From positions 840,001 through 872,000 of the forward strand of contig FP565575.1 of the NCBI GenBank assembly GCA_000091165.1: 32,000 nucleotides of DNA, written 5' to 3'. Source of the stretch: Candidatus Methylomirabilis oxygeniifera. Lineage in GTDB: Bacteria; Methylomirabilota; Methylomirabilia; Methylomirabilales; Methylomirabilaceae. The translations under genes were made by a program, and so were the position numbers. How positions within the stretch are numbered: the first letter of the stretch is position 1; each line of letters begins with the position of its first letter. This document shows positions 1-32,000 of this stretch, piece by piece. The notes below the pieces were generated by a model, which saw nothing but the letters and a program-made list of their open reading frames with translations, did no database searches and had not been told where the DNA came from.

Positions 1-165
1 GTTGAGGCGCAGCAGGTGGAGATTGCCAGCCTTGTGACGCTGCCGGCTCGTGAAGGGGCGAGGCGTCTTGTGATCTTGAGGCTTCGGACCATCAATCCTG
101 ACCCCGTCGTCAGAGCGTTGGAAGCGCGCGGCTATCCTCAGGTTGTCGGTGAGTTCGTACACTAA
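1..165 (+). CDS. 3' end (54 codons) of an unidentified gene entering from the left edge (...ALEARGYPQVVGEFVH*)
   Basis: Frame 1 is open from base 1 to TAA at 163-165. A hairpin element follows. No domain recognised. Confidence 0.35.
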   Translation, partial: VEAQQVEIASLVTLPAREGARRLVILRLRTINPDPVVRALEARGYPQVVGEFVH

Positions 166-171
166 TACCCT

Positions 172-218
172 CACCCGAACCCTCTCCCAGAGGGAGAGGG
201 GAACAATGGGTTAGGGTG
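172..218. repeat. Nested hairpin (REP-like) element: cacccgaaccctctccc-aga-gggagagggg...gggttagggtg
   Basis: Inner perfect stem ccctctccc/gggagaggg. Outer arms cacccgaaccc/gggttagggtg have 1 mismatch. Lies directly after the stop of the upstream partial gene. Confidence 0.5.
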
Positions 219-266
219 CGAGTGGAAATAGGCAAGGGATGTACGACTCAGGACACGAGTGCCGTC

Positions 267-1079
267 ATGCAGAAGATTCTCATGAGTGTAGACGGCTCGT
301 TCGCCGCAGAGGCGGGCGCGCGCTATGCCCTTGCGCTGGCCAAGGCCTGCGGAGCGGACCTTGATCTGCTCTTTGTTGCGGGGGATCAATCGGCCGGCGC
401 GATGAGAAGCGCCAAGGAGTCGCTGCTGCGCCTGCTTCGGCAGGCGCATGCGCTTGGTCTTACCGCGCGAAGCGTGACGGAGATCGGCGATCCGATCCGA
501 GTGATGCGGGACTACGTGGCGCGCGAAGGGATTACGCTGGCTATGGCATCCGTCACCGGACCGGAGGCGGCGCGTCGTCTCCTTCGCGAGGTTCCCTGCG
601 CCATGCTGCTGGTGCGGGTGGTCCATCCCGGACGGATGGCGTCGCCGCACGAAATTCTGGTCCCGGTCTACGGCGGTGAGTTTGAAGGCGGCGGCCTCGA
701 GGCGGCGGCCGATCTCCTGGCCAATCTTGGCGGATTCTGGCAGGCCCGTATCGTCCTTTTCCGGTTGAGGCAGCCGCTGGCGCGGCTGTTCGACCGCCCG
801 CGCGTTGGCGAGGAGACGCCGGAACAGGCGGAACGCACGCTGCGTCCGTTTATCGCTGCGCTGTCCCGCCGGGGTCTGGCGCCTGGGACGCGGGTCTCGT
901 TGGGCCGTCGTCACGGTCCTGGTATCACGGCTGAGGCGGCGGCCAGGCGTCATGATCTCATCTTTCTGGGGACGAAGGGGCCGAAGAGTGTTCTGCAATG
1001 GCTGCGTCGCGGAACCGTCGACCATGTAATGCGGAAGAGCCCGTGCGATCTGATGCTCTTCCGTCCCGCTGCCGCCTGA
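267..1079 (+). CDS. Tandem universal stress protein (two UspA domains)
   Basis: The N-terminus MQKILMSVDGSFAAEAGARYAL is a canonical USP start. A second USP-like half (ILVPVYGGEF...DLIFLGTKG...GTVDHVMRKSPCDLMLF) follows. The track ORF opens at GTG 216, but ATG 267 fits the family N-terminus. Confidence 0.8.
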   Translation: MQKILMSVDGSFAAEAGARYALALAKACGADLDLLFVAGDQSAGAMRSAKESLLRLLRQAHALGLTARSVTEIGDPIRVMRDYVAREGITLAMASVTGPEAARRLLREVPCAMLLVRVVHPGRMASPHEILVPVYGGEFEGGGLEAAADLLANLGGFWQARIVLFRLRQPLARLFDRPRVGEETPEQAERTLRPFIAALSRRGLAPGTRVSLGRRHGPGITAEAAARRHDLIFLGTKGPKSVLQWLRRGTVDHVMRKSPCDLMLFRPAAA

Positions 1080-1106
1080 GATCGTACGGGCGGGGGATGA
1101 GCGACC

Positions 1107-3860
1107 ATGCAGATTCACCGTCTGTCGGTCGAAGAGGCGCTGAAGGCTCTTGGAACCACCGACCAGGGGTTGAGCGAGGTCGAGGCGGAAAGACGACTCC
1201 GCGAATTCGGCCTCAACGCGCTTCAGGCCGCGGAAGACATACCGGTTCTGGCGATGCTGGGGCGGCAGTGTACGCACTTTCTGGCGCTTTTGCTGTGGGC
1301 GGCAGCAGCGCTGGCGTTCGTGGCCGATTGGATGAAGCCCGGCGAGGGGATGGATCTGCTCGCCTGGGCTATTATCGGGGTGATCGGGGTGAACGCCCTC
1401 TTCTCCTTCGTACAGGAGTACAAGGCGGAGCGAGCGATCATCGCCTTGAGGCGTCTTCTGCCGATGCGCGTGAAGGTCGTTCGGACCGGCGGCATCAGGG
1501 AGGTTCCGGCGTCCGATCTGGTGCCGGGTGATCTTACGATCCTGGCTGAGGGCGATCGAGTGCCCGCCGATGGACGGGTAATCGCCGCGGTCCAGTTCCG
1601 GGTCGACAACGCGCCGCTGACGGGCGAATCGATCCCTAAAAGCCGCACAGCGGAGGCTGCGGCGGCGGGGTCGCTTGCTGAGAGCGCCAATATCGTGTTT
1701 GCCGGCACCACCGTCCTCTCGGGGACGGCGAGGGTGGCCATCTTCGCCACCGGAATGAACACGGAGTTCGGCAAGATCGCCCACCTGACGTCGGGGATCG
1801 AGGCCGAATTGAGTCCGCTGCAGCACGAGATCCGAACAGTTACTCGACTGATTGCGGCGATCTCCATAGGTATCGGCTTCGCCTTTTTTGGACTTGGGGT
1901 GCTGATCGGCCGGAGCTTCTGGGAGAATTTTGTCTTTGCGGTCGGACTTCTGGTGGCCAATGTTCCGGAAGGCCTTCTCCCGACCGTCACCCTCGCATTA
2001 GCCGTGGGTGGGCAGCGGATGGCCAAACGGAAGGCGCTCGTGAAGAACCTGGTGTCGGTGGAGACGCTGGGATGCGCGACGGTGATCTGTACGGATAAGA
2101 CGGGGACCCTGACGGAGAATCGGATGGCTGTGACGCGCATCTACATCGATGGCTGCGAAATTCGCGTATCGGGGAGTTCCGTGACTACGGAGGCCGAAGA
2201 GCCGGTCACCCCAGACCTCCTGGAACGATGGGCGCCGCTGTTCGCCATCGCCGTCGGATGCAACAATGCCGGCCGCCGCCACGGTGAGGATGGAGCAGCA
2301 CCAACGTTTGTCGGTGACCCGACGGAGATTGCCCTCCTGCAGTGCGCGGACGCGTTGCGGCCGATCGGACCGGATCTGTTGCATCGAGTGGGGGAGTTCC
2401 CATTCGATGCCGACCGGAAGCGGATGACGACGATTCACGCGGCGTCGGCGAGCAGGGTGGCCTACGTGAAAGGCGCCCCGGAGACGGTATTGCCGATCTG
2501 TCGCTCGACATTTCGCGATGGGCGGGCGATCCCTCTGGGAGAGACCGAGCGCCAAGCGATTGTTGACCGGCTGAATGCGTTTGCCGGATCGGCGCTGCGG
2601 GTATTGGCCCTGGCGTACCGGGAGTTGCCTGGGGCCGACCGGCTGCCATTGATGGAAGAGGCAGAGCGGGACCTGACCTTCGTCGGCCTGATCGCCTTGT
2701 TCGATCCGCCCCGGCCGGAGGTTCCAGAGGCGGTAGCCCGCTGCAAGAGGGCCGGGATTAAGCCGATCATGATTACCGGCGACAACAGCCGCACTGCGCT
2801 GGCCATCGCGCGGACTATCGGGATGGTCCGCAATGAGAAGGCGCCGGTGCTTGAGGGCAGCCGGATCGAACAGATGCGGGACGAGGATCTTAAAGCCGCA
2901 CTTGCCGGTCCGGAGATTCTCTTCGCCAGGATGACGCCTACACAGAAGATGCGGGTCGTGACGCTCCTGAAAGAGATGGGAGAGGTGGTGGCGGTGACAG
3001 GCGACGGCGTGAACGACGCGCCGGCCTTGAAGAAGGCCGACATTGGGATCGCCATGGGGATCGCCGGGACCGATGTGGCCAAGGAGGCCGCCGACATCGT
3101 GCTGCTCGACGACAACTTTGCCACCATCGTGAACGCCGTCGAAGAGGGGCGGGCGGTCTATGAGAACATCCGGAAGTTTGTCACCTATATTCTTGCGAGC
3201 AACATTCCAGAGATTGTACCGTATCTGGCCTCAGTGGTACTGCGGATCCCGCTGCTGCTGACGATTATTCAGATTCTGGCCGTCGATCTGGGTACCGATA
3301 TGTTGCCGGCTTTGGGTCTCGGGGCCGAACCGCCGGACGCGAACACGATGGATCGTGCGCCAAGGTCCAGAAACGAGCGCCTGTTGAATTTCCCGTTGCT
3401 GGCCAGATCGTATCTGTTTCTTGGACCGATCGAGGCGGCTGCAGCCATGAGCGCCGGACTCTGGTATCTCACCGCCGGCGGTTGGGAGTGGGGCGTGGAC
3501 CTGCCGGTTGCGAGTCCGCTCTACAGGCAGGCGACGACGGTAGCGTTCGCTGCCATCGTGATCTGCCAGGTGGCCAACGTCTACGTGTGCCGGAGTCCGA
3601 GAACCTCGATTCTCTCTATGGGTCTCTTTACCAATTGGCTGATCGTCTGGGGTATTGCGGTCGAGTTGTTGATTCTCGGCCTGATCGTCTATAGCCCGAT
3701 CGGGCATCGGATCTTCGGGACCGACGCCTTTCCTGCCGGGTTCTGGTGGTTGCTGATCGGCTGTGCGGTATTGTTACTGCTTGTAGAAGAGGCGCGAAAG
3801 GGGATCGTTCGCCGTCTCGATCCGGTGAAAGGACTTCGTTATCAGGAGGGGACCGCATGA
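1107..3860 (+). CDS. Cation-transporting P-type ATPase, type II (Ca2+/Na+-type, SERCA-like architecture)
   Basis: 917 aa. Motifs present: TGES, PEGL (VANVPEGLLPT), phosphorylation site CTDKTGTLTEN, MITGDN and TGDGVNDAPALKKADIGIAMG. The C-terminal hydrophobic helices are typical of 10-TM type-II pumps. Confidence 0.9.
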   Translation: MQIHRLSVEEALKALGTTDQGLSEVEAERRLREFGLNALQAAEDIPVLAMLGRQCTHFLALLLWAAAALAFVADWMKPGEGMDLLAWAIIGVIGVNALFSFVQEYKAERAIIALRRLLPMRVKVVRTGGIREVPASDLVPGDLTILAEGDRVPADGRVIAAVQFRVDNAPLTGESIPKSRTAEAAAAGSLAESANIVFAGTTVLSGTARVAIFATGMNTEFGKIAHLTSGIEAELSPLQHEIRTVTRLIAAISIGIGFAFFGLGVLIGRSFWENFVFAVGLLVANVPEGLLPTVTLALAVGGQRMAKRKALVKNLVSVETLGCATVICTDKTGTLTENRMAVTRIYIDGCEIRVSGSSVTTEAEEPVTPDLLERWAPLFAIAVGCNNAGRRHGEDGAAPTFVGDPTEIALLQCADALRPIGPDLLHRVGEFPFDADRKRMTTIHAASASRVAYVKGAPETVLPICRSTFRDGRAIPLGETERQAIVDRLNAFAGSALRVLALAYRELPGADRLPLMEEAERDLTFVGLIALFDPPRPEVPEAVARCKRAGIKPIMITGDNSRTALAIARTIGMVRNEKAPVLEGSRIEQMRDEDLKAALAGPEILFARMTPTQKMRVVTLLKEMGEVVAVTGDGVNDAPALKKADIGIAMGIAGTDVAKEAADIVLLDDNFATIVNAVEEGRAVYENIRKFVTYILASNIPEIVPYLASVVLRIPLLLTIIQILAVDLGTDMLPALGLGAEPPDANTMDRAPRSRNERLLNFPLLARSYLFLGPIEAAAAMSAGLWYLTAGGWEWGVDLPVASPLYRQATTVAFAAIVICQVANVYVCRSPRTSILSMGLFTNWLIVWGIAVELLILGLIVYSPIGHRIFGTDAFPAGFWWLLIGCAVLLLLVEEARKGIVRRLDPVKGLRYQEGTA

Positions 3861-4183
3861 AACCAAAGGGTGCGCTGACCACTGGGCGGCGCTCAGGGCA
3901 GACGCAAAAGCGACAGAGCCGATCGACTGAGCCTGAACGCGTAACGGAACTCGGGGAAGAGACCGAGAGGCCACTCGATGCTGAAGATATCGCATTGGCC
4001 TCGCTGGAGGCGCAGGTGCGGGCAAAAGAGGCGCGGGCGGATCTCGGCTCGACAGAGTTGAGCGCAGTGGTGGCCGTCCGCCTTCCGCATGCGCTGATTG
4101 TGCGCTTCGAGGCGGAGGCGACGAAGCGTTGCATTACTGCGTCTGAGTTGATCAAGCGGGCGCTTATCCGGTATCTGTCATAG
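3857..4183 (+). CDS. Ribbon-helix-helix (CopG/Arc/MetJ-like) DNA-binding protein with a long charged N-terminal tail
   Basis: ATG at 3857 overlaps the ATPase stop (ATGA). The C-terminal VVAVRLPHALIVRFEAEATKRCITASELIKRALIRYLS fits a beta-strand plus two helices RHH pattern. Confidence 0.55.
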   Translation: MKPKGALTTGRRSGQTQKRQSRSTEPERVTELGEETERPLDAEDIALASLEAQVRAKEARADLGSTELSAVVAVRLPHALIVRFEAEATKRCITASELIKRALIRYLS

Positions 4184-4274
4184 CAGGTCTGGTGACGCCT
4201 GTCTGTCCACCGGGTGGACGAATGATAATTGATAGCATGAACAGGTATTACGTGATCGTACCACTCACTGTCTG

Positions 4275-4370
4275 GTCATTGCGAGCGACCAACGGGAGCG
4301 TGGCAATCTCACCGTTGTTATTCTGAAGGACTGTGAGATTGCTTCGGTCGCTGCGCTCCCTCGCAATGAC
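4275..4370. repeat. 96-bp imperfect palindromic intergenic element (gtcattgcgag...gcaatctcac / gtgagattgc...ctcgcaatgac)
   Basis: The terminal 11 bp and the inner 10 bp arms are perfect reverse complements. The 17-nt interiors differ. Lies in the RHH-GNAT spacer. Confidence 0.6.
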
Positions 4371-4420
4371 GCCGGTGAGGGGAGCTTTCTAACCAATACA
4401 CAGCCAAAGGAGGCGCTCTC

Positions 4421-4984
4421 ATGCTGGCCGGGTTTCCAAAGCAGGTGACACTTCAGACCGGAACAGAGGTTACAATTCGCCCAATGGTCCAAGAGGATGC
4501 GAAAAGGCTTCACGAATTTTTCTGCAGGCTGCCGCGCGAGGATCGTCTCTTTCTGCGGGACGACGTCTCCCTCCGGGAGGTGATCGATGCGTGGACGGAA
4601 GAGCTGGACTACGAGAAGGTCCTGCCGCTTGTGGCGGAGGTAGACGACACCATCGTGGCGGACGCCACGTTGCACCGCCGAAAATTCGGCTGGACCAGCC
4701 ACGTGGGCAAGGTGCGCCTGGCCGTCGATACCGACTATCGGGCGAAGGGCCTTGGGACGCGTATGCTCGAGGCGCTGATCGAGACCGCCAGAAAGGCCGG
4801 CCTGGAAATTCTCGTCGCCGAAATCATGGGAGGTCAGACGGAGGCGCTGAAAATCCTTAAGCATTTGGGATTTACAAAGGAGGCGGTCTTCTACAACTAT
4901 GTCAAAGATCAGATCGGAGAGGAGCACGACCTTGTGGTTATGATGAAGAACCTGCAGATCGAGCCGGTCATGGTGCCGTTTTAA
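4421..4984 (+). CDS. GNAT-family N-acetyltransferase
   Basis: 187 aa. Acetyl-CoA binding signature RLAVDTDYRAKGLGTRMLEALIETARKAG (R/Q-x-x-G-x-G/A) and overall GNAT layout. Confidence 0.85.
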   Translation: MLAGFPKQVTLQTGTEVTIRPMVQEDAKRLHEFFCRLPREDRLFLRDDVSLREVIDAWTEELDYEKVLPLVAEVDDTIVADATLHRRKFGWTSHVGKVRLAVDTDYRAKGLGTRMLEALIETARKAGLEILVAEIMGGQTEALKILKHLGFTKEAVFYNYVKDQIGEEHDLVVMMKNLQIEPVMVPF

Positions 4985-5037
4985 TGTCAGGGGAACACCT
5001 CATGAGGTGATGTCGTGCCACGGTACACGAAGACCCC

Positions 5038-5158
5038 CTCAATCCCCCTTTACGAAAGGGGGAGATAAGGAAACAGAGAAGTCCCCCCCTTTTTTTTGAA
5101 AGGGGGGTCCAGGGGGGTTTGTCTGAAGCTGAGGCTAAACGCTGATTGCTGAACGCTA
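5038..5158 (+). repeat. Double-hairpin intergenic repeat, copy A (cccccttt-acg-aaaggggg ... ccccccctttttttt-gaaagggggg ... gtttgtctgaagctg...gctgattgctgaacgcta)
   Basis: Collinear with 19502-19615, with shared blocks ctcaatccccct, cgaaaggggg, gaaagggggg, gtttgtctga and gctgaacgcta. Same orientation, upstream of a + strand gene. Confidence 0.7.
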
Positions 5159-5176
5159 GTTCCGAAGGAATAGTCC

Positions 5177-5323
5177 ATGAAGCTGGTGATTAAGGTAAAG
5201 CCGCCCAAGGGACGGGTTCCCCATCGGCCGACAAGGATAGAGCCGGAGCGGGCTCGCTACGATCGGAAGCGAGGCAAGCAAGCGATTCTGAAGGAGTTAA
5301 AAACAGAAGGCGAGACTCACTGA
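5177..5323 (+). CDS. Possible small basic protein (48 aa, MKLVIKVKPPKGRVPHRPTRIEPERARYDRKRGKQAILKELKTEGETH)
   Basis: ATG preceded by gaagga, open to TGA at 5321-5323, 34 nt upstream of the Lon-like gene on the same strand. Below the ORF-track size cut-off. No family recognised. Confidence 0.3.
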   Translation: MKLVIKVKPPKGRVPHRPTRIEPERARYDRKRGKQAILKELKTEGETH

Positions 5324-5357
5324 GATCGATACACCACAACACGACGAGAGTGAGACC

Positions 5358-7829
5358 ATGATGAATCCGTTGACACCTGATGCGCTTCGCAAGGTCTGTC
5401 CGCCGGAAAGCCTCCCGTTTGAAGGGACGGATGAGCTCACACCCCTGGAAGAGGTCGTCGCTCAGGACCGCGCGGTCGAGGCCATCACCTTCGGTGTCGG
5501 CATCCGCTGCGAAGGGTTTAATCTCTTCGTCCTGGGGCCTGCCGGAACCGGCAAGACCACGGCGATCAAGCGCTTCCTGGCCAGCGAGGCGGCGAAGCTC
5601 CCGACCCCTCCCGATTGGTGCTATGTGAATAACTTCGCCGACCCGCAACGCCCCCGCGCGCTCTGCCTTCCTCCCGGTCGCGCCCACCTCTTCCAGGCCG
5701 ACTGCGAGCGGCTTCTGGCTGAGCTGAAGACTGGCGTCCCCAGAGCCTTCGAATCCGAGGCCTATGAACAGAACCGCCAGATCATCCTGGAGGAGTTGCA
5801 GAAACAGACGAGCGACGAGTTGGAGGCGTTGCGAAAGCGAGCAGAGGCGCTCGGATTTGGGCTTGCCAAGACCGCTAGCGGCTTTATGATCGTCCCGATG
5901 TTGAGGGGGAAGCCGTTGAAACCTGAAGGGTTCGAAGGCCTTGATGAGGAGACCAGGCAGCAGGTCACTCTCAGAATGGAGGAAGTGCAGAAGGATCTGG
6001 CCGCAACGCGCCGACGGATCCGCGACCTGGAGCGGGAGGCGAAGAACCGCCTTGACGGGATAGACCGGGAGGTTGCAACCTCCGCGGTGGATCACCTGAT
6101 CGAGGAGGTCAAAGACGGGTACGCCGAACACGCTGCTGTGCAGGCGCACCTCGAGGCGATACGCGAGGACGTCATCGCCAACGTCGATCTGTTTCGTCGG
6201 GATCAAAGCGTGGCGCAGGGACTACCGGATCCGACAGCGATGCTGCGGCAAGGGTTGGACCCTTTCGACCGGTATCGGGTGAACGTCCTGATTGAACATC
6301 GGGAGGATGGCGGCGCGCCGGTCGTTGTCGAACCGCACCCCACCTGTCAGAACCTGTTGGGGCGGGTCGAACACCAGGTTCACATGGGTGCGCTTTACAC
6401 TAATTTTCTGATGGCCAAGGCGGGGGCCTTGCACCGGGCTAATGGGGGCTTTCTGGTCCTGGAGGGTATGGAGTTGCTCAAGCAGTTCTTTGCGTGGGAC
6501 CAATTGAAACGGACACTCAAGAATCGCCGGATCAGGATCGAAGAGCCGGGGGAGCAGTTCCGTCTTTACAGCACAGTCACGCTTGAGCCCGATCCGATCC
6601 CTCTCAACGTGAAGGTGGTCCTCATCGGCAGCCCGTGGCTCTACTACCTGTTGCACGCCTATGACCCGGAGTTTCAGGAACTGTTCAAGGTCCAGGCCGA
6701 ATTCAGTGATCGCGTGGCTCGGACGCCTGACACGATTCTGACCTTTGCCCGCCTGCTGTCCACCTGTTGTGAGGCCGAGAAGCTCAAACCGTTCGACCGG
6801 GGCGCAGTCGCGAAGCTGGTAGAGCACAGCTCGCGGCTGGTGGAGGATCAGGAAAAGCTTGCCACGGCGTTCAGTCATCTCCTGGATGTGGCCCGCGAGG
6901 CCTGTTTCCTAGCCGGGCAGAACGGGCACGATCGGGTCACGGCAGAGGATGTGCAGCGTGCGATTTCCGCCAAGATCAGGCGCGCCAATCGACTGGATGA
7001 ACAGTTGCAGGAATTGATCGTTGAGCGGACCCTGCTGGTCGATACCGATGGCGCGGTGGTGGGACAAGTCAATGGAATCGCCATAATCCAGCTTGGGGAG
7101 TATCACTTCGGCAAGCCGAGTCGAATTACGGCGCGCACCTTTCTCGGGCGCGGCGGTATCATCGACATCGAGCGTGAAGCGCGAATGGGCGGCCGTATTC
7201 ACAGTAAGGGCGTACTGATCCTTTCAGGCTATCTCGGCGGCCGCTATGTGCAGCAGGCGCCCCTTGCCCTGTCGGCCAGTCTTGCCTTCGAACAGGTGTA
7301 TGAGGAGGTGGAAGGCGACAGTGCGTCGTCAGCGGAGTTATACGCAATCCTTTCCAGTCTGTCGGGGTTGCCGATCAAGCAGGGATTTGCGGTGACAGGC
7401 TCGGTAAATCAGCGGGGAGAGGTTCAGGCGATCGGGGCCGTCAATGCCAAGATCGAGGGGTTTTTTGATGTCTGCCGCGCAAGGGGATTGACGGGAGAGC
7501 AGGGCGTACTGATTCCGGCGAGTAATGTCCGGCATCTCATGCTCAGGGAGGATGTTGTGGAGGCGGTCGCTGCGGGGCAATTTCAAATCTTTCCCGTTCG
7601 GACTATCGATGAGGGGATTGCCTTGCTGACCGGACGGGAAGCGGGCGAGCGTGGCCCGGATGGAATCTTTCCTGAAGACAGCGTGAATGGACTGGTGCAG
7701 GGGCGGCTGCGCGAAATGGCGGAGCAGGCGCGCGCCTACGGCGGCGAGACCCCGGCGGTGTCGCATCAGGTAGACCGCCATGACGAAGTCGAATCGACAA
7801 TATCTCACTCAATCCGGACGCGGTCATGA
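5358..7829 (+). CDS. Lon-like ATP-dependent serine protease (S16 C-terminal domain; AAA+ module with long coiled-coil insertion; COG1067/LonC-like)
   Basis: Walker A GPAGTGKT. About 170 aa of heptad-rich insertion (EAYEQNRQIILEELQKQ...REAKNRLDGIDRE). Proteolytic Ser-Lys dyad context GDSASSAELYAILSSL and AVNAKIEGFF. Confidence 0.9.
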   Translation: MMNPLTPDALRKVCPPESLPFEGTDELTPLEEVVAQDRAVEAITFGVGIRCEGFNLFVLGPAGTGKTTAIKRFLASEAAKLPTPPDWCYVNNFADPQRPRALCLPPGRAHLFQADCERLLAELKTGVPRAFESEAYEQNRQIILEELQKQTSDELEALRKRAEALGFGLAKTASGFMIVPMLRGKPLKPEGFEGLDEETRQQVTLRMEEVQKDLAATRRRIRDLEREAKNRLDGIDREVATSAVDHLIEEVKDGYAEHAAVQAHLEAIREDVIANVDLFRRDQSVAQGLPDPTAMLRQGLDPFDRYRVNVLIEHREDGGAPVVVEPHPTCQNLLGRVEHQVHMGALYTNFLMAKAGALHRANGGFLVLEGMELLKQFFAWDQLKRTLKNRRIRIEEPGEQFRLYSTVTLEPDPIPLNVKVVLIGSPWLYYLLHAYDPEFQELFKVQAEFSDRVARTPDTILTFARLLSTCCEAEKLKPFDRGAVAKLVEHSSRLVEDQEKLATAFSHLLDVAREACFLAGQNGHDRVTAEDVQRAISAKIRRANRLDEQLQELIVERTLLVDTDGAVVGQVNGIAIIQLGEYHFGKPSRITARTFLGRGGIIDIEREARMGGRIHSKGVLILSGYLGGRYVQQAPLALSASLAFEQVYEEVEGDSASSAELYAILSSLSGLPIKQGFAVTGSVNQRGEVQAIGAVNAKIEGFFDVCRARGLTGEQGVLIPASNVRHLMLREDVVEAVAAGQFQIFPVRTIDEGIALLTGREAGERGPDGIFPEDSVNGLVQGRLREMAEQARAYGGETPAVSHQVDRHDEVESTISHSIRTRS

Positions 7830-7928
7830 AGATGACGCCGAAGATGTTGGAGGTAGAACAGGCGACCGGCGTGAGGGGCACGGGGTAAAGTGTGAGAAGT
7901 AAGGAGCAAGAAGGTCAGGAGGTGTGAG

Positions 7929-8453
7929 ATGACGGGTGGCAAGGTTCCGGTCAAGTCGGTCAAGAAGGTTGGTTCGCTGCTGAGCGAGCTGCTGGAGGTC
8001 GAGCGGCGAGTATCTGAGCGCGCCCATGAGCTCTTCAGAGATCAGGGTTGGCAAGCCGGCCGCGAGTGTGAGTATTGGCTGCAGGCCGAAAAGGAGCTGC
8101 TATGGCGGCCGTGCGCGGAGTTGGTCGAGACCGACGGAGAACTTCGAGTCAGCTTCGCCCTGGCCGGCCTGACTGCCAGGAATGTAAAGGTGCTGGTTGA
8201 ACCCAACCACCTGACGGTGCGAGCGGCCACAGCGCACGAAGACAGGAAAGAAGAGGGGACTTGCCACTTCTGCGAGTTTCATCGTGGGGAGCTGTACCGG
8301 TCAATGGCGTTGCCGAGTACCGTCATTCCGGAGAAGGTTCAGGCGGAGATGAAAGAGGGCATGCTGACCGTTGTACTTCCAAAGGGGAACGGATCCGGCG
8401 GTGGGAAGGTCCGGATAAAGAGAGCGTTGACGAGGACGCGCGTGGAATCTTGA
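7929..8453 (+). CDS. Hsp20/alpha-crystallin small heat-shock protein
   Basis: Strong SD aggaggtg. Alpha-crystallin domain WRPCAELVETDGELRVSFALAGLTARNVKVLVEPNHLTV...LYRSMALPSTVIPEKVQAEMKEGMLTVVLPK. Confidence 0.9.
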   Translation: MTGGKVPVKSVKKVGSLLSELLEVERRVSERAHELFRDQGWQAGRECEYWLQAEKELLWRPCAELVETDGELRVSFALAGLTARNVKVLVEPNHLTVRAATAHEDRKEEGTCHFCEFHRGELYRSMALPSTVIPEKVQAEMKEGMLTVVLPKGNGSGGGKVRIKRALTRTRVES

Positions 8454-8586
8454 CGTGAGCGGACTCACGACCTCATCACACATAACCTGTCGCTATCGGT
8501 CACGGTCGAGTCGGGTGTAAGGCCATCGTAACGGCGCGCAGAGGCCTCGGCACAGAGGCTATCGCCTGCGGGCAGGAGGTGCGATC

Positions 8587-9072
8587 ATGACAATTCCAGC
8601 ACGGGTACGCGAGTGGTTGGATCAGCAGCAGGTACGGTACGAGATTATCCCCCACAGGGAGGTGTACACGGCTCAGGAGGTGGCCGGCGCCACGCATATC
8701 CCCGGTCGGGCCTATGCCAAGGTGGTCATTCTGAAAGGGCGGCAAGGCTTGATGATGGCGGTTCTTCCGGCTATGTGCCGATTGGACATCGTTCGGATGC
8801 GGCATGTCGTCAACGACAACACGGCGAGTCTGGACCCGGAGGCCGATTTCGCGCAGACATTTGCCGGCTGCGAGCCTGGGGCCATGCCTGCCTTCGGCAA
8901 CCTCTACGGGATCCCAGTGTACTGCGATCAGCACTTGACGCGGGAGACGACGATCACCTTCCCGGCGGGGAGCCACCACGAGGTGATCCGGATCGCATCC
9001 AAGGACTTTCTTCGAATAACGGGCGCTCAGGTACAGGAGATCTGCACAAACGCGCAAGAACAAGCCGCGTGA
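8587..9072 (+). CDS. YbaK/EbsC-type aminoacyl-tRNA deacylase domain protein
   Basis: 161 aa. The layout VRYEII.H..VYTAQEVA...AKVVILK......AVLPA...LD... GAMPAFGNLYGIPVY.D..L....ITFPAGSHHEVI resembles PF04073 proteins. Confidence 0.7.
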   Translation: MTIPARVREWLDQQQVRYEIIPHREVYTAQEVAGATHIPGRAYAKVVILKGRQGLMMAVLPAMCRLDIVRMRHVVNDNTASLDPEADFAQTFAGCEPGAMPAFGNLYGIPVYCDQHLTRETTITFPAGSHHEVIRIASKDFLRITGAQVQEICTNAQEQAA

Positions 9073-9094
9073 ATCGGGTGTAAGACGGCGCAAG

Positions 9095-9134
9095 CAGAAG
9101 GCCCCTTGACGGCGCGGGCCGAAGGGGCCTTCTG
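9095..9134. terminator. Bidirectional stem-loop between convergent genes
   Basis: cagaaggcccctt (9095-9107) pairs perfectly with aaggggccttctg (9122-9134) as a 13-bp GC-rich stem with a 14-nt loop. Lies between the stops at 9072 (+) and 9140 (-). Confidence 0.6.
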
Positions 9135-9139
9135 ATCTC

Positions 9140-9628
9140 TTATAGTTTATAGCCGAACTGGCGGAGCAGCGCCTTTCGCGTGGTAATGTCGGTCTCCTGT
9201 TCAATCCCCTTTGGCGCCAACCCATCCACGACCCCGAGGATACCACGTCCGGTGGCCGTTTCAGCCAGAATCACCTCTACCGGATTAGCGGTCGCGCAAT
9301 AGATACCGCAGACCTCCGGCACCTGACGAATGACCGGCAGGACGTTAATCGGAAAGCAGTTTCGCAAGAAGATCAGAAAACTGTGACCGGCCCCGATGGC
9401 GAAGGCCGTGTTGCGCGCCAGCTCTACCAACGCCTGGTCGGTCCCGCTCCAGCGCACCAGGCACGGCCCGGAGGACTCGCAGAAAGCCACCCCGAATGCA
9501 ATGCCCGGCACGGCCGTCACAAGCGCCTCGTGCAGATCCTCGACGGTCTTGATGAAGTGGGCCTGTCCCAGGATCAGGTTGACCGCATCCGGCTTCTGGA
9601 TCGTGACTGAGATGAAGTTGACGGCCAT
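9140..9628 (-). CDS. Adenosine-specific kinase family protein (PF04008-like)
   Basis: 162 aa. GQAHFIKTVEDLHEALVTAVPGIAFGVAFCESSGPCLVRWSG...GAGHSFLIFLRNCFPINVL...VPEVCGIYCATANPVEVILAET..GRGILGVVDG matches my recollection of this mostly archaeal family. SD ggagg lies before the ATG. Confidence 0.7.
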   Translation of the reverse strand: MAVNFISVTIQKPDAVNLILGQAHFIKTVEDLHEALVTAVPGIAFGVAFCESSGPCLVRWSGTDQALVELARNTAFAIGAGHSFLIFLRNCFPINVLPVIRQVPEVCGIYCATANPVEVILAETATGRGILGVVDGLAPKGIEQETDITTRKALLRQFGYKL

Positions 9629-9710
9629 AGCTCCTCCCTATTATACTGACCCCCTTGAGAAGTAGACAGCGCTTGTGACAAACTGGGGCGACTCAACAAG
9701 GAGGTGTCGA

Positions 9711-10031
9711 ATGGCCGAGTCGACCCTGACACAGAATCGCTGGACGATCACCCGCAAGACGGCTGTGGTGCTGGAACTATTGCGTGGTGGTGAGGCCGCG
9801 GAGCTGGCCCGCAGGTATGGGCTCAGCCAAGCCCAACTGTTTGCCTGGCGGGATCGGTTCCTGGAAGGCGGGCAGGCGGCGCTCAAGACGCGCCGGGGAC
9901 AGATCGACTCTGAGCGGGAGCGCCGCGTGCGGGAGCTGGAGCGCAAGGTGGGCCAGCTCACCCTGGAGAAGGAGCTGTTAAAAAAAACCGACGCGCTGAT
10001 CCGCCAACGTGGGCGGAGGTCGACCAGTTGA
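9711..10031 (+). CDS. IS3-family transposase OrfA (HTH + leucine-zipper region)
   Basis: SD aaggagg lies 6 nt before ATG 9711. LLRGGEAAELARRYGLSQAQLFAWRDRFLEGGQAAL is a typical HTH_Tnp_1, followed by a coiled segment RELERKVGQLTLEKELLKK. Confidence 0.85.
   Translation: MAESTLTQNRWTITRKTAVVLELLRGGEAAELARRYGLSQAQLFAWRDRFLEGGQAALKTRRGQIDSERERRVRELERKVGQLTLEKELLKKTDALIRQRGRRSTS
9980..9986 (+). other. A AAA AAA programmed -1 ribosomal frameshift heptamer (OrfAB fusion)
   Basis: In the orfA frame the codons read tta aaa aaa acc. The -1 frame is stop-free from 9986 to the start of orfB (checked codon by codon). Confidence 0.7.
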
Positions 10032-10879
10032 GGGCGCAGGGTGCGCCGCTGAGTCTGGCGTGCCGGACACTGGGTGTCTCGCGCGCGGGCTTCTACAAAT
10101 GGCAGCGCGGCTCGGCGCCCACTTCCCCGCAGCAGGCGCCGTGTGACGAGCGCCTGGCCCAGCGGATCCGGAACATCCTGGACCGCGAGGAGACCTTCGG
10201 CTACCGGCGGGTGTGGGCCTGGCTGCGGTTCCAGGAGGGCGTCAGGGTGAATCGCAAGACGGTCCATCGGATCATGCAACGGAAAGGGTGGCAATGCCGC
10301 GTGTGGCACCGTCCAGCCCTGCGGCCCACGCCGACGTGGGAGAAGTGTTCGACGGTCCAGCAGCCGGACCGGCTCTGGGCCACCGATGCGACGAAGATCT
10401 GGTGTGGTCGGGATGGCTGGGCGAGTCTTATCGGCGTCCTCGACGCTGGCAGCCGCGAGTGCGTCGGCGCTCGGTTTGCCCGCCAGGGTCGGGCGATCGA
10501 AGCGGTCGATGCCCTGGAGCAAGGCATTCTCCAGTGCTATGGAAGTTTCGCCCACGTACCCGAGGGCCTGCGGCTTCGGCACGATAACGGTTCCATCTTC
10601 CTGGCCCGCCTGTTCGTTGGGACCACCCAGCAGCTTGCGATTACCCAGGAGTTTATCCCTCGATACTCCCCGGAGTACAACGGGGTCATTGAACGCTTCT
10701 TCCGCACCCTGAAGCAAGAATGTGTCTGGTTGCACCATTTCGAGTCCTTCGCGGAGGCCGAATCCATCATCATGGCCTGGATCGACCGCTACAACAGCGA
10801 GCGACAGCATTCGGCCCTGGGGTATCTCACCCCTCGGGTCTGGCGTGAACAGTTCTATCAACTCCCCCAGGCGGCATAA
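10028..10879 (+). CDS. IS3-family transposase OrfB (DDE/rve integrase core), normally made as an OrfAB frameshift fusion
   Basis: LWATDATKI (D), RHDNGSIF (D) and YSPEYNGVIERFF (E) are DDE-region signatures. The C-terminal YNSERQHSALGYLTP is typical of rve domains. The track start at 10028 is TTG. Confidence 0.85.
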   Translation: MRAQGAPLSLACRTLGVSRAGFYKWQRGSAPTSPQQAPCDERLAQRIRNILDREETFGYRRVWAWLRFQEGVRVNRKTVHRIMQRKGWQCRVWHRPALRPTPTWEKCSTVQQPDRLWATDATKIWCGRDGWASLIGVLDAGSRECVGARFARQGRAIEAVDALEQGILQCYGSFAHVPEGLRLRHDNGSIFLARLFVGTTQQLAITQEFIPRYSPEYNGVIERFFRTLKQECVWLHHFESFAEAESIIMAWIDRYNSERQHSALGYLTPRVWREQFYQLPQAA

Positions 10880-11140
10880 GCCCTGTTGACTTTCAGGGGG
10901 GCACTACACTATAGCTAAGCAGCAACAGAAAGGGGCCGGGAAAGCCGCCGCTCTCACCAGCCCCACATGTCAGCCTCTCAAGCAAAGATAGTATACCACG
11001 AAGTCGCCGCCGGATGAGTCCGTCCACGACTCAGCTCCAGACCGGGTCATGCCGACGTCGCTTATAGGAGGTACATTGTGGAACCTCACGCACCGGGTGA
11101 GGAAGCACCCCGCTCTCATCCAGCGTGATAGTTAGGAGTC

Positions 11141-11620
11141 TTACGATTCGCGAAGGTCAAAATGAGTATCAACACGTACCGGCGATAGGTTAGCTATCTG
11201 GATTTCTTCGTGACAAAGGCTACAACGAAGAAATGCTTCGCCGTATGGCTGTAATATAGACTTCTTGCGCTGATTCATGCATGCTGCACAAAGGTAATGG
11301 GGTGGCTCTGTGTTCTCCAAGCCCGGCGTCAAACAAAAGGCGTATCCTCCAAAAGTGAACTGTATCAATTGGTATCGCTGCGACTCACTTTCCCAATTGT
11401 TGAGTTCTCGCAATTGGTTTTCAAGTTCAGTTATGCGATTGGAAAGAAGAGATTGCTTTTCTTGGGAAGAGAGAGCTATCGCGTTAGCTTGCATGAGCTT
11501 GGCGTTTACCTCCGAGACTGCGGCTACGATTTCGTTATAATTGGAAAGGTGCTGCGCAGCCTTAAGAAGGGTCATAAGAGCCTGGAGACTTTCGGATGCA
11601 TGCAAGAGTTCGTTAATCAT
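11141..11620 (-). CDS. Hypothetical protein: N-terminal coiled coil + C-terminal CxxC...CxxC zinc-ribbon
   Basis: SD aggag lies 7 nt before the ATG. Heptad-like N-terminal half. HYLCAACMNQ...LRCSLCHEEI gives four Cys in zinc-ribbon spacing. Low-GC gene (about 45 % in sampled lines). No family recognised. Confidence 0.6.
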   Translation of the reverse strand: MINELLHASESLQALMTLLKAAQHLSNYNEIVAAVSEVNAKLMQANAIALSSQEKQSLLSNRITELENQLRELNNWESESQRYQLIQFTFGGYAFCLTPGLENTEPPHYLCAACMNQRKKSILQPYGEAFLRCSLCHEEIQIANLSPVRVDTHFDLRES

Positions 11621-11794
11621 AACTTGACTCCTATGTAATATCCAAGAGGCGCACCCCCTTGGAGTGAGAGGGTCTTGAACTCAACAATCATTTCTCGCGT
11701 ACCTGAGTGGAGGAGTCGTGCCAGTGCTTGCAAGCGCCGAGGCGTGCTGGTGTCGCGTACATCCTCGTCCAGACCGATGCTGCAGTGTGATCAG

Positions 11795-12907
11795 TCATTT
11801 TTTCCGATGAGACGTCATCCACTCACGTGCCAGATTCTGTGCCTCTCCTATTTGCTCTGGTGTCATGAGCCTCGCAACCTCGTCGCGGTCCCACCTGGAT
11901 TTCTGATCCTCTAACGAAGCTGCGATGTTGTACCATTTATGAGCGAGTACGAAGTCTTGAGGCGCGTGCCATCCCTTCTGGTATATAAAACCCAAGGTCC
12001 GAATTGCTGAAACGTAGCCCTGTTCGGCCGCCTTTTCCAAACAGCGGAGAGCTTCATCTATATCTTCTACAACTCCATCGCCACCTAGCCAACGCTCGCC
12101 AATCCAAAACTGGGCTTCTGCGTTGCCTTTTTCGGCAAGTGGCTTCTCTTCGAGGATTCGTTTCGCAACATAATCCCCGAGGTTGGCTGCCTTTCGATAA
12201 AGCTCCCTTGCCCTTTCTTCGTTCTTGGGCACTCCTTTTCCGTGCTCATACATGCTACCGAGCGCCACCAAAGCCCCGCGATTTCCCTTTTCGATTGCTC
12301 TCTCCAACCACTTGATTGCCACCAAGTAATTTTTGGCGACACCCTTCCCCTCTGCGTAAAGCCGACCTAAGCTCTCCATCCCAAGATGCTCACCATTATT
12401 GGCAGCTCGTTCAAACCATCTCCTTGCTTCGTAAAAGTCTTGGTCCACACCTTGACCGCCAATCTTTCCAACTCGATACATGGACCCTAACGTCCATTGT
12501 GCCATTGCGTGTTCTCGTTCTGCGGCCCTACGAAACCAACGTATCGCTTCTTGAGAATTCTGCCGGAACTCGTATAGAAGACCCAGCGAGTACTCCGACT
12601 CGCTTTTACCCTCTTCGGCAAAAGGGTGGAGATCGCGGATGCCGGTGTCGATAACAGACCTATAGTCTCCACCATGCTTGAGGGTTGCTCTTGCGAGTTC
12701 TAGGTATGATTGGCCAAGCCATTTCAAGACCTGGTTGTCGCCTACATGCGCCGAGGATCTAAACTCTCGAATTGCTGCCTCGTAATCGCCATTTCGGAAA
12801 GCGGACAGGCCCTGTAGAAAGTCAGTACTGGCGGGGCTGCTAATTGCAAGACCCGTCCACAAAGCGATACAGATGACGTTCAGACTGAGTAGTATCTTTT
12901 TCCGCAT
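11795..12907 (-). CDS. Secreted Sel1-like repeat (SLR/TPR-type) protein
   Basis: I start it at the internal Met MRKKILLSLNVICIALWTGLAISSPAS (signal-peptide-like). At least 7 repeats of the pattern A..W..KAA..G...A...LG..Y..G.GV..D...A..W. The track ORF extends to 13081 but runs into the IS end. Confidence 0.8.
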   Translation of the reverse strand: MRKKILLSLNVICIALWTGLAISSPASTDFLQGLSAFRNGDYEAAIREFRSSAHVGDNQVLKWLGQSYLELARATLKHGGDYRSVIDTGIRDLHPFAEEGKSESEYSLGLLYEFRQNSQEAIRWFRRAAEREHAMAQWTLGSMYRVGKIGGQGVDQDFYEARRWFERAANNGEHLGMESLGRLYAEGKGVAKNYLVAIKWLERAIEKGNRGALVALGSMYEHGKGVPKNEERARELYRKAANLGDYVAKRILEEKPLAEKGNAEAQFWIGERWLGGDGVVEDIDEALRCLEKAAEQGYVSAIRTLGFIYQKGWHAPQDFVLAHKWYNIAASLEDQKSRWDRDEVARLMTPEQIGEAQNLAREWMTSHRKK

Positions 12908-13127
12908 CAGGATACCTACGATCCGATTTTCTTCCGTTACTATAGGTACTATAGGCCACAGTCCATGGGCTGTGTCGGTCGCGCGGGGGCAACCTGATTT
13001 CAAGGGAGTTGCTCCGCGAACTCTTACGGCGATGCAGTGTTTTGATTGCCCAAGCCCTCTGTGCCAATAATAGTGAGACACCTGCCCCCCTGTAAATTAG
13101 AGTAGAGGGTAGGGAGGAACACACATC

Positions 13128-13631
13128 ATGAGAACTGGACCGATCACAGCTTCCCAGGGCAGCGCAGTCGCCCGCCGAGTCCCCGCACGTCCGTGGCCTG
13201 GCACCGCACGCCCCGCCGAGCCGCAGCGGGTGGTCCCAGCAGTCCCACCCGATCCCGAGGTGCCCACAAAGCCGGCACGACGACGGTTCACCGCAGCCGA
13301 GAAGCTCCGCATCTTGAGACTCGCCGATGCCTGCACGGTGTCGGGGAGCCTGGGGGCGCTCTTACGCAAGGAGGGGCTGTACTCGTCGAACCTCACCACC
13401 TGGCGCCGACAGCGGGACGCGGGCACCCTGTCCGCCCTCACGCCCCAGAAGCGGGGCCGCAAACCGTCGATCCGCAGTCCACTCGCCCAGGAGCATGAGC
13501 AGCTTCGTCGGGAGAACGAACGGCTGACGCGGCGGCTCCGACAGGCCGAGCTCATCATTGATGTTCAAAAAAAAGTTTCGCAGATCCTGGGGATCCCCCT
13601 GGCGACCTCCGAGGCAGGAGGCAGCGACTGA
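13128..13631 (+). CDS. IS3-family transposase OrfA
   Basis: RRFTAAEKLRILRLADA....G.LGALLRKEGLYSSNLTTWRRQRDAG (HTH) followed by a leucine-zipper-like EHEQLRRENERLTRRLRQAELIIDVQKK. Confidence 0.85.
   Translation: MRTGPITASQGSAVARRVPARPWPGTARPAEPQRVVPAVPPDPEVPTKPARRRFTAAEKLRILRLADACTVSGSLGALLRKEGLYSSNLTTWRRQRDAGTLSALTPQKRGRKPSIRSPLAQEHEQLRRENERLTRRLRQAELIIDVQKKVSQILGIPLATSEAGGSD
13568..13574 (+). other. A AAA AAA programmed -1 frameshift heptamer
   Basis: orfA codons read caa aaa aaa gtt. The -1 frame is open from 13571 through ATG 13631 (checked codon by codon). Confidence 0.7.
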
Positions 13632-14635
13632 TGGGCGCCGCGCAGACTCTGGCCTCCGAGGTAGGGATCAAACCGGCCTGCGACGCGTTCGGCACTTCTC
13701 GTGCCGGCTTCTACCGCGCCCAGACACGAACGCACGCTCCGATGGTGGAGCCAACGAGGCGCCCCAGCCCTCCACGGGCGCTGTCCGCCGATGAACGGCA
13801 GGGCGTGCTCGACCTGCTGCACGCCGACCGGTTTGCCGACCAGGCGCCCCATGAGGTCTATGCGACCCTCCTGGACGAAGGCGACTACCGCTGCTCCATC
13901 CGCACCATGTACCGACTCCTCAACGACCACACCGAGGTCAAAGAACGCCGGAACCAGTTGCGCCATCCGGTATATCAGAAACCGGAACTGCTGGCCACGG
14001 CCCCGAACCAGGTCTGGTCGTGGGACATTACGAAGCTCCTCAGCCCGGTGACGTGGTCCTACTTCTACCTCTATGTGATCCTGGACATTTTCAGCCGGTA
14101 CGTCGTCGGCTGGATGGTCGCCTTGGCGGAATCGGCCGCCTTGGCCGAACGACTCATCCGTGAGACCTGCGCCAAACAGGGGATCGACAAAGGGCAGCTC
14201 ACGATCCATGCGGACCGGGGCTCCTCCATGACCTCCAAGCCCGTGGCGTTCCTGTTGGCCGATCTGGGCGTCACCAAAACCCACAGCCGGCCGCATACGA
14301 GTGATGACAACCCGTACTCGGAAAGTCAGTTCAAGACCCTCAAGTACCGACCGGACTTCCCGGAACGGTTCGGGTGCATCGAGGATGCCCGGGGCTTCTG
14401 TCAGGACTTCTTCACCTGGTATAACACCGCGCATCGGCATACGGGCATTGGTCTCCTGACACCGGAGGTCCTGCACTACGGCTTGGCGGACGAGGTCCGC
14501 GCGGCTCGCGCCGCGATCCTGCAGGCCGCCTATGAAACCCATCCGGAGCGGTTCGTCCGCAAGGTGCCGGTTCCCCCGGCGCTTCCGGAGGCCGCGTGGA
14601 TTAACAAACCGAAGCCGATGGATACCGAGCGATGA
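13631..14635 (+). CDS. IS3-family transposase OrfB (DDE/rve integrase core)
   Basis: VWSWDITKL (D), IHADRGSSMTS (D) and DNPYSESQFKTLKY (E). The ATG overlaps the orfA TGA by 1 nt. Confidence 0.85.
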   Translation: MGAAQTLASEVGIKPACDAFGTSRAGFYRAQTRTHAPMVEPTRRPSPPRALSADERQGVLDLLHADRFADQAPHEVYATLLDEGDYRCSIRTMYRLLNDHTEVKERRNQLRHPVYQKPELLATAPNQVWSWDITKLLSPVTWSYFYLYVILDIFSRYVVGWMVALAESAALAERLIRETCAKQGIDKGQLTIHADRGSSMTSKPVAFLLADLGVTKTHSRPHTSDDNPYSESQFKTLKYRPDFPERFGCIEDARGFCQDFFTWYNTAHRHTGIGLLTPEVLHYGLADEVRAARAAILQAAYETHPERFVRKVPVPPALPEAAWINKPKPMDTER

Positions 14636-14758
14636 GGCGCGACACTAAATTCGGACACCAGGTGTCTCAAAATCATTGACACATTCCGAGCTTATCAACT
14701 GGTGTGAGCGGATCAACGTTCACGAGTAGCCCCGTCGGGCAGTAGGAGACATCCGACC

Positions 14759-14998
14759 TTACGATCCCATCTGAATCTCAAAGTCAGTGAAGCCTTCCTG
14801 TCCAATGTAAGTGATGGCGCTCAGTGTAATGTTTCGCGCTTTTGCGAACCGCTCGGCTTCCGCAAAGGAGTAGAACTTTGCAGCGCGGGATCGTATGCCA
14901 GTGATGGTTCCGTCTTGGGCGATGTAGCAAGTTCCGGGGCCACCGTGTTGCTGAGGGCCAGCAAAGATCACAAACAAGGTCTTACGCTTTGGCGACAT
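14759..14998 (-). CDS. Hypothetical 79-aa protein (orphan)
   Basis: Strong SD (ggaggtgc) lies immediately upstream of the ATG. G+C is lower than the core genes. No recognisable domain. Confidence 0.5.
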   Translation of the reverse strand: MSPKRKTLFVIFAGPQQHGGPGTCYIAQDGTITGIRSRAAKFYSFAEAERFAKARNITLSAITYIGQEGFTDFEIQMGS

Positions 14999-15200
14999 TG
15001 CACCTCCGCCCCTTTAATTAACAAAACTGATCGGCCTATCCCAGCCAACCGTTTCTTAACCATAGCAAATGGTACAACCTTCTTGCGTGGTGAGCAACAA
15101 ATCCTACGCGTGCGGACGATGGCAGACGCTGCGCCTATGTCAGACTATCCAGTCTTCTAATAGCGAGCCACACCTCTGGACCCTGGAATAGGGCGGTTGT

Positions 15201-15584
15201 TTACGCCATACGGTTGAGCGGCTCCAGATGAGCTATTTCGACAGCCCTCGTGCTGCGCATCGCGTACCACAGATCCCAATCCTGCTGAAGCCCCAGCCAG
15301 AAGTCTGCCGACATTCCCACCACGCGGGCCAGTCGCAGGGCCGTATCAGGGGTGACGCTCCGCTTGCCGCGAACGATTTCATTCAACCGAGGGAAGGAGA
15401 TGCCGAGACGCGCTGCCATAGCCGACTGGGTGATCCCCAATGGCTTGAGGAACTCCTCAAGCAGCATCTCCCCTGGATGGGTTGGAGGCCTCTCGCGCGG
15501 TAGTCGCCGGCCGGCAAGCCCTCCTGTACGAGCCGCCTCATGACCGGTAGCCCGCTTGCTAGTGATAGTCCGTGATTTCGACAT
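15201..15584 (-). CDS. higA: HigA-family antitoxin (XRE-type HTH)
   Basis: THPGEMLLEEFLKPLGITQSAMAARLGISFPRLNEIVRGKRSVTPDTALRLARVVGMSADFWLGLQQDWDLW is the canonical HigA core. The first usable ATGs are 15584 and 15593, which overlap the higB 3' end by at least 26 nt. No in-frame GTG or TTG lies further downstream. Confidence 0.8.
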   Translation of the reverse strand: MSKSRTITSKRATGHEAARTGGLAGRRLPRERPPTHPGEMLLEEFLKPLGITQSAMAARLGISFPRLNEIVRGKRSVTPDTALRLARVVGMSADFWLGLQQDWDLWYAMRSTRAVEIAHLEPLNRMA

Positions 15585-15852
15585 CGTCTGCATAACCGTT
15601 TTCCCATGAAAAACAGATTCTGTATTGATCGTTGATCCTGATGGCGTGCTGCCCGCTCCGGTCACCGTGGAGACGTTCCAAGTGGTTCCCTGGGGGTCTC
15701 GCCAGCTCTTTGAGATCACGTACCCGGTTCAGTTGGTCCAGCTTCCGACGGGCAACAGGCCACACGGCGCTGGGGCAGGTCCTGCGTGCTGATGGGCTGT
15801 CCGAACCGTCGAAGACGGCTTTAGTGCCCTGGTCCCGGAATGAGCGTATCAC
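15559..15852 (-). CDS. higB: HigB-family toxin (RelE/ParE superfamily mRNA interferase, killer protein)
   Basis: MIRSFRDQGTKAVFDG...LDQLNRVRDLKEL..PPGNHLERLHGDRSGQHAIRINDQYRICFSWENG.ADDVEITDYH matches the HigB pattern. The toxin-first gene order is typical of higBA. Confidence 0.8.
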   Translation of the reverse strand: MIRSFRDQGTKAVFDGSDSPSARRTCPSAVWPVARRKLDQLNRVRDLKELARPPGNHLERLHGDRSGQHAIRINDQYRICFSWENGYADDVEITDYH

Positions 15853-15941
15853 ATATCATATTATAACGAATACCAGGAAGAGTGCAAGGTTGGGGTGAGC
15901 CTGCGGGCTGCGCATTAAGCGTGCGCCACGCCAAGTACGGG

Positions 15942-18224
15942 CTACAGGTAATGGCCGAGAGCGGAGTCCTTTTGCGGTACCGCCTGGCGCAGGCGCTTGC
16001 CGACTTCGGCGTACTCCCGCTCCATCGCCTCGGTGACGGACGGAAGTGTCTCGGCAAGTGCGGCCAGGAAGTCGGCGTGCGTGACCGCCTTGGCCTCCAG
16101 GTCCTTGCGTAGGGCAAGCTGGGCGGCGCGCATGCAGATCAAAGCCAGGTCGGCCCCGGTAAACCGGTCGGTCCTGCGGACAAGGTCCTTCAGGTCCACG
16201 TCGTCGGCGAGGGCCATGTGACGGGTGTGAACAGCGAGGATCTCGTGACGGGCGGCGGCGTCAGGGACCGGAACGTAGACCAGCGCATCAAAGCGCCCGG
16301 GGCGCAGCAGCGCCGGATCGATGAGGTCGGGCCGGTTGGTGGCCCCCAGGATGACCACCCCGCGCAGCTCCTCCAGGCCGTCCAACTCGGAGAGGAGTTG
16401 GTTGACGATCCGCTCGGTCACATGCGGTTCGCCTGCCGCCGTCCCGCGTCGCGGCACAAGGGCATCCACCTCGTCGAAGAATACGATGGCGGGGGCCACC
16501 TGGCGGGCTTTGGCGAAGAACTCTCGAATACGCTGTTCCGACTCGCCGTACCATTTGGAGAGTAGGTCGCTCCCTTTGGCCAGCATGAAGTTGGCCTTCG
16601 CCTCGTTGGCGACGGCCTTGGCCAGAAGGGTTTTTCCTGTCCCTGGCGGACCATACAGCAGGACGCCTTTGGGCGGCTTGATGCCGAGGCGCTCGAAGGC
16701 CTGAGGATGGGTCAGCGGCAGTTCCACAGTCTCCCGAAGGGCCCGTTTGACATCGGCCAGGCCGCCGACATCGCTCCAGGTCACCCGAGGAACCTCGATC
16801 AACAGCTCCCGAAGGGCCGAAGGGCGGATCCGCCGTAACGCCTGGTTAAAGTCCTCGTGGGTGACGACCAGACGCTGCAGGACCTCGGCGGGGAATGTTT
16901 CAAGCCTGAGATCCAACTCCGGGAGGATGCGCCGGAGCGCATTCAGGGCCGCCTCACGGCAAAGGGCGGCCAAGTCCGAACCAACACAGCCGTGCGTGAG
17001 GTCCGCCACCCAATCCAGGTTGACATCCGGGGCAAGCGGCATGGCCCGCGTGTGAATCGTGAGAATCTGACGGCGCCCATTACGGTTGGGCACCCGCAGC
17101 TCAATCTCCCGGTCGAAGCGGCCTGGGCGGCGTAACGCCAGATCGATCGCGCCGACGCGGTTGGTGGCTCCGATGACGATCACATTACCGCGCGGCGTCA
17201 GGCCGTCCATTAATGTCAACAGTTGGGCCACGACCCGCCGTTCTACCTCGCCCATCACCGCCTCGCGCTTGGGGGCGATCGAGTCAAGCTCATCGATAAA
17301 AATAATGGCGGGCGGGTTCTCCTGCCCCTCCTGGAAGATCGCGCGAAGGCGTTCCTCCGATTCGCCGTAGAAACGTCCCATGATTTCGGGTCCATTGATG
17401 GTGGCGAAGTGGGCCTTGGCTTCATTGGCCAGGGCCTGGGCGAGGAGGGTCTTACCGGTCCCCGGAGGGCCGTGCAGGAGCACGCCTTTGGGCGGCGCAA
17501 TCCCAAGCCGATCGAACAGTTCCGGATGTTTGAGCGGCAGCTCCACAACCTCCCGGATCTCATTGATGACGTCGCCAAGCCCGCCGATGTCGTCGTAGGT
17601 GATATCCGGAAGGTGGGCCTCTTTGGTCTCGACAAACTCAGGGAGGAGTTCTACCTCGGTTTGGGGATTGATGCGCACAATGCCGGATGGGACGGTGCCC
17701 GCGACGACCAGGCGCACCTCGCCCAAGCCGATTGCCAGTGAGCCGAGTAAGCCACGGAAGAGTTCCTCCGGGTACATCCCGGGTGGGACAATCTCCTTGG
17801 AACGTGAGGCTGTTCCGACCGAGATCAGGTCGCCACGAACGACAGGACGGTAGAGCAGCGCCTGGCGGAGTACCTCGCCTGGGGCGACGGCGCGCAAGCC
17901 CTTGCGGGCGGGCGCCAGCGTCACCTTTTGCGCATCCCGCCAGACGGCCTTGCGGACCTGCACGTAATCGCCTATGCTGGCATGCGCATTCGTGCGAATC
18001 ACGCCATCGACCCGGACCACATCCAGGCCTTGATCGGCTGAGCGGGCCGCCGCCACCAGGGCTGCCGTTTCCCGATCCCCGATAATGGAGACAATCTCGC
18101 CCCGTTCCAACTCCAGGACGGCAAAGGCTGCGTCGCTGACGCGGACAATCCCGCGACCGACGTCCTCCTGGCCGGCTTCAGCCACCTTCAGGCGAATGTC
18201 TCCCTCCACGTGAGGCTGTTGCAT
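15942..18224 (-). CDS. Cdc48/VCP(p97)/VAT-like double-ring AAA+ ATPase
   Basis: 760 aa. Cdc48-type N-domain (GIVRVSDAAFAVLELERGEIVSIIG...VVRVDGVIRTNAHASIGDYVQV). Two AAA cassettes, each with GPPGTGKT and DELD/DEVD Walker B plus second-region-of-homology arginines (RRPGRFD, LRPGRFD). The C-terminus is ...DSALGHYL*. Confidence 0.9.
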   Translation of the reverse strand: MQQPHVEGDIRLKVAEAGQEDVGRGIVRVSDAAFAVLELERGEIVSIIGDRETAALVAAARSADQGLDVVRVDGVIRTNAHASIGDYVQVRKAVWRDAQKVTLAPARKGLRAVAPGEVLRQALLYRPVVRGDLISVGTASRSKEIVPPGMYPEELFRGLLGSLAIGLGEVRLVVAGTVPSGIVRINPQTEVELLPEFVETKEAHLPDITYDDIGGLGDVINEIREVVELPLKHPELFDRLGIAPPKGVLLHGPPGTGKTLLAQALANEAKAHFATINGPEIMGRFYGESEERLRAIFQEGQENPPAIIFIDELDSIAPKREAVMGEVERRVVAQLLTLMDGLTPRGNVIVIGATNRVGAIDLALRRPGRFDREIELRVPNRNGRRQILTIHTRAMPLAPDVNLDWVADLTHGCVGSDLAALCREAALNALRRILPELDLRLETFPAEVLQRLVVTHEDFNQALRRIRPSALRELLIEVPRVTWSDVGGLADVKRALRETVELPLTHPQAFERLGIKPPKGVLLYGPPGTGKTLLAKAVANEAKANFMLAKGSDLLSKWYGESEQRIREFFAKARQVAPAIVFFDEVDALVPRRGTAAGEPHVTERIVNQLLSELDGLEELRGVVILGATNRPDLIDPALLRPGRFDALVYVPVPDAAARHEILAVHTRHMALADDVDLKDLVRRTDRFTGADLALICMRAAQLALRKDLEAKAVTHADFLAALAETLPSVTEAMEREYAEVGKRLRQAVPQKDSALGHYL

Positions 18225-18851
18225 CTACTCTTTCGCTCCCGTAGTCTGGTCGTTCGTCTGACGCCCGTCGAAATACGCAAGGCCGGCAGGCAGTTGTATT
18301 CGAATTGTGTCTTGCGCCACGCACGGACTCTACCAAGGGCAGCAGATCGCGTCAAGGTCAGAGTGGAGAAAAATTGTCGCAGAGTCATGATCGAGCATTC
18401 TTAGATCGAGGAAGCAAACGGCGGGAGCCTGTAAAAAGCAAAAGCCACAAGGTGTTCGTTCGTACATCACCTCCGGACTAGGCCGGACACCCCGTGGCTC
18501 TCTCGAGGAAACCTCACTTGGAGCGGGTTTTGGTCCCAGGCTAAGCCCTCTTGCTCTGCAAGCATTCACAACTTCGTGCTTGCTCGCGGCTCTTTCAGCC
18601 ATCGCCCGTTCACTGGGGCTTCCTCACTACTAATATAGGGCGATCCCCAATTGTGTGCAAGACCCACTCTGTGTTTATCCGACAGATCAGCCTGCTTTGT
18701 CTCTTTCCCAAGGATGCCGATGAAGGGTATACTGGGGCGCTCTTGCAGACAGGACACCTGGTAGGCACGCAGGAGAATCGGCGGAACGATGTCTTCAATG
18801 GCTGTGAGCGGATGGTCACATAACCTGCTTCACGGAAGGAGCCAACCGACC

Positions 18852-19325
18852 ATGATCCCGAAGTATCGGAAGTTGCTGGTCACTACCGATTTTTCGCCTC
18901 TCGGAAACGCTGCCGTTCCTCATGCGTATGCCGTCCTGGCAGAACGTGGCGGGACCGTCATTCTCTGCTACGTCACGGATGTGCATGGACCGCCGAACCC
19001 GCTCTACGCTCACTATTCGCCATGGGGCTCGCTCTCAGGAGAGGAGCGAACGGAGCTCCGACAGACACTGCTTCGTTCGCTGGAAGCACTTGTACCCGAG
19101 CAGGTCCGTCACGAGGGGATCGTGACAACGGAGGTGCGGGTGGTTGAGACCCCATTGCTGGTCCATGAGGCGATCTGTCAGGAGGCCGCCGAACTGGACG
19201 TGGATCTGATCGTGATGGGATCCCATGGTCATTCCGGGATGGCCCGCCTGCTCCTGGGCTCGGTGGCAGAGCAAGTACTGCGGTCAGCCGATCGCCCTAT
19301 TCTTATTGTCCACAGCCGAGGTTAA
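18852..19325 (+). CDS. Universal stress protein (single UspA domain)
   Basis: SD ggaaggag. YRKLLVTTDFSPLGNAAVPHAYAV...DLIVMGSHGHSGMARLLLGSVAEQVLRSADRPILIV contains the G-x2-G-x9-G(S/T) ATP motif. Confidence 0.85.
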   Translation: MIPKYRKLLVTTDFSPLGNAAVPHAYAVLAERGGTVILCYVTDVHGPPNPLYAHYSPWGSLSGEERTELRQTLLRSLEALVPEQVRHEGIVTTEVRVVETPLLVHEAICQEAAELDVDLIVMGSHGHSGMARLLLGSVAEQVLRSADRPILIVHSRG

Positions 19326-19501
19326 CGCCTCTTGTGTTGGCAGAGGCGCGAGATATCTGCGCTTGCGTCAAGTCATGGTGGGAATCTATAATGCTGCATA
19401 GATAGCCCGTACGGCATGGCTGTACTACGGCGTACAAAACCCCCATGGACCATAAAATGTGCCTAACAATCACATCCGCCCCTTGACAACCAAGACAGTT
19501 G

Positions 19502-19615
19502 CTCAATCCCCCTCTGCGAAAGGGGGAAGCGAGGGTACGCATCAGTAATACCCCCCTTTACGAAAGGGGGGCTACGGGGAGTTTGTCTGAGCTGCGCGCT
19601 GATCGCTGAACGCTA
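19502..19615 (+). repeat. Double-hairpin intergenic repeat, copy B
   Basis: Collinear with 5038-5158: ctcaatccccctctgcgaaaggggg ... ccccccttta-cgaaagggggg ... gtttgtctgagctg...gatcgctgaacgcta. Ends 32 nt before the rhodanese start. Confidence 0.7.
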
Positions 19616-19647
19616 TGTTCGACGGCGCCTGGGACAGGAGGGATGGG

Positions 19648-20535
19648 GTGAAACGAGTAATGATGGCAGCGGTAGCAGCGATGACGCTGCTCGCGGCGAC
19701 TCCGTGGTTGACCCTGGCTGCGGGTTACGGCAACCCACAGTTGCTTGTGAACACTCAGTGGTTGATCCAGCACCTGAATGATCGGGATCTGCGGATCATC
19801 GACATGCGCAACAGCCCGGACGAGTACGCGGCCGGACACATTCCCGGCGCGGTCCATCTGTCGGTCAATCAGGCCCGTGTGGCCTTGAAAGAGTCCGGTT
19901 TCGCCCTGCCTCCCGATTATGAGATCGAAGAGCGATTGGGGCAGCTCGGAATCACCAAAGATACTATGGTGGTTGTATATGACGATCAGGGAGGGCTCAA
20001 TGCCTCGCGCCTGTTCTTTACCCTTGAATATGCCGGTCACAAAAAGGTGGCGTTGTTGAACGGGGGCATCACGAAGTGGGTCGCTGAAGAGCGGCCTCTG
20101 TCGAAGACGGCGCCGCAGGTGAGTAAGACGGTCTACCAGGTCCAGGCTGAGACGCAGCGTGTCGTGGCGGCGAACTGGATTGTCGCCAACCTGGGGAAGC
20201 CGAATCTGGCCCTGGTGGACGCGCGATCGGCTGCTGAGTTTCGCGGCGAGGATCTGCGGGCCAAGCGGGGAGGCCACATCCCGGGGGCCGTCAACATTGA
20301 GTGGACGCACAACCTGGCCGCCGACAAGACATTCAAACCGGCGGAGGAACTCCTGGCGCTTTATAGCCAGGCGGGGGTCACGAAGGATAAGACGATCGTG
20401 AGCTACTGCCAGACGATGCATCGCGGCGCCGTGACCTACTTTATACTCCGGCTCCTGGGGTATTCGGATGTTCGCGGGTACGATCGCTCCTGGAGCGAGT
20501 GGGGTAACGACCTGTCGCTGCCCGCACAGTGGTGA
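19648..20535 (+). CDS. Exported tandem-rhodanese sulfurtransferase (thiosulfate/3-mercaptopyruvate sulfurtransferase family)
   Basis: GTG 19648 lies 6 nt after aggagg and gives VKRVMMAAVAAMTLLAATPWLTLAAG, which is signal-peptide-like. Two rhodanese domains. Active-site loop YCQTMHRGA in the C-terminal domain. Confidence 0.85.
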   Translation: MKRVMMAAVAAMTLLAATPWLTLAAGYGNPQLLVNTQWLIQHLNDRDLRIIDMRNSPDEYAAGHIPGAVHLSVNQARVALKESGFALPPDYEIEERLGQLGITKDTMVVVYDDQGGLNASRLFFTLEYAGHKKVALLNGGITKWVAEERPLSKTAPQVSKTVYQVQAETQRVVAANWIVANLGKPNLALVDARSAAEFRGEDLRAKRGGHIPGAVNIEWTHNLAADKTFKPAEELLALYSQAGVTKDKTIVSYCQTMHRGAVTYFILRLLGYSDVRGYDRSWSEWGNDLSLPAQW

Positions 20536-20637
20536 GCGGGTGGTGGAGATACAAGACGCTCTGTGGACGACGGTCGGACGTACGACATATCTTCGCGGTG
20601 ACAGGCTGCAACATTTTGCGATGGCGTGAGGAGAGAC

Positions 20638-21636
20638 ATGGGTGAGTTGCGGCGCGATCCGGTAAGAAATCGTTGGGTAGTGATCGATTCGGAGCGGCCG
20701 GATCGAGATGCCGGCTTGAAGGTGGAGGCGCAGCCGCCCCCACCGCTTTCCGGTCCATGCCCCCTATGTCCCGGTAATGAGTTGATGACTCCACCCGAGA
20801 TTATGGCGTTTGGCGAGCCCTCACGCCAGCGGAATCAGACCGGCTGGTGGGTTCGAGTTACCCCTGACCTGCAGCCTCTGTGCCGGATTGAGGGTGATTT
20901 CGATCGAAGGCCGGAGGGGCCCTTCGACGTGATGAATGCCGTAGGGGCCCATGAGATCGTCATAGAGAGTCCACAGCATCATTCAACGTGGGCGGAATTT
21001 TCGGAGCAGCAGTTGGAGCGGGTGCTGCGCGCCTACCGGCTACGCAGTCTGGATCTTCGCCTGGATGAGCGGTTCCGATCGCTGATCGTCGTCAAGAACC
21101 ATGCGGATGCGGCCGGCATCCTCAGCCATCCCCATTCCCACGTGCTGGCATTCCCGTTCGTCCCGTACGGGATTGAAGAGGAACTGCGCGGGTGTCGGGA
21201 GTTCTACGCGAGAAAGGAGCGCTGCGCCTTCTGCGACATCATACTCCATGAGCGGGTCTCACGCGTCAGACGGGTGGCGGAGACCGAGCACTTCGTGGTG
21301 GTGACGCCCTTCGCCTCCCGCTTTCCTTTCGAGACGTGGGTGCTGCCACTCCGTCACGCCTCCGATTTCGCGAAGATCGGCGAAAGAGAGTTGGTCGATC
21401 TGGCCGGCCTCATGAAGCGGATGATGCAGATGGTCGGGAAGGTGCTCGGCAACCAGTCCTGCACGATCGTCCTCCATAGCGCCCCATTCGACGAACCGCA
21501 CCGGCATGACTATCACTGGCATTTAGAGATCATCCCTAAAACTGCGCCTGTGGCGGCATTCGGGTGGGGCGCCAGACTTTTTGTGAACCCGATTCCGCCT
21601 GAGGAGGCGGCCGTCCTGATGGCGCCACAGATGTAA
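20638..21636 (+). CDS. GalT-like HIT-superfamily nucleotidyltransferase/phosphorylase (galactose-1-phosphate uridylyltransferase family)
   Basis: RRDPVRNRWVVI, Zn-knuckle CPLCPGNE, and nucleotidyl-histidine motif SHPHSHVLAF (HxHxH rather than the GalT HxHxQ). Duplicated half-barrel layout, 332 aa. Confidence 0.75.
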   Translation: MGELRRDPVRNRWVVIDSERPDRDAGLKVEAQPPPPLSGPCPLCPGNELMTPPEIMAFGEPSRQRNQTGWWVRVTPDLQPLCRIEGDFDRRPEGPFDVMNAVGAHEIVIESPQHHSTWAEFSEQQLERVLRAYRLRSLDLRLDERFRSLIVVKNHADAAGILSHPHSHVLAFPFVPYGIEEELRGCREFYARKERCAFCDIILHERVSRVRRVAETEHFVVVTPFASRFPFETWVLPLRHASDFAKIGERELVDLAGLMKRMMQMVGKVLGNQSCTIVLHSAPFDEPHRHDYHWHLEIIPKTAPVAAFGWGARLFVNPIPPEEAAVLMAPQM

Positions 21637-21645
21637 GGCGACGCG

Positions 21646-22251
21646 ATGTGCCCGCCGGAGCCGCAGAAGCTCAGCCTGAACCTGGGGGATGCCCTGATCG
21701 TTGTGGATGTCCAGAACGATTTTCTGCCGGGGGGTAGCTTGGCGGTGCCGCAAGGGGATGACGTCATCCCTGTCCTCAATCGCTACCTGGCCGATTTTGC
21801 GCGCCGAGGCCTGCCGATCTTCATCACCCGAGACTGGCACCCCCCTGATCACTGTTCGTTTCAACCATACGGGGGACCTTGGCCTCCTCATTGTGTGGCC
21901 GGTTCGGAAGGCGCGGCGTTTGCCCCCGCCCTCGAACTTCCCGCCTCCAGTACCCGCATTACCCTCAAAGGCACGCAGCCAGAGAAGGACGCCTATTCCG
22001 CGTTCGACGGAACGGATCTTGATGTACGGCTGCGCGCCCATGGCGTAGGGCGCCTCTTTGTCGGCGGCCTGGCGACCGACTACTGCGTCCTGTGTACGGT
22101 AGAGGATGGTCTGAAGGCCGGGTATGCGGTCGTTCTCCTTCAGGATGCGGTCCGGGCCGTCAATGTGCGCCCCGGTGACGGAGAACGGGCGGAAGCGGAG
22201 ATGATTCGACGGGGGGCCATACCGATCCGACTGGAGATGCTGGCTGTATGA
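21646..22251 (+). CDS. pncA: Nicotinamidase/pyrazinamidase (isochorismatase family)
   Basis: ALIVVDVQNDFLPGGSL (catalytic Asp), RDWHPPDH / WPPHCV (metal site), GLATDYCV (nucleophilic Cys). Confidence 0.85.
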   Translation: MCPPEPQKLSLNLGDALIVVDVQNDFLPGGSLAVPQGDDVIPVLNRYLADFARRGLPIFITRDWHPPDHCSFQPYGGPWPPHCVAGSEGAAFAPALELPASSTRITLKGTQPEKDAYSAFDGTDLDVRLRAHGVGRLFVGGLATDYCVLCTVEDGLKAGYAVVLLQDAVRAVNVRPGDGERAEAEMIRRGAIPIRLEMLAV

Positions 22252-23585
22252 GTCGTCCATCAAGCCTACTGTTGACCGATCTCTATCAGCTCACCATGCT
22301 GCAAGGGTATGTCGAGCATGGGATGGAGGAGCAGGCGACCTTTGAGTTCTTTGTGCGTAAGCTGCCGCCGACGCGAAATTTCCTGCTGGCGGCGGGGCTG
22401 GAACAGGCGCTGAGCTTCCTCGAAGAGTTGCGTTTTACATCCGAGGAGCTGGAGTGGCTGAGCGGCTGCGGTCTGTTTCGGCCGACCCTTGTAGACTACC
22501 TGGAAACCCTGCATTTTACCGGCGATGTGCATGCGATGCCGGAAGGAACGGTCTTTTTCCCTGATGAGCCGATCGTACGGATCACCGCCCCGATTCCACA
22601 GGCGCAACTGGTAGAGACGCGTCTGATTAACCTGCTCCACTTCCAGACCCTCATCGCCTCCAAGGCGGTGCGTTCGGTGCTCGTTGCCCCGGGAAAGCTC
22701 CTGGTCGATTTTGGTCTGCGTCGCGCCCACGGGGCGGAGGCCGGGTTGCTTGCGGCGCGCGCCAGCTACCTTGCGGGATTCTCAGGGACGTCCGCGGTGC
22801 AGGCGGCGCCGGTATTCGGCATACCGATCTACGGGACGATGGCGCACTCCTTCGTTCAGGCTCACGTGGATGAGACGGCCGCCTTCGAACGTTTCGCGTA
22901 TGCGAATGCGGATAATGTTGTCCTGCTCATCGACACCTACGATACCGAGGCGGGTGCGGCGAAGGTCGTATCGCTGGCGTCGCGATTGCGGGAGAAGGGC
23001 ATCGCCATCCAGGGGGTGCGCCTGGACAGCGGTGATCTTGCGGACCATGCCCGCAAGGTGCGGCGGATTCTGGACGAGGGTGGGTTGACCGACGCGACGA
23101 TCTTTGCCAGCGGGAACCTGGACGAGTTCAGCGTGGCGCAGTTGCTCGCCGCGCAAGCTCCGATTGATGGCTTTGGCATCGGCACGCGCATGGATACCTC
23201 CGCCGATGCCCCCTACCTGGATTGTGCCTACAAGCTGGAGGAATACGGTGGACAGGCACGTCGGAAGCGCTCTGAGGGCAAGGCGACATGGCCGGGCCGC
23301 AAGCAGGTTTATCGCCGGTATGACGCCGACGGCCGTATGCACTCCGATATCCTGACCGTGGAAGATGATCTGCAGGATGGCGAGCCGTTGATCCGGCCGG
23401 TGATGCGCGCCGGCAAGCGCCTTTGCGCTCCGCCTCCCCTCACGACACTTCGTGAGCGCGTGCGTGAACAACTCGCGCGTTTGCCGCACGGGCTGCGGAC
23501 GCTTGAGAAAGGGCCGGACTATCCCGTTCACGTCTCTGCTGCGCTACGCGACCTGGCCAAGACTGTAGACGAACATCAACTCTGA
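22248..23585 (+). CDS. pncB: Nicotinate phosphoribosyltransferase
   Basis: N-terminus LLTDLYQLTMLQGY, GTMAHSFVQ and IDTYDT...GVRLDSGD are typical of the NAPRTase family. ATGA start/stop overlap with pncA. Confidence 0.9.
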   Translation: MSRPSSLLLTDLYQLTMLQGYVEHGMEEQATFEFFVRKLPPTRNFLLAAGLEQALSFLEELRFTSEELEWLSGCGLFRPTLVDYLETLHFTGDVHAMPEGTVFFPDEPIVRITAPIPQAQLVETRLINLLHFQTLIASKAVRSVLVAPGKLLVDFGLRRAHGAEAGLLAARASYLAGFSGTSAVQAAPVFGIPIYGTMAHSFVQAHVDETAAFERFAYANADNVVLLIDTYDTEAGAAKVVSLASRLREKGIAIQGVRLDSGDLADHARKVRRILDEGGLTDATIFASGNLDEFSVAQLLAAQAPIDGFGIGTRMDTSADAPYLDCAYKLEEYGGQARRKRSEGKATWPGRKQVYRRYDADGRMHSDILTVEDDLQDGEPLIRPVMRAGKRLCAPPPLTTLRERVREQLARLPHGLRTLEKGPDYPVHVSAALRDLAKTVDEHQL

Positions 23586-23645
23586 ACGGCTTGACCGCCT
23601 ACGGCTGTCATGCTACAGTCGGCCCATTCCTTTCGTCGTAACCGT

Positions 23646-23723
23646 GCGCCCGTAGCTCAGCCCGGATAGAGCGTTTGCCTGCGGAGCAAAAGGCCGGCAG
23701 TTCAAATCTGCCCGGGCGCACCA
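23646..23723 (+). tRNA. tRNA-Arg, anticodon GCG, CCA encoded
   Basis: Manual cloverleaf: acceptor gcgcccg/cgggcgc; D arm gctc-agcccggata-gagc; anticodon arm tttgc-ctGCGga-gcaaa; variable aggcc; T arm ggcag-ttcaaat-ctgcc; discriminator A + cca. Confidence 0.85.
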
Positions 23724-23853
23724 ATGACTTCCAACCAGTACTGCCTCCGGGCCTGCCTTTCGCCATAGAATATTACGACGTGTTGTTCAGAGCGTATAGG
23801 GGTGGGGCGCCATACGATGACGGTTCAGTTAGGGTTACAGGGGGAGGTGCGAC

Positions 23854-24429
23854 ATGAGTAGGATTGTGGATGAGGTGCTCACCGCGAACAGGGGCTATGC
23901 CGCAACGTTTGGAGACAAGAGCACGTTGCCGATGCCGCCGGGACGACGGTTTGCCATCCTGACCTGTATGGATGCGCGTCTTGATCCGGCCAAGTACGCG
24001 GGGCTGTCGGAAGGGGATGCGCACGTGATCCGCAATGCAGGCGGACGCGCCAGCGACGACGCGATCCGGTCGCTGGTCATTTCCTACAAGCTCCTGGGCA
24101 CCCGGGAATGGTTCGTCATCCATCACACCAATTGCGGGATGGAGACCTTTACCGATGAGATCATGCGCGGGCTACTGGCCAAGAGTCTGAAGACCGCAAC
24201 CATCGATGCCGCCGGATGGCATGATACCGGTCAAGGTCCCGGGTCAACGGAAGGCGCGTTTATCGACTGGTTGACCATCGCCGACCAGGTCGAGAGTGTC
24301 AGTGCCGACGTGCGCCGCATCAGGATGCATCCGCTGGTCCCGCGCGATATTCCCATCTATGGCTACATCTACGACGTGAAGACCGGTCAGCTTGTCGAGG
24401 TCTCTGAAGCCACGCGAATCGGGGCGTAG
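23854..24429 (+). CDS. Beta-class carbonic anhydrase (Rv1284/clade-D-like)
   Basis: SD gggggagg. Zn ligands in [10 protein letters not shown] and HHTNCGM. The [12 protein letters not shown] block is typical of this subclass. Confidence 0.85.
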
Positions 24430-24726
24430 AGGCGAAACATTTATCGTCCCTGGCCGTCGGGTGGGAAACCGCTGGAAACAGTAGATCTTCACCGGCTAGG
24501 CCGCTCATAGCGTCTCCTTGTCCAACGTGCTACGCTATCTGGAAACGTCTGCATCAAGGTGCTGCGAGAGTACCGGCGCCCTGGTGCGCTCGTTCTCCGT
24601 TGTAAGCTATTCAAGCGCTCTTCCGATGTCAGTCCCGATCGTTCGACAAGAAGGGTTAGATTGATCCCGAAGTCGTGCGCCGGCGCGATAGCGCTGTGTG
24701 GTCGAGGATTGCAACCAAAAAAATTC

Positions 24727-24756
24727 TTGACAGACGAAGTATGGGGGTTGTATAAG
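24727..24756 (+). promoter_or_regulatory. Candidate sigma-70 promoter of the sulfur operon (TTGACA-18 nt-TATAAG)
   Basis: A perfect -35 ttgaca (24727-24732), preceded by an A-tract (aaaaaaa), and a -10 tataag (24751-24756), 51 nt upstream of the Rrf2 start. Confidence 0.4.
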
Positions 24757-24776
24757 AAACACGACTAGCTCAATCG

Positions 24777-24798
24777 ACTTACTATGTTTTCGGTAAGT
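24777..24798 (+). promoter_or_regulatory. Inverted repeat acttac-N10-gtaagt in the 5' leader (possible Rrf2 operator)
   Basis: Perfect 6-bp arms at 24777-24782 and 24793-24798, between the putative -10 and the Rrf2 ATG. Confidence 0.3.
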
Positions 24799-24806
24799 AG
24801 TGAAAA

Positions 24807-25256
24807 ATGAAAGTATCTACAAAAGGTGATTACGCAACACGAGCCATGCAGGATCTGGCCCTCCACTATGAGCAAGGCCCGATTCAGATTGAGGATATCG
24901 CCAAGCGGCAACACCTCCCAGCCAGGTACCTGGAACAGATCCTGTTGAGCCTCAAGCGAGCCGGATTTCTGGAGAGTAAGCGCGGGGTGAGCGGCGGTTA
25001 CTACCTGGCTAAACATCCCCGTGAGATCACCGTTGGCGCCATTATCAGGGCGATGGAGGGACCGATTGTCCCGATTTTCTGCGTCGGAAGCGGCCAGCGG
25101 GAGATCTGCATTGAAGAGCCTCAGTGCTGTCTGCGGGACATCTGGGCCGAGGTGCGCGACGCAGTGAGCCACATTGTCGACCGTACCTCCTTGGAAGACC
25201 TCTGCGGACAGATCCGTGCGAGACGGGAGCGAGGAGAGGTCAGCTACCAAATCTAA
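24807..25256 (+). CDS. Rrf2-family transcriptional regulator (IscR/CymR/NsrR-like) with a C-terminal Cys cluster
   Basis: MKVSTKGDYATRAMQDLA...IAKRQHLPARYLEQILLSLKRAGFLESKRGVSGGYYLA is a winged HTH. Cys92, Cys101, Cys107 and Cys108 are candidate Fe-S ligands. Confidence 0.9.
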   Translation: MKVSTKGDYATRAMQDLALHYEQGPIQIEDIAKRQHLPARYLEQILLSLKRAGFLESKRGVSGGYYLAKHPREITVGAIIRAMEGPIVPIFCVGSGQREICIEEPQCCLRDIWAEVRDAVSHIVDRTSLEDLCGQIRARRERGEVSYQI

Positions 25257-25289
25257 CCTATCTGGGCTGCCTGGAGATCGGATACGTAG

Positions 25290-26204
25290 ATGCCACGGTT
25301 GGTTCGAAACGCTCTGGAACTGATTGGCGACACGCCGCTGGTTCAGTTGCAGCGGATACCGCATCCTGGATCGGCCAGGATTTTCGCCAAGCTGGAGTCG
25401 CTCAATCCGGGCGGAAGTGTGAAGGATCGGATCGCCCTGGCGATGATCGAGGATGCGGAGCGGAGTGGGCGCCTCAAGCCAGGCGATACGATTGTCGAGC
25501 CGACGTCAGGCAATACCGGGATCGGGCTGGCGATGGTCGCTGCCGTCAAGGGGTATCACCTGATTCTGACGATGCCGGAGGATATGAGCGCAGAACGGCG
25601 GAAGTTGGTCGGTCGGTTCGGGGCCGAAGTGATTCTGACCCCGGCCATTGAGGGGATGAGCGGCGCGGTCTATGCGGCAGAATCGCTGGTGGCGCAACAT
25701 CCCGGTTACTTCATGCCGCAACAGTTTCTGAATCCGGCCAACCCGGCCGTTCATCGTCGTACGACGGCACAAGAGATTCTGAAAGCGACTGATGGCCAGG
25801 TCGATGCTTTTGTGGCCGGTGTCGGGACCGGTGGAACGATTACCGGGGTGGGCGAGGTGCTCAAAAGGGAAGTTCCCGGCATTCAGGTGATCGCGGTAGA
25901 GCCGGCCAGATCTCCCGTCTTGCAGGGAGGGAGGGCCAGGCCGCATGGTATTCAGGGGATCGGCGCAAGCTTTGTCCCCGGCGTACTGAATATGGAAGTC
26001 GTTGATGAAGTGATCGCGGTTGAGGACGAGGACGCCTATCGGATGGCCTCTCGTCTGGGTAAAGAGGAGGGCCTGCTGGTGGGGATCTCAGCCGGGGCCA
26101 ACGTCTTTGCCTCAGTAGTGGTCGCCCAACGGCTTGACAGCAAAAAGGTTGTGGTCACAATCCTCCCCGACACGGGGGAGCGATACTTATCGGTTCCACT
26201 GTAA
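25290..26204 (+). CDS. cysK: Cysteine synthase A (O-acetylserine sulfhydrylase, PLP-dependent)
   Basis: GDTPLV, PLP lysine in NPGGSVKDR, TSGNTGIGLA, GVGTGGTITG, and a C-terminal PDTGERYLS. Confidence 0.9.
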   Translation: MPRLVRNALELIGDTPLVQLQRIPHPGSARIFAKLESLNPGGSVKDRIALAMIEDAERSGRLKPGDTIVEPTSGNTGIGLAMVAAVKGYHLILTMPEDMSAERRKLVGRFGAEVILTPAIEGMSGAVYAAESLVAQHPGYFMPQQFLNPANPAVHRRTTAQEILKATDGQVDAFVAGVGTGGTITGVGEVLKREVPGIQVIAVEPARSPVLQGGRARPHGIQGIGASFVPGVLNMEVVDEVIAVEDEDAYRMASRLGKEEGLLVGISAGANVFASVVVAQRLDSKKVVVTILPDTGERYLSVPL

Positions 26205-26224
26205 CCTGCAAGGGGGCAAAACGA

Positions 26225-27373
26225 ATGAATGCCTGCCGTGATATGAAGATCTCTCAACCGCGCACATCAGCGAACAGCGACCGCAGCGTGGCGATCCGTG
26301 TCTATATCCCGACTCCGTATCGGGGACTGACCGACAATCAGCCTCGTGTCGAAGGGCGAGGAGATGATCTGGTAGAACTTCTGGAGGATTTGGACCGACG
26401 CTTTCCAGGGATTCATGGGCGTGTGTTCGATCAGATGGGCGAATTCCACCGTCACCTCAATATCTATGTCAACAATGTGGCGGTAGAGGAGTTAGGCGGG
26501 AAGCGGACCGCACTCAAGGATGGCGACGAGGTGGCGTTGATCCCGGCTATGGCGGGAGGCGCCGGACCGTTCAATGAAGAGCAGATCCGCCGTTACAGTC
26601 GCCATATCATCCTTCCCGAGGTAGGCGGGAAGGGGCAGCGCAAACTGTTGAACAGTTCGGCGTTGCTCGTCGGCGCAGGCGGTCTGGGATCCCCTGCGGC
26701 TCTCTACCTGGCGGCTGCCGGTGTGGGTCGTCTCGGCATCATTGACGCCGATGTGGTGGACTTGAGCAACCTGCAGCGTCAGATTCTTCACCATGTGGAT
26801 GATGTGGGGCGGCCGAAGGTGATCTCAGCGGTCGAGGCGATCGGCCAGATCAATCCCGACGTAAAGGTGGAGCCGTTTCAAGCGGTCCTCTCCTCGGAGA
26901 ACGCGAAGGAGGTTATCAGTCAGTACGATCTGGTGGTCAATGGCTGCGATAATTTTCCGACGCGATACCTGACGAACGACGCCTGCGTGCTGCTCAAGAA
27001 ACCACTCGTGGACGGAAGTATCTTTAAGTTTGAAGGGCAGGTGACGGTCTTTCTGCCCGGTCAAGGCTGCTATCGCTGCCTATATCCGGCCCCTCCGCCA
27101 CCAGGGCTTGTGCCGAGCTGTCAGGAGGCCGGTGTACTGGGTGTGCTGTGCGGCATTGTCGGCAGCCTGCAGGCGATTGAGGCAATCAAGCTGCTGCTCG
27201 GGATCGGCGACTCGCTGGCCGGGCGGTTGCTTTTCTTCGATTCGTTGGGGATGGAGTTCAGGCAGGTCAAGGTGCGGCGCGACTCCGACTGTCCGGTGTG
27301 CGGAGACGATCCGACCATCACCGATCTGATCGATTATCACGAATTCTGTGGAGTGCCGGGCGGTGGTCACTGA
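26225..27373 (+). CDS. Fusion protein: CysO/MoaD/ThiS-like ubiquitin-fold sulfur carrier (about aa 22-112, ending ...IPAMAGG) + MoeB/ThiF-type adenylyltransferase (E1-like, no rhodanese domain)
   Basis: Carrier part VAIRVYIPTPYRG...HLNIYVNNVAVEELGGKRTALKDGDEVALIPAMAGG, with G111-G112 at 26555-26560. It continues without a stop or Met into AGPFNEEQIRRYSRHIILPEVG..GQ..L..S.LLVGAGGLGSPAALYLAAAGVG.L.IID.D.V..SNLQRQ. Also CQEAGVLG and the Zn pairs CYRC and CPVC. The protein ends 25 aa after CPVC. Confidence 0.85.
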   Translation: MNACRDMKISQPRTSANSDRSVAIRVYIPTPYRGLTDNQPRVEGRGDDLVELLEDLDRRFPGIHGRVFDQMGEFHRHLNIYVNNVAVEELGGKRTALKDGDEVALIPAMAGGAGPFNEEQIRRYSRHIILPEVGGKGQRKLLNSSALLVGAGGLGSPAALYLAAAGVGRLGIIDADVVDLSNLQRQILHHVDDVGRPKVISAVEAIGQINPDVKVEPFQAVLSSENAKEVISQYDLVVNGCDNFPTRYLTNDACVLLKKPLVDGSIFKFEGQVTVFLPGQGCYRCLYPAPPPPGLVPSCQEAGVLGVLCGIVGSLQAIEAIKLLLGIGDSLAGRLLFFDSLGMEFRQVKVRRDSDCPVCGDDPTITDLIDYHEFCGVPGGGH

Positions 27374-27466
27374 GGTTGCGAACGGCGCAGCCATGGTCCG
27401 GATGATGGGCCTTGGTCTCGTTGTAGGGGTGCCTTCGGATATGCCCTGCAACGCGGTCGCTTCTGC

Positions 27467-28408
27467 ATGAACTCGACGTTTCGCGACATCCTGTTGGCGC
27501 GGGATTTCACTCTGCTGCGGGCCTACCTGCTGGCGCTGTTGATTCAGATGGTCGGGGTGAGAGCGATGGCGACATTCGGTCTGTTCGGATTAGGCATCAC
27601 GCCCTTTTTCTGGATGGCGACACTGTTCGGCGGATTCGTCTTTGGCCTCGGTATGGCGTTGTCCGGCGGGTGCGCGAGCGGGAGCACCTATCGGTCAGGT
27701 GAGGGGATGGTAGGGTCCATTATCGCGCTGCTCGGCTTTGTGTTCGGGATAACCATGACGAATGACGGTGTGTTGGAGCCGGTACAGGCGACCTTTCGAG
27801 GTTGGGTCGTTGAGATCGACGGGCAGCCTGCGACGCTGGACCGCCTCCTGGGCGTGAGCCCGTGGATCCTGGTTGTGACGTGTGTGACGGTCGGCGGATG
27901 GTGGCTTGTGAAAAGCCCGTCCGGCGGCTATCAGAGAGGATGGAGCTGGGTAAGGAGCGGCTTGACCATCGGCCTGATCGCGACGGCTGCCTGGCCGATC
28001 TCCGCCCTGACCGGACGGGAGTACGGTCTCTCGGTCACTGAACCGATTCGAACCATCTCGGGATTCCTGTTTACGGGTGAGACCGACCGGCTTACCTGGG
28101 GAAGTTTTATGTGGGTCGGGCTCATCGCGGGCGCTCACGTGGCGGCGCGGTCGCATGGAGAGTTTGCCTGGCGTGCTCCCGGTGCGCAACGTCTGCTTCA
28201 GGCGCTCGGGGGTGGTCTGCTGATGGGTATGGGTGCGGGGATTGCGGGTGGCTGTAACATCGGTCACGCACTGACCGGTGTTCCGCTCTTCGGGTTGAGC
28301 AGCATGACGGCGACCCTCAGTATTATGGTGGGTGTCTGGGCTGGAGTCTACCTATTGTTCGGTAGTGTGGCATTTGAACGCGGAGCGCGAAGCGTCCAGC
28401 GGGCGTAG
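27467..28408 (+). CDS. YeeE/YedE (TsuA-type) thiosulfate/sulfur-compound permease; as called it lacks the first TM helix, and the conserved N-terminus lies upstream in two frames (27393-27466)
   Basis: GGCASGSTYR and GGCNIGHALTG motifs, polytopic. Upstream in the same frame reads GAFGYALQRGRFC with no start codon. The 0 frame reads MVRMMGLGLVVGV. See finding. Confidence 0.8.
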   Translation: MNSTFRDILLARDFTLLRAYLLALLIQMVGVRAMATFGLFGLGITPFFWMATLFGGFVFGLGMALSGGCASGSTYRSGEGMVGSIIALLGFVFGITMTNDGVLEPVQATFRGWVVEIDGQPATLDRLLGVSPWILVVTCVTVGGWWLVKSPSGGYQRGWSWVRSGLTIGLIATAAWPISALTGREYGLSVTEPIRTISGFLFTGETDRLTWGSFMWVGLIAGAHVAARSHGEFAWRAPGAQRLLQALGGGLLMGMGAGIAGGCNIGHALTGVPLFGLSSMTATLSIMVGVWAGVYLLFGSVAFERGARSVQRA

Positions 28409-28437
28409 CGTCTCCCGATCGGAGAGTCGATCGGAGA

Positions 28438-28680
28438 ATGGTGGAGAAGGCGATGGCGAAGTACTCACTTGATGTGACCGGAGAGATCTGTCCGTATCCG
28501 TTGATGTTGACCAAGCAGAAGATGGGGGCGCTCGCGTCCGGCGATCAGTTGGCAGTGATGGTCGATTACGCAAAATCAGTCGAAGACATTCCCCGGTGGG
28601 CCAAAGAAGAGGGGTACTCGGTTCTTGCCGTCTTGGAAGTGGGGAGAACGCAGTGGGAAATCGTTCTGGAAAAGGCATAA
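28438..28680 (+). CDS. TusA/SirA-like sulfurtransferase (TsuB-like partner of YeeE)
   Basis: LDVTGEICPYPLMLTKQKM carries the CPxP active-site motif. About 76-80 aa (alternative ATG at 28453). Confidence 0.85.
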   Translation: MVEKAMAKYSLDVTGEICPYPLMLTKQKMGALASGDQLAVMVDYAKSVEDIPRWAKEEGYSVLAVLEVGRTQWEIVLEKA

Positions 28681-28701
28681 GCATTCGTGGAGGAGGTCAG
28701 C

Positions 28702-28950
28702 ATGATGAGTGGGGCGCCTGAGCAGACGGTTGAGTCCCTCGATCTGAAGGGCGAGGTGTGCCCCTACACGTTTGTGAAGACCAAATTGGCCTTGGAGGAG
28801 CTACAGAGTGGTCAGGTGCTGAGGGTGATTGTGGACAACCCCGGCTCTGCGGCAAACGTTCCCAGGAGCCTACACAGTGAAGGGCATGTGGTTGTCGATG
28901 TAACGCAACTGAATGACACCGACTGGGCGATTACAGTGAAAAAGGCCTGA
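28702..28950 (+). CDS. Second TusA/SirA-like sulfurtransferase
   Basis: LDLKGEVCPYTFVKTKLALEEL. ATG 28702 follows SD ggaggagg (the track opens at GTG 28687). Confidence 0.85.
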   Translation: MMSGAPEQTVESLDLKGEVCPYTFVKTKLALEELQSGQVLRVIVDNPGSAANVPRSLHSEGHVVVDVTQLNDTDWAITVKKA

Positions 28951-28987
28951 CCTGCCTGGGTAGAGTGGGCCGGGGACGAGACAGCCG

Positions 28988-29016
28988 ACCTGCCCGTGCG
29001 GTGCACGCAGGCAGGT
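28988..29016 (+). promoter_or_regulatory. GC-rich stem-loop just 5' of the cysM-like SD, with an alternative upstream pairing partner
   Basis: acctgcccgtgc (28988-28999) pairs with gcac(gc)aggcaggt (29003-29016) over 12 bp with a 2-nt bulge. The right arm caggcaggt is also perfectly complementary to acctgcctg at 28950-28958. Confidence 0.35.
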
Positions 29017-29029
29017 AAAGAGGACATGG

Positions 29030-29965
29030 ATGAAATCAGAAGATATTCTTGATGCAATCGGGAACACACCGTTGGTGGAGCTGCCGCGGATGAGTCCCAA
29101 GAAAGGGGTTCGGATCTTTGCCAAACTGGAGGGGACCAACCCGACCGGCAGCCTGAAGGATCGAATCGTAAAATACATGATCGAGCAGGCCGAGCGGAGC
29201 GGCGAGCTGACGAAGGACAAGACGATCCTGGAGCCGACAAGCGGCAACACCGGTATCGCCTTGGCCATGATCGGACGGAGGAAGGGGTATAAGGTCAAGG
29301 TGGTGATTCCGGAAAACGCCACCCCGGAGCGACGCCAGCTTCTGGAGATCTTCGGCGCCGAGTTGATCTATTCTGATGGGACAAAAGGCAGTAACGGCGC
29401 CATTGAGTTAGCTCAAAAGCTGGTGACGGAGGATCCGACCCTCTATATGCCCTTTCAGTACGGCAATCCGGCCAACCCGATGGCTCACTACGAAACAACC
29501 GGAAAGGAGATCCTGAACGATCTCCCGGAGGTCGATGTCTTTGTGGCCGGCCTTGGGACCGGCGGAACGCTGATGGGCGTCGGTCGACGACTGAAAGAAC
29601 ATGACCCCAAAACCAAGGTGATTGCGGTAGAGCCCAATCCGGGCGATCTGGTGCAGGGACTTCGGAGTCTGGATGAGGGTTTTATCCCCCCGATTCTCGA
29701 CACGAGCCTCCTGGACGGCAAGATCATGGTTGATTCCCGCTGCGCGTTTGCCGCTACCAGAGATCTGACCAACAAGGAAGGGATCTTTGCGGGCGTCTCC
29801 TCCGGCGCTGTTGTGCATGTGGCGATCAGGACGGCACACCGTATGGAGAAGGGCAACATCGTAGTGATCCTGTGCGATACCGGATGGAAGTATATCAGTC
29901 TGGGTGTCTGGCACAAGGAGTTTCCGGAGTTGGGCGAGAACATGTACAGTCATCTCTGGTGGTGA
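29030..29965 (+). CDS. cysM: CysM-type cysteine synthase (Mycobacterium CysM-like, carrier-protein-thiocarboxylate-dependent class)
   Basis: GNTPLVELPRMSP, PLP lysine in NPTGSLKDR, EPTSGNTGIALA, VIPENATPERRQLLEIFGAELI and GLGTGGTLMG. Immediately followed by a JAMM gene, as in mec-cysO-cysM loci. Confidence 0.85.
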   Translation: MKSEDILDAIGNTPLVELPRMSPKKGVRIFAKLEGTNPTGSLKDRIVKYMIEQAERSGELTKDKTILEPTSGNTGIALAMIGRRKGYKVKVVIPENATPERRQLLEIFGAELIYSDGTKGSNGAIELAQKLVTEDPTLYMPFQYGNPANPMAHYETTGKEILNDLPEVDVFVAGLGTGGTLMGVGRRLKEHDPKTKVIAVEPNPGDLVQGLRSLDEGFIPPILDTSLLDGKIMVDSRCAFAATRDLTNKEGIFAGVSSGAVVHVAIRTAHRMEKGNIVVILCDTGWKYISLGVWHKEFPELGENMYSHLWW

Positions 29966-29966
29966 G

Positions 29967-30455
29967 ATGGTCCTCACCGAACGGGAGCTGAACGAGATCT
30001 TTGCGCACGCCGAAGAGGCGTTTCCCGAGGAGGCCTGTGGTATCGTGATAGGCAAACCGGGCGATCCGAATACGAACCTTGTTCGCAGATGCGGAAATCT
30101 GGCGAATCAGTATCACCTGGACGATCCGACTCGGAATCCGAGAGATGCAAAGACCGCCTACATCATGGACCCGAAGGACCTGCTGCGGGTTCAAAGCGAA
30201 GCGGATGCGAAGGGCTTCGAGTTCGTTGTGCTCTATCATTCACACCCGGATCATGAGGCCTACTTCTCCGAGACCGATCGAGAGTTGGCGCTGTTCGACG
30301 GTGAACCAGTGTGGTCTCGGCTGCGCTATCTCGTGGTATCGGTGAAAAATGGAAAGGTCTCGTATTTCAGGGTATTCGGTTGGGACACCATCGAAAAGCA
30401 GTTTACGGCGGAGCCGTCCGCTGTCTTTGAACGAAAAGACCAGCCTCTCGTGTAG
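29967..30455 (+). CDS. mec: JAMM/MPN+ zinc metallopeptidase (Mec+/CysO-cysteine peptidase-like)
   Basis: EEACGIV (catalytic Glu) and HSHPDHEAYFSETD, which is an exact H-x-H-x7-S-x2-D JAMM motif. The ATG is 1 nt after the cysM stop. Confidence 0.85.
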   Translation: MVLTERELNEIFAHAEEAFPEEACGIVIGKPGDPNTNLVRRCGNLANQYHLDDPTRNPRDAKTAYIMDPKDLLRVQSEADAKGFEFVVLYHSHPDHEAYFSETDRELALFDGEPVWSRLRYLVVSVKNGKVSYFRVFGWDTIEKQFTAEPSAVFERKDQPLV

Positions 30456-30538
30456 AGCTTCTTGAGGGAATGATACGTGATATGCGGGGCGTTCGAAACT
30501 GAGCCGGATGGTCGCGAGATGAATAGGAAGCCAAGGGC

Positions 30539-31480
30539 ATGATGAATCTTGACGCCGGGCAGATTACGCTCATCGCGATCACGCTCTTTGCGGCTGCCGT
30601 CAATGGGGCGCTGGGATACGGGTTTTCATCGCTGACCGTCCCGGTTGCTCTCATCTTTTATTCCAACCGGATCTTAAATCCCGCCCTGGTGTTGGTAGAG
30701 GTGGCGCTCAACAGCTACGTACTGCTTGTCAATCGACGGAGCATCCCGAAGATCTGGAAGAGGGTGCTGCCGATCGTGTGCGGTCTCATTCCTGGCGTCA
30801 TCGCGGGGAGCTATGCCCTCTCGATGGCAAGTCCGGAATGGCTGAAGCTGATCACGTATCTCATCGTGCTGCCGCTAATCCTGCTGCAGGCGGCAGGGGT
30901 AAGACGGCCGATCCGGTCTGAGCGGCTCATTGGCGTGCCGTTTGGCGCCGGTGTCGGCGTACTCTATTCGACAACCACCATCTCTGGTCCTCCGTTGGCG
31001 CTCCTTTTTAACAATCAGGGCTTTGTCAAAGGCGAGTTTCGAGCCGCCCTTGGCATGATCAGAATGGTCGAATCGACCGTCACAGCGACTGCGTATTATT
31101 ACCTTGGAGTGTACACTGCGGGGAGCGTAGGACTCCTGTGGTCGATCGTGCCGAGCGTGGCGATAGGGATCCCGCTGGGGGCCTACGTCATCAGCCAGAT
31201 GAATGCTGAAACATTTCGCAGAATCTGTATGAGCTTTGACGCCTGGGTAGTGGGCTTCGGCTTATCCAAGGTGCTGATCGATCTGAAATTGACGACCAGC
31301 CCGAGTGGTTACATTGTCTGGCTGGCCGTTATCGTGACTGATCTGACGTTACTCTACGGCTTCTTTACGAGGCAGCCTGAGATCCCGGTGGCCGCCTTGG
31401 CGGTCGATGTCCCTGACGGTAGTCCCAGGCTCATACCGCAGAAAACTCCGGCTGTGACCCCGGATGATCTGGCTACGTAA
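30539..31480 (+). CDS. TauE/SafE (DUF81) family anion permease, putative sulfite/organosulfonate exporter
   Basis: Polytopic. N-terminal AAAVNGALGYGFSSLTVPVALIF and a mid-protein GAGVGVLYSTTTISGPPLALLF, which resemble TauE internal repeats. Confidence 0.7.
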   Translation: MMNLDAGQITLIAITLFAAAVNGALGYGFSSLTVPVALIFYSNRILNPALVLVEVALNSYVLLVNRRSIPKIWKRVLPIVCGLIPGVIAGSYALSMASPEWLKLITYLIVLPLILLQAAGVRRPIRSERLIGVPFGAGVGVLYSTTTISGPPLALLFNNQGFVKGEFRAALGMIRMVESTVTATAYYYLGVYTAGSVGLLWSIVPSVAIGIPLGAYVISQMNAETFRRICMSFDAWVVGFGLSKVLIDLKLTTSPSGYIVWLAVIVTDLTLLYGFFTRQPEIPVAALAVDVPDGSPRLIPQKTPAVTPDDLAT

Positions 31481-31528
31481 GTCTATTTCTAGGCCGTTGG
31501 CGGGCGATGAATGATGGAGAGGGTAATC

Positions 31529-32000
31529 ATGAATAATGCGAGCGAACCGGTGGACGCTGAGCAGCCGGCAAACGTTTTAACTCCGACTAATGGACGGATC
31601 AATCAAGAAAAGGCGCAGTCCGCGAACGGGTCGTCCTGGGCCAGTGAGGAGGACATCGACACCTTCGATCAGTTTGTCCGGAGATTTTGGAAGGGGGAGA
31701 TCTCCCCGGACGAATTCAAGCGGTTCCGCCTGCAGAACGGGATCTATGGACAGCGGCAGGAAGGGGAGCAGATGTTTCGGATCAAGATCCCGTGGGGCGG
31801 CCTCAGTGCGGCTCAATTGGAGTTACTCGCCGAGTTGGCGGCGAAGGCTCCGAATGGGGTAGCCCACGTCACGACCCGCCAGAACATCCAGCTTCACTTC
31901 ATCAAGCTCGAGCAGGTAACAGGACTGATGAGGAGCCTGGCCTCGGTCGGCCTGACGACCAGAGAGGCCTGCGGCAACACCGTTCGCAACGTCACGGTCG
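31529..32000 (+). CDS. Ferredoxin-type sulfite (nitrite/sulfite) reductase, N-terminal 157 codons; continues beyond the window
   Basis: SD ggagagg. FKRFRLQNGIYGQRQEGEQMFRIKIPWGGLSAAQL, HVTTRQNIQLHFI and TTREACGNTVRNVT are NIR_SIR signatures. Absent from the ORF track because there is no stop inside the window. Confidence 0.85.
   Translation, partial: MNNASEPVDAEQPANVLTPTNGRINQEKAQSANGSSWASEEDIDTFDQFVRRFWKGEISPDEFKRFRLQNGIYGQRQEGEQMFRIKIPWGGLSAAQLELLAELAAKAPNGVAHVTTRQNIQLHFIKLEQVTGLMRSLASVGLTTREACGNTVRNVTV

What the first reader, a model, noticed from the sequence alone, without database searches (positions are those of the whole stretch)
15942..18224. Bacterial Cdc48/VCP-like unfoldase ending in G-H-Y-L, a proteasome-docking-like tail
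This is a full Cdc48 architecture: a double-psi-barrel-type N-domain plus D1 and D2, each with intact Walker A/B and arginine fingers. That is uncommon outside archaea, eukaryotes and actinobacteria.

The last four residues are GHYL (read directly: ctc ggc cat tac ctg tag on the minus strand). This is one substitution from the GQYL tail used by mycobacterial Mpa and PafE/Bpa to dock on the 20S core, and it has the penultimate Tyr of the archaeal HbYX motif.

No proteasome, Anbu or HslV-type peptidase gene is in this window, so the partner is unknown. A Ubl/E1/JAMM set lies 8 kb away and a Lon-like protease 8 kb the other way. Any functional link to either is pure speculation.
Basis: partly seen in the sequence, partly recalled or inferred. 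Interest (0 to 1): 0.6.

Follow-up and report, generated by a model that had tools for sequence, protein, structure and literature searches.

The report
Bacterial Cdc48 with proteasome-docking tail
A methane-oxidising bacterium (Candidatus Methylomirabilis) carries an archaeal-type Cdc48 protein-unfolding motor that ends in the same four residues (GHYL) as the bacterium's own proteasome ATPase Mpa, so it is probably a second, undescribed ATP-driven cap for the bacterial 20S proteasome.

Summary
Window 15942-18224 (-) encodes a 760-aa CDC48-family ATPase (TIGR01243, 985 bits; cut-off 803) ending in GHYL. It has an N-domain and two complete AAA rings with aromatic pore loops.

The 2.75-Mb genome holds a full Pup-proteasome system 205 kb away (mpa-dop-prcB-prcA-pafA, with pup elsewhere).

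- **Shared tail.** Its Mpa also ends in GHYL. Among 9,689 reading frames of 100 aa or more, only these two end in G-x-Y-L.
- **Conservation.** Across 23 distinct orthologue C-termini the tetrapeptide is almost invariant, while the linker before it varies freely.
- **Lineage variant.** Mpa ends in GHYL in this clade of the order and GQYL in the rest of the phylum. The GHYL Cdc48 occurs only in the GHYL-Mpa clade.
- **Other Cdc48s.** Archaeal relatives carry HbYX tails. About 40 bacterial relatives have no Tyr tail, and the 24 of their genomes searched lack a 20S.
- **Tree.** The GHYL clade nests among tail-less bacterial Cdc48s, so the tail was probably re-invented.

Best reading (about 0.65): a Pup-independent, ATP-dependent 20S activator. 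Binding is untested. It is not Cpa. I class it as a new variant of a known kind. An earlier scan note reports a different GQYL-tailed AAA protein in this phylum.

The parts
15942..18224 (-). cdc48-like gene: 760 aa, archaeal VAT-type double-ring AAA+ unfoldase
   Evidence: ORF. TIGR01243 scores 985 bits against a cut-off of 803. The best solved relative is T. acidophilum VAT, 5g4f, at 802 bits over the full length.
17628..18194 (-). N-domain (residues 11-199): double-psi-barrel part plus beta-clam part, the presumed site for substrate or adaptor binding
   Evidence: Pfam CDC48_N scores 90.6 bits (residues 11-93) and CDC48_2 scores 37.1 bits (118-199). The AF2 model gives confident beta structure, with a low-confidence insert at 138-168.
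16815..17597 (-). D1 AAA module (about residues 210-470) with a complete catalytic set and an aromatic pore loop, RFYG
   Evidence: Walker A at 252, Walker B at 307, sensor-1 at 353, RPGRFD at 366 and pore loop at 284.
15981..16787 (-). D2 AAA module (about residues 480-748) with a complete catalytic set and an aromatic pore loop, KWYG. This ring would face the 20S.
   Evidence: Walker A at 525, Walker B at 580, sensor-1 at 628, RPGRFD at 641 and pore loop at 557. The last helix spans residues 732-748.
15957..15977 (-). Flexible, sequence-variable linker (residues 750-756, PQKDSAL) between the last D2 helix and the tail
   Evidence: pLDDT is below 50 and the segment is coil in the AF2 model. 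Positions -5 to -10 have 1.8-3.1 bits of entropy across 23 orthologue C-termini.
15945..15956 (-). C-terminal tetrapeptide G-H-Y-L (codons GGC CAT TAC CTG), the proposed docking motif for the alpha-ring pockets of the 20S
   Evidence: It is identical to the tail of the genome's Mpa, although 3 of the 4 codons differ synonymously. It is nearly invariant among orthologues and unique to these two proteins in the genome.
18327..18355 (-). Sigma-70-like promoter candidate (TTGACG-17-TAGAGT, with TG extension), about 100 nt upstream of the ATG in the 564-bp divergent spacer shared with usp
   Evidence: Consensus scan only, so this is weak evidence. The divergent cdc48-usp arrangement is conserved in 11 of 14 same-genus genomes.

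Best explanation
The gene encodes an archaeal-type Cdc48/VAT hexameric unfoldase that serves, in Candidatus Methylomirabilis and close relatives, as a second ATP-dependent activator of the bacterial 20S proteasome (PrcAB).

Proposed mechanism:
1. The N-domain selects substrates, probably without Pup, because the protein lacks Mpa's coiled-coil Pup receptor.
2. D1 and D2 thread and unfold substrates with their aromatic pore loops.
3. The flexible free C-termini insert their G-H-Y-L tetrapeptides into the pockets between PrcA subunits, with the terminal carboxylate facing the conserved Lys52. This is how Mpa's identical GHYL tail, and GQYL in other bacteria, dock. The insertion opens the gate, and the unfolded chain passes into the 20S.

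What is shown: the architecture, intact motifs, tail identity with Mpa, tail conservation, co-occurrence with the 20S, and the lineage-specific H variant shared by both ATPases.

What is inferred: hexamer formation, physical binding, gate opening, Pup-independence and the substrate range.
For: 1. The partner exists. The same single-contig genome holds mpa-dop-prcB-prcA-pafA at C1:632418-639073 and pup at C1:586174-586362. PrcA scores 241 bits against Rhodococcus PrcA and keeps the pocket Lys52.

2. The genome's Mpa ends ...ISTGHYL. Only Mpa and this Cdc48 end in G-x-Y-L among 9,689 frames of 100 aa or more.

3. The identity is held at the protein level. Codons are GGC CAC TAT CTA in mpa and GGC CAT TAC CTG in cdc48.

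4. Selection acts on the tetrapeptide itself. Across 23 distinct orthologue C-termini it reads G 23/23, H 22/23 (one Q), Y 23/23, L 22/23 (one I). The preceding six positions have 1.8-3.1 bits of entropy.

5. The tail is a lineage variant.
- Mpa ends in GHYL in families f1, f2, f3, f4 and f5 of the order: 17/17 in the genus, 6/6 in f2, plus G024, G043, G035 and G039.
- Mpa ends in GQYL in 29/29 genomes of f6, f9 and f10.
- The GHYL-tailed Cdc48 is found only inside the GHYL-Mpa clade.

6. Tail type tracks the proteasome across the family.
- Archaeal relatives almost all have penultimate-Tyr HbYX tails.
- About 40 bacterial relatives from other phyla have none. The 24 of their genomes that I searched show no alpha/beta pair, only an HslV-like hit.
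- None of 149 diverse family representatives ends in G-x-Y-[LIVM].

7. The last 11 residues are predicted to be disordered after the final D2 helix, as a docking tail requires.

8. Precedent from the literature.
- Archaeal CDC48s with the tail bind and activate the 20S, those without it do not, and deleting the tail abolishes activation (PMC3493965).
- GQYL is essential for Mpa and PafE docking, and its Gln is replaceable (PMC6017811, PMC12288473).
- Cryo-EM shows GQYL seated in the alpha-ring pockets (PMC8755798).

9. All eight genomes of the genus that are at least 99% complete carry the gene, in conserved synteny.
Against: - No binding or activity data exist. Everything is inferred from sequence.
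- The gene is 205 kb from the proteasome operon and shares no recognisable regulatory element with it.
- The Q-to-H switch is a single evolutionary event, so the co-variation between Mpa and Cdc48 amounts to one observation, not many.
- One orthologue (P0010) reads GQYL inside the GHYL clade. H and Q may therefore be interchangeable rather than co-adapted.
- A second, unrelated clade of Cdc48-like genes in 20S-bearing genomes of the same phylum has no Tyr tail. A Cdc48 in a proteasome-bearing bacterium does not have to dock.
- In eukaryotes the penultimate-Tyr tail of p97 mainly binds PUB/PUL cofactors. The Cdc48-20S interaction there is transient and debated (PMC6008533, PMC11475706).
- Even Mpa docks weakly on the wild-type closed-gate 20S in vitro (PMC12288473).
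Confidence: 0.65

Rival explanations
1. The protein is a stand-alone unfoldase or segregase that remodels, disaggregates or extracts proteins, as many tail-less bacterial Cdc48s presumably do. On this reading the GHYL tail binds some other, unidentified cofactor, or regulates the hexamer itself, and the match to Mpa's tail reflects a shared non-proteasomal partner.
For: - Most bacterial members of this clade live without a 20S and without a Tyr tail, so the core function does not require a proteasome.
- The gene neighbours are stress-type genes (usp; HSP20 and LonC within 10 kb), not proteasome genes.
- The p97 tail binds PUB/PUL adaptors in eukaryotes (PMC6008533).
Against: - The genome has no PUB or PUL domains (the controls rang only weakly).
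- The only other protein in the genome with this tail is the proteasome ATPase itself.
- The tail appears in exactly the one bacterial Cdc48 clade that lives with a 20S, and in the bacterial rather than the archaeal form.
- A shared non-proteasomal partner for Mpa and Cdc48 has no precedent.
Confidence: 0.22
2. The tail docks the unfoldase on a different self-compartmentalised peptidase of this genome, such as six-fold-symmetric HslV or the nearby LonC-like protease.
For: - HslV is encoded at C1:59033-59587 with HslU and would match a hexamer's symmetry.
- A LonB/LonC-like protease lies 8 kb away.
Against: - HslV has its own dedicated partner, HslU, encoded next to it.
- No protein other than Mpa shares the tail.
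- G-x-Y-L is the motif documented for PrcA pockets (PMC8755798, PMC12288473).
- HslV is present in the tail-less bacterial Cdc48 genomes too, so it does not explain why only this clade has the tail.
- LonC carries its own AAA-like domain.
Confidence: 0.06
3. The shared GHYL is a coincidence or a neutral relic with no function.
For: The motif is only four residues long. The Gln/His position is known to tolerate substitution (PMC6017811).
Against: - The background frequency of a G-x-Y-L ending is about 1e-4 per frame.
- The tail is invariant across 23 diverged orthologues while the adjacent residues vary.
- Codon differences show the match is maintained at the protein level.
Confidence: 0.03

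Closest known systems
Archaeal Cdc48/VAT-20S proteasome (Thermoplasma acidophilum VAT; Methanosarcina mazei CDC48-A/B; Forouzan et al. 2012, PMC3493965; Barthelme and Sauer, as reviewed in PMC6008533)
   Same: - Same protein family and architecture: 802 bits to VAT and 60-62% identity to methanogen Cdc48.
- Aromatic pore loops in both rings.
- A flexible C-terminal tail with a penultimate Tyr.
- It co-exists with a second proteasomal ATPase (PAN there, Mpa here), the 'network of AAA ATPases' idea.
   Different: - The host is a bacterium, and the 20S is the bacterial PrcAB type served by the Pup system.
- The tail is G-H-Y-L, the bacterial GQYL type. It is not HbYX, because His at -3 breaks the [LVIMGAPFYW][FY]x pattern.
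- The tree suggests the tail was not simply inherited from the archaeal donor.
Mpa/ARC, the Pup-dependent bacterial proteasome ATPase (TIGR03689)
   Same: - An identical C-terminal tetrapeptide in the same genome.
- A classic-clade AAA ATPase.
- The presumed docking site is the same PrcA pocket.
   Different: - Mpa has a single AAA ring with a coiled-coil and OB N-terminus that binds Pup, and a beta-grasp domain before the tail.
- This protein has a Cdc48 N-domain and two AAA rings, and scores below the Mpa model's cut-off (421 bits against 505).
- Substrate selection must therefore differ.
[quoted passage not shown] 2018, PMC6017811)
   Same: A double-ring Cdc48-like ATPase in a bacterium with a Pup-proteasome, proposed to interact with the proteasome.
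   Different: - Cpa forms its own actinobacterial clade and has a degenerate D1 without sensor Asn or Arg finger.
- Cpa has no penultimate-Tyr motif, and binds the 20S equally well without its last five residues.
- The protein here is archaeal-type, has a complete D1, and carries the canonical docking motif.
Bpa/PafE, the ATP-independent bacterial proteasome activator
   Same: It uses a C-terminal GQYL on a flexible linker to open the PrcA gate. This shows that unrelated proteins converge on the same motif.
   Different: It is a non-ATPase four-helix-bundle ring. No homologue was detected here (though the control did not ring), and no other G-x-Y-L protein exists in this genome.

Membership tests
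CDC48/VAT family AAA ATPase (TIGR01243) | Whole-protein score above the curated cut-off over the full model | tested here: met
   985.3 bits against a cut-off of 802.65, covering model positions 2-729 of 733.
CDC48/VAT family AAA ATPase (TIGR01243) | N-domain made of a double-psi barrel plus a beta-clam (CDC48_N plus CDC48_2) | tested here: met
   PF02359 scores 90.6 bits and PF02933 scores 37.1 bits, both above their cut-offs. The AF2 model shows confident beta structure at residues 9-105 and 133-193.
CDC48/VAT family AAA ATPase (TIGR01243) | Two tandem classic AAA modules with Walker A, Walker B, sensor-1 and Arg fingers | tested here: met
   All motifs are present in both D1 and D2. Two AAA and two AAA_lid_3 Pfam matches were found.
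CDC48/VAT family AAA ATPase (TIGR01243) | Hexameric double ring with unfoldase activity | not testable with these tools
   Only a monomer model was made. This needs biochemistry or EM.
Bacterial 20S activators with a C-terminal GQYL motif (functional class: Mpa/ARC, Bpa/PafE) | G-Q-Y-L (Gln replaceable) at the very C-terminus on a flexible segment | tested here: met
   The tail is GHYL, identical to the same genome's Mpa tail. One orthologue reads GQYL. Residues 750-760 are disordered in the model. The replaceability of Gln is taken from PMC6017811 and PMC12288473.
Bacterial 20S activators with a C-terminal GQYL motif (functional class: Mpa/ARC, Bpa/PafE) | Co-occurrence with prcA/prcB, and a conserved pocket Lys in PrcA | tested here: met
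   PrcB and PrcA are in the genome. Lys52 is conserved. Every genome with a GHYL Cdc48 in which the operon could be read has the Pup-proteasome genes.
Bacterial 20S activators with a C-terminal GQYL motif (functional class: Mpa/ARC, Bpa/PafE) | Physical binding to the alpha ring and gate opening | not testable with these tools
   No complex prediction or assay is available here.
Archaeal HbYX proteasomal ATPases | C-terminal pattern [LVIMGAPFYW][FY]x (PMC3493965) | tested here: not met
   The residue at -3 is His, which is neither hydrophobic nor small. Tyr at -2 is present.
Cpa (Cdc48-like protein of actinobacteria) | Degenerate D1 lacking sensor Asn and Arg finger, and no penultimate-Tyr tail (PMC6017811) | tested here: not met
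   D1 has ATNR at 353 and RPGRFD at 366, and the tail has a penultimate Tyr.
Cpa (Cdc48-like protein of actinobacteria) | Placement in the actinobacterial Cpa clade | tested here: inconclusive
   No Cpa sequence could be brought into the tree. The protein sits firmly inside a clade of archaeal-type Cdc48. PMC6017811 reports that non-actinobacterial homologues cluster with the archaeal ones.
Mpa/ARC (TIGR03689) | Score above the equivalog cut-off, with a coiled-coil and OB N-terminus | tested here: not met
   420.7 bits against a cut-off of 504.75, and the match covers the AAA modules only.

The most novel reading that the evidence does not exclude
After an archaeal Cdc48 gene entered Bacteria it lost its HbYX docking tail, which is why tail-less 'IGF plus extension' forms occur in many phyla. 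In the one recipient lineage that also owned a Pup-proteasome, it then evolved a new docking tail that copies, at the protein level, the lineage's own Mpa tail, down to the local His variant.

The result would be a bacterial Cdc48-20S proteasome: a Pup-independent, ATP-dependent degradation route working in parallel with Mpa. It would be a natural example of an activator being re-plugged into a proteasome by four residues.
Probability: 0.4. Interest if true: 0.78.

Novelty: new variant of a known kind. Interest (0 to 1): 0.66.

Why it matters
- **A gap in bacterial proteasome biology.** Bacterial proteasome biology rests almost wholly on Actinobacteria, where the only ATP-dependent cap with a defined docking motif is Mpa. 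How the Cdc48-like Cpa binds remains unknown.
- **A ready-made test case.** This bacterial Cdc48 carries the canonical bacterial docking tetrapeptide, in a non-actinobacterial phylum where the 20S is widespread. It lets one test whether a Cdc48-20S machine exists in Bacteria.
- **Parallels with archaea.** It would extend the archaeal idea of a 'network of proteasomal AAA ATPases' to Bacteria.
- **Evolution of activators.** It would show how easily activators are recruited by tail evolution.
- **Specificity of the motif.** The shared Q-to-H variant in Mpa and Cdc48 offers a handle on what the supposedly free third position of GQYL does.
- **Simple experiments.** A peptide activation assay and a pull-down with and without the tail need only recombinant proteins, which suits an organism that has no pure culture.

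Tried and rejected
- **Recent gene conversion between the mpa and cdc48 3' ends.** Rejected. Three of the four tail codons differ synonymously, and nothing upstream of the tetrapeptide is similar.
- **'Mpa is missing in G035 and G039, so Cdc48 replaced it.'** Rejected. Both dop contigs begin with the 3' end of mpa (...PGHYL*), so the gap is an assembly break.
- **p97-like PUB/PUL cofactors as tail receptors.** None found in the genome. The controls only rang weakly, so this is a soft negative.
- **Shared heat-shock regulation.** There is no CIRCE or HAIR operator near cdc48 or the proteasome operon. Sigma-32-like matches are at background level.
- **A link to the Ubl/E1/JAMM set.** Rejected. 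It sits with two CysM-like PALP genes, sulphur transporters, an Rrf2 regulator and sulfite reductase, so it is a sulphur-carrier cysteine pathway.
- **A Bpa/PafE homologue.** PF10759 found nothing, but the control rang nowhere, so this is uninformative. The genome-wide tail scan is the better negative.
- **Membership in Cpa, Mpa or strict HbYX.** Each fails a defining feature (see the membership tests).
- **Simple retention of the ancestral archaeal tail with one loss in Bacteria.** Disfavoured by the AU test (p 0.002).
- **The parsimony count of tail-state changes printed.** Discarded, because my crude rule mis-scored names ending 'IGFR'.
- **Not pursued:** a comparison of PrcA pocket residues between the GHYL and GQYL clades. 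With only one switch event, any clade-specific substitution would correlate.
Full report
**1. Observation**

The ORF at window 15942-18224 (minus strand) is real. It is 760 aa long, starts at ATG and ends ...SALGHYL*.
- It scores 985 bits on NCBIfam TIGR01243 (CDC48 family; cut-off 803) over the whole model.
- Pfam finds CDC48_N, CDC48_2, two AAA modules and two AAA lids.
- Both rings carry Walker A and B, sensor-1 Asn and RPGRFD arginine fingers.
- Both have aromatic pore-1 loops, RFYG in D1 and KWYG in D2. From my own knowledge, aromatic residues in both rings are typical of the archaeal unfoldase VAT rather than p97.
- The closest solved structure is VAT of Thermoplasma acidophilum (5g4f, 802 bits, full length), ahead of p97 (659) and yeast Cdc48 (617).
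- An AlphaFold2 model (mean pLDDT 79.6) is confident for the N-domain, D1 and D2. Its last helix ends at residue 748. Residues 750-760 are coil with pLDDT below 50, so the tail is a free, flexible C-terminus.

**2. The partner**

The window lies at 840001-872000 of a single 2,752,854-bp contig with 58.6% G+C. The closest named homologue (94% identity) is from Candidatus Methylomirabilota.

The genome contains three proteasome-family genes.
- Two are adjacent and belong to a complete Pup-proteasome operon at C1:632418-639073. It encodes Mpa/ARC (TIGR03689, 727 bits), Dop (577), PrcB (TIGR03690, 302), PrcA (TIGR03691, 322) and PafA (576).
- pup lies apart, at C1:586174-586362.
- The third gene is HslV, with HslU beside it.

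PrcA scores 241 bits against Rhodococcus PrcA and keeps the pocket lysine (SLNK52). That lysine is the residue reported to pair with the activator's C-terminus (PMC12288473).

**3. The key result**

The genome's own Mpa ends ...ISTGHYL.
- Of 9,689 stop-to-stop frames of 100 aa or more in all six frames, exactly two end in G-x-Y-L: Mpa and this Cdc48.
- Among 39,544 frames of 40 aa or more, only four other short frames do, giving a background near 1e-4.
- The two tails use different codons: GGC CAC TAT CTA in mpa and GGC CAT TAC CTG in cdc48. The match is therefore held at the protein level and is not a recent copy.

**4. Conservation**

Eleven metagenomic orthologues (82-97% identity) end in GHYL (9), GHYI (1) or GQYL (1). 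I pooled these with the genomic orthologues, which gave 23 distinct C-termini.
- The tail reads G 23/23, H 22/23, Y 23/23 and L 22/23, with entropy of 0.26 bit or less.
- Positions -5 to -10 carry 1.8-3.1 bits.

This is position-specific purifying selection on the terminal tetrapeptide behind a free linker.

**5. Survey of the phylum (251 genomes)**

- **20S.** Bacterial 20S beta is present in 191 of 251 genomes (88 of 104 high-quality ones), so the Pup-proteasome is a trait of the phylum.
- **This Cdc48.** The orthologue is present in 14 of 19 genomes of the genus, including all eight that are at least 99% complete. It also occurs in one genome each of two other families (G035, G039). Every complete copy ends in GHYL.
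- **Mpa tails.**
  - In the genus, 17 of 17 read GHYL.
  - In family f2, 6 of 6 read GHYL, as do G024 (f3) and G043 (f5).
  - In families f6, f9 and f10, 29 of 29 read the canonical GQYL.
- **G035 and G039.** These seemed to lack Mpa, but their dop contigs start with the 3' end of mpa, reading ...APGHYL* and ...SPGHYL*.

GHYL is thus the local form of GQYL in one clade of the order. The GHYL-tailed Cdc48 occurs only inside that clade, and in every genome where both tails can be read they agree.

Two cautions apply. The Q-to-H switch is one evolutionary event. The GQYL-tailed orthologue P0010 also groups inside the GHYL clade, so H and Q may simply be interchangeable, as reported for mycobacterial GQYL (PMC6017811).

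The tallies include three genomes flagged as unpublished (G216, G075, G034). No specific claim rests on them, and I skipped the G216 locus when reading tails.

**6. Across the family**

- **Named genomic loci.** Among 80 loci, archaeal Cdc48s almost all end with a penultimate Tyr (HbYX type).
- **Bacterial members.** About 40 bacterial members have no Tyr tail. They come from Sphingomonadales, Methylobacterium, Gemmatimonadota, Rubrivirga, Thermotogaceae and Bipolaricaulota. They share an '...IGF...' motif followed by a variable extension.
- **Their genomes.** In 24 of those genomes, PF00227 finds only a single HslV-strength hit, plus a weak unlinked second hit in ten. None has an alpha/beta pair.
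- **Diverse representatives.** None of 149 cluster representatives (50% identity) of the family ends in G-x-Y-[LIVM].

In everything I sampled, a G-x-Y-L tail on a Cdc48 is unique to this clade.

**7. Phylogeny**

I built a FastTree of 101 rows. I also built an IQ-TREE (LG+C20, quick search, 48 rows, last 16 residues removed). Both place the GHYL clade (100*, long stem of 0.39-0.45) inside archaeal-type Cdc48.

In the IQ-TREE the clade sits within an all-bacterial group (96*). There it forms a 98* trichotomy with two tail-less bacterial groups. That all-bacterial group is sister to the HbYX-tailed Methanosarcinia-type archaeal Cdc48s.

An AU test rejects the tree that holds all tail-less bacterial sequences together with the GHYL clade outside (delta lnL 19.9, p 0.002). 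I defined that group after seeing the tree, and it is a quick-search tree.

The simplest reading has three steps: one transfer from archaea, loss or burial of the HbYX tail in Bacteria, and re-creation of a docking tail in bacterial form in the only lineage with a 20S. Retention of the tail with two or more independent losses is not excluded.

A second, unrelated clade of Cdc48-like genes in the phylum (f2, f6, f9, f13) has no Tyr tail, even though those genomes have a 20S.

**8. Literature**

- In archaea, CDC48 proteins with HbYX tails bind and activate the 20S and those without do not. Removing the last 12 residues of T. acidophilum CDC48 abolishes activation (PMC3493965).
- GQYL is essential for Mpa and PafE, and its Gln is dispensable (PMC6017811, PMC12288473). 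Cryo-EM shows GQYL in the alpha-ring pockets (PMC8755798).
- Cpa has no such motif, keeps binding without its last five residues, and has a degenerate D1. Sporadic non-actinobacterial Cdc48s cluster with the archaeal ones (PMC6017811).
- ProEnd treats non-actinobacterial bacteria as lacking a proteasome (PMC11475706).
- Searches for GHYL with proteasome, GQYL with Cdc48, and Methylomirabilis with proteasome found no description of this protein. The library is limited to open-access papers and preprints.

**9. Context**

- The gene appears to be transcribed alone. A sigma-70-like promoter candidate lies at 18355-18327.
- No CIRCE or HAIR operator is nearby.
- The divergent usp-rhodanese pair upstream is conserved in 11 of 14 genomes of the genus. 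The HigB/HigA pair downstream is strain-specific.
- The 'Ubl/E1/JAMM set' is a ThiS-ThiF fusion (26225-27373) and a JAMM gene (29904-30455). They sit among two CysM-like PALP genes, sulphur transporters, an Rrf2 regulator and sulfite reductase. This is a sulphur-carrier cysteine pathway with no visible link to Cdc48.

**10. Verdict**

The most likely function, at confidence about 0.65, is a second ATP-dependent and probably Pup-independent activator of the bacterial 20S, docking through GHYL in the same way as Mpa. The main rival (about 0.22) is a stand-alone unfoldase whose tail has another partner.

The protein is a member of the CDC48/VAT family. It is not Cpa, not Mpa, and not a strict HbYX protein. 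I rate it a new variant of a known kind.

If that holds, Methylomirabilota may run a small network of proteasome caps. That protein is not in this genome.

Noticed in passing
L105-L183 (loci), C-termini of the bacterial Cdc48 genes: All tail-less bacterial Cdc48 groups share a conserved '[IVL]-G-F' motif near the C-terminus, followed by a variable 4-20-residue extension. The groups are Sphingomonadales, Methylobacterium, Gemmatimonadota, Rubrivirga, Bipolaricaulota/Thermotogaceae and Delta/Binatia MAGs. The motif could be a buried relic of HbYX or a docking motif for another partner.
   Followed up: partly
G259, G260, G263-G266, G269, G271-G273: Ten of 24 Cdc48-bearing Sphingomonadales genomes have a second, weak PF00227 hit (30-47 bits, open frames of 250-370 aa) that is unlinked to HslV. 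It may be an Anbu/BPH-like proteasome homologue. A link to their Cdc48 was not examined.
   Followed up: no
L013, L029, L031, L033, L035-L040 (phylum families f2, f6, f9, f13): A second, unrelated clade of Cdc48-like double-AAA genes is present in many 20S-bearing Methylomirabilota. It branches near Archaeoglobi/Bathyarchaeia sequences, matches TIGR01243 only up to about position 680, and has no Tyr tail.
   Followed up: partly
G077, G085, G097, G099, G187: Several genomes of the phylum have two full-length TIGR03689 (Mpa) matches on different contigs, which suggests Mpa paralogues.
   Followed up: no
window 5358-8453: A LonB/LonC-like protease (AAA_32, LonB lid, LonC helical domain and Lon_C) is followed by an HSP20 small heat-shock protein that carries an N-terminal DUF2934. 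Together with usp and cdc48 this makes a loose proteostasis and stress neighbourhood.
   Followed up: partly
window 15201-15852 (-): A HigB-like toxin and an HTH antitoxin lie directly downstream of cdc48. The pair is absent at this position from almost all other genomes of the genus; only one shares HigA. An rve-family integrase lies at 13631-14635, so this is a strain-specific mobile patch.
   Followed up: partly
window 24807-31999: A sulphur-assimilation cluster: an Rrf2 regulator, a CysM-like PALP gene, a ThiS-ThiF fusion, a Sulf_transp gene, a second PALP gene, a JAMM gene (Mec-like, 29904-30455), TauE and sulfite reductase. The fusion of the sulphur-carrier ThiS to its E1 is notable.
   Followed up: partly
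G035:C48:1-60, G039:C457:1-210, and many loci among L041-L058: In MAGs of this order, contigs often break inside or right next to mpa. Several mpa loci sit at contig ends, and two dop contigs begin within the last codons of mpa. This can make mpa look absent.
   Followed up: partly
window 17721-17813 (residues 138-168 of the Cdc48): A low-confidence insert of about 30 residues lies within the second half of the N-domain (pLDDT 37-41). It includes a predicted helix (152-162) that is not covered by the CDC48_2 model.
   Followed up: no

Follow-up and report, generated by a model that had tools for sequence, protein, structure and literature searches.

The window, the whole 32,000-nt stretch of Candidatus Methylomirabilis oxygeniifera DNA that was analysed, probably carries the 5' two-thirds of a single operon for sulfur assimilation and cysteine biosynthesis in Candidatus Methylomirabilis (NC10). 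The full gene order is Rrf2 regulator, cysK, a cysO-E1 fusion, yeeE, tusA-1, tusA-2, cysM, JAMM, tauE, sir, beta-propeller protein, APS reductase, and ATP sulfurylase. Sequence evidence indicates that sulfur enters as sulfate, with ATP sulfurylase, APS reductase, and sulfite reductase together yielding sulfide. It also indicates two parallel routes to cysteine, one via CysK and the other, of the M. tuberculosis type, in which a CysO-like carrier and its E1 work with an O-phosphoserine-type CysM and a JAMM protease. Iyer, Burroughs and Aravind predicted operons of this kind on genomic grounds in 2006 (PMC1779556). This one is a variant with a carrier fused to its E1, two unlike TusA proteins, and a regulator of the putative CysK-docking type.

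Extent and layout of the probable operon

All ten genes between 24807 and 32000 are on the + strand, and the ORF list and Pfam and NCBIfam matches bear out the domains named in a preliminary description of this DNA. The features are:

24727..24806, + strand: promoter and candidate Rrf2 operator (motif and conservation in relatives)
24807-25256, + strand: Rrf2-family regulator, 149 aa (Pfam Rrf2, E 5e-40)
25290-26204, + strand: CysK, O-acetylserine sulfhydrylase A, 304 aa (TIGR01139 cysK equivalog)
26225-27373, + strand: CysO-like ThiS/MoaD carrier fused to a MoeB/ThiF-type E1 (Pfam ThiS 27-112, ThiF 124-358)
27363..28408, + strand: yeeE/tsuA-like permease gene, frameshifted, longest intact ORF 27467-28408 (Pfam Sulf_transp, E 1e-74)
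28438-28680, + strand: TusA-1, YeeD/TsuB-like, GEICPYP motif with Cys18 (Pfam TusA, E 1.8e-21)
28687-28950, + strand: TusA-2, E1/carrier-associated, motif GEVCPYTFVK(S/T)KLALEE with Cys25 (Pfam TusA, E 9.4e-23)
28945..29029, + strand: structured, conserved intergenic segment between tusA-2 and cysM (MFE -38.4 kcal/mol, z = -2.86)
29030-29965, + strand: CysM of the mycobacterial O-phosphoserine sulfhydrylase type, PALP, 311 aa (best solved relative Mtb CysM)
29967-30455, + strand: JAMM/MPN+ metalloprotease, Mec+-like, 162 aa (Pfam Prok-JAB, E 1.7e-23)
30539-31480, + strand: TauE/SafE (TSUP) membrane protein, 313 aa (Pfam TauE, 83 bits)
31511..32000, + strand: NirA-type siroheme sulfite reductase, 5' part, cut by the window end (Pfam NIR_SIR_ferr)

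The division into modules proposed earlier (a YeeE-TusA pair, a mycobacterial-type CysO/CysM/JAMM set, a classical CysK, a sulfite reductase, and an E1 without rhodanese) likewise holds by profile and structure matches, with the YeeE, TusA, JAMM, E1, and Rrf2 matches all falling below NCBIfam equivalog cut-offs. In order, the spacers between the ten genes are 33, 20, 93, 29, 6, 79, 1, 83, and 30 nt. All but one lie in the 1-83 nt range first described; the exception, 93 nt before yeeE, arises because that gene is frameshifted in the window. A scan for terminator-like sites gave 8, no excess over the 5.8 expected from shuffled sequence, and none of the 8 falls within an intergenic gap. The segment at 28945..29029 is closed by a 9-bp inverted repeat, ACCTGCCTG...CAGGCAGGT, and is largely conserved in two related loci (L001 and L083); it lacks a T-run and matches no Rfam family.

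Genes past the window end were read from four window-identical assemblies (L089-L092), which match the window over 6.4-15.8 kb apart from a 1-nt difference in yeeE, and from a 91%-identical relative (L001). They comprise the rest of sulfite reductase, the beta-propeller protein, CysH, identified as APS reductase (TIGR02055, 271 bits versus a cut-off of 235), and Sat, identified as ATP sulfurylase (532 bits versus 387). The operon had been described as self-contained, taking thiosulfate or sulfite; since it runs on to APS reductase and ATP sulfurylase, sulfate is also an input.

A comparison of gene neighborhoods, suggested in the preliminary description, showed that the CysO-like carrier associates with the other modules. 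It covered 56 loci, each 12 kb or longer (carrier present in 32, absent in 24), from related genomes that are not phylogenetically independent. Cysteine synthase is nearby in 30/32 loci with the carrier versus 1/24 without, TusA in 23/32 versus 5/24, JAMM in 19/32 versus 2/24, and Rrf2 in 15/32 versus 0/24. The E1 homologues without a carrier are probably MoeB proteins of Moco synthesis.

Promoter and regulator

The region originally delimited begins exactly at a -35 element, TTGACA (24727-24732), with a -10 element, TATAAG, 18 nt 3' of it (24751-24756). The promoter region also contains a conserved element, ACGACTAGCTCAATCGACTTACT, at 24761-24783, and the palindrome ACTTAC-N10-GTAAGT at 24777-24798 is a candidate operator. 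The arrangement CTTGACA-N17/18-TATAA and, 3' of it, an (A/G)CTCAATCGAC element persist in four relatives (L083, L001, L004, and L014), in which the flanks diverge. This promoter is absent from the consensus-scan list because its -10 ends in G and the scan demands T.

The Rrf2 protein matches NCBIfam CymR at 118.9 bits, under the cut-off of 195; among solved structures it lies nearest to 4cic and to 2y75, which is B. subtilis CymR. Cysteines are retained as first noted; they number five rather than four, and three are conserved as a triad (C92/C101/C107) that is kept in 14-15 of 20 Rrf2 orthologues adjoining CysK. The likeness to the CymR-CysK pairing, pointed out at the start, is confirmed and extends to a C-terminal tail (...GEVSYQI) that was then overlooked: [Y/F]-x-I forms the C-terminal end in 20/20 of these orthologues. 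This tail resembles the CysK-docking tail of B. subtilis CymR, whose C-terminal peptide (...YMFYI) binds in the active site of CysK (KD 25 nM; bioRxiv 10.1101/2024.09.19.614015). We predict that Rrf2 represses the promoter at 24727 and, by analogy with CymR, reads cysteine/O-acetylserine status via docking of the Y-x-I tail in the CysK active site. In most lineages, the cysteine triad probably also serves redox or Fe-S sensing.

Two cysteine synthases and a fused carrier

CysK clears the TIGR01139 cut-off (446.2 versus 350.95 bits) and has the typical PHGIQGIG loop. CysM, 46% identical to CysK, has M. tuberculosis CysM (3dwg_A/3dki_A) as its best solved relative (302 bits, E 3.8e-89; runner-up 247 bits). 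The alignment is full length and includes the C-terminal tail, and the Arg equivalent to Mtb R220 is retained (LRSLDEG versus LRNMDEG).

The carrier domain ends at an invariant G111-G112 (nt 26555-26560), internal to the fusion. Its best solved relative is CysO (3dwg_C), to which it aligns as far as the C-terminal GG (E 1.1e-14), and the E1 part matches ThiF (1zfn) and MoeB (1jw9). Pfam detects no rhodanese domain in the fusion. Most fusion homologues have their start at the equivalent of GTG 26288; the GG, two CxxC pairs, and E1 Cys299 are invariant among them. The ThiS+ThiF architecture is common to all but one of at least 120 homologues listed, the exception being a 274-aa partial sequence. 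Across fused homologues the linker that follows the GG has 4 to 18 residues, and free carriers of related loci often have 1-3 additional residues past the GG. An AF2 model predicts two confident domains with pLDDT below 50 at the junction.

Because the Gly-Gly lies within the fusion, the carrier has to be released by cleavage, for which the neighboring JAMM is the presumed protease; the internal Gly-Gly, and hence the need for cleavage, had been overlooked. The JAMM protein carries the motif E...HSHPDHEAYFSETD (HxHx7Sx2D) at aa 91 and is nearest in structure to 2kcq. As a precedent for such cleavage, a JAMM protein in Deinococcus is reported to cleave a MoaD-MoaE fusion (PMC8832034). Cleavage by an adjacent JAMM is not obligatory everywhere, since the gene is missing within 10 kb in 3 of ~15 fused loci with sufficient sequence (L002, L006, and L020). 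We propose that the carrier is produced as an N-terminal fusion to E1 and that JAMM cleaves after Gly112, exposing the Gly-Gly carboxylate. E1 would adenylate the released carrier, CysM would, by analogy, join the carrier thiocarboxylate to O-phosphoserine, and JAMM would then free cysteine.

It is unlikely, in our estimate, that the fused Ubl domain is instead a docking or regulatory domain of E1, with free sulfide going to CysK and CysM acting like E. coli CysM on thiosulfate and O-acetylserine to form S-sulfocysteine. Iyer et al. proposed a non-carrier role for ThiF-fused Ubl domains, since free ThiS often coexists with them and the fused domain may differ in function (PMC1779556); an additional free carrier does adjoin cysM in L006, L008, L010, and L014. 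Sulfide could then come from sulfite reductase or TusA-mediated thiosulfate breakdown, and YeeD alone releases sulfide from thiosulfate (PMC11073785). Thiosulfate use by E. coli CysM, as stated in the same source, would suit the adjacent YeeE. However, the window and close relatives have no free carrier gene, the fused domain keeps an invariant PAxxGG terminus and aligns with CysO over its whole length, CysM has as its nearest relative the CysO-dependent O-phosphoserine enzyme and retains the R220 equivalent, and JAMM begins 1 nt past the cysM stop. We regard it as very improbable that the carrier-E1, TusA, and JAMM serve molybdopterin, thiamine, or s2U synthesis or SAMP/TtuB-like conjugation, their placement reflecting only a co-regulated sulfur supply. 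Matches under cut-off point that way: E1 to MoeB PRK08762 (413 bits) and SAMP-activating UbaA (354 bits), the carrier to SAMP1 and archaeal MoaD, and JAMM to desampylase, its sole NCBIfam match. Furthermore, in mycobacteria MoeZR acts in Moco as well as cysteine synthesis (PMC3227635). Against this, 30 of the 32 loci with a carrier have a cysteine synthase close by, carrier-less E1 homologues generally lack cysteine synthase, JAMM, and Rrf2 nearby, MoaE, ThiG, and TtuA/NcsA are absent from the operon, and CysO is the best solved relative of the carrier.

Proposed thiosulfate import and sulfur transfer

The yeeE gene has a 1-nt deletion at 27431/27432 that is private to the window, a frameshift overlooked in the preliminary description. 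The only long yeeE ORF thereby loses its start and the first of the conserved Cys motifs; the motif GAFGYALQRGRFC lies 5' of the intact ORF with no in-frame start codon. One extra G in the four otherwise 100% identical assemblies (GGGGTGGCC versus GGGGTGCC) gives an intact 348-aa YeeE, which starts at the equivalent of 27363 or 27392 (an overlap or an 18-nt gap), aligns with S. thermophila YeeE (6leo) from residue 2, and has all three Cys motifs. If the gene is taken as read in the window, the thiosulfate branch would be defective, and a true pseudogene would leave both TusA proteins to the sulfide/thiocarboxylate route only. This is improbable given the intact gene in four independent assemblies and the lack of a second lesion within 1 kb; a single lost base is what an error of sequencing or assembly, or else a very recent mutation, would leave. 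We conclude that the deletion is probably a sequencing error. YeeE function needs YeeD, which thiosulfate persulfidates (PMC11073785). By analogy with TsuA/TsuB, YeeE and TusA-1 would import thiosulfate and leave a persulfide on TusA-1.

Two paralogous TusA proteins had been placed between the permease and CysM. The positions are correct; the proteins, 41% identical, are two orthologue types with unlike neighbors and are not interchangeable. The TusA-1 type, whose top NCBIfam match is TsuB/YeeD (64.8 bits, under cut-off), lies directly 3' of YeeE in 7/7 loci with YeeE. TusA-2-like proteins with near-identical motifs occur in YeeE-less carrier/E1/CysM/JAMM loci of Chloroflexota, Nitrospinota, Thermodesulfobacteriota, and others.

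TusA-2 may replace the absent rhodanese domain and bring sulfane sulfur to the carrier adenylate, possibly via the invariant E1 Cys299; alternatively, free sulfide could be the donor. Such a relay, initially presented as a new connection, was predicted in 2006, when TusA was proposed for the missing rhodanese in exactly such operons (PMC1779556), and for MoeB/MoaD of E. coli a TusA persulfide has already been described as the sulfur donor to MoaD-adenylate (PMC5372717). Literature searches found no demonstration of TusA-to-carrier transfer in the CysO system.

Sulfite reductase and TauE

In the identical assemblies, sulfite reductase is 609 aa long, called from an ATG equivalent to window position 31530, and the full-length protein in L089 has two NIR_SIR_ferr and two NIR_SIR domains. 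It is NirA-family-like but passes no equivalog cut-off, and formally it might reduce nitrite instead. The TauE protein has no NCBIfam match; of the loci retrieved, only those of close Methylomirabilis relatives contain its gene. An importer resembling CysZ is a more plausible reading of it than a sulfite exporter and, as in the precedent of C. glutamicum CysZ (PMC1266029), it may bring in sulfate or sulfite.

Operon content and extent

All the domains named in the preliminary description were recovered with Pfam and NCBIfam in the ten genes at 24727-32000, which are co-directional on the + strand:

+ strand, Rrf2 regulator (Pfam/NCBIfam)
+ strand, CysK (equivalog TIGR01139, 446.2 bits, above the cut-off of 350.95)
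26225-27373, + strand, ThiS/MoaD-ThiF (carrier-E1) fusion without a rhodanese domain
+ strand, YeeE-type Sulf_transp protein (Pfam)
28438-28680, + strand, TusA-1 (Pfam)
28687-28950, + strand, TusA-2 (Pfam)
+ strand, second PALP cysteine synthase, CysM-like (Pfam)
29967-30455, + strand, Prok-JAB (JAMM) protease (E 1.7e-23; HxHx7Sx2D motif intact)
+ strand, TauE-family membrane protein (Pfam)
+ strand, NIR_SIR reductase, N-terminal 163 residues, the rest lying beyond the window end

The intergenic spacers are, in order, 33, 20, 93, 29, 6, 79, 1, 83, and 30 nt. A consensus scan of the window found promoter and terminator sites no more numerous than in shuffled sequence, which is uninformative on separate transcription units; terminator-like hairpins likewise did not exceed their shuffled-sequence frequency, and none lies between the genes. 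An Rfam search of the leader and gaps for riboswitches and known RNAs returned only a sub-threshold mir-583 match inside cysK (26058-26111; 30 bits against a gathering score of 80), taken as chance. The spacer between tusA-2 and cysM (28945-29029) is predicted to fold stably (z = -2.86), with a 9-bp inverted repeat closing the structure. Relatives of 86-90% identity conserve this spacer, which has neither a T-run nor an Rfam family; in some related loci a free carrier gene lies in its place.

Over 6.4-15.8 kb, four independent assemblies match the window at 100% identity, bar one indel. In these (L089-L092), as in a relative of 91% identity (L001), the operon continues past the window end:

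Full-length NirA-type sulfite reductase, 609 aa (identical assemblies)
L089 17199-18179 and L001 17140-18120, YNCE-like beta-propeller protein, 326 aa
APS reductase, thioredoxin-dependent (TIGR02055, 271 bits against a cut-off of 235)
ATP sulfurylase (532 bits against a cut-off of 387)
L089 20454-21107, - strand, convergent rhodanese gene just past the ATP sulfurylase gene

The cluster had been described as a self-contained thiosulfate/sulfite operon. Given the downstream genes for APS reductase and ATP sulfurylase, it is instead a complete sulfate-to-cysteine operon, real and coherent in its dedication to sulfur assimilation and cysteine synthesis, and still an expected kind of cluster. The beta-propeller gene, between those for sulfite reductase and APS reductase, is an odd passenger for a cytoplasmic assimilation operon. 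Its product has an N-terminal hydrophobic segment, and L001 carries a paralogue upstream of the operon.

Conservation of the gene neighborhood

We compared 56 loci of at least 12 kb from genomes of different species, each with an E1 homologue, and split them by whether a CysO-like carrier, fused or free, is encoded nearby.

Genes near E1 homologues in loci with and without a CysO-like carrier. Counts carry no phylogenetic correction.
Gene nearby; carrier present; carrier absent
Cysteine synthase; 30/32; 1/24
TusA; 23/32; 5/24
JAMM; 19/32; 2/24
Rrf2; 15/32; 0/24
Sulfite reductase; 13/32; 3/24
YeeE; 5/32; 0/24

Loci in Methylomirabilota, Chloroflexota/Dehalococcoidia, Bacillota, Nitrospinota, and Thermodesulfobacteriota share the core order Rrf2-CysK-(carrier-E1)-CysM-JAMM. 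The YeeE-TusA insert is a minority elaboration, with YeeE in only 5 of the 32 carrier loci.

Two variants of the neighborhood differ in their sulfur genes. On a metagenome contig (L002, 6267-21098), a fusion of the same type, 67% identical, is preceded by genes for Rrf2, CysK, a small Fe-S sulfite reductase, TusA, DUF2061, and PAPS reductase, and followed by DsrE/DsrE/DsrH, TusA, Hdr-like genes, and a lipoate-binding-protein gene. This order links the fusion to a sulfur-oxidation-type relay. Seven zetaproteobacterial loci (L053, L064, L066, L078-L081) encode a free carrier, CysK, an unfused E1, a small sulfite reductase, TusA of the GVACPMNFVK type, and CysH. Their carriers end in Gly-Gly plus one residue (R, C, K, or I), and no JAMM gene occurs within 10 kb.

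The carrier-E1 fusion, CysM, and the JAMM protease

Residues 24-112 of the fusion match CysO (3dwg_C, residues 3-93) up to its C-terminal Gly-Gly (E 1.1e-14), and the remainder of the protein matches ThiF and MoeB. We identified only ThiS and ThiF domains: the C-terminal rhodanese domain of MoeZR-type proteins is absent, and the protein stops about 20 residues past the second CxxC. Gly-Gly (G111-G112), both CxxC pairs, and Cys299 are invariant in alignments of 9 and of 42 homologues. The Gly-Gly is internal, followed by AGPFNEEQ and the E1 domain, and the primary product has no free C-terminal Gly-Gly carboxylate. Across 80 genome loci, every fused homologue keeps PAxxGG at the junction, with a following linker of 4-18 residues, and the free carriers of related loci often have 1-3 additional residues past Gly-Gly.

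Because a carrier is adenylated only at a free carboxylate, cleavage of the fusion after Gly112 would be required. The obvious candidate for this cleavage is the JAMM protease encoded next door, which carries the E...HxHx7Sx2D motif HSHPDHEAYFSETD and whose gene starts 1 nt past the cysM stop. A Deinococcus JAMM that cuts a MoaD-MoaE fusion is a precedent (PMC8832034). An AF2 model of the fusion has two confident domains and a junction with pLDDT < 50, which weakly favors an exposed linker; as a monomer model, its scope does not extend to docking of the Gly-Gly in the adenylation site in trans.

For the second cysteine synthase, the best solved relative is M. tuberculosis CysM, an O-phosphoserine sulfhydrylase that depends on CysO (302 bits; the next scores 247), with a match over the full length including the C-terminal tail. 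The arginine aligned with M. tuberculosis R220, which we take to be the O-phosphoserine-binding residue, is conserved. By these sequence features the CysM-like enzyme qualifies as a putative O-phosphoserine sulfhydrylase.

YeeE, the two TusA types, and the proposed sulfur donor

In the window, ATG 27467 is the sole in-frame start codon of yeeE, and the conserved N-terminal motif GAFGYALQRGRFC falls upstream of it; the expected N-terminus MVRMMGLGLVVG sits in another frame. One G is missing at 27431/27432 (site 27426-27438), changing GGGGTGGCC to GGGGTGCC, and this is the sole difference from the four identical assemblies. The deletion leaves the remainder of the gene cut off from its start codon and from the first of the conserved Cys motifs. 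With the G restored, yeeE has a 348-aa product and either overlaps the E1 stop or adjoins it; that product aligns to S. thermophila YeeE (6leo) from residue 2, including all three Cys motifs. RGRxC, GGCASG, and GGCNIGH thus all lie within one 348-aa protein in the identical assemblies, whereas RGRxC is cut off upstream in the window. A true pseudogene is unlikely, because the gene is intact in the four identical assemblies; the lesion probably reflects an error in sequencing or assembly, or else a very recent mutation. The truncated ORF also lowers the scores against NCBIfam TsuA models (212.7 against a cut-off of 400, and 176.5 against 645).

TusA-1 and TusA-2 are 41% identical and belong to different orthologue types. 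TusA-1 has the motif GEICPYP, and its gene lies 29 nt past yeeE; this type directly follows YeeE in 7/7 YeeE-containing loci. Its best family match is TsuB/YeeD, at 64.8 bits, below the cut-off of 147.5. The TusA-2 motif, GEVCPYTFVK[S/T]KLALEE, is nearly invariant across phyla and is found in carrier/E1/CysM/JAMM loci without YeeE. These different neighbors argue for a division of labor, in which TusA-1 would be the partner of the permease and TusA-2 the sulfur donor of the rhodanese-less E1.

A persulfide relay from TusA to the carrier adenylate was the central idea of the preliminary description. The E1 indeed lacks a rhodanese domain, but the idea is not new. Iyer, Burroughs, and Aravind predicted in 2006 that SirA (TusA) acts as the rhodanese in such operons (PMC1779556), and in E. 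coli the TusA persulfide is described as the donor for the MoaD thiocarboxylate on MoeB (PMC5372717). YeeE, for its part, does not function without YeeD, which acquires a persulfide from thiosulfate (PMC11073785). Together these papers anticipate the proposal. A literature search, with most subscription journals outside its coverage, found no experimental test of TusA-to-CysO transfer and no experimental study of a CysO-E1 fusion. The operon lies between two stand-alone rhodanese genes, the convergent one downstream and another at 19615-20535, about 4 kb upstream; either product could give persulfide to the E1 in place of TusA.

The TauE-family protein

The membrane protein encoded after the JAMM protease scores 83 bits against Pfam TauE (gathering score 32.6) and has no NCBIfam match. 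Among the loci fetched, homologues occur only in close Methylomirabilis relatives, so neighborhood conservation gives no function. Corynebacterium glutamicum encodes the TSUP/TauE-family protein CysZ within a sulfate-reduction operon and needs it to grow on sulfate and sulfite (PMC1266029, PMC5840216). That operon, fpr2-cysIXHDNYZ, resembles the one described here in combining a TSUP/TauE protein with a NirA-type sulfite reductase and CysH in assimilatory sulfate reduction, but has no thiocarboxylate module. On this precedent, which likens the TauE protein to CysZ by family and operon context, a role as importer would be at least as likely as the sulfite-exporter role implied by the family name.

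The Rrf2 regulator and promoter

The regulator had been credited with four cysteines that could bind an Fe-S cluster. It has five, of which C92, C101, and C107 are conserved at the usual spacing of cluster ligands. This triad is kept in 14-15 of 20 Rrf2 orthologues encoded beside cysK and wholly lost in one Chloroflexota subclade. The gene lies immediately upstream of cysK, and the suggested resemblance to the B. subtilis CymR-CysK pairing, a complex of Bacillus and Staphylococcus in which an Rrf2 protein controls a cysteine regulon, extends to the C-terminus, ...GEVSYQI (25236-25256); a [Y/F]-x-I ending is common to all 20 orthologues beside cysK. In S. aureus, the end of CymR (...YMFYI) enters the active site of CysK, the KD of the peptide being 25 nM (bioRxiv 10.1101/2024.09.19.614015). 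Against the NCBIfam CymR equivalog, however, the Methylomirabilis protein scores 118.9 bits, below the cut-off of 195, and in the aligned CymR sequences of B. subtilis and S. aureus none of the triad positions is a Cys. By sequence, the regulator thus looks like a hybrid, with a putative CysK-docking tail of the CymR type and a Cys triad of the Fe-S type.

A TTGACA hexamer at 24727, the position from which the operon was originally delimited, is followed 18 nt downstream by TATAAG. This promoter and an element just past the -10 hexamer (24761-24783) are conserved in relatives with diverged flanks, and a palindrome at 24777-24798 overlaps the element; the two form a candidate operator. The promoter showed no convincing match to an IscR or CymR box.

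Relation to known systems

One close parallel is the CysO-CysM-Mec+-MoeZR system of M. tuberculosis, with a similar carrier and CysM, an adjacent JAMM gene, and an E1 of the MoeB/MoeZ family. Here, in contrast, the E1 bears the carrier as an N-terminal fusion with its Gly-Gly internal, and TusA proteins take the place of the rhodanese domain found in MoeZR. The genes form part of a full sulfate-assimilation operon that also encodes CysK, YeeE, and an Rrf2 regulator, and the host is a member of the Methylomirabilota rather than an actinobacterium. The HcyS-HcyD-HcyF-MetY system of Wolinella succinogenes (Krishnamoorthy and Begley, 2011) reportedly yields homocysteine, made by MetY. Its cluster is said to have an E1 without rhodanese and a sulfite reductase as sulfide source, and to lack YeeE, CysK, and Rrf2. 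HcyS is reportedly a free-standing carrier with one extra Ala past Gly-Gly that needs JAMM trimming; in place of this single residue, the Methylomirabilis carrier has a whole fused E1.

Operon types 4c and 4e of Iyer et al. share the ThiS/MoaD carrier, JAB protease, rhodanese-less E1, SirA, sulfite reductase, PAPS/APS reductase, and ATP sulfurylase (PMC1779556), and the type 4e gene set is complete when the window genes are combined with the downstream genes of L089-L092. Type 4e has O-acetylhomoserine sulfhydrylase and ABC transporters (PMC1779556), whereas this operon has two cysteine synthases, YeeE, a TSUP permease, a second TusA, and Rrf2. The same authors noted Ubl-ThiF fusions, in a cysteine context only in Pelobacter, next to cysteine synthase (PMC1779556).

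In the E. coli IscS-TusA-MoaD/MoeB relay, the E1 is likewise of the MoeB type and without rhodanese, and a TusA persulfide is the described donor to the adenylated beta-grasp carrier on it. There, sulfur passes from cysteine via IscS to molybdopterin, whereas here the flow would run from inorganic sulfur to cysteine; TusA-2, with its CPYTFVK motif, is also of an orthologue type distinct from the E. coli relay TusA. The restored YeeE, with all its Cys motifs and a CPxP-type TusA directly after it, resembles YeeE/YeeD (TsuA/TsuB). The pair here differs in lying inside a thiocarboxylate cysteine operon beside a second TusA and in scoring below the TsuA/TsuB cut-offs.

Proposed sulfur flow

These components could be combined into a single scheme, under control of a hybrid Rrf2, in which thiosulfate would be split and neither sulfur atom wasted, the sulfane half never being freed as sulfide. 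YeeE would pass thiosulfate to TusA-1, and the sulfane sulfur would move from TusA-1 to TusA-2, then to the adenylate of JAMM-released CysO on the rhodanese-less E1, and finally through CysM into cysteine. The sulfonate half would become sulfite, to be reduced by the co-encoded sulfite reductase, and the product would feed CysK. Rrf2 would sense O-acetylserine/cysteine status by docking of its Y-x-I tail into CysK, and Fe-S or redox status via a cluster on the Cys triad. As a joint reading we regard this scheme as tentative and rather unlikely to be right in all its parts.

Accounts of the CysO/CysM route usually treat it as an actinobacterial specialty, and one review confines it to that group (PMC9547175); here its genes, together with conserved partners, occur in Methylomirabilota, Chloroflexota, Bacillota, Nitrospinota, and other phyla. 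The operon yields several testable ideas: that one JAMM protease both matures the carrier-E1 precursor and releases the product, that a dedicated TusA type replaces the rhodanese domain as donor to the CysO adenylate, as predicted in 2006, and that an Rrf2 protein combines a CymR-style CysK-docking tail with Fe-S-type cysteines. Thiosulfate sulfur may be channeled to CysO. The operon also bears on the cysteine supply of Methylomirabilis, a nitrite-dependent methane oxidizer, which might in this way avoid free sulfide.

Elsewhere in the window, the segment at 11000-14650 has a low GC content (0.51 versus about 0.60). Within it, a Sel1-repeat protein gene (11795-13081, - strand) adjoins an integrase-core (rve) transposase gene (13631-14635), and the segment is probably mobile or acquired.

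What the first reader, a model, noticed from the sequence alone, without database searches (positions are those of the whole stretch)
26225..27373. Ubiquitin-fold sulfur carrier fused through its Gly-Gly to its own E1-like activating enzyme
One uninterrupted 382-codon ORF encodes a CysO/MoaD/ThiS-type beta-grasp domain ending ...DGDEVALIPAMAGG (G111-G112, nt 26555-26560). It runs straight into a MoeB/ThiF adenylation domain (AGPFNEEQIRRYSRHIILPEVG...GAGGLGS...CYRC...CPVC), with no stop, no internal Met and no frameshift between them.

Sulfur-carrier chemistry (acyl-adenylate, then thiocarboxylate) needs a free Gly-Gly carboxylate. The fusion must therefore be cut exactly after GG, as ubiquitin precursors are cut in eukaryotes. 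The only obvious candidate is the JAMM peptidase at 29967-30455.

Known systems have free carriers or one- to two-residue caps: M. tuberculosis mec-cysO-cysM with MoeZ, the Wolinella HcyS/HcyD/HcyF system, and Pseudomonas QbsE/QbsD. A carrier capped by its own 270-aa E1 is a more extreme architecture and would impose 1:1 stoichiometry. The E1 also lacks the MoeZ-type rhodanese domain, so sulfur must be delivered in trans.

Speculatively, a Ubl/E1/JAMM trio of this kind can also conjugate proteins, as archaeal SAMP/UbaA and Thermus TtuB do.
Basis: partly seen in the sequence, partly recalled or inferred. Interest (0 to 1): 0.8.

Follow-up and report, generated by a model that had tools for sequence, protein, structure and literature searches.

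The report
Sulfur-carrier protein fused to its activating enzyme
A methane-oxidising NC10 bacterium encodes a small CysO-type sulfur-carrier protein joined through its Gly-Gly end to its own activating enzyme; the gene is real and conserved, but this fusion is already catalogued and fits a known pattern of carriers that a JAMM protease must cut free, so it is a tidy test case, not a surprise.

Summary
ORF 26225-27373 (382 aa) has a ThiS/MoaD-fold domain whose profile match ends exactly at G111-G112. A MoeB/ThiF adenylation domain starts four residues later.

It is not an assembly error. The exact protein lies on at least 10 independent contigs, and more than 100 homologues (66-96% identity) keep the fusion and an invariant GG.

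The carrier is CysO-type: its best solved-structure relative is M. tuberculosis CysO. The downstream PLP enzyme is Mtb-CysM-type, with an active-motif JAMM gene one base after it. The context is a sulfur-assimilation island, not molybdenum-cofactor genes.

In Nitrospinota the same two genes are separate (…GG-AR-stop-ATG…). About 83% of unfused carriers carry 1-15-residue caps after GG. The fusion is therefore the extreme of a continuum, and probably arose by loss of a stop codon.

JAMM-Ubl-rhodanese-E1 polyproteins also exist.

Cleavage after GG by the JAMM protease is the best-supported mechanism, but it is inferred, not shown.

Two caveats apply. Most NC10 relatives also carry a standalone second CysO beside CysM. 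The JAMM protease is needed anyway to release cysteine from CysO-Cys.

The architecture is already in the literature (Makarova & Koonin 2010; mSystems 2024, which names NC10). Interest is modest.

The parts
26225..27373 (+). Single ORF (382 codons plus stop) encoding the CysO-like carrier fused to a MoeB-type E1
   Evidence: The identical protein is on at least 10 independent contigs, and 119 of the 120 best homologues have the ThiS+ThiF architecture.
26225..26287 (+). N-terminal 21 codons: either a poorly conserved, disordered extension or 5' leader if the true start is GTG 26288
   Evidence: Homologues of 361-365 aa start at the equivalent of residue 22. pLDDT is about 31 for aa 1-20. The CysO alignment starts at aa 23-24.
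26288..26560 (+). CysO/ThiS/MoaD-type beta-grasp sulfur-carrier domain (aa 22-112)
   Evidence: Pfam ThiS covers profile positions 2-76 of 76. Best PDB relative is Mtb CysO 3DWG_C, E 1.2e-15, then 4N6E_B. Identity to Mtb CysO by blastp is 43%. AF2 pLDDT is 84-94 with beta-grasp secondary structure.
26555..26560 (+). Gly111-Gly112 codons: the carrier's would-be C-terminus and predicted scissile site (cut after G112)
   Evidence: Invariant in 86 fusion proteins and in 79 of 79 carrier genes in related loci. pLDDT is below 50 for aa 109-112.
26561..26569 (+). Three-residue variable linker (A-G-P) between GG and the first E1 helix
   Evidence: Not among the conserved columns. Variants in homologues include AVP, AIP, TLA, SLT and SS. 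The E1 alignment to ThiF/MoeB starts at N117.
26570..27370 (+). MoeB-type E1 adenylation domain without a rhodanese domain. It carries GAGGLGS (26672-26692), the MoeB-Arg14 equivalent R126 (26600-26602), CxxC motifs at 27068-27079 and 27290-27301, and the crossover-loop Cys299 (27119-27121).
   Evidence: Pfam ThiF E 1.8e-85. NCBIfam MoeB, MoeZ and UbaA models match. PDB ThiF 1ZFN, MoeB 1JW9 and Uba4 6YUB match. C282, C285, C299, C356 and C359 are invariant.
29967..30455 (+). JAMM/MPN+ metalloprotease (Mec-like): candidate for cutting after GG and for releasing Cys from CysO-Cys
   Evidence: Pfam Prok-JAB E 2.4e-23. The motif E22…H-S-H-PDHEAYF-S-ET-D is readable in the translation. A JAMM gene is present in 9 of 10 fused loci with enough downstream DNA.
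29030..29965 (+). Mtb-type CysM (predicted O-phosphoserine / carrier-thiocarboxylate-dependent cysteine synthase)
   Evidence: Best PDB relatives are Mtb CysM 3DWG_A and 3DKI_A, E 3.8e-89, aligned over the full length including 'LRxxDEGF' and the C-terminal LW.
25290..26204 (+). CysK (O-acetylserine sulfhydrylase A), always immediately upstream of the fusion in NC10
   Evidence: TIGR01139 scores 446 bits against a cutoff of 351. The order Rrf2-CysK-[Ubl-E1] is kept in L002-L015 wherever the contig reaches upstream (L001/L004 are cut inside cysK; L014 has no upstream match).
24807..25256 (+). Rrf2-family transcription regulator at the head of the cluster
   Evidence: Pfam Rrf2 E 5e-40. Position is conserved.
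27467..28408 (+). YeeE/YedE-type sulfur (thiosulfate) transporter
   Evidence: Pfam Sulf_transp E 1e-74. The gene caller starts it at window ~27363, overlapping the end of the fusion gene.
28438..28680 (+). TusA/YeeD-like sulfurtransferase 1 (motif GEICPYP)
   Evidence: Pfam TusA E 1.8e-21.
28687..28950 (+). TusA/YeeD-like sulfurtransferase 2 (motif GEVCPYT)
   Evidence: Pfam TusA E 9.4e-23.
30539..31480 (+). TauE/SafE-family sulfite exporter-like membrane protein
   Evidence: Pfam TauE E 3.3e-23.

Best explanation
The gene encodes a precursor in which a CysO-type sulfur carrier is joined through its Gly-Gly to a MoeB-type E1 (no rhodanese domain). It most likely arose when the stop codon was lost between an adjacent cysO-E1 gene pair.

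Proposed mechanism, with status of each step:
1. The operon's JAMM/Mec-like metalloprotease cuts after G112, releasing a carrier of about 10-12 kDa that ends in GG, plus a free E1 in 1:1 amounts (inferred).
2. The E1 dimer adenylates the carrier's new carboxylate (inferred from family chemistry).
3. Sulfur arrives in trans to give the thiocarboxylate. Possible sources are the two TusA/YeeD proteins and the YeeE importer, a separate rhodanese, or sulfide from the downstream sulfite reductase (inferred from context).
4. The Mtb-type CysM adds O-phosphoserine to form CysO-Cys. The same JAMM then releases cysteine and regenerates the carrier (by analogy with M. tuberculosis).

Shown here: the fusion, its conservation, the CysO/CysM/JAMM identities, the context and the evolutionary continuum. 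Cleavage, the identity of the protease and the sulfur donor are not shown.
For: Domain structure and junction:
- The ThiS profile ends at GG112 and the E1 starts four residues later.
- GG is invariant and the tail motif IPA[MI]AGG matches that of free carriers, while the linker varies.
- The junction is low-confidence and flexible in AF2, whereas both domains are confident.

Identity of the parts:
- The carrier is closest to Mtb CysO. The downstream PLP enzyme is closest to Mtb CysM over its full length.
- A JAMM gene with an intact motif starts 1 nt after cysM.

Comparative evidence:
- JAMM is present in 9 of 10 fused loci with enough downstream sequence.
- In Nitrospinota, Nitrospirota and other phyla the orthologous carrier and E1 are separate adjacent genes. 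The sequence reads GG-AR-TAA-ATG in the same frame in L018, L019 and L021.
- About 50 of about 60 unfused carriers have 1-15-residue caps after GG, so post-GG trimming is the norm in this family.
- Rosetta-stone proteins join JAMM, Ubl, rhodanese and E1 in one chain: P0131 (Pfam-confirmed) and P0202.

This locus:
- No other CysO-type carrier was found in the 32-kb window, or in the 21-kb L081, which overlaps its last ~16 kb and extends ~5 kb beyond its end.

Experimental precedents:
- MoaX is cut after Gly82 and must be cut to work (PMC4326299).
- The D. radiodurans JAMM DR0402 cleaves MoaD-MoaE (PMC8832034).
- Mec+ hydrolyses CysO-Cys (PMC3227635).
Against: No experiment or proteomic evidence for cleavage was found.

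The JAMM gene is explained by the CysM cycle alone, so its presence is not specific evidence for precursor processing.

Most NC10 relatives with the fusion also encode a standalone capped CysO2 next to cysM-JAMM, and CysO2 is closer to Mtb CysO (42-55% identity against 43%). The fused carrier may therefore serve another acceptor, and this genome could carry a free CysO elsewhere.

One fused locus (L010) shows no JAMM within reach.

In M. tuberculosis only MoeZR, not the CxxC-containing MoeBR, thiocarboxylated CysO (PMC3227635). This E1 is CxxC/MoeB-type.
Confidence: 0.6

Rival explanations
1. The fused beta-grasp domain is never released. It acts as a built-in non-carrier module of the E1, for example by docking CysK/CysM, occupying the substrate site as an autoinhibitor, or stabilising the dimer. 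A standalone CysO encoded elsewhere is the real carrier.
For: Most NC10 relatives with the fusion also carry a standalone CysO2 directly upstream of cysM-JAMM, and some carry a third paralogue. Iyer et al. 2006 argued the same for Ubl-ThiF proteins that co-occur with free ThiS (PMC1779556). The rest of this genome could not be searched.
Against: GG and the whole IPAxAGG tail are invariant, as in true carriers, while the linker drifts. The fused domain is the orthologue of free, E1-adjacent carriers in other phyla. The window and its closest relatives (L001, L003) have lost CysO2 but keep CysM and JAMM intact, and no second carrier lies in the window or in the ~5 kb beyond its end covered by L081. 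JAMM-Ubl-E1 polyproteins argue for processing.
Confidence: 0.2
2. The precursor is cut after GG, but by a different protease or by E1-assisted or other self-processing. The operon's JAMM only recycles CysO-Cys.
For: The protease that cuts mycobacterial MoaX is still unidentified (PMC4326299). L010 has the fusion but no detectable JAMM in 20 kb. Only 23 of 65 loci scored as unfused (the count includes two contig-truncated fusions and three ThiS-NIL fusions) show a JAMM nearby although most are capped.
Against: JAMM enzymes are the only class shown to cut linear Ubl-GG fusions in prokaryotes (DR0402, HvJAMM1; PMC8832034). JAMM is fused to Ubl-E1 in P0131 and P0202. No other peptidase is encoded in the cluster.
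Confidence: 0.1
3. It is a MoaD-MoeB fusion for molybdenum-cofactor biosynthesis, as database names and the 2024 fusion survey assume. The E1 and carrier may also serve several pathways (Moco, tRNA thiolation, cysteine). This rival overlaps with the best explanation on processing.
For: NCBI and JGI names say MoeB / molybdopterin converting factor, as does PMC11237513. The E1 is CxxC/MoeB-type. MoeZR and UbaA-type E1s are multi-carrier enzymes (PMC3227635).
Against: No Moco genes (moaA, moaC, moaE, moeA) appear in the window or the 21-kb locus. Every neighbour is a sulfur-assimilation or cysteine gene: CysK, YeeE, TusA x2, CysM, JAMM, TauE, sulfite reductase, PAPS reductase, ATP sulfurylase. 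The carrier matches CysO (E 1e-15) far better than MoaD models (TIGR01682 E 4e-4, below cutoff).
Confidence: 0.15
4. The fusion is a sequencing or assembly artefact, such as a lost stop or an indel at the junction.
For: Related phyla have a stop plus ATG exactly here.
Against: The identical ORF is on at least 10 contigs from independent samples. Fusions occur in 16 species-level genomes of three phyla and in more than 100 protein clusters at 66-96% identity, all in frame.
Confidence: 0.01

Closest known systems
M. tuberculosis Mec+-CysO-CysM pathway with MoeZR (Burns et al. 2005; PMC3227635)
   Same: A CysO-type carrier (43% identity; the alignment ends at the same GG). A CysM whose closest solved relative is Mtb CysM. 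A JAMM/Mec protease next to cysM. An E1 that must adenylate the carrier.
   Different: The carrier is translated as the N-terminus of its E1 and there is no free cysO between mec and cysM. The E1 is CxxC/MoeB-type without rhodanese, whereas MoeZR lacks the second CxxC and has rhodanese. The cluster also holds CysK, YeeE, two TusA and the sulfate-reduction genes.
GG-linked MoaD-MoaE fusions cut to become active: M. tuberculosis MoaX (PMC4326299) and D. radiodurans DR2607 cut by the JAMM DR0402 (PMC8832034)
   Same: A beta-grasp carrier whose GG is internal, fused to a partner enzyme of its own pathway. Cleavage after GG is required. A JAMM is the protease in Deinococcus.
   Different: The partner there is the sulfur-acceptor enzyme (MoaE) of Moco synthesis. 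Here it is the activating E1, in a cysteine/sulfur-assimilation context. Cleavage here is not demonstrated.
Ubl-E1 fusions already catalogued: 'Ubl-E1-TBP in Thaumarchaeota … shared with bacteria' (PMC2948915); 'MoaD-MoeB' cluster 356.1 in Thaumarchaeota, NC10 and Rokubacteria, plus MoaD-MoeBR (PMC11237513)
   Same: The same domain order. The 2024 survey names NC10, the lineage of this window.
   Different: Those papers list the architecture without mechanism and file it under Moco. They do not discuss the CysO/CysM/JAMM context or the unfused intermediates.
Ubl-ThiF proteins of Campylobacter type (Iyer, Burroughs & Aravind 2006, PMC1779556)
   Same: An N-terminal beta-grasp domain on a ThiF/MoeB adenylation domain. 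One Pelobacter case lies beside cysteine synthase.
   Different: That Ubl family is described as distinct from ThiS and as co-occurring with free ThiS, which implies a non-carrier role. Here the domain is a bona fide CysO homologue with the GG tail retained.
Capped carriers trimmed by JAMM: Pseudomonas QbsE/QbsD and Wolinella HcyS/HcyD (recalled from memory, not re-read here); operon type 4e of Iyer et al. 2006
   Same: The carrier is made with residues after GG. A JAMM in the operon removes them. The operon also holds sulfate-assimilation genes, SirA/TusA and an E1.
   Different: Caps there are 1-2 residues. Here the 'cap' is a 270-residue enzyme.
Archaeal SAMP/UbaA/HvJAMM1 and Thermus TtuB/TtuC dual sulfur-carrier and protein-modifier systems
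   Same: A rhodanese-less MoeB/UbaA-like E1 with the crossover-loop Cys (C299). A MoaD/SAMP1-like carrier (NCBIfam SAMP1 45.8 bits). A JAMM gene.
   Different: There is no evidence of conjugation here. All scores are below the equivalog cutoffs (SAMP1 45.8 against 60; UbaA 354 against 450; desampylase 64 against 130).

Membership tests
ThiS/MoaD/CysO beta-grasp sulfur carriers | Beta-grasp fold and family-level sequence match | tested here: met
   Pfam ThiS 48.8 bits against a cutoff of 22.5. Mtb CysO E 1.2e-15. AF2 pLDDT 84-94 with a beta-alpha-beta pattern.
ThiS/MoaD/CysO beta-grasp sulfur carriers | Gly-Gly at the position of the family C-terminus | tested here: met
   The profile match ends at position 76 of 76 on G112, aligned with CysO G92-G93. 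Invariant in 86 sequences.
ThiS/MoaD/CysO beta-grasp sulfur carriers | Free C-terminal carboxylate on the last Gly in the gene product | tested here: not met
   The ORF runs on for 270 codons after G112. A free end requires proteolysis, which is not shown.
MoeB/ThiF-type E1 adenylyltransferases | Rossmann nucleotide-binding motif, N-terminal Arg, two CxxC zinc motifs, crossover-loop Cys | tested here: met
   GAGGLGS, R126 (aligned with MoeB Arg14; that residue's role is recalled from memory), CYRC/CPVC and C299 are all invariant or nearly invariant. Pfam ThiF E 1.8e-85.
MoeZ/MoeZR (the E1 of the mycobacterial CysO pathway) | C-terminal rhodanese domain; first CxxC replaced by NYRD and second motif missing (PMC3227635) | tested here: not met
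   There is no rhodanese match and the protein ends 24 residues after the ThiF domain. Both CxxC motifs are present. MoeZ model 368 bits against a cutoff of 647.
Mec-CysO-CysM cysteine pathway | CysM of the O-phosphoserine/CysO-dependent type | tested here: inconclusive
   The best solved relatives are Mtb CysM over the full length (E 3.8e-89). The 'LRxxDEGF' segment (Arg220 region, numbering from memory) and the C-terminal LW are conserved. Substrate specificity was not tested.
Mec-CysO-CysM cysteine pathway | JAMM/MPN+ protease with an intact metal site encoded beside cysM | tested here: met
   Prok-JAB 82.6 bits. The E…HSHPDHEAYFSETD motif is present. The start codon is 1 nt after the cysM stop.
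Mec-CysO-CysM cysteine pathway | Standalone cysO gene in the mec/cysM cluster | tested here: not met
   Only 80 nt separate TusA2 and cysM, and no second carrier is in the window. Relatives L006, L007, L009, L010, L013, L014 and L030 do have one.
GG-fused carrier precursors activated by JAMM cleavage (MoaD-MoaE type) | Internal GG at the domain junction and a JAMM gene in the genome or locus | tested here: met
GG-fused carrier precursors activated by JAMM cleavage (MoaD-MoaE type) | Demonstrated cleavage after GG that is required for activity | not testable with these tools
   This needs co-expression with mass spectrometry, or proteomics.
SAMP/UbaA/TtuB-type protein conjugation | Isopeptide conjugates formed by the carrier; E1 Cys-dependent | not testable with these tools
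   Only the prerequisite Cys299 and JAMM are seen. The equivalog models score below cutoff.

The most novel reading that the evidence does not exclude
The uncleaved fusion could be a zymogen-like, pre-assembled E1-carrier complex. GG sits only 14 residues before the MoeB-Arg14 equivalent, R126. In MoeB-type dimers that arginine reaches the partner subunit's ATP site (recalled from the MoeB-MoaD structure, not tested here). Each carrier domain could therefore dock in trans on the partner subunit. JAMM cleavage would then be a regulated licensing step that switches on thiocarboxylate-dependent cysteine synthesis in exact 1:1 stoichiometry. In lineages with a second CysO, the released carrier could serve a different acceptor or act as a protein modifier.
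Probability: 0.12. Interest if true: 0.6.

Novelty: already known. Interest (0 to 1): 0.33.

Why it matters
If cleavage is confirmed, this would be the first biochemically defined case of a ubiquitin-like sulfur carrier made as a precursor with its own E1. It would be a bacterial parallel to ubiquitin-fusion precursors.

It would also correct the current 'MoaD-MoeB / Moco' labelling of this family to a CysO-type cysteine and sulfur-assimilation role.

The comparative series found here gives a clear evolutionary path and a ready set of constructs for testing JAMM specificity. The series runs from free carrier, to 1-15-residue caps, to E1, CysM or NIL fusions, to JAMM-Ubl-rhodanese-E1 polyproteins.

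It does not change the picture specialists already hold. Iyer et al. predicted JAB processing of such fusions in 2006.

Tried and rejected
- **Artefact or frameshift:** rejected, because the ORF is identical in independent assemblies and the fusion is conserved.
- **Internal start at M109 giving a separate E1:** rejected. M109 is I, L or V in homologues, and the single 274-aa hit (P0114) comes from a 1.6-kb contig.
- **A second free carrier in the window or the 21-kb locus:** none found by a family HMM over six frames, and no credible ORF ends in GG.
- **A free CysO elsewhere in Methylomirabilis, searched with a CysO2 query:** only unnamed or Methylomirabilales/actinobacterial hits came back, so the result is inconclusive.
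- **Promoter and terminator scan of 24400-32000:** counts were at shuffle level, so nothing can be said beyond 'no obvious internal terminator'.
- **Rfam scan:** only a tRNA at 23646-23720 and no riboswitch.
- **Papers demonstrating Ubl-E1 cleavage:** none found.
- **AF2 model:** it gave confidence and secondary structure only. No coordinates or PAE were available, and dimers could not be submitted, so I could not judge whether the carrier docks on the E1.
- **Moco role:** judged unlikely as the main function because of the gene context.
Full report
**1. Observation**

The ORF at 26225-27373 (+) is uninterrupted and 382 codons long.

- Pfam places a ThiS-family beta-grasp domain at aa 27-112. 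The match runs to the last profile position (76 of 76) on G112.
- Pfam places a ThiF adenylation domain at aa 124-358 (E 1.1e-12 and 1.8e-85).
- Scanned separately, the N-terminal 112 residues hit SAMP1/MoaD models that also end at residue 112. The C-terminal 270 residues hit MoeB, MoeZ and UbaA models.
- The E1 part aligns with E. coli ThiF from its residue 2 and with MoeB from residue 5, starting at N117. Only A-G-P-F lies between GG and the E1 core.
- AlphaFold2, run on an 86-sequence alignment, gives confident models of both domains (mean pLDDT 82.7, pTM 0.72). Confidence is low for aa 1-20, aa 109-112 and the block 111-130, so the junction looks flexible.

**2. It is real**

- The identical protein is called on at least 10 contigs from different samples. 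One is an ENA contig named Methylomirabilis_oxyfera_contig_583.
- Of the 120 best database homologues (66-96% identity, named NC10/Methylomirabilis where named), all but one contig-truncated entry have ThiS+ThiF.
- G111 and G112 are invariant. The three linker residues are not conserved.
- The first 21 codons are poorly conserved, absent from most homologues and disordered in the model. The start may be GTG 26288 instead of ATG 26225, although ATG 26225 has the better ribosome-binding site and spacing.

**3. What the parts are**

- The carrier's best solved relative is M. tuberculosis CysO (3DWG_C, E 1.2e-15). The alignment ends at CysO's terminal GG. Identity is 43%.
- The PLP enzyme at 29030-29965 is closest to M. 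tuberculosis CysM over its whole length (E 3.8e-89).
- One base after its stop codon begins a Prok-JAB protein with an intact E…HxHx7Sx2D motif.
- The cluster order is Rrf2, CysK, [CysO-E1], YeeE, TusA, TusA, CysM, JAMM, TauE.
- Beyond the window it continues with sulfite reductase, PAPS reductase, ATP sulfurylase and a rhodanese.
- No molybdenum-cofactor gene is present. This matches the 'sulfur metabolism' operon type 4e of Iyer et al. 2006 (PMC1779556). The 'MoeB / molybdopterin' names given by databases and by PMC11237513 do not fit this context.
- By the criteria of Voss et al. (PMC3227635), the E1 is MoeB-type: both CxxC motifs are present and there is no rhodanese. It is not MoeZ-type.

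**4. Comparative genomics**

I scanned one genome per species with a junction alignment, which returned 80 loci. I then analysed them with ORF tracing and tblastn.

- True fusions occur in 16 loci: Methylomirabilota (14), a Dehalococcoidia MAG (L014) and Moorellaceae bacterium AZ2 (L016).
- In the other loci the orthologous carrier and E1 are separate adjacent genes. These loci come from Nitrospinota, Nitrospirota, Planctomycetia, Poribacteria, Altiarchaeota and Thermodesulfobacteriota.
- All 79 carriers keep GG.
- About 50 of about 60 unfused carriers have 1-15 residues after GG.
- In L018, L019 and L021 the sequence reads …AGG-A/T-R-stop-ATG-…-F-T-D/E-E-Q in one frame. Loss of a single stop would create the fusion.
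- In NC10 the order Rrf2-CysK-[Ubl-E1] holds wherever the contig reaches upstream.
- JAMM is found in 9 of the 10 fused loci that extend far enough downstream.

A search of 1.84 billion cluster representatives found further architectures, all keeping GG:

- Ubl-E1 with longer linkers
- Ubl-E1-rhodanese
- Ubl-rhodanese-E1
- JAMM-Ubl-rhodanese-E1 (P0131, Pfam-confirmed)
- JAMM-Ubl-E1-rhodanese (P0202)

**5. Complication**

Most fused NC10 loci also encode a standalone, capped second CysO immediately upstream of cysM-JAMM. The loci are L006, L007, L009, L010, L013, L014 and L030, and the caps include GGGHFDER, GGWA and GGR. L012 and L015 have a further paralogue. CysO2 is closer to Mtb CysO than the fused domain is (42-55% against 43%).

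The window and its nearest relatives (L001, L003) lack CysO2: only 80 nt separate TusA2 and cysM. No other carrier is detectable in the window or the 21-kb locus.

In this lineage, then, the fused domain is the only carrier in the island. I could not exclude a free CysO elsewhere in the genome (one search was inconclusive).

**6. Mechanism**

The best-supported reading is a precursor that is cut after G112. Three points support this:

- Adenylation needs a free carboxylate (established chemistry).
- GG-linked MoaD-MoaE fusions must be cut to work. The cutting enzyme is a JAMM in Deinococcus (PMC4326299, PMC8832034).
- Post-GG extensions are the rule in this carrier family.

The operon's JAMM is the obvious candidate. 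It is also needed in every cycle to hydrolyse CysO-Cys (PMC3227635), so its presence alone is not specific evidence for precursor processing. Both reactions cut the same bond type after the carrier's GG.

Sulfur must arrive in trans. Candidates are the two TusA/YeeD proteins with the YeeE importer (thiosulfate uptake; PMC11073785), a separate rhodanese, or sulfide. This part is inference.

**7. Novelty**

- The Ubl-E1 architecture was noted in Thaumarchaeota and bacteria in 2010 (PMC2948915).
- A 2024 fusion survey states that in bacteria the MoaD-MoeB fusion is limited to NC10 and Rokubacteria (PMC11237513).
- Iyer et al. 2006 proposed that JAB peptidases release fused ThiS/MoaD domains.
- I found no paper that tests cleavage of a carrier-E1 fusion.

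The finding is therefore correct, and already known as an architecture. What this analysis adds is the CysO/cysteine reassignment, the stop-loss origin, the cap-to-fusion continuum and the second-CysO caveat. Interest is modest.

Noticed in passing
L007:14560-15822 (NC10 bacterium CSP1-5): The standalone second CysO is itself fused in frame, through GG and a linker of about 25 residues, to CysM. It forms a 420-aa ThiS+PALP protein, a carrier-acceptor fusion in the same operon as the carrier-E1 fusion.
   Followed up: partly
L061:10001-10513, L079:10001-10534, L068:2626-3147 (Nitrospirota / Thermodesulfobacteriota): CysO-type carriers are fused after GG to a NIL domain (Pfam ThiS+NIL in L061 and L079; L068 by sequence similarity only, not Pfam-scanned). 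These loci also have two E1 genes flanking the carrier.
   Followed up: partly
P0131 (634 aa), P0202 (619 aa), P0126, P0122 (metagenomic cluster representatives): Multi-domain 'polyproteins' join JAMM, Ubl(GG), rhodanese and E1 in one chain in two different orders. Ubl-rhodanese-E1 and Ubl-E1-rhodanese forms also exist.
   Followed up: partly
P0207, P0223, P0251 (470-490 aa): Tandem E1-E1 proteins have a divergent N-terminal ThiF-like half that keeps the RYxRHIIMPE helix, followed by a canonical E1. This resembles a covalent version of the eukaryotic heterodimeric E1 layout.
   Followed up: no
L006, L009, L010, L012, L013, L015, L030: NC10 relatives carry two or three CysO paralogues with long, variable tails after GG, up to about 30 residues (for example GGRPASGGHAHHGRTGAGAGG).
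   Followed up: partly
window 26225-26287: The start codon is ambiguous. ATG 26225 has a good Shine-Dalgarno sequence, but the 21-residue extension is poorly conserved and disordered. GTG 26288 matches the start of most homologues.
   Followed up: partly
window 27363-27467: The gene caller starts YeeE at about 27363, overlapping the last 11 nt of the fusion gene (348 aa). The first ATG at 27467 would give 313 aa. The earlier start would imply translational coupling.
   Followed up: no
window 19615-20535 (+): A two-domain rhodanese has a signal-peptide-like N-terminus (VKRVMMAAVAAMTLLAATPWLTLAAG). It is probably periplasmic and therefore unlikely to be the cytoplasmic sulfur donor for the E1.
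   Followed up: partly
window 15942-18224 (-): A bacterial CDC48/VCP-like double-AAA ATPase (CDC48_N, CDC48_2, two AAA domains) lies about 8 kb upstream of a Ubl/E1/JAMM set. No link was tested.
   Followed up: no
window 21646-23585 and 23646-23720, 23854-24429: An isochorismatase/nicotinamidase-like gene and a nicotinate phosphoribosyltransferase gene (NAD salvage pair), then a tRNA gene, then a beta-carbonic anhydrase, lie just upstream of the sulfur island.
   Followed up: no
L004:1007-2600: In this Methylomirabilis-like contig the open frame continues about 123 codons past the usual E1 end. This could be a lost stop or an assembly error.
   Followed up: no
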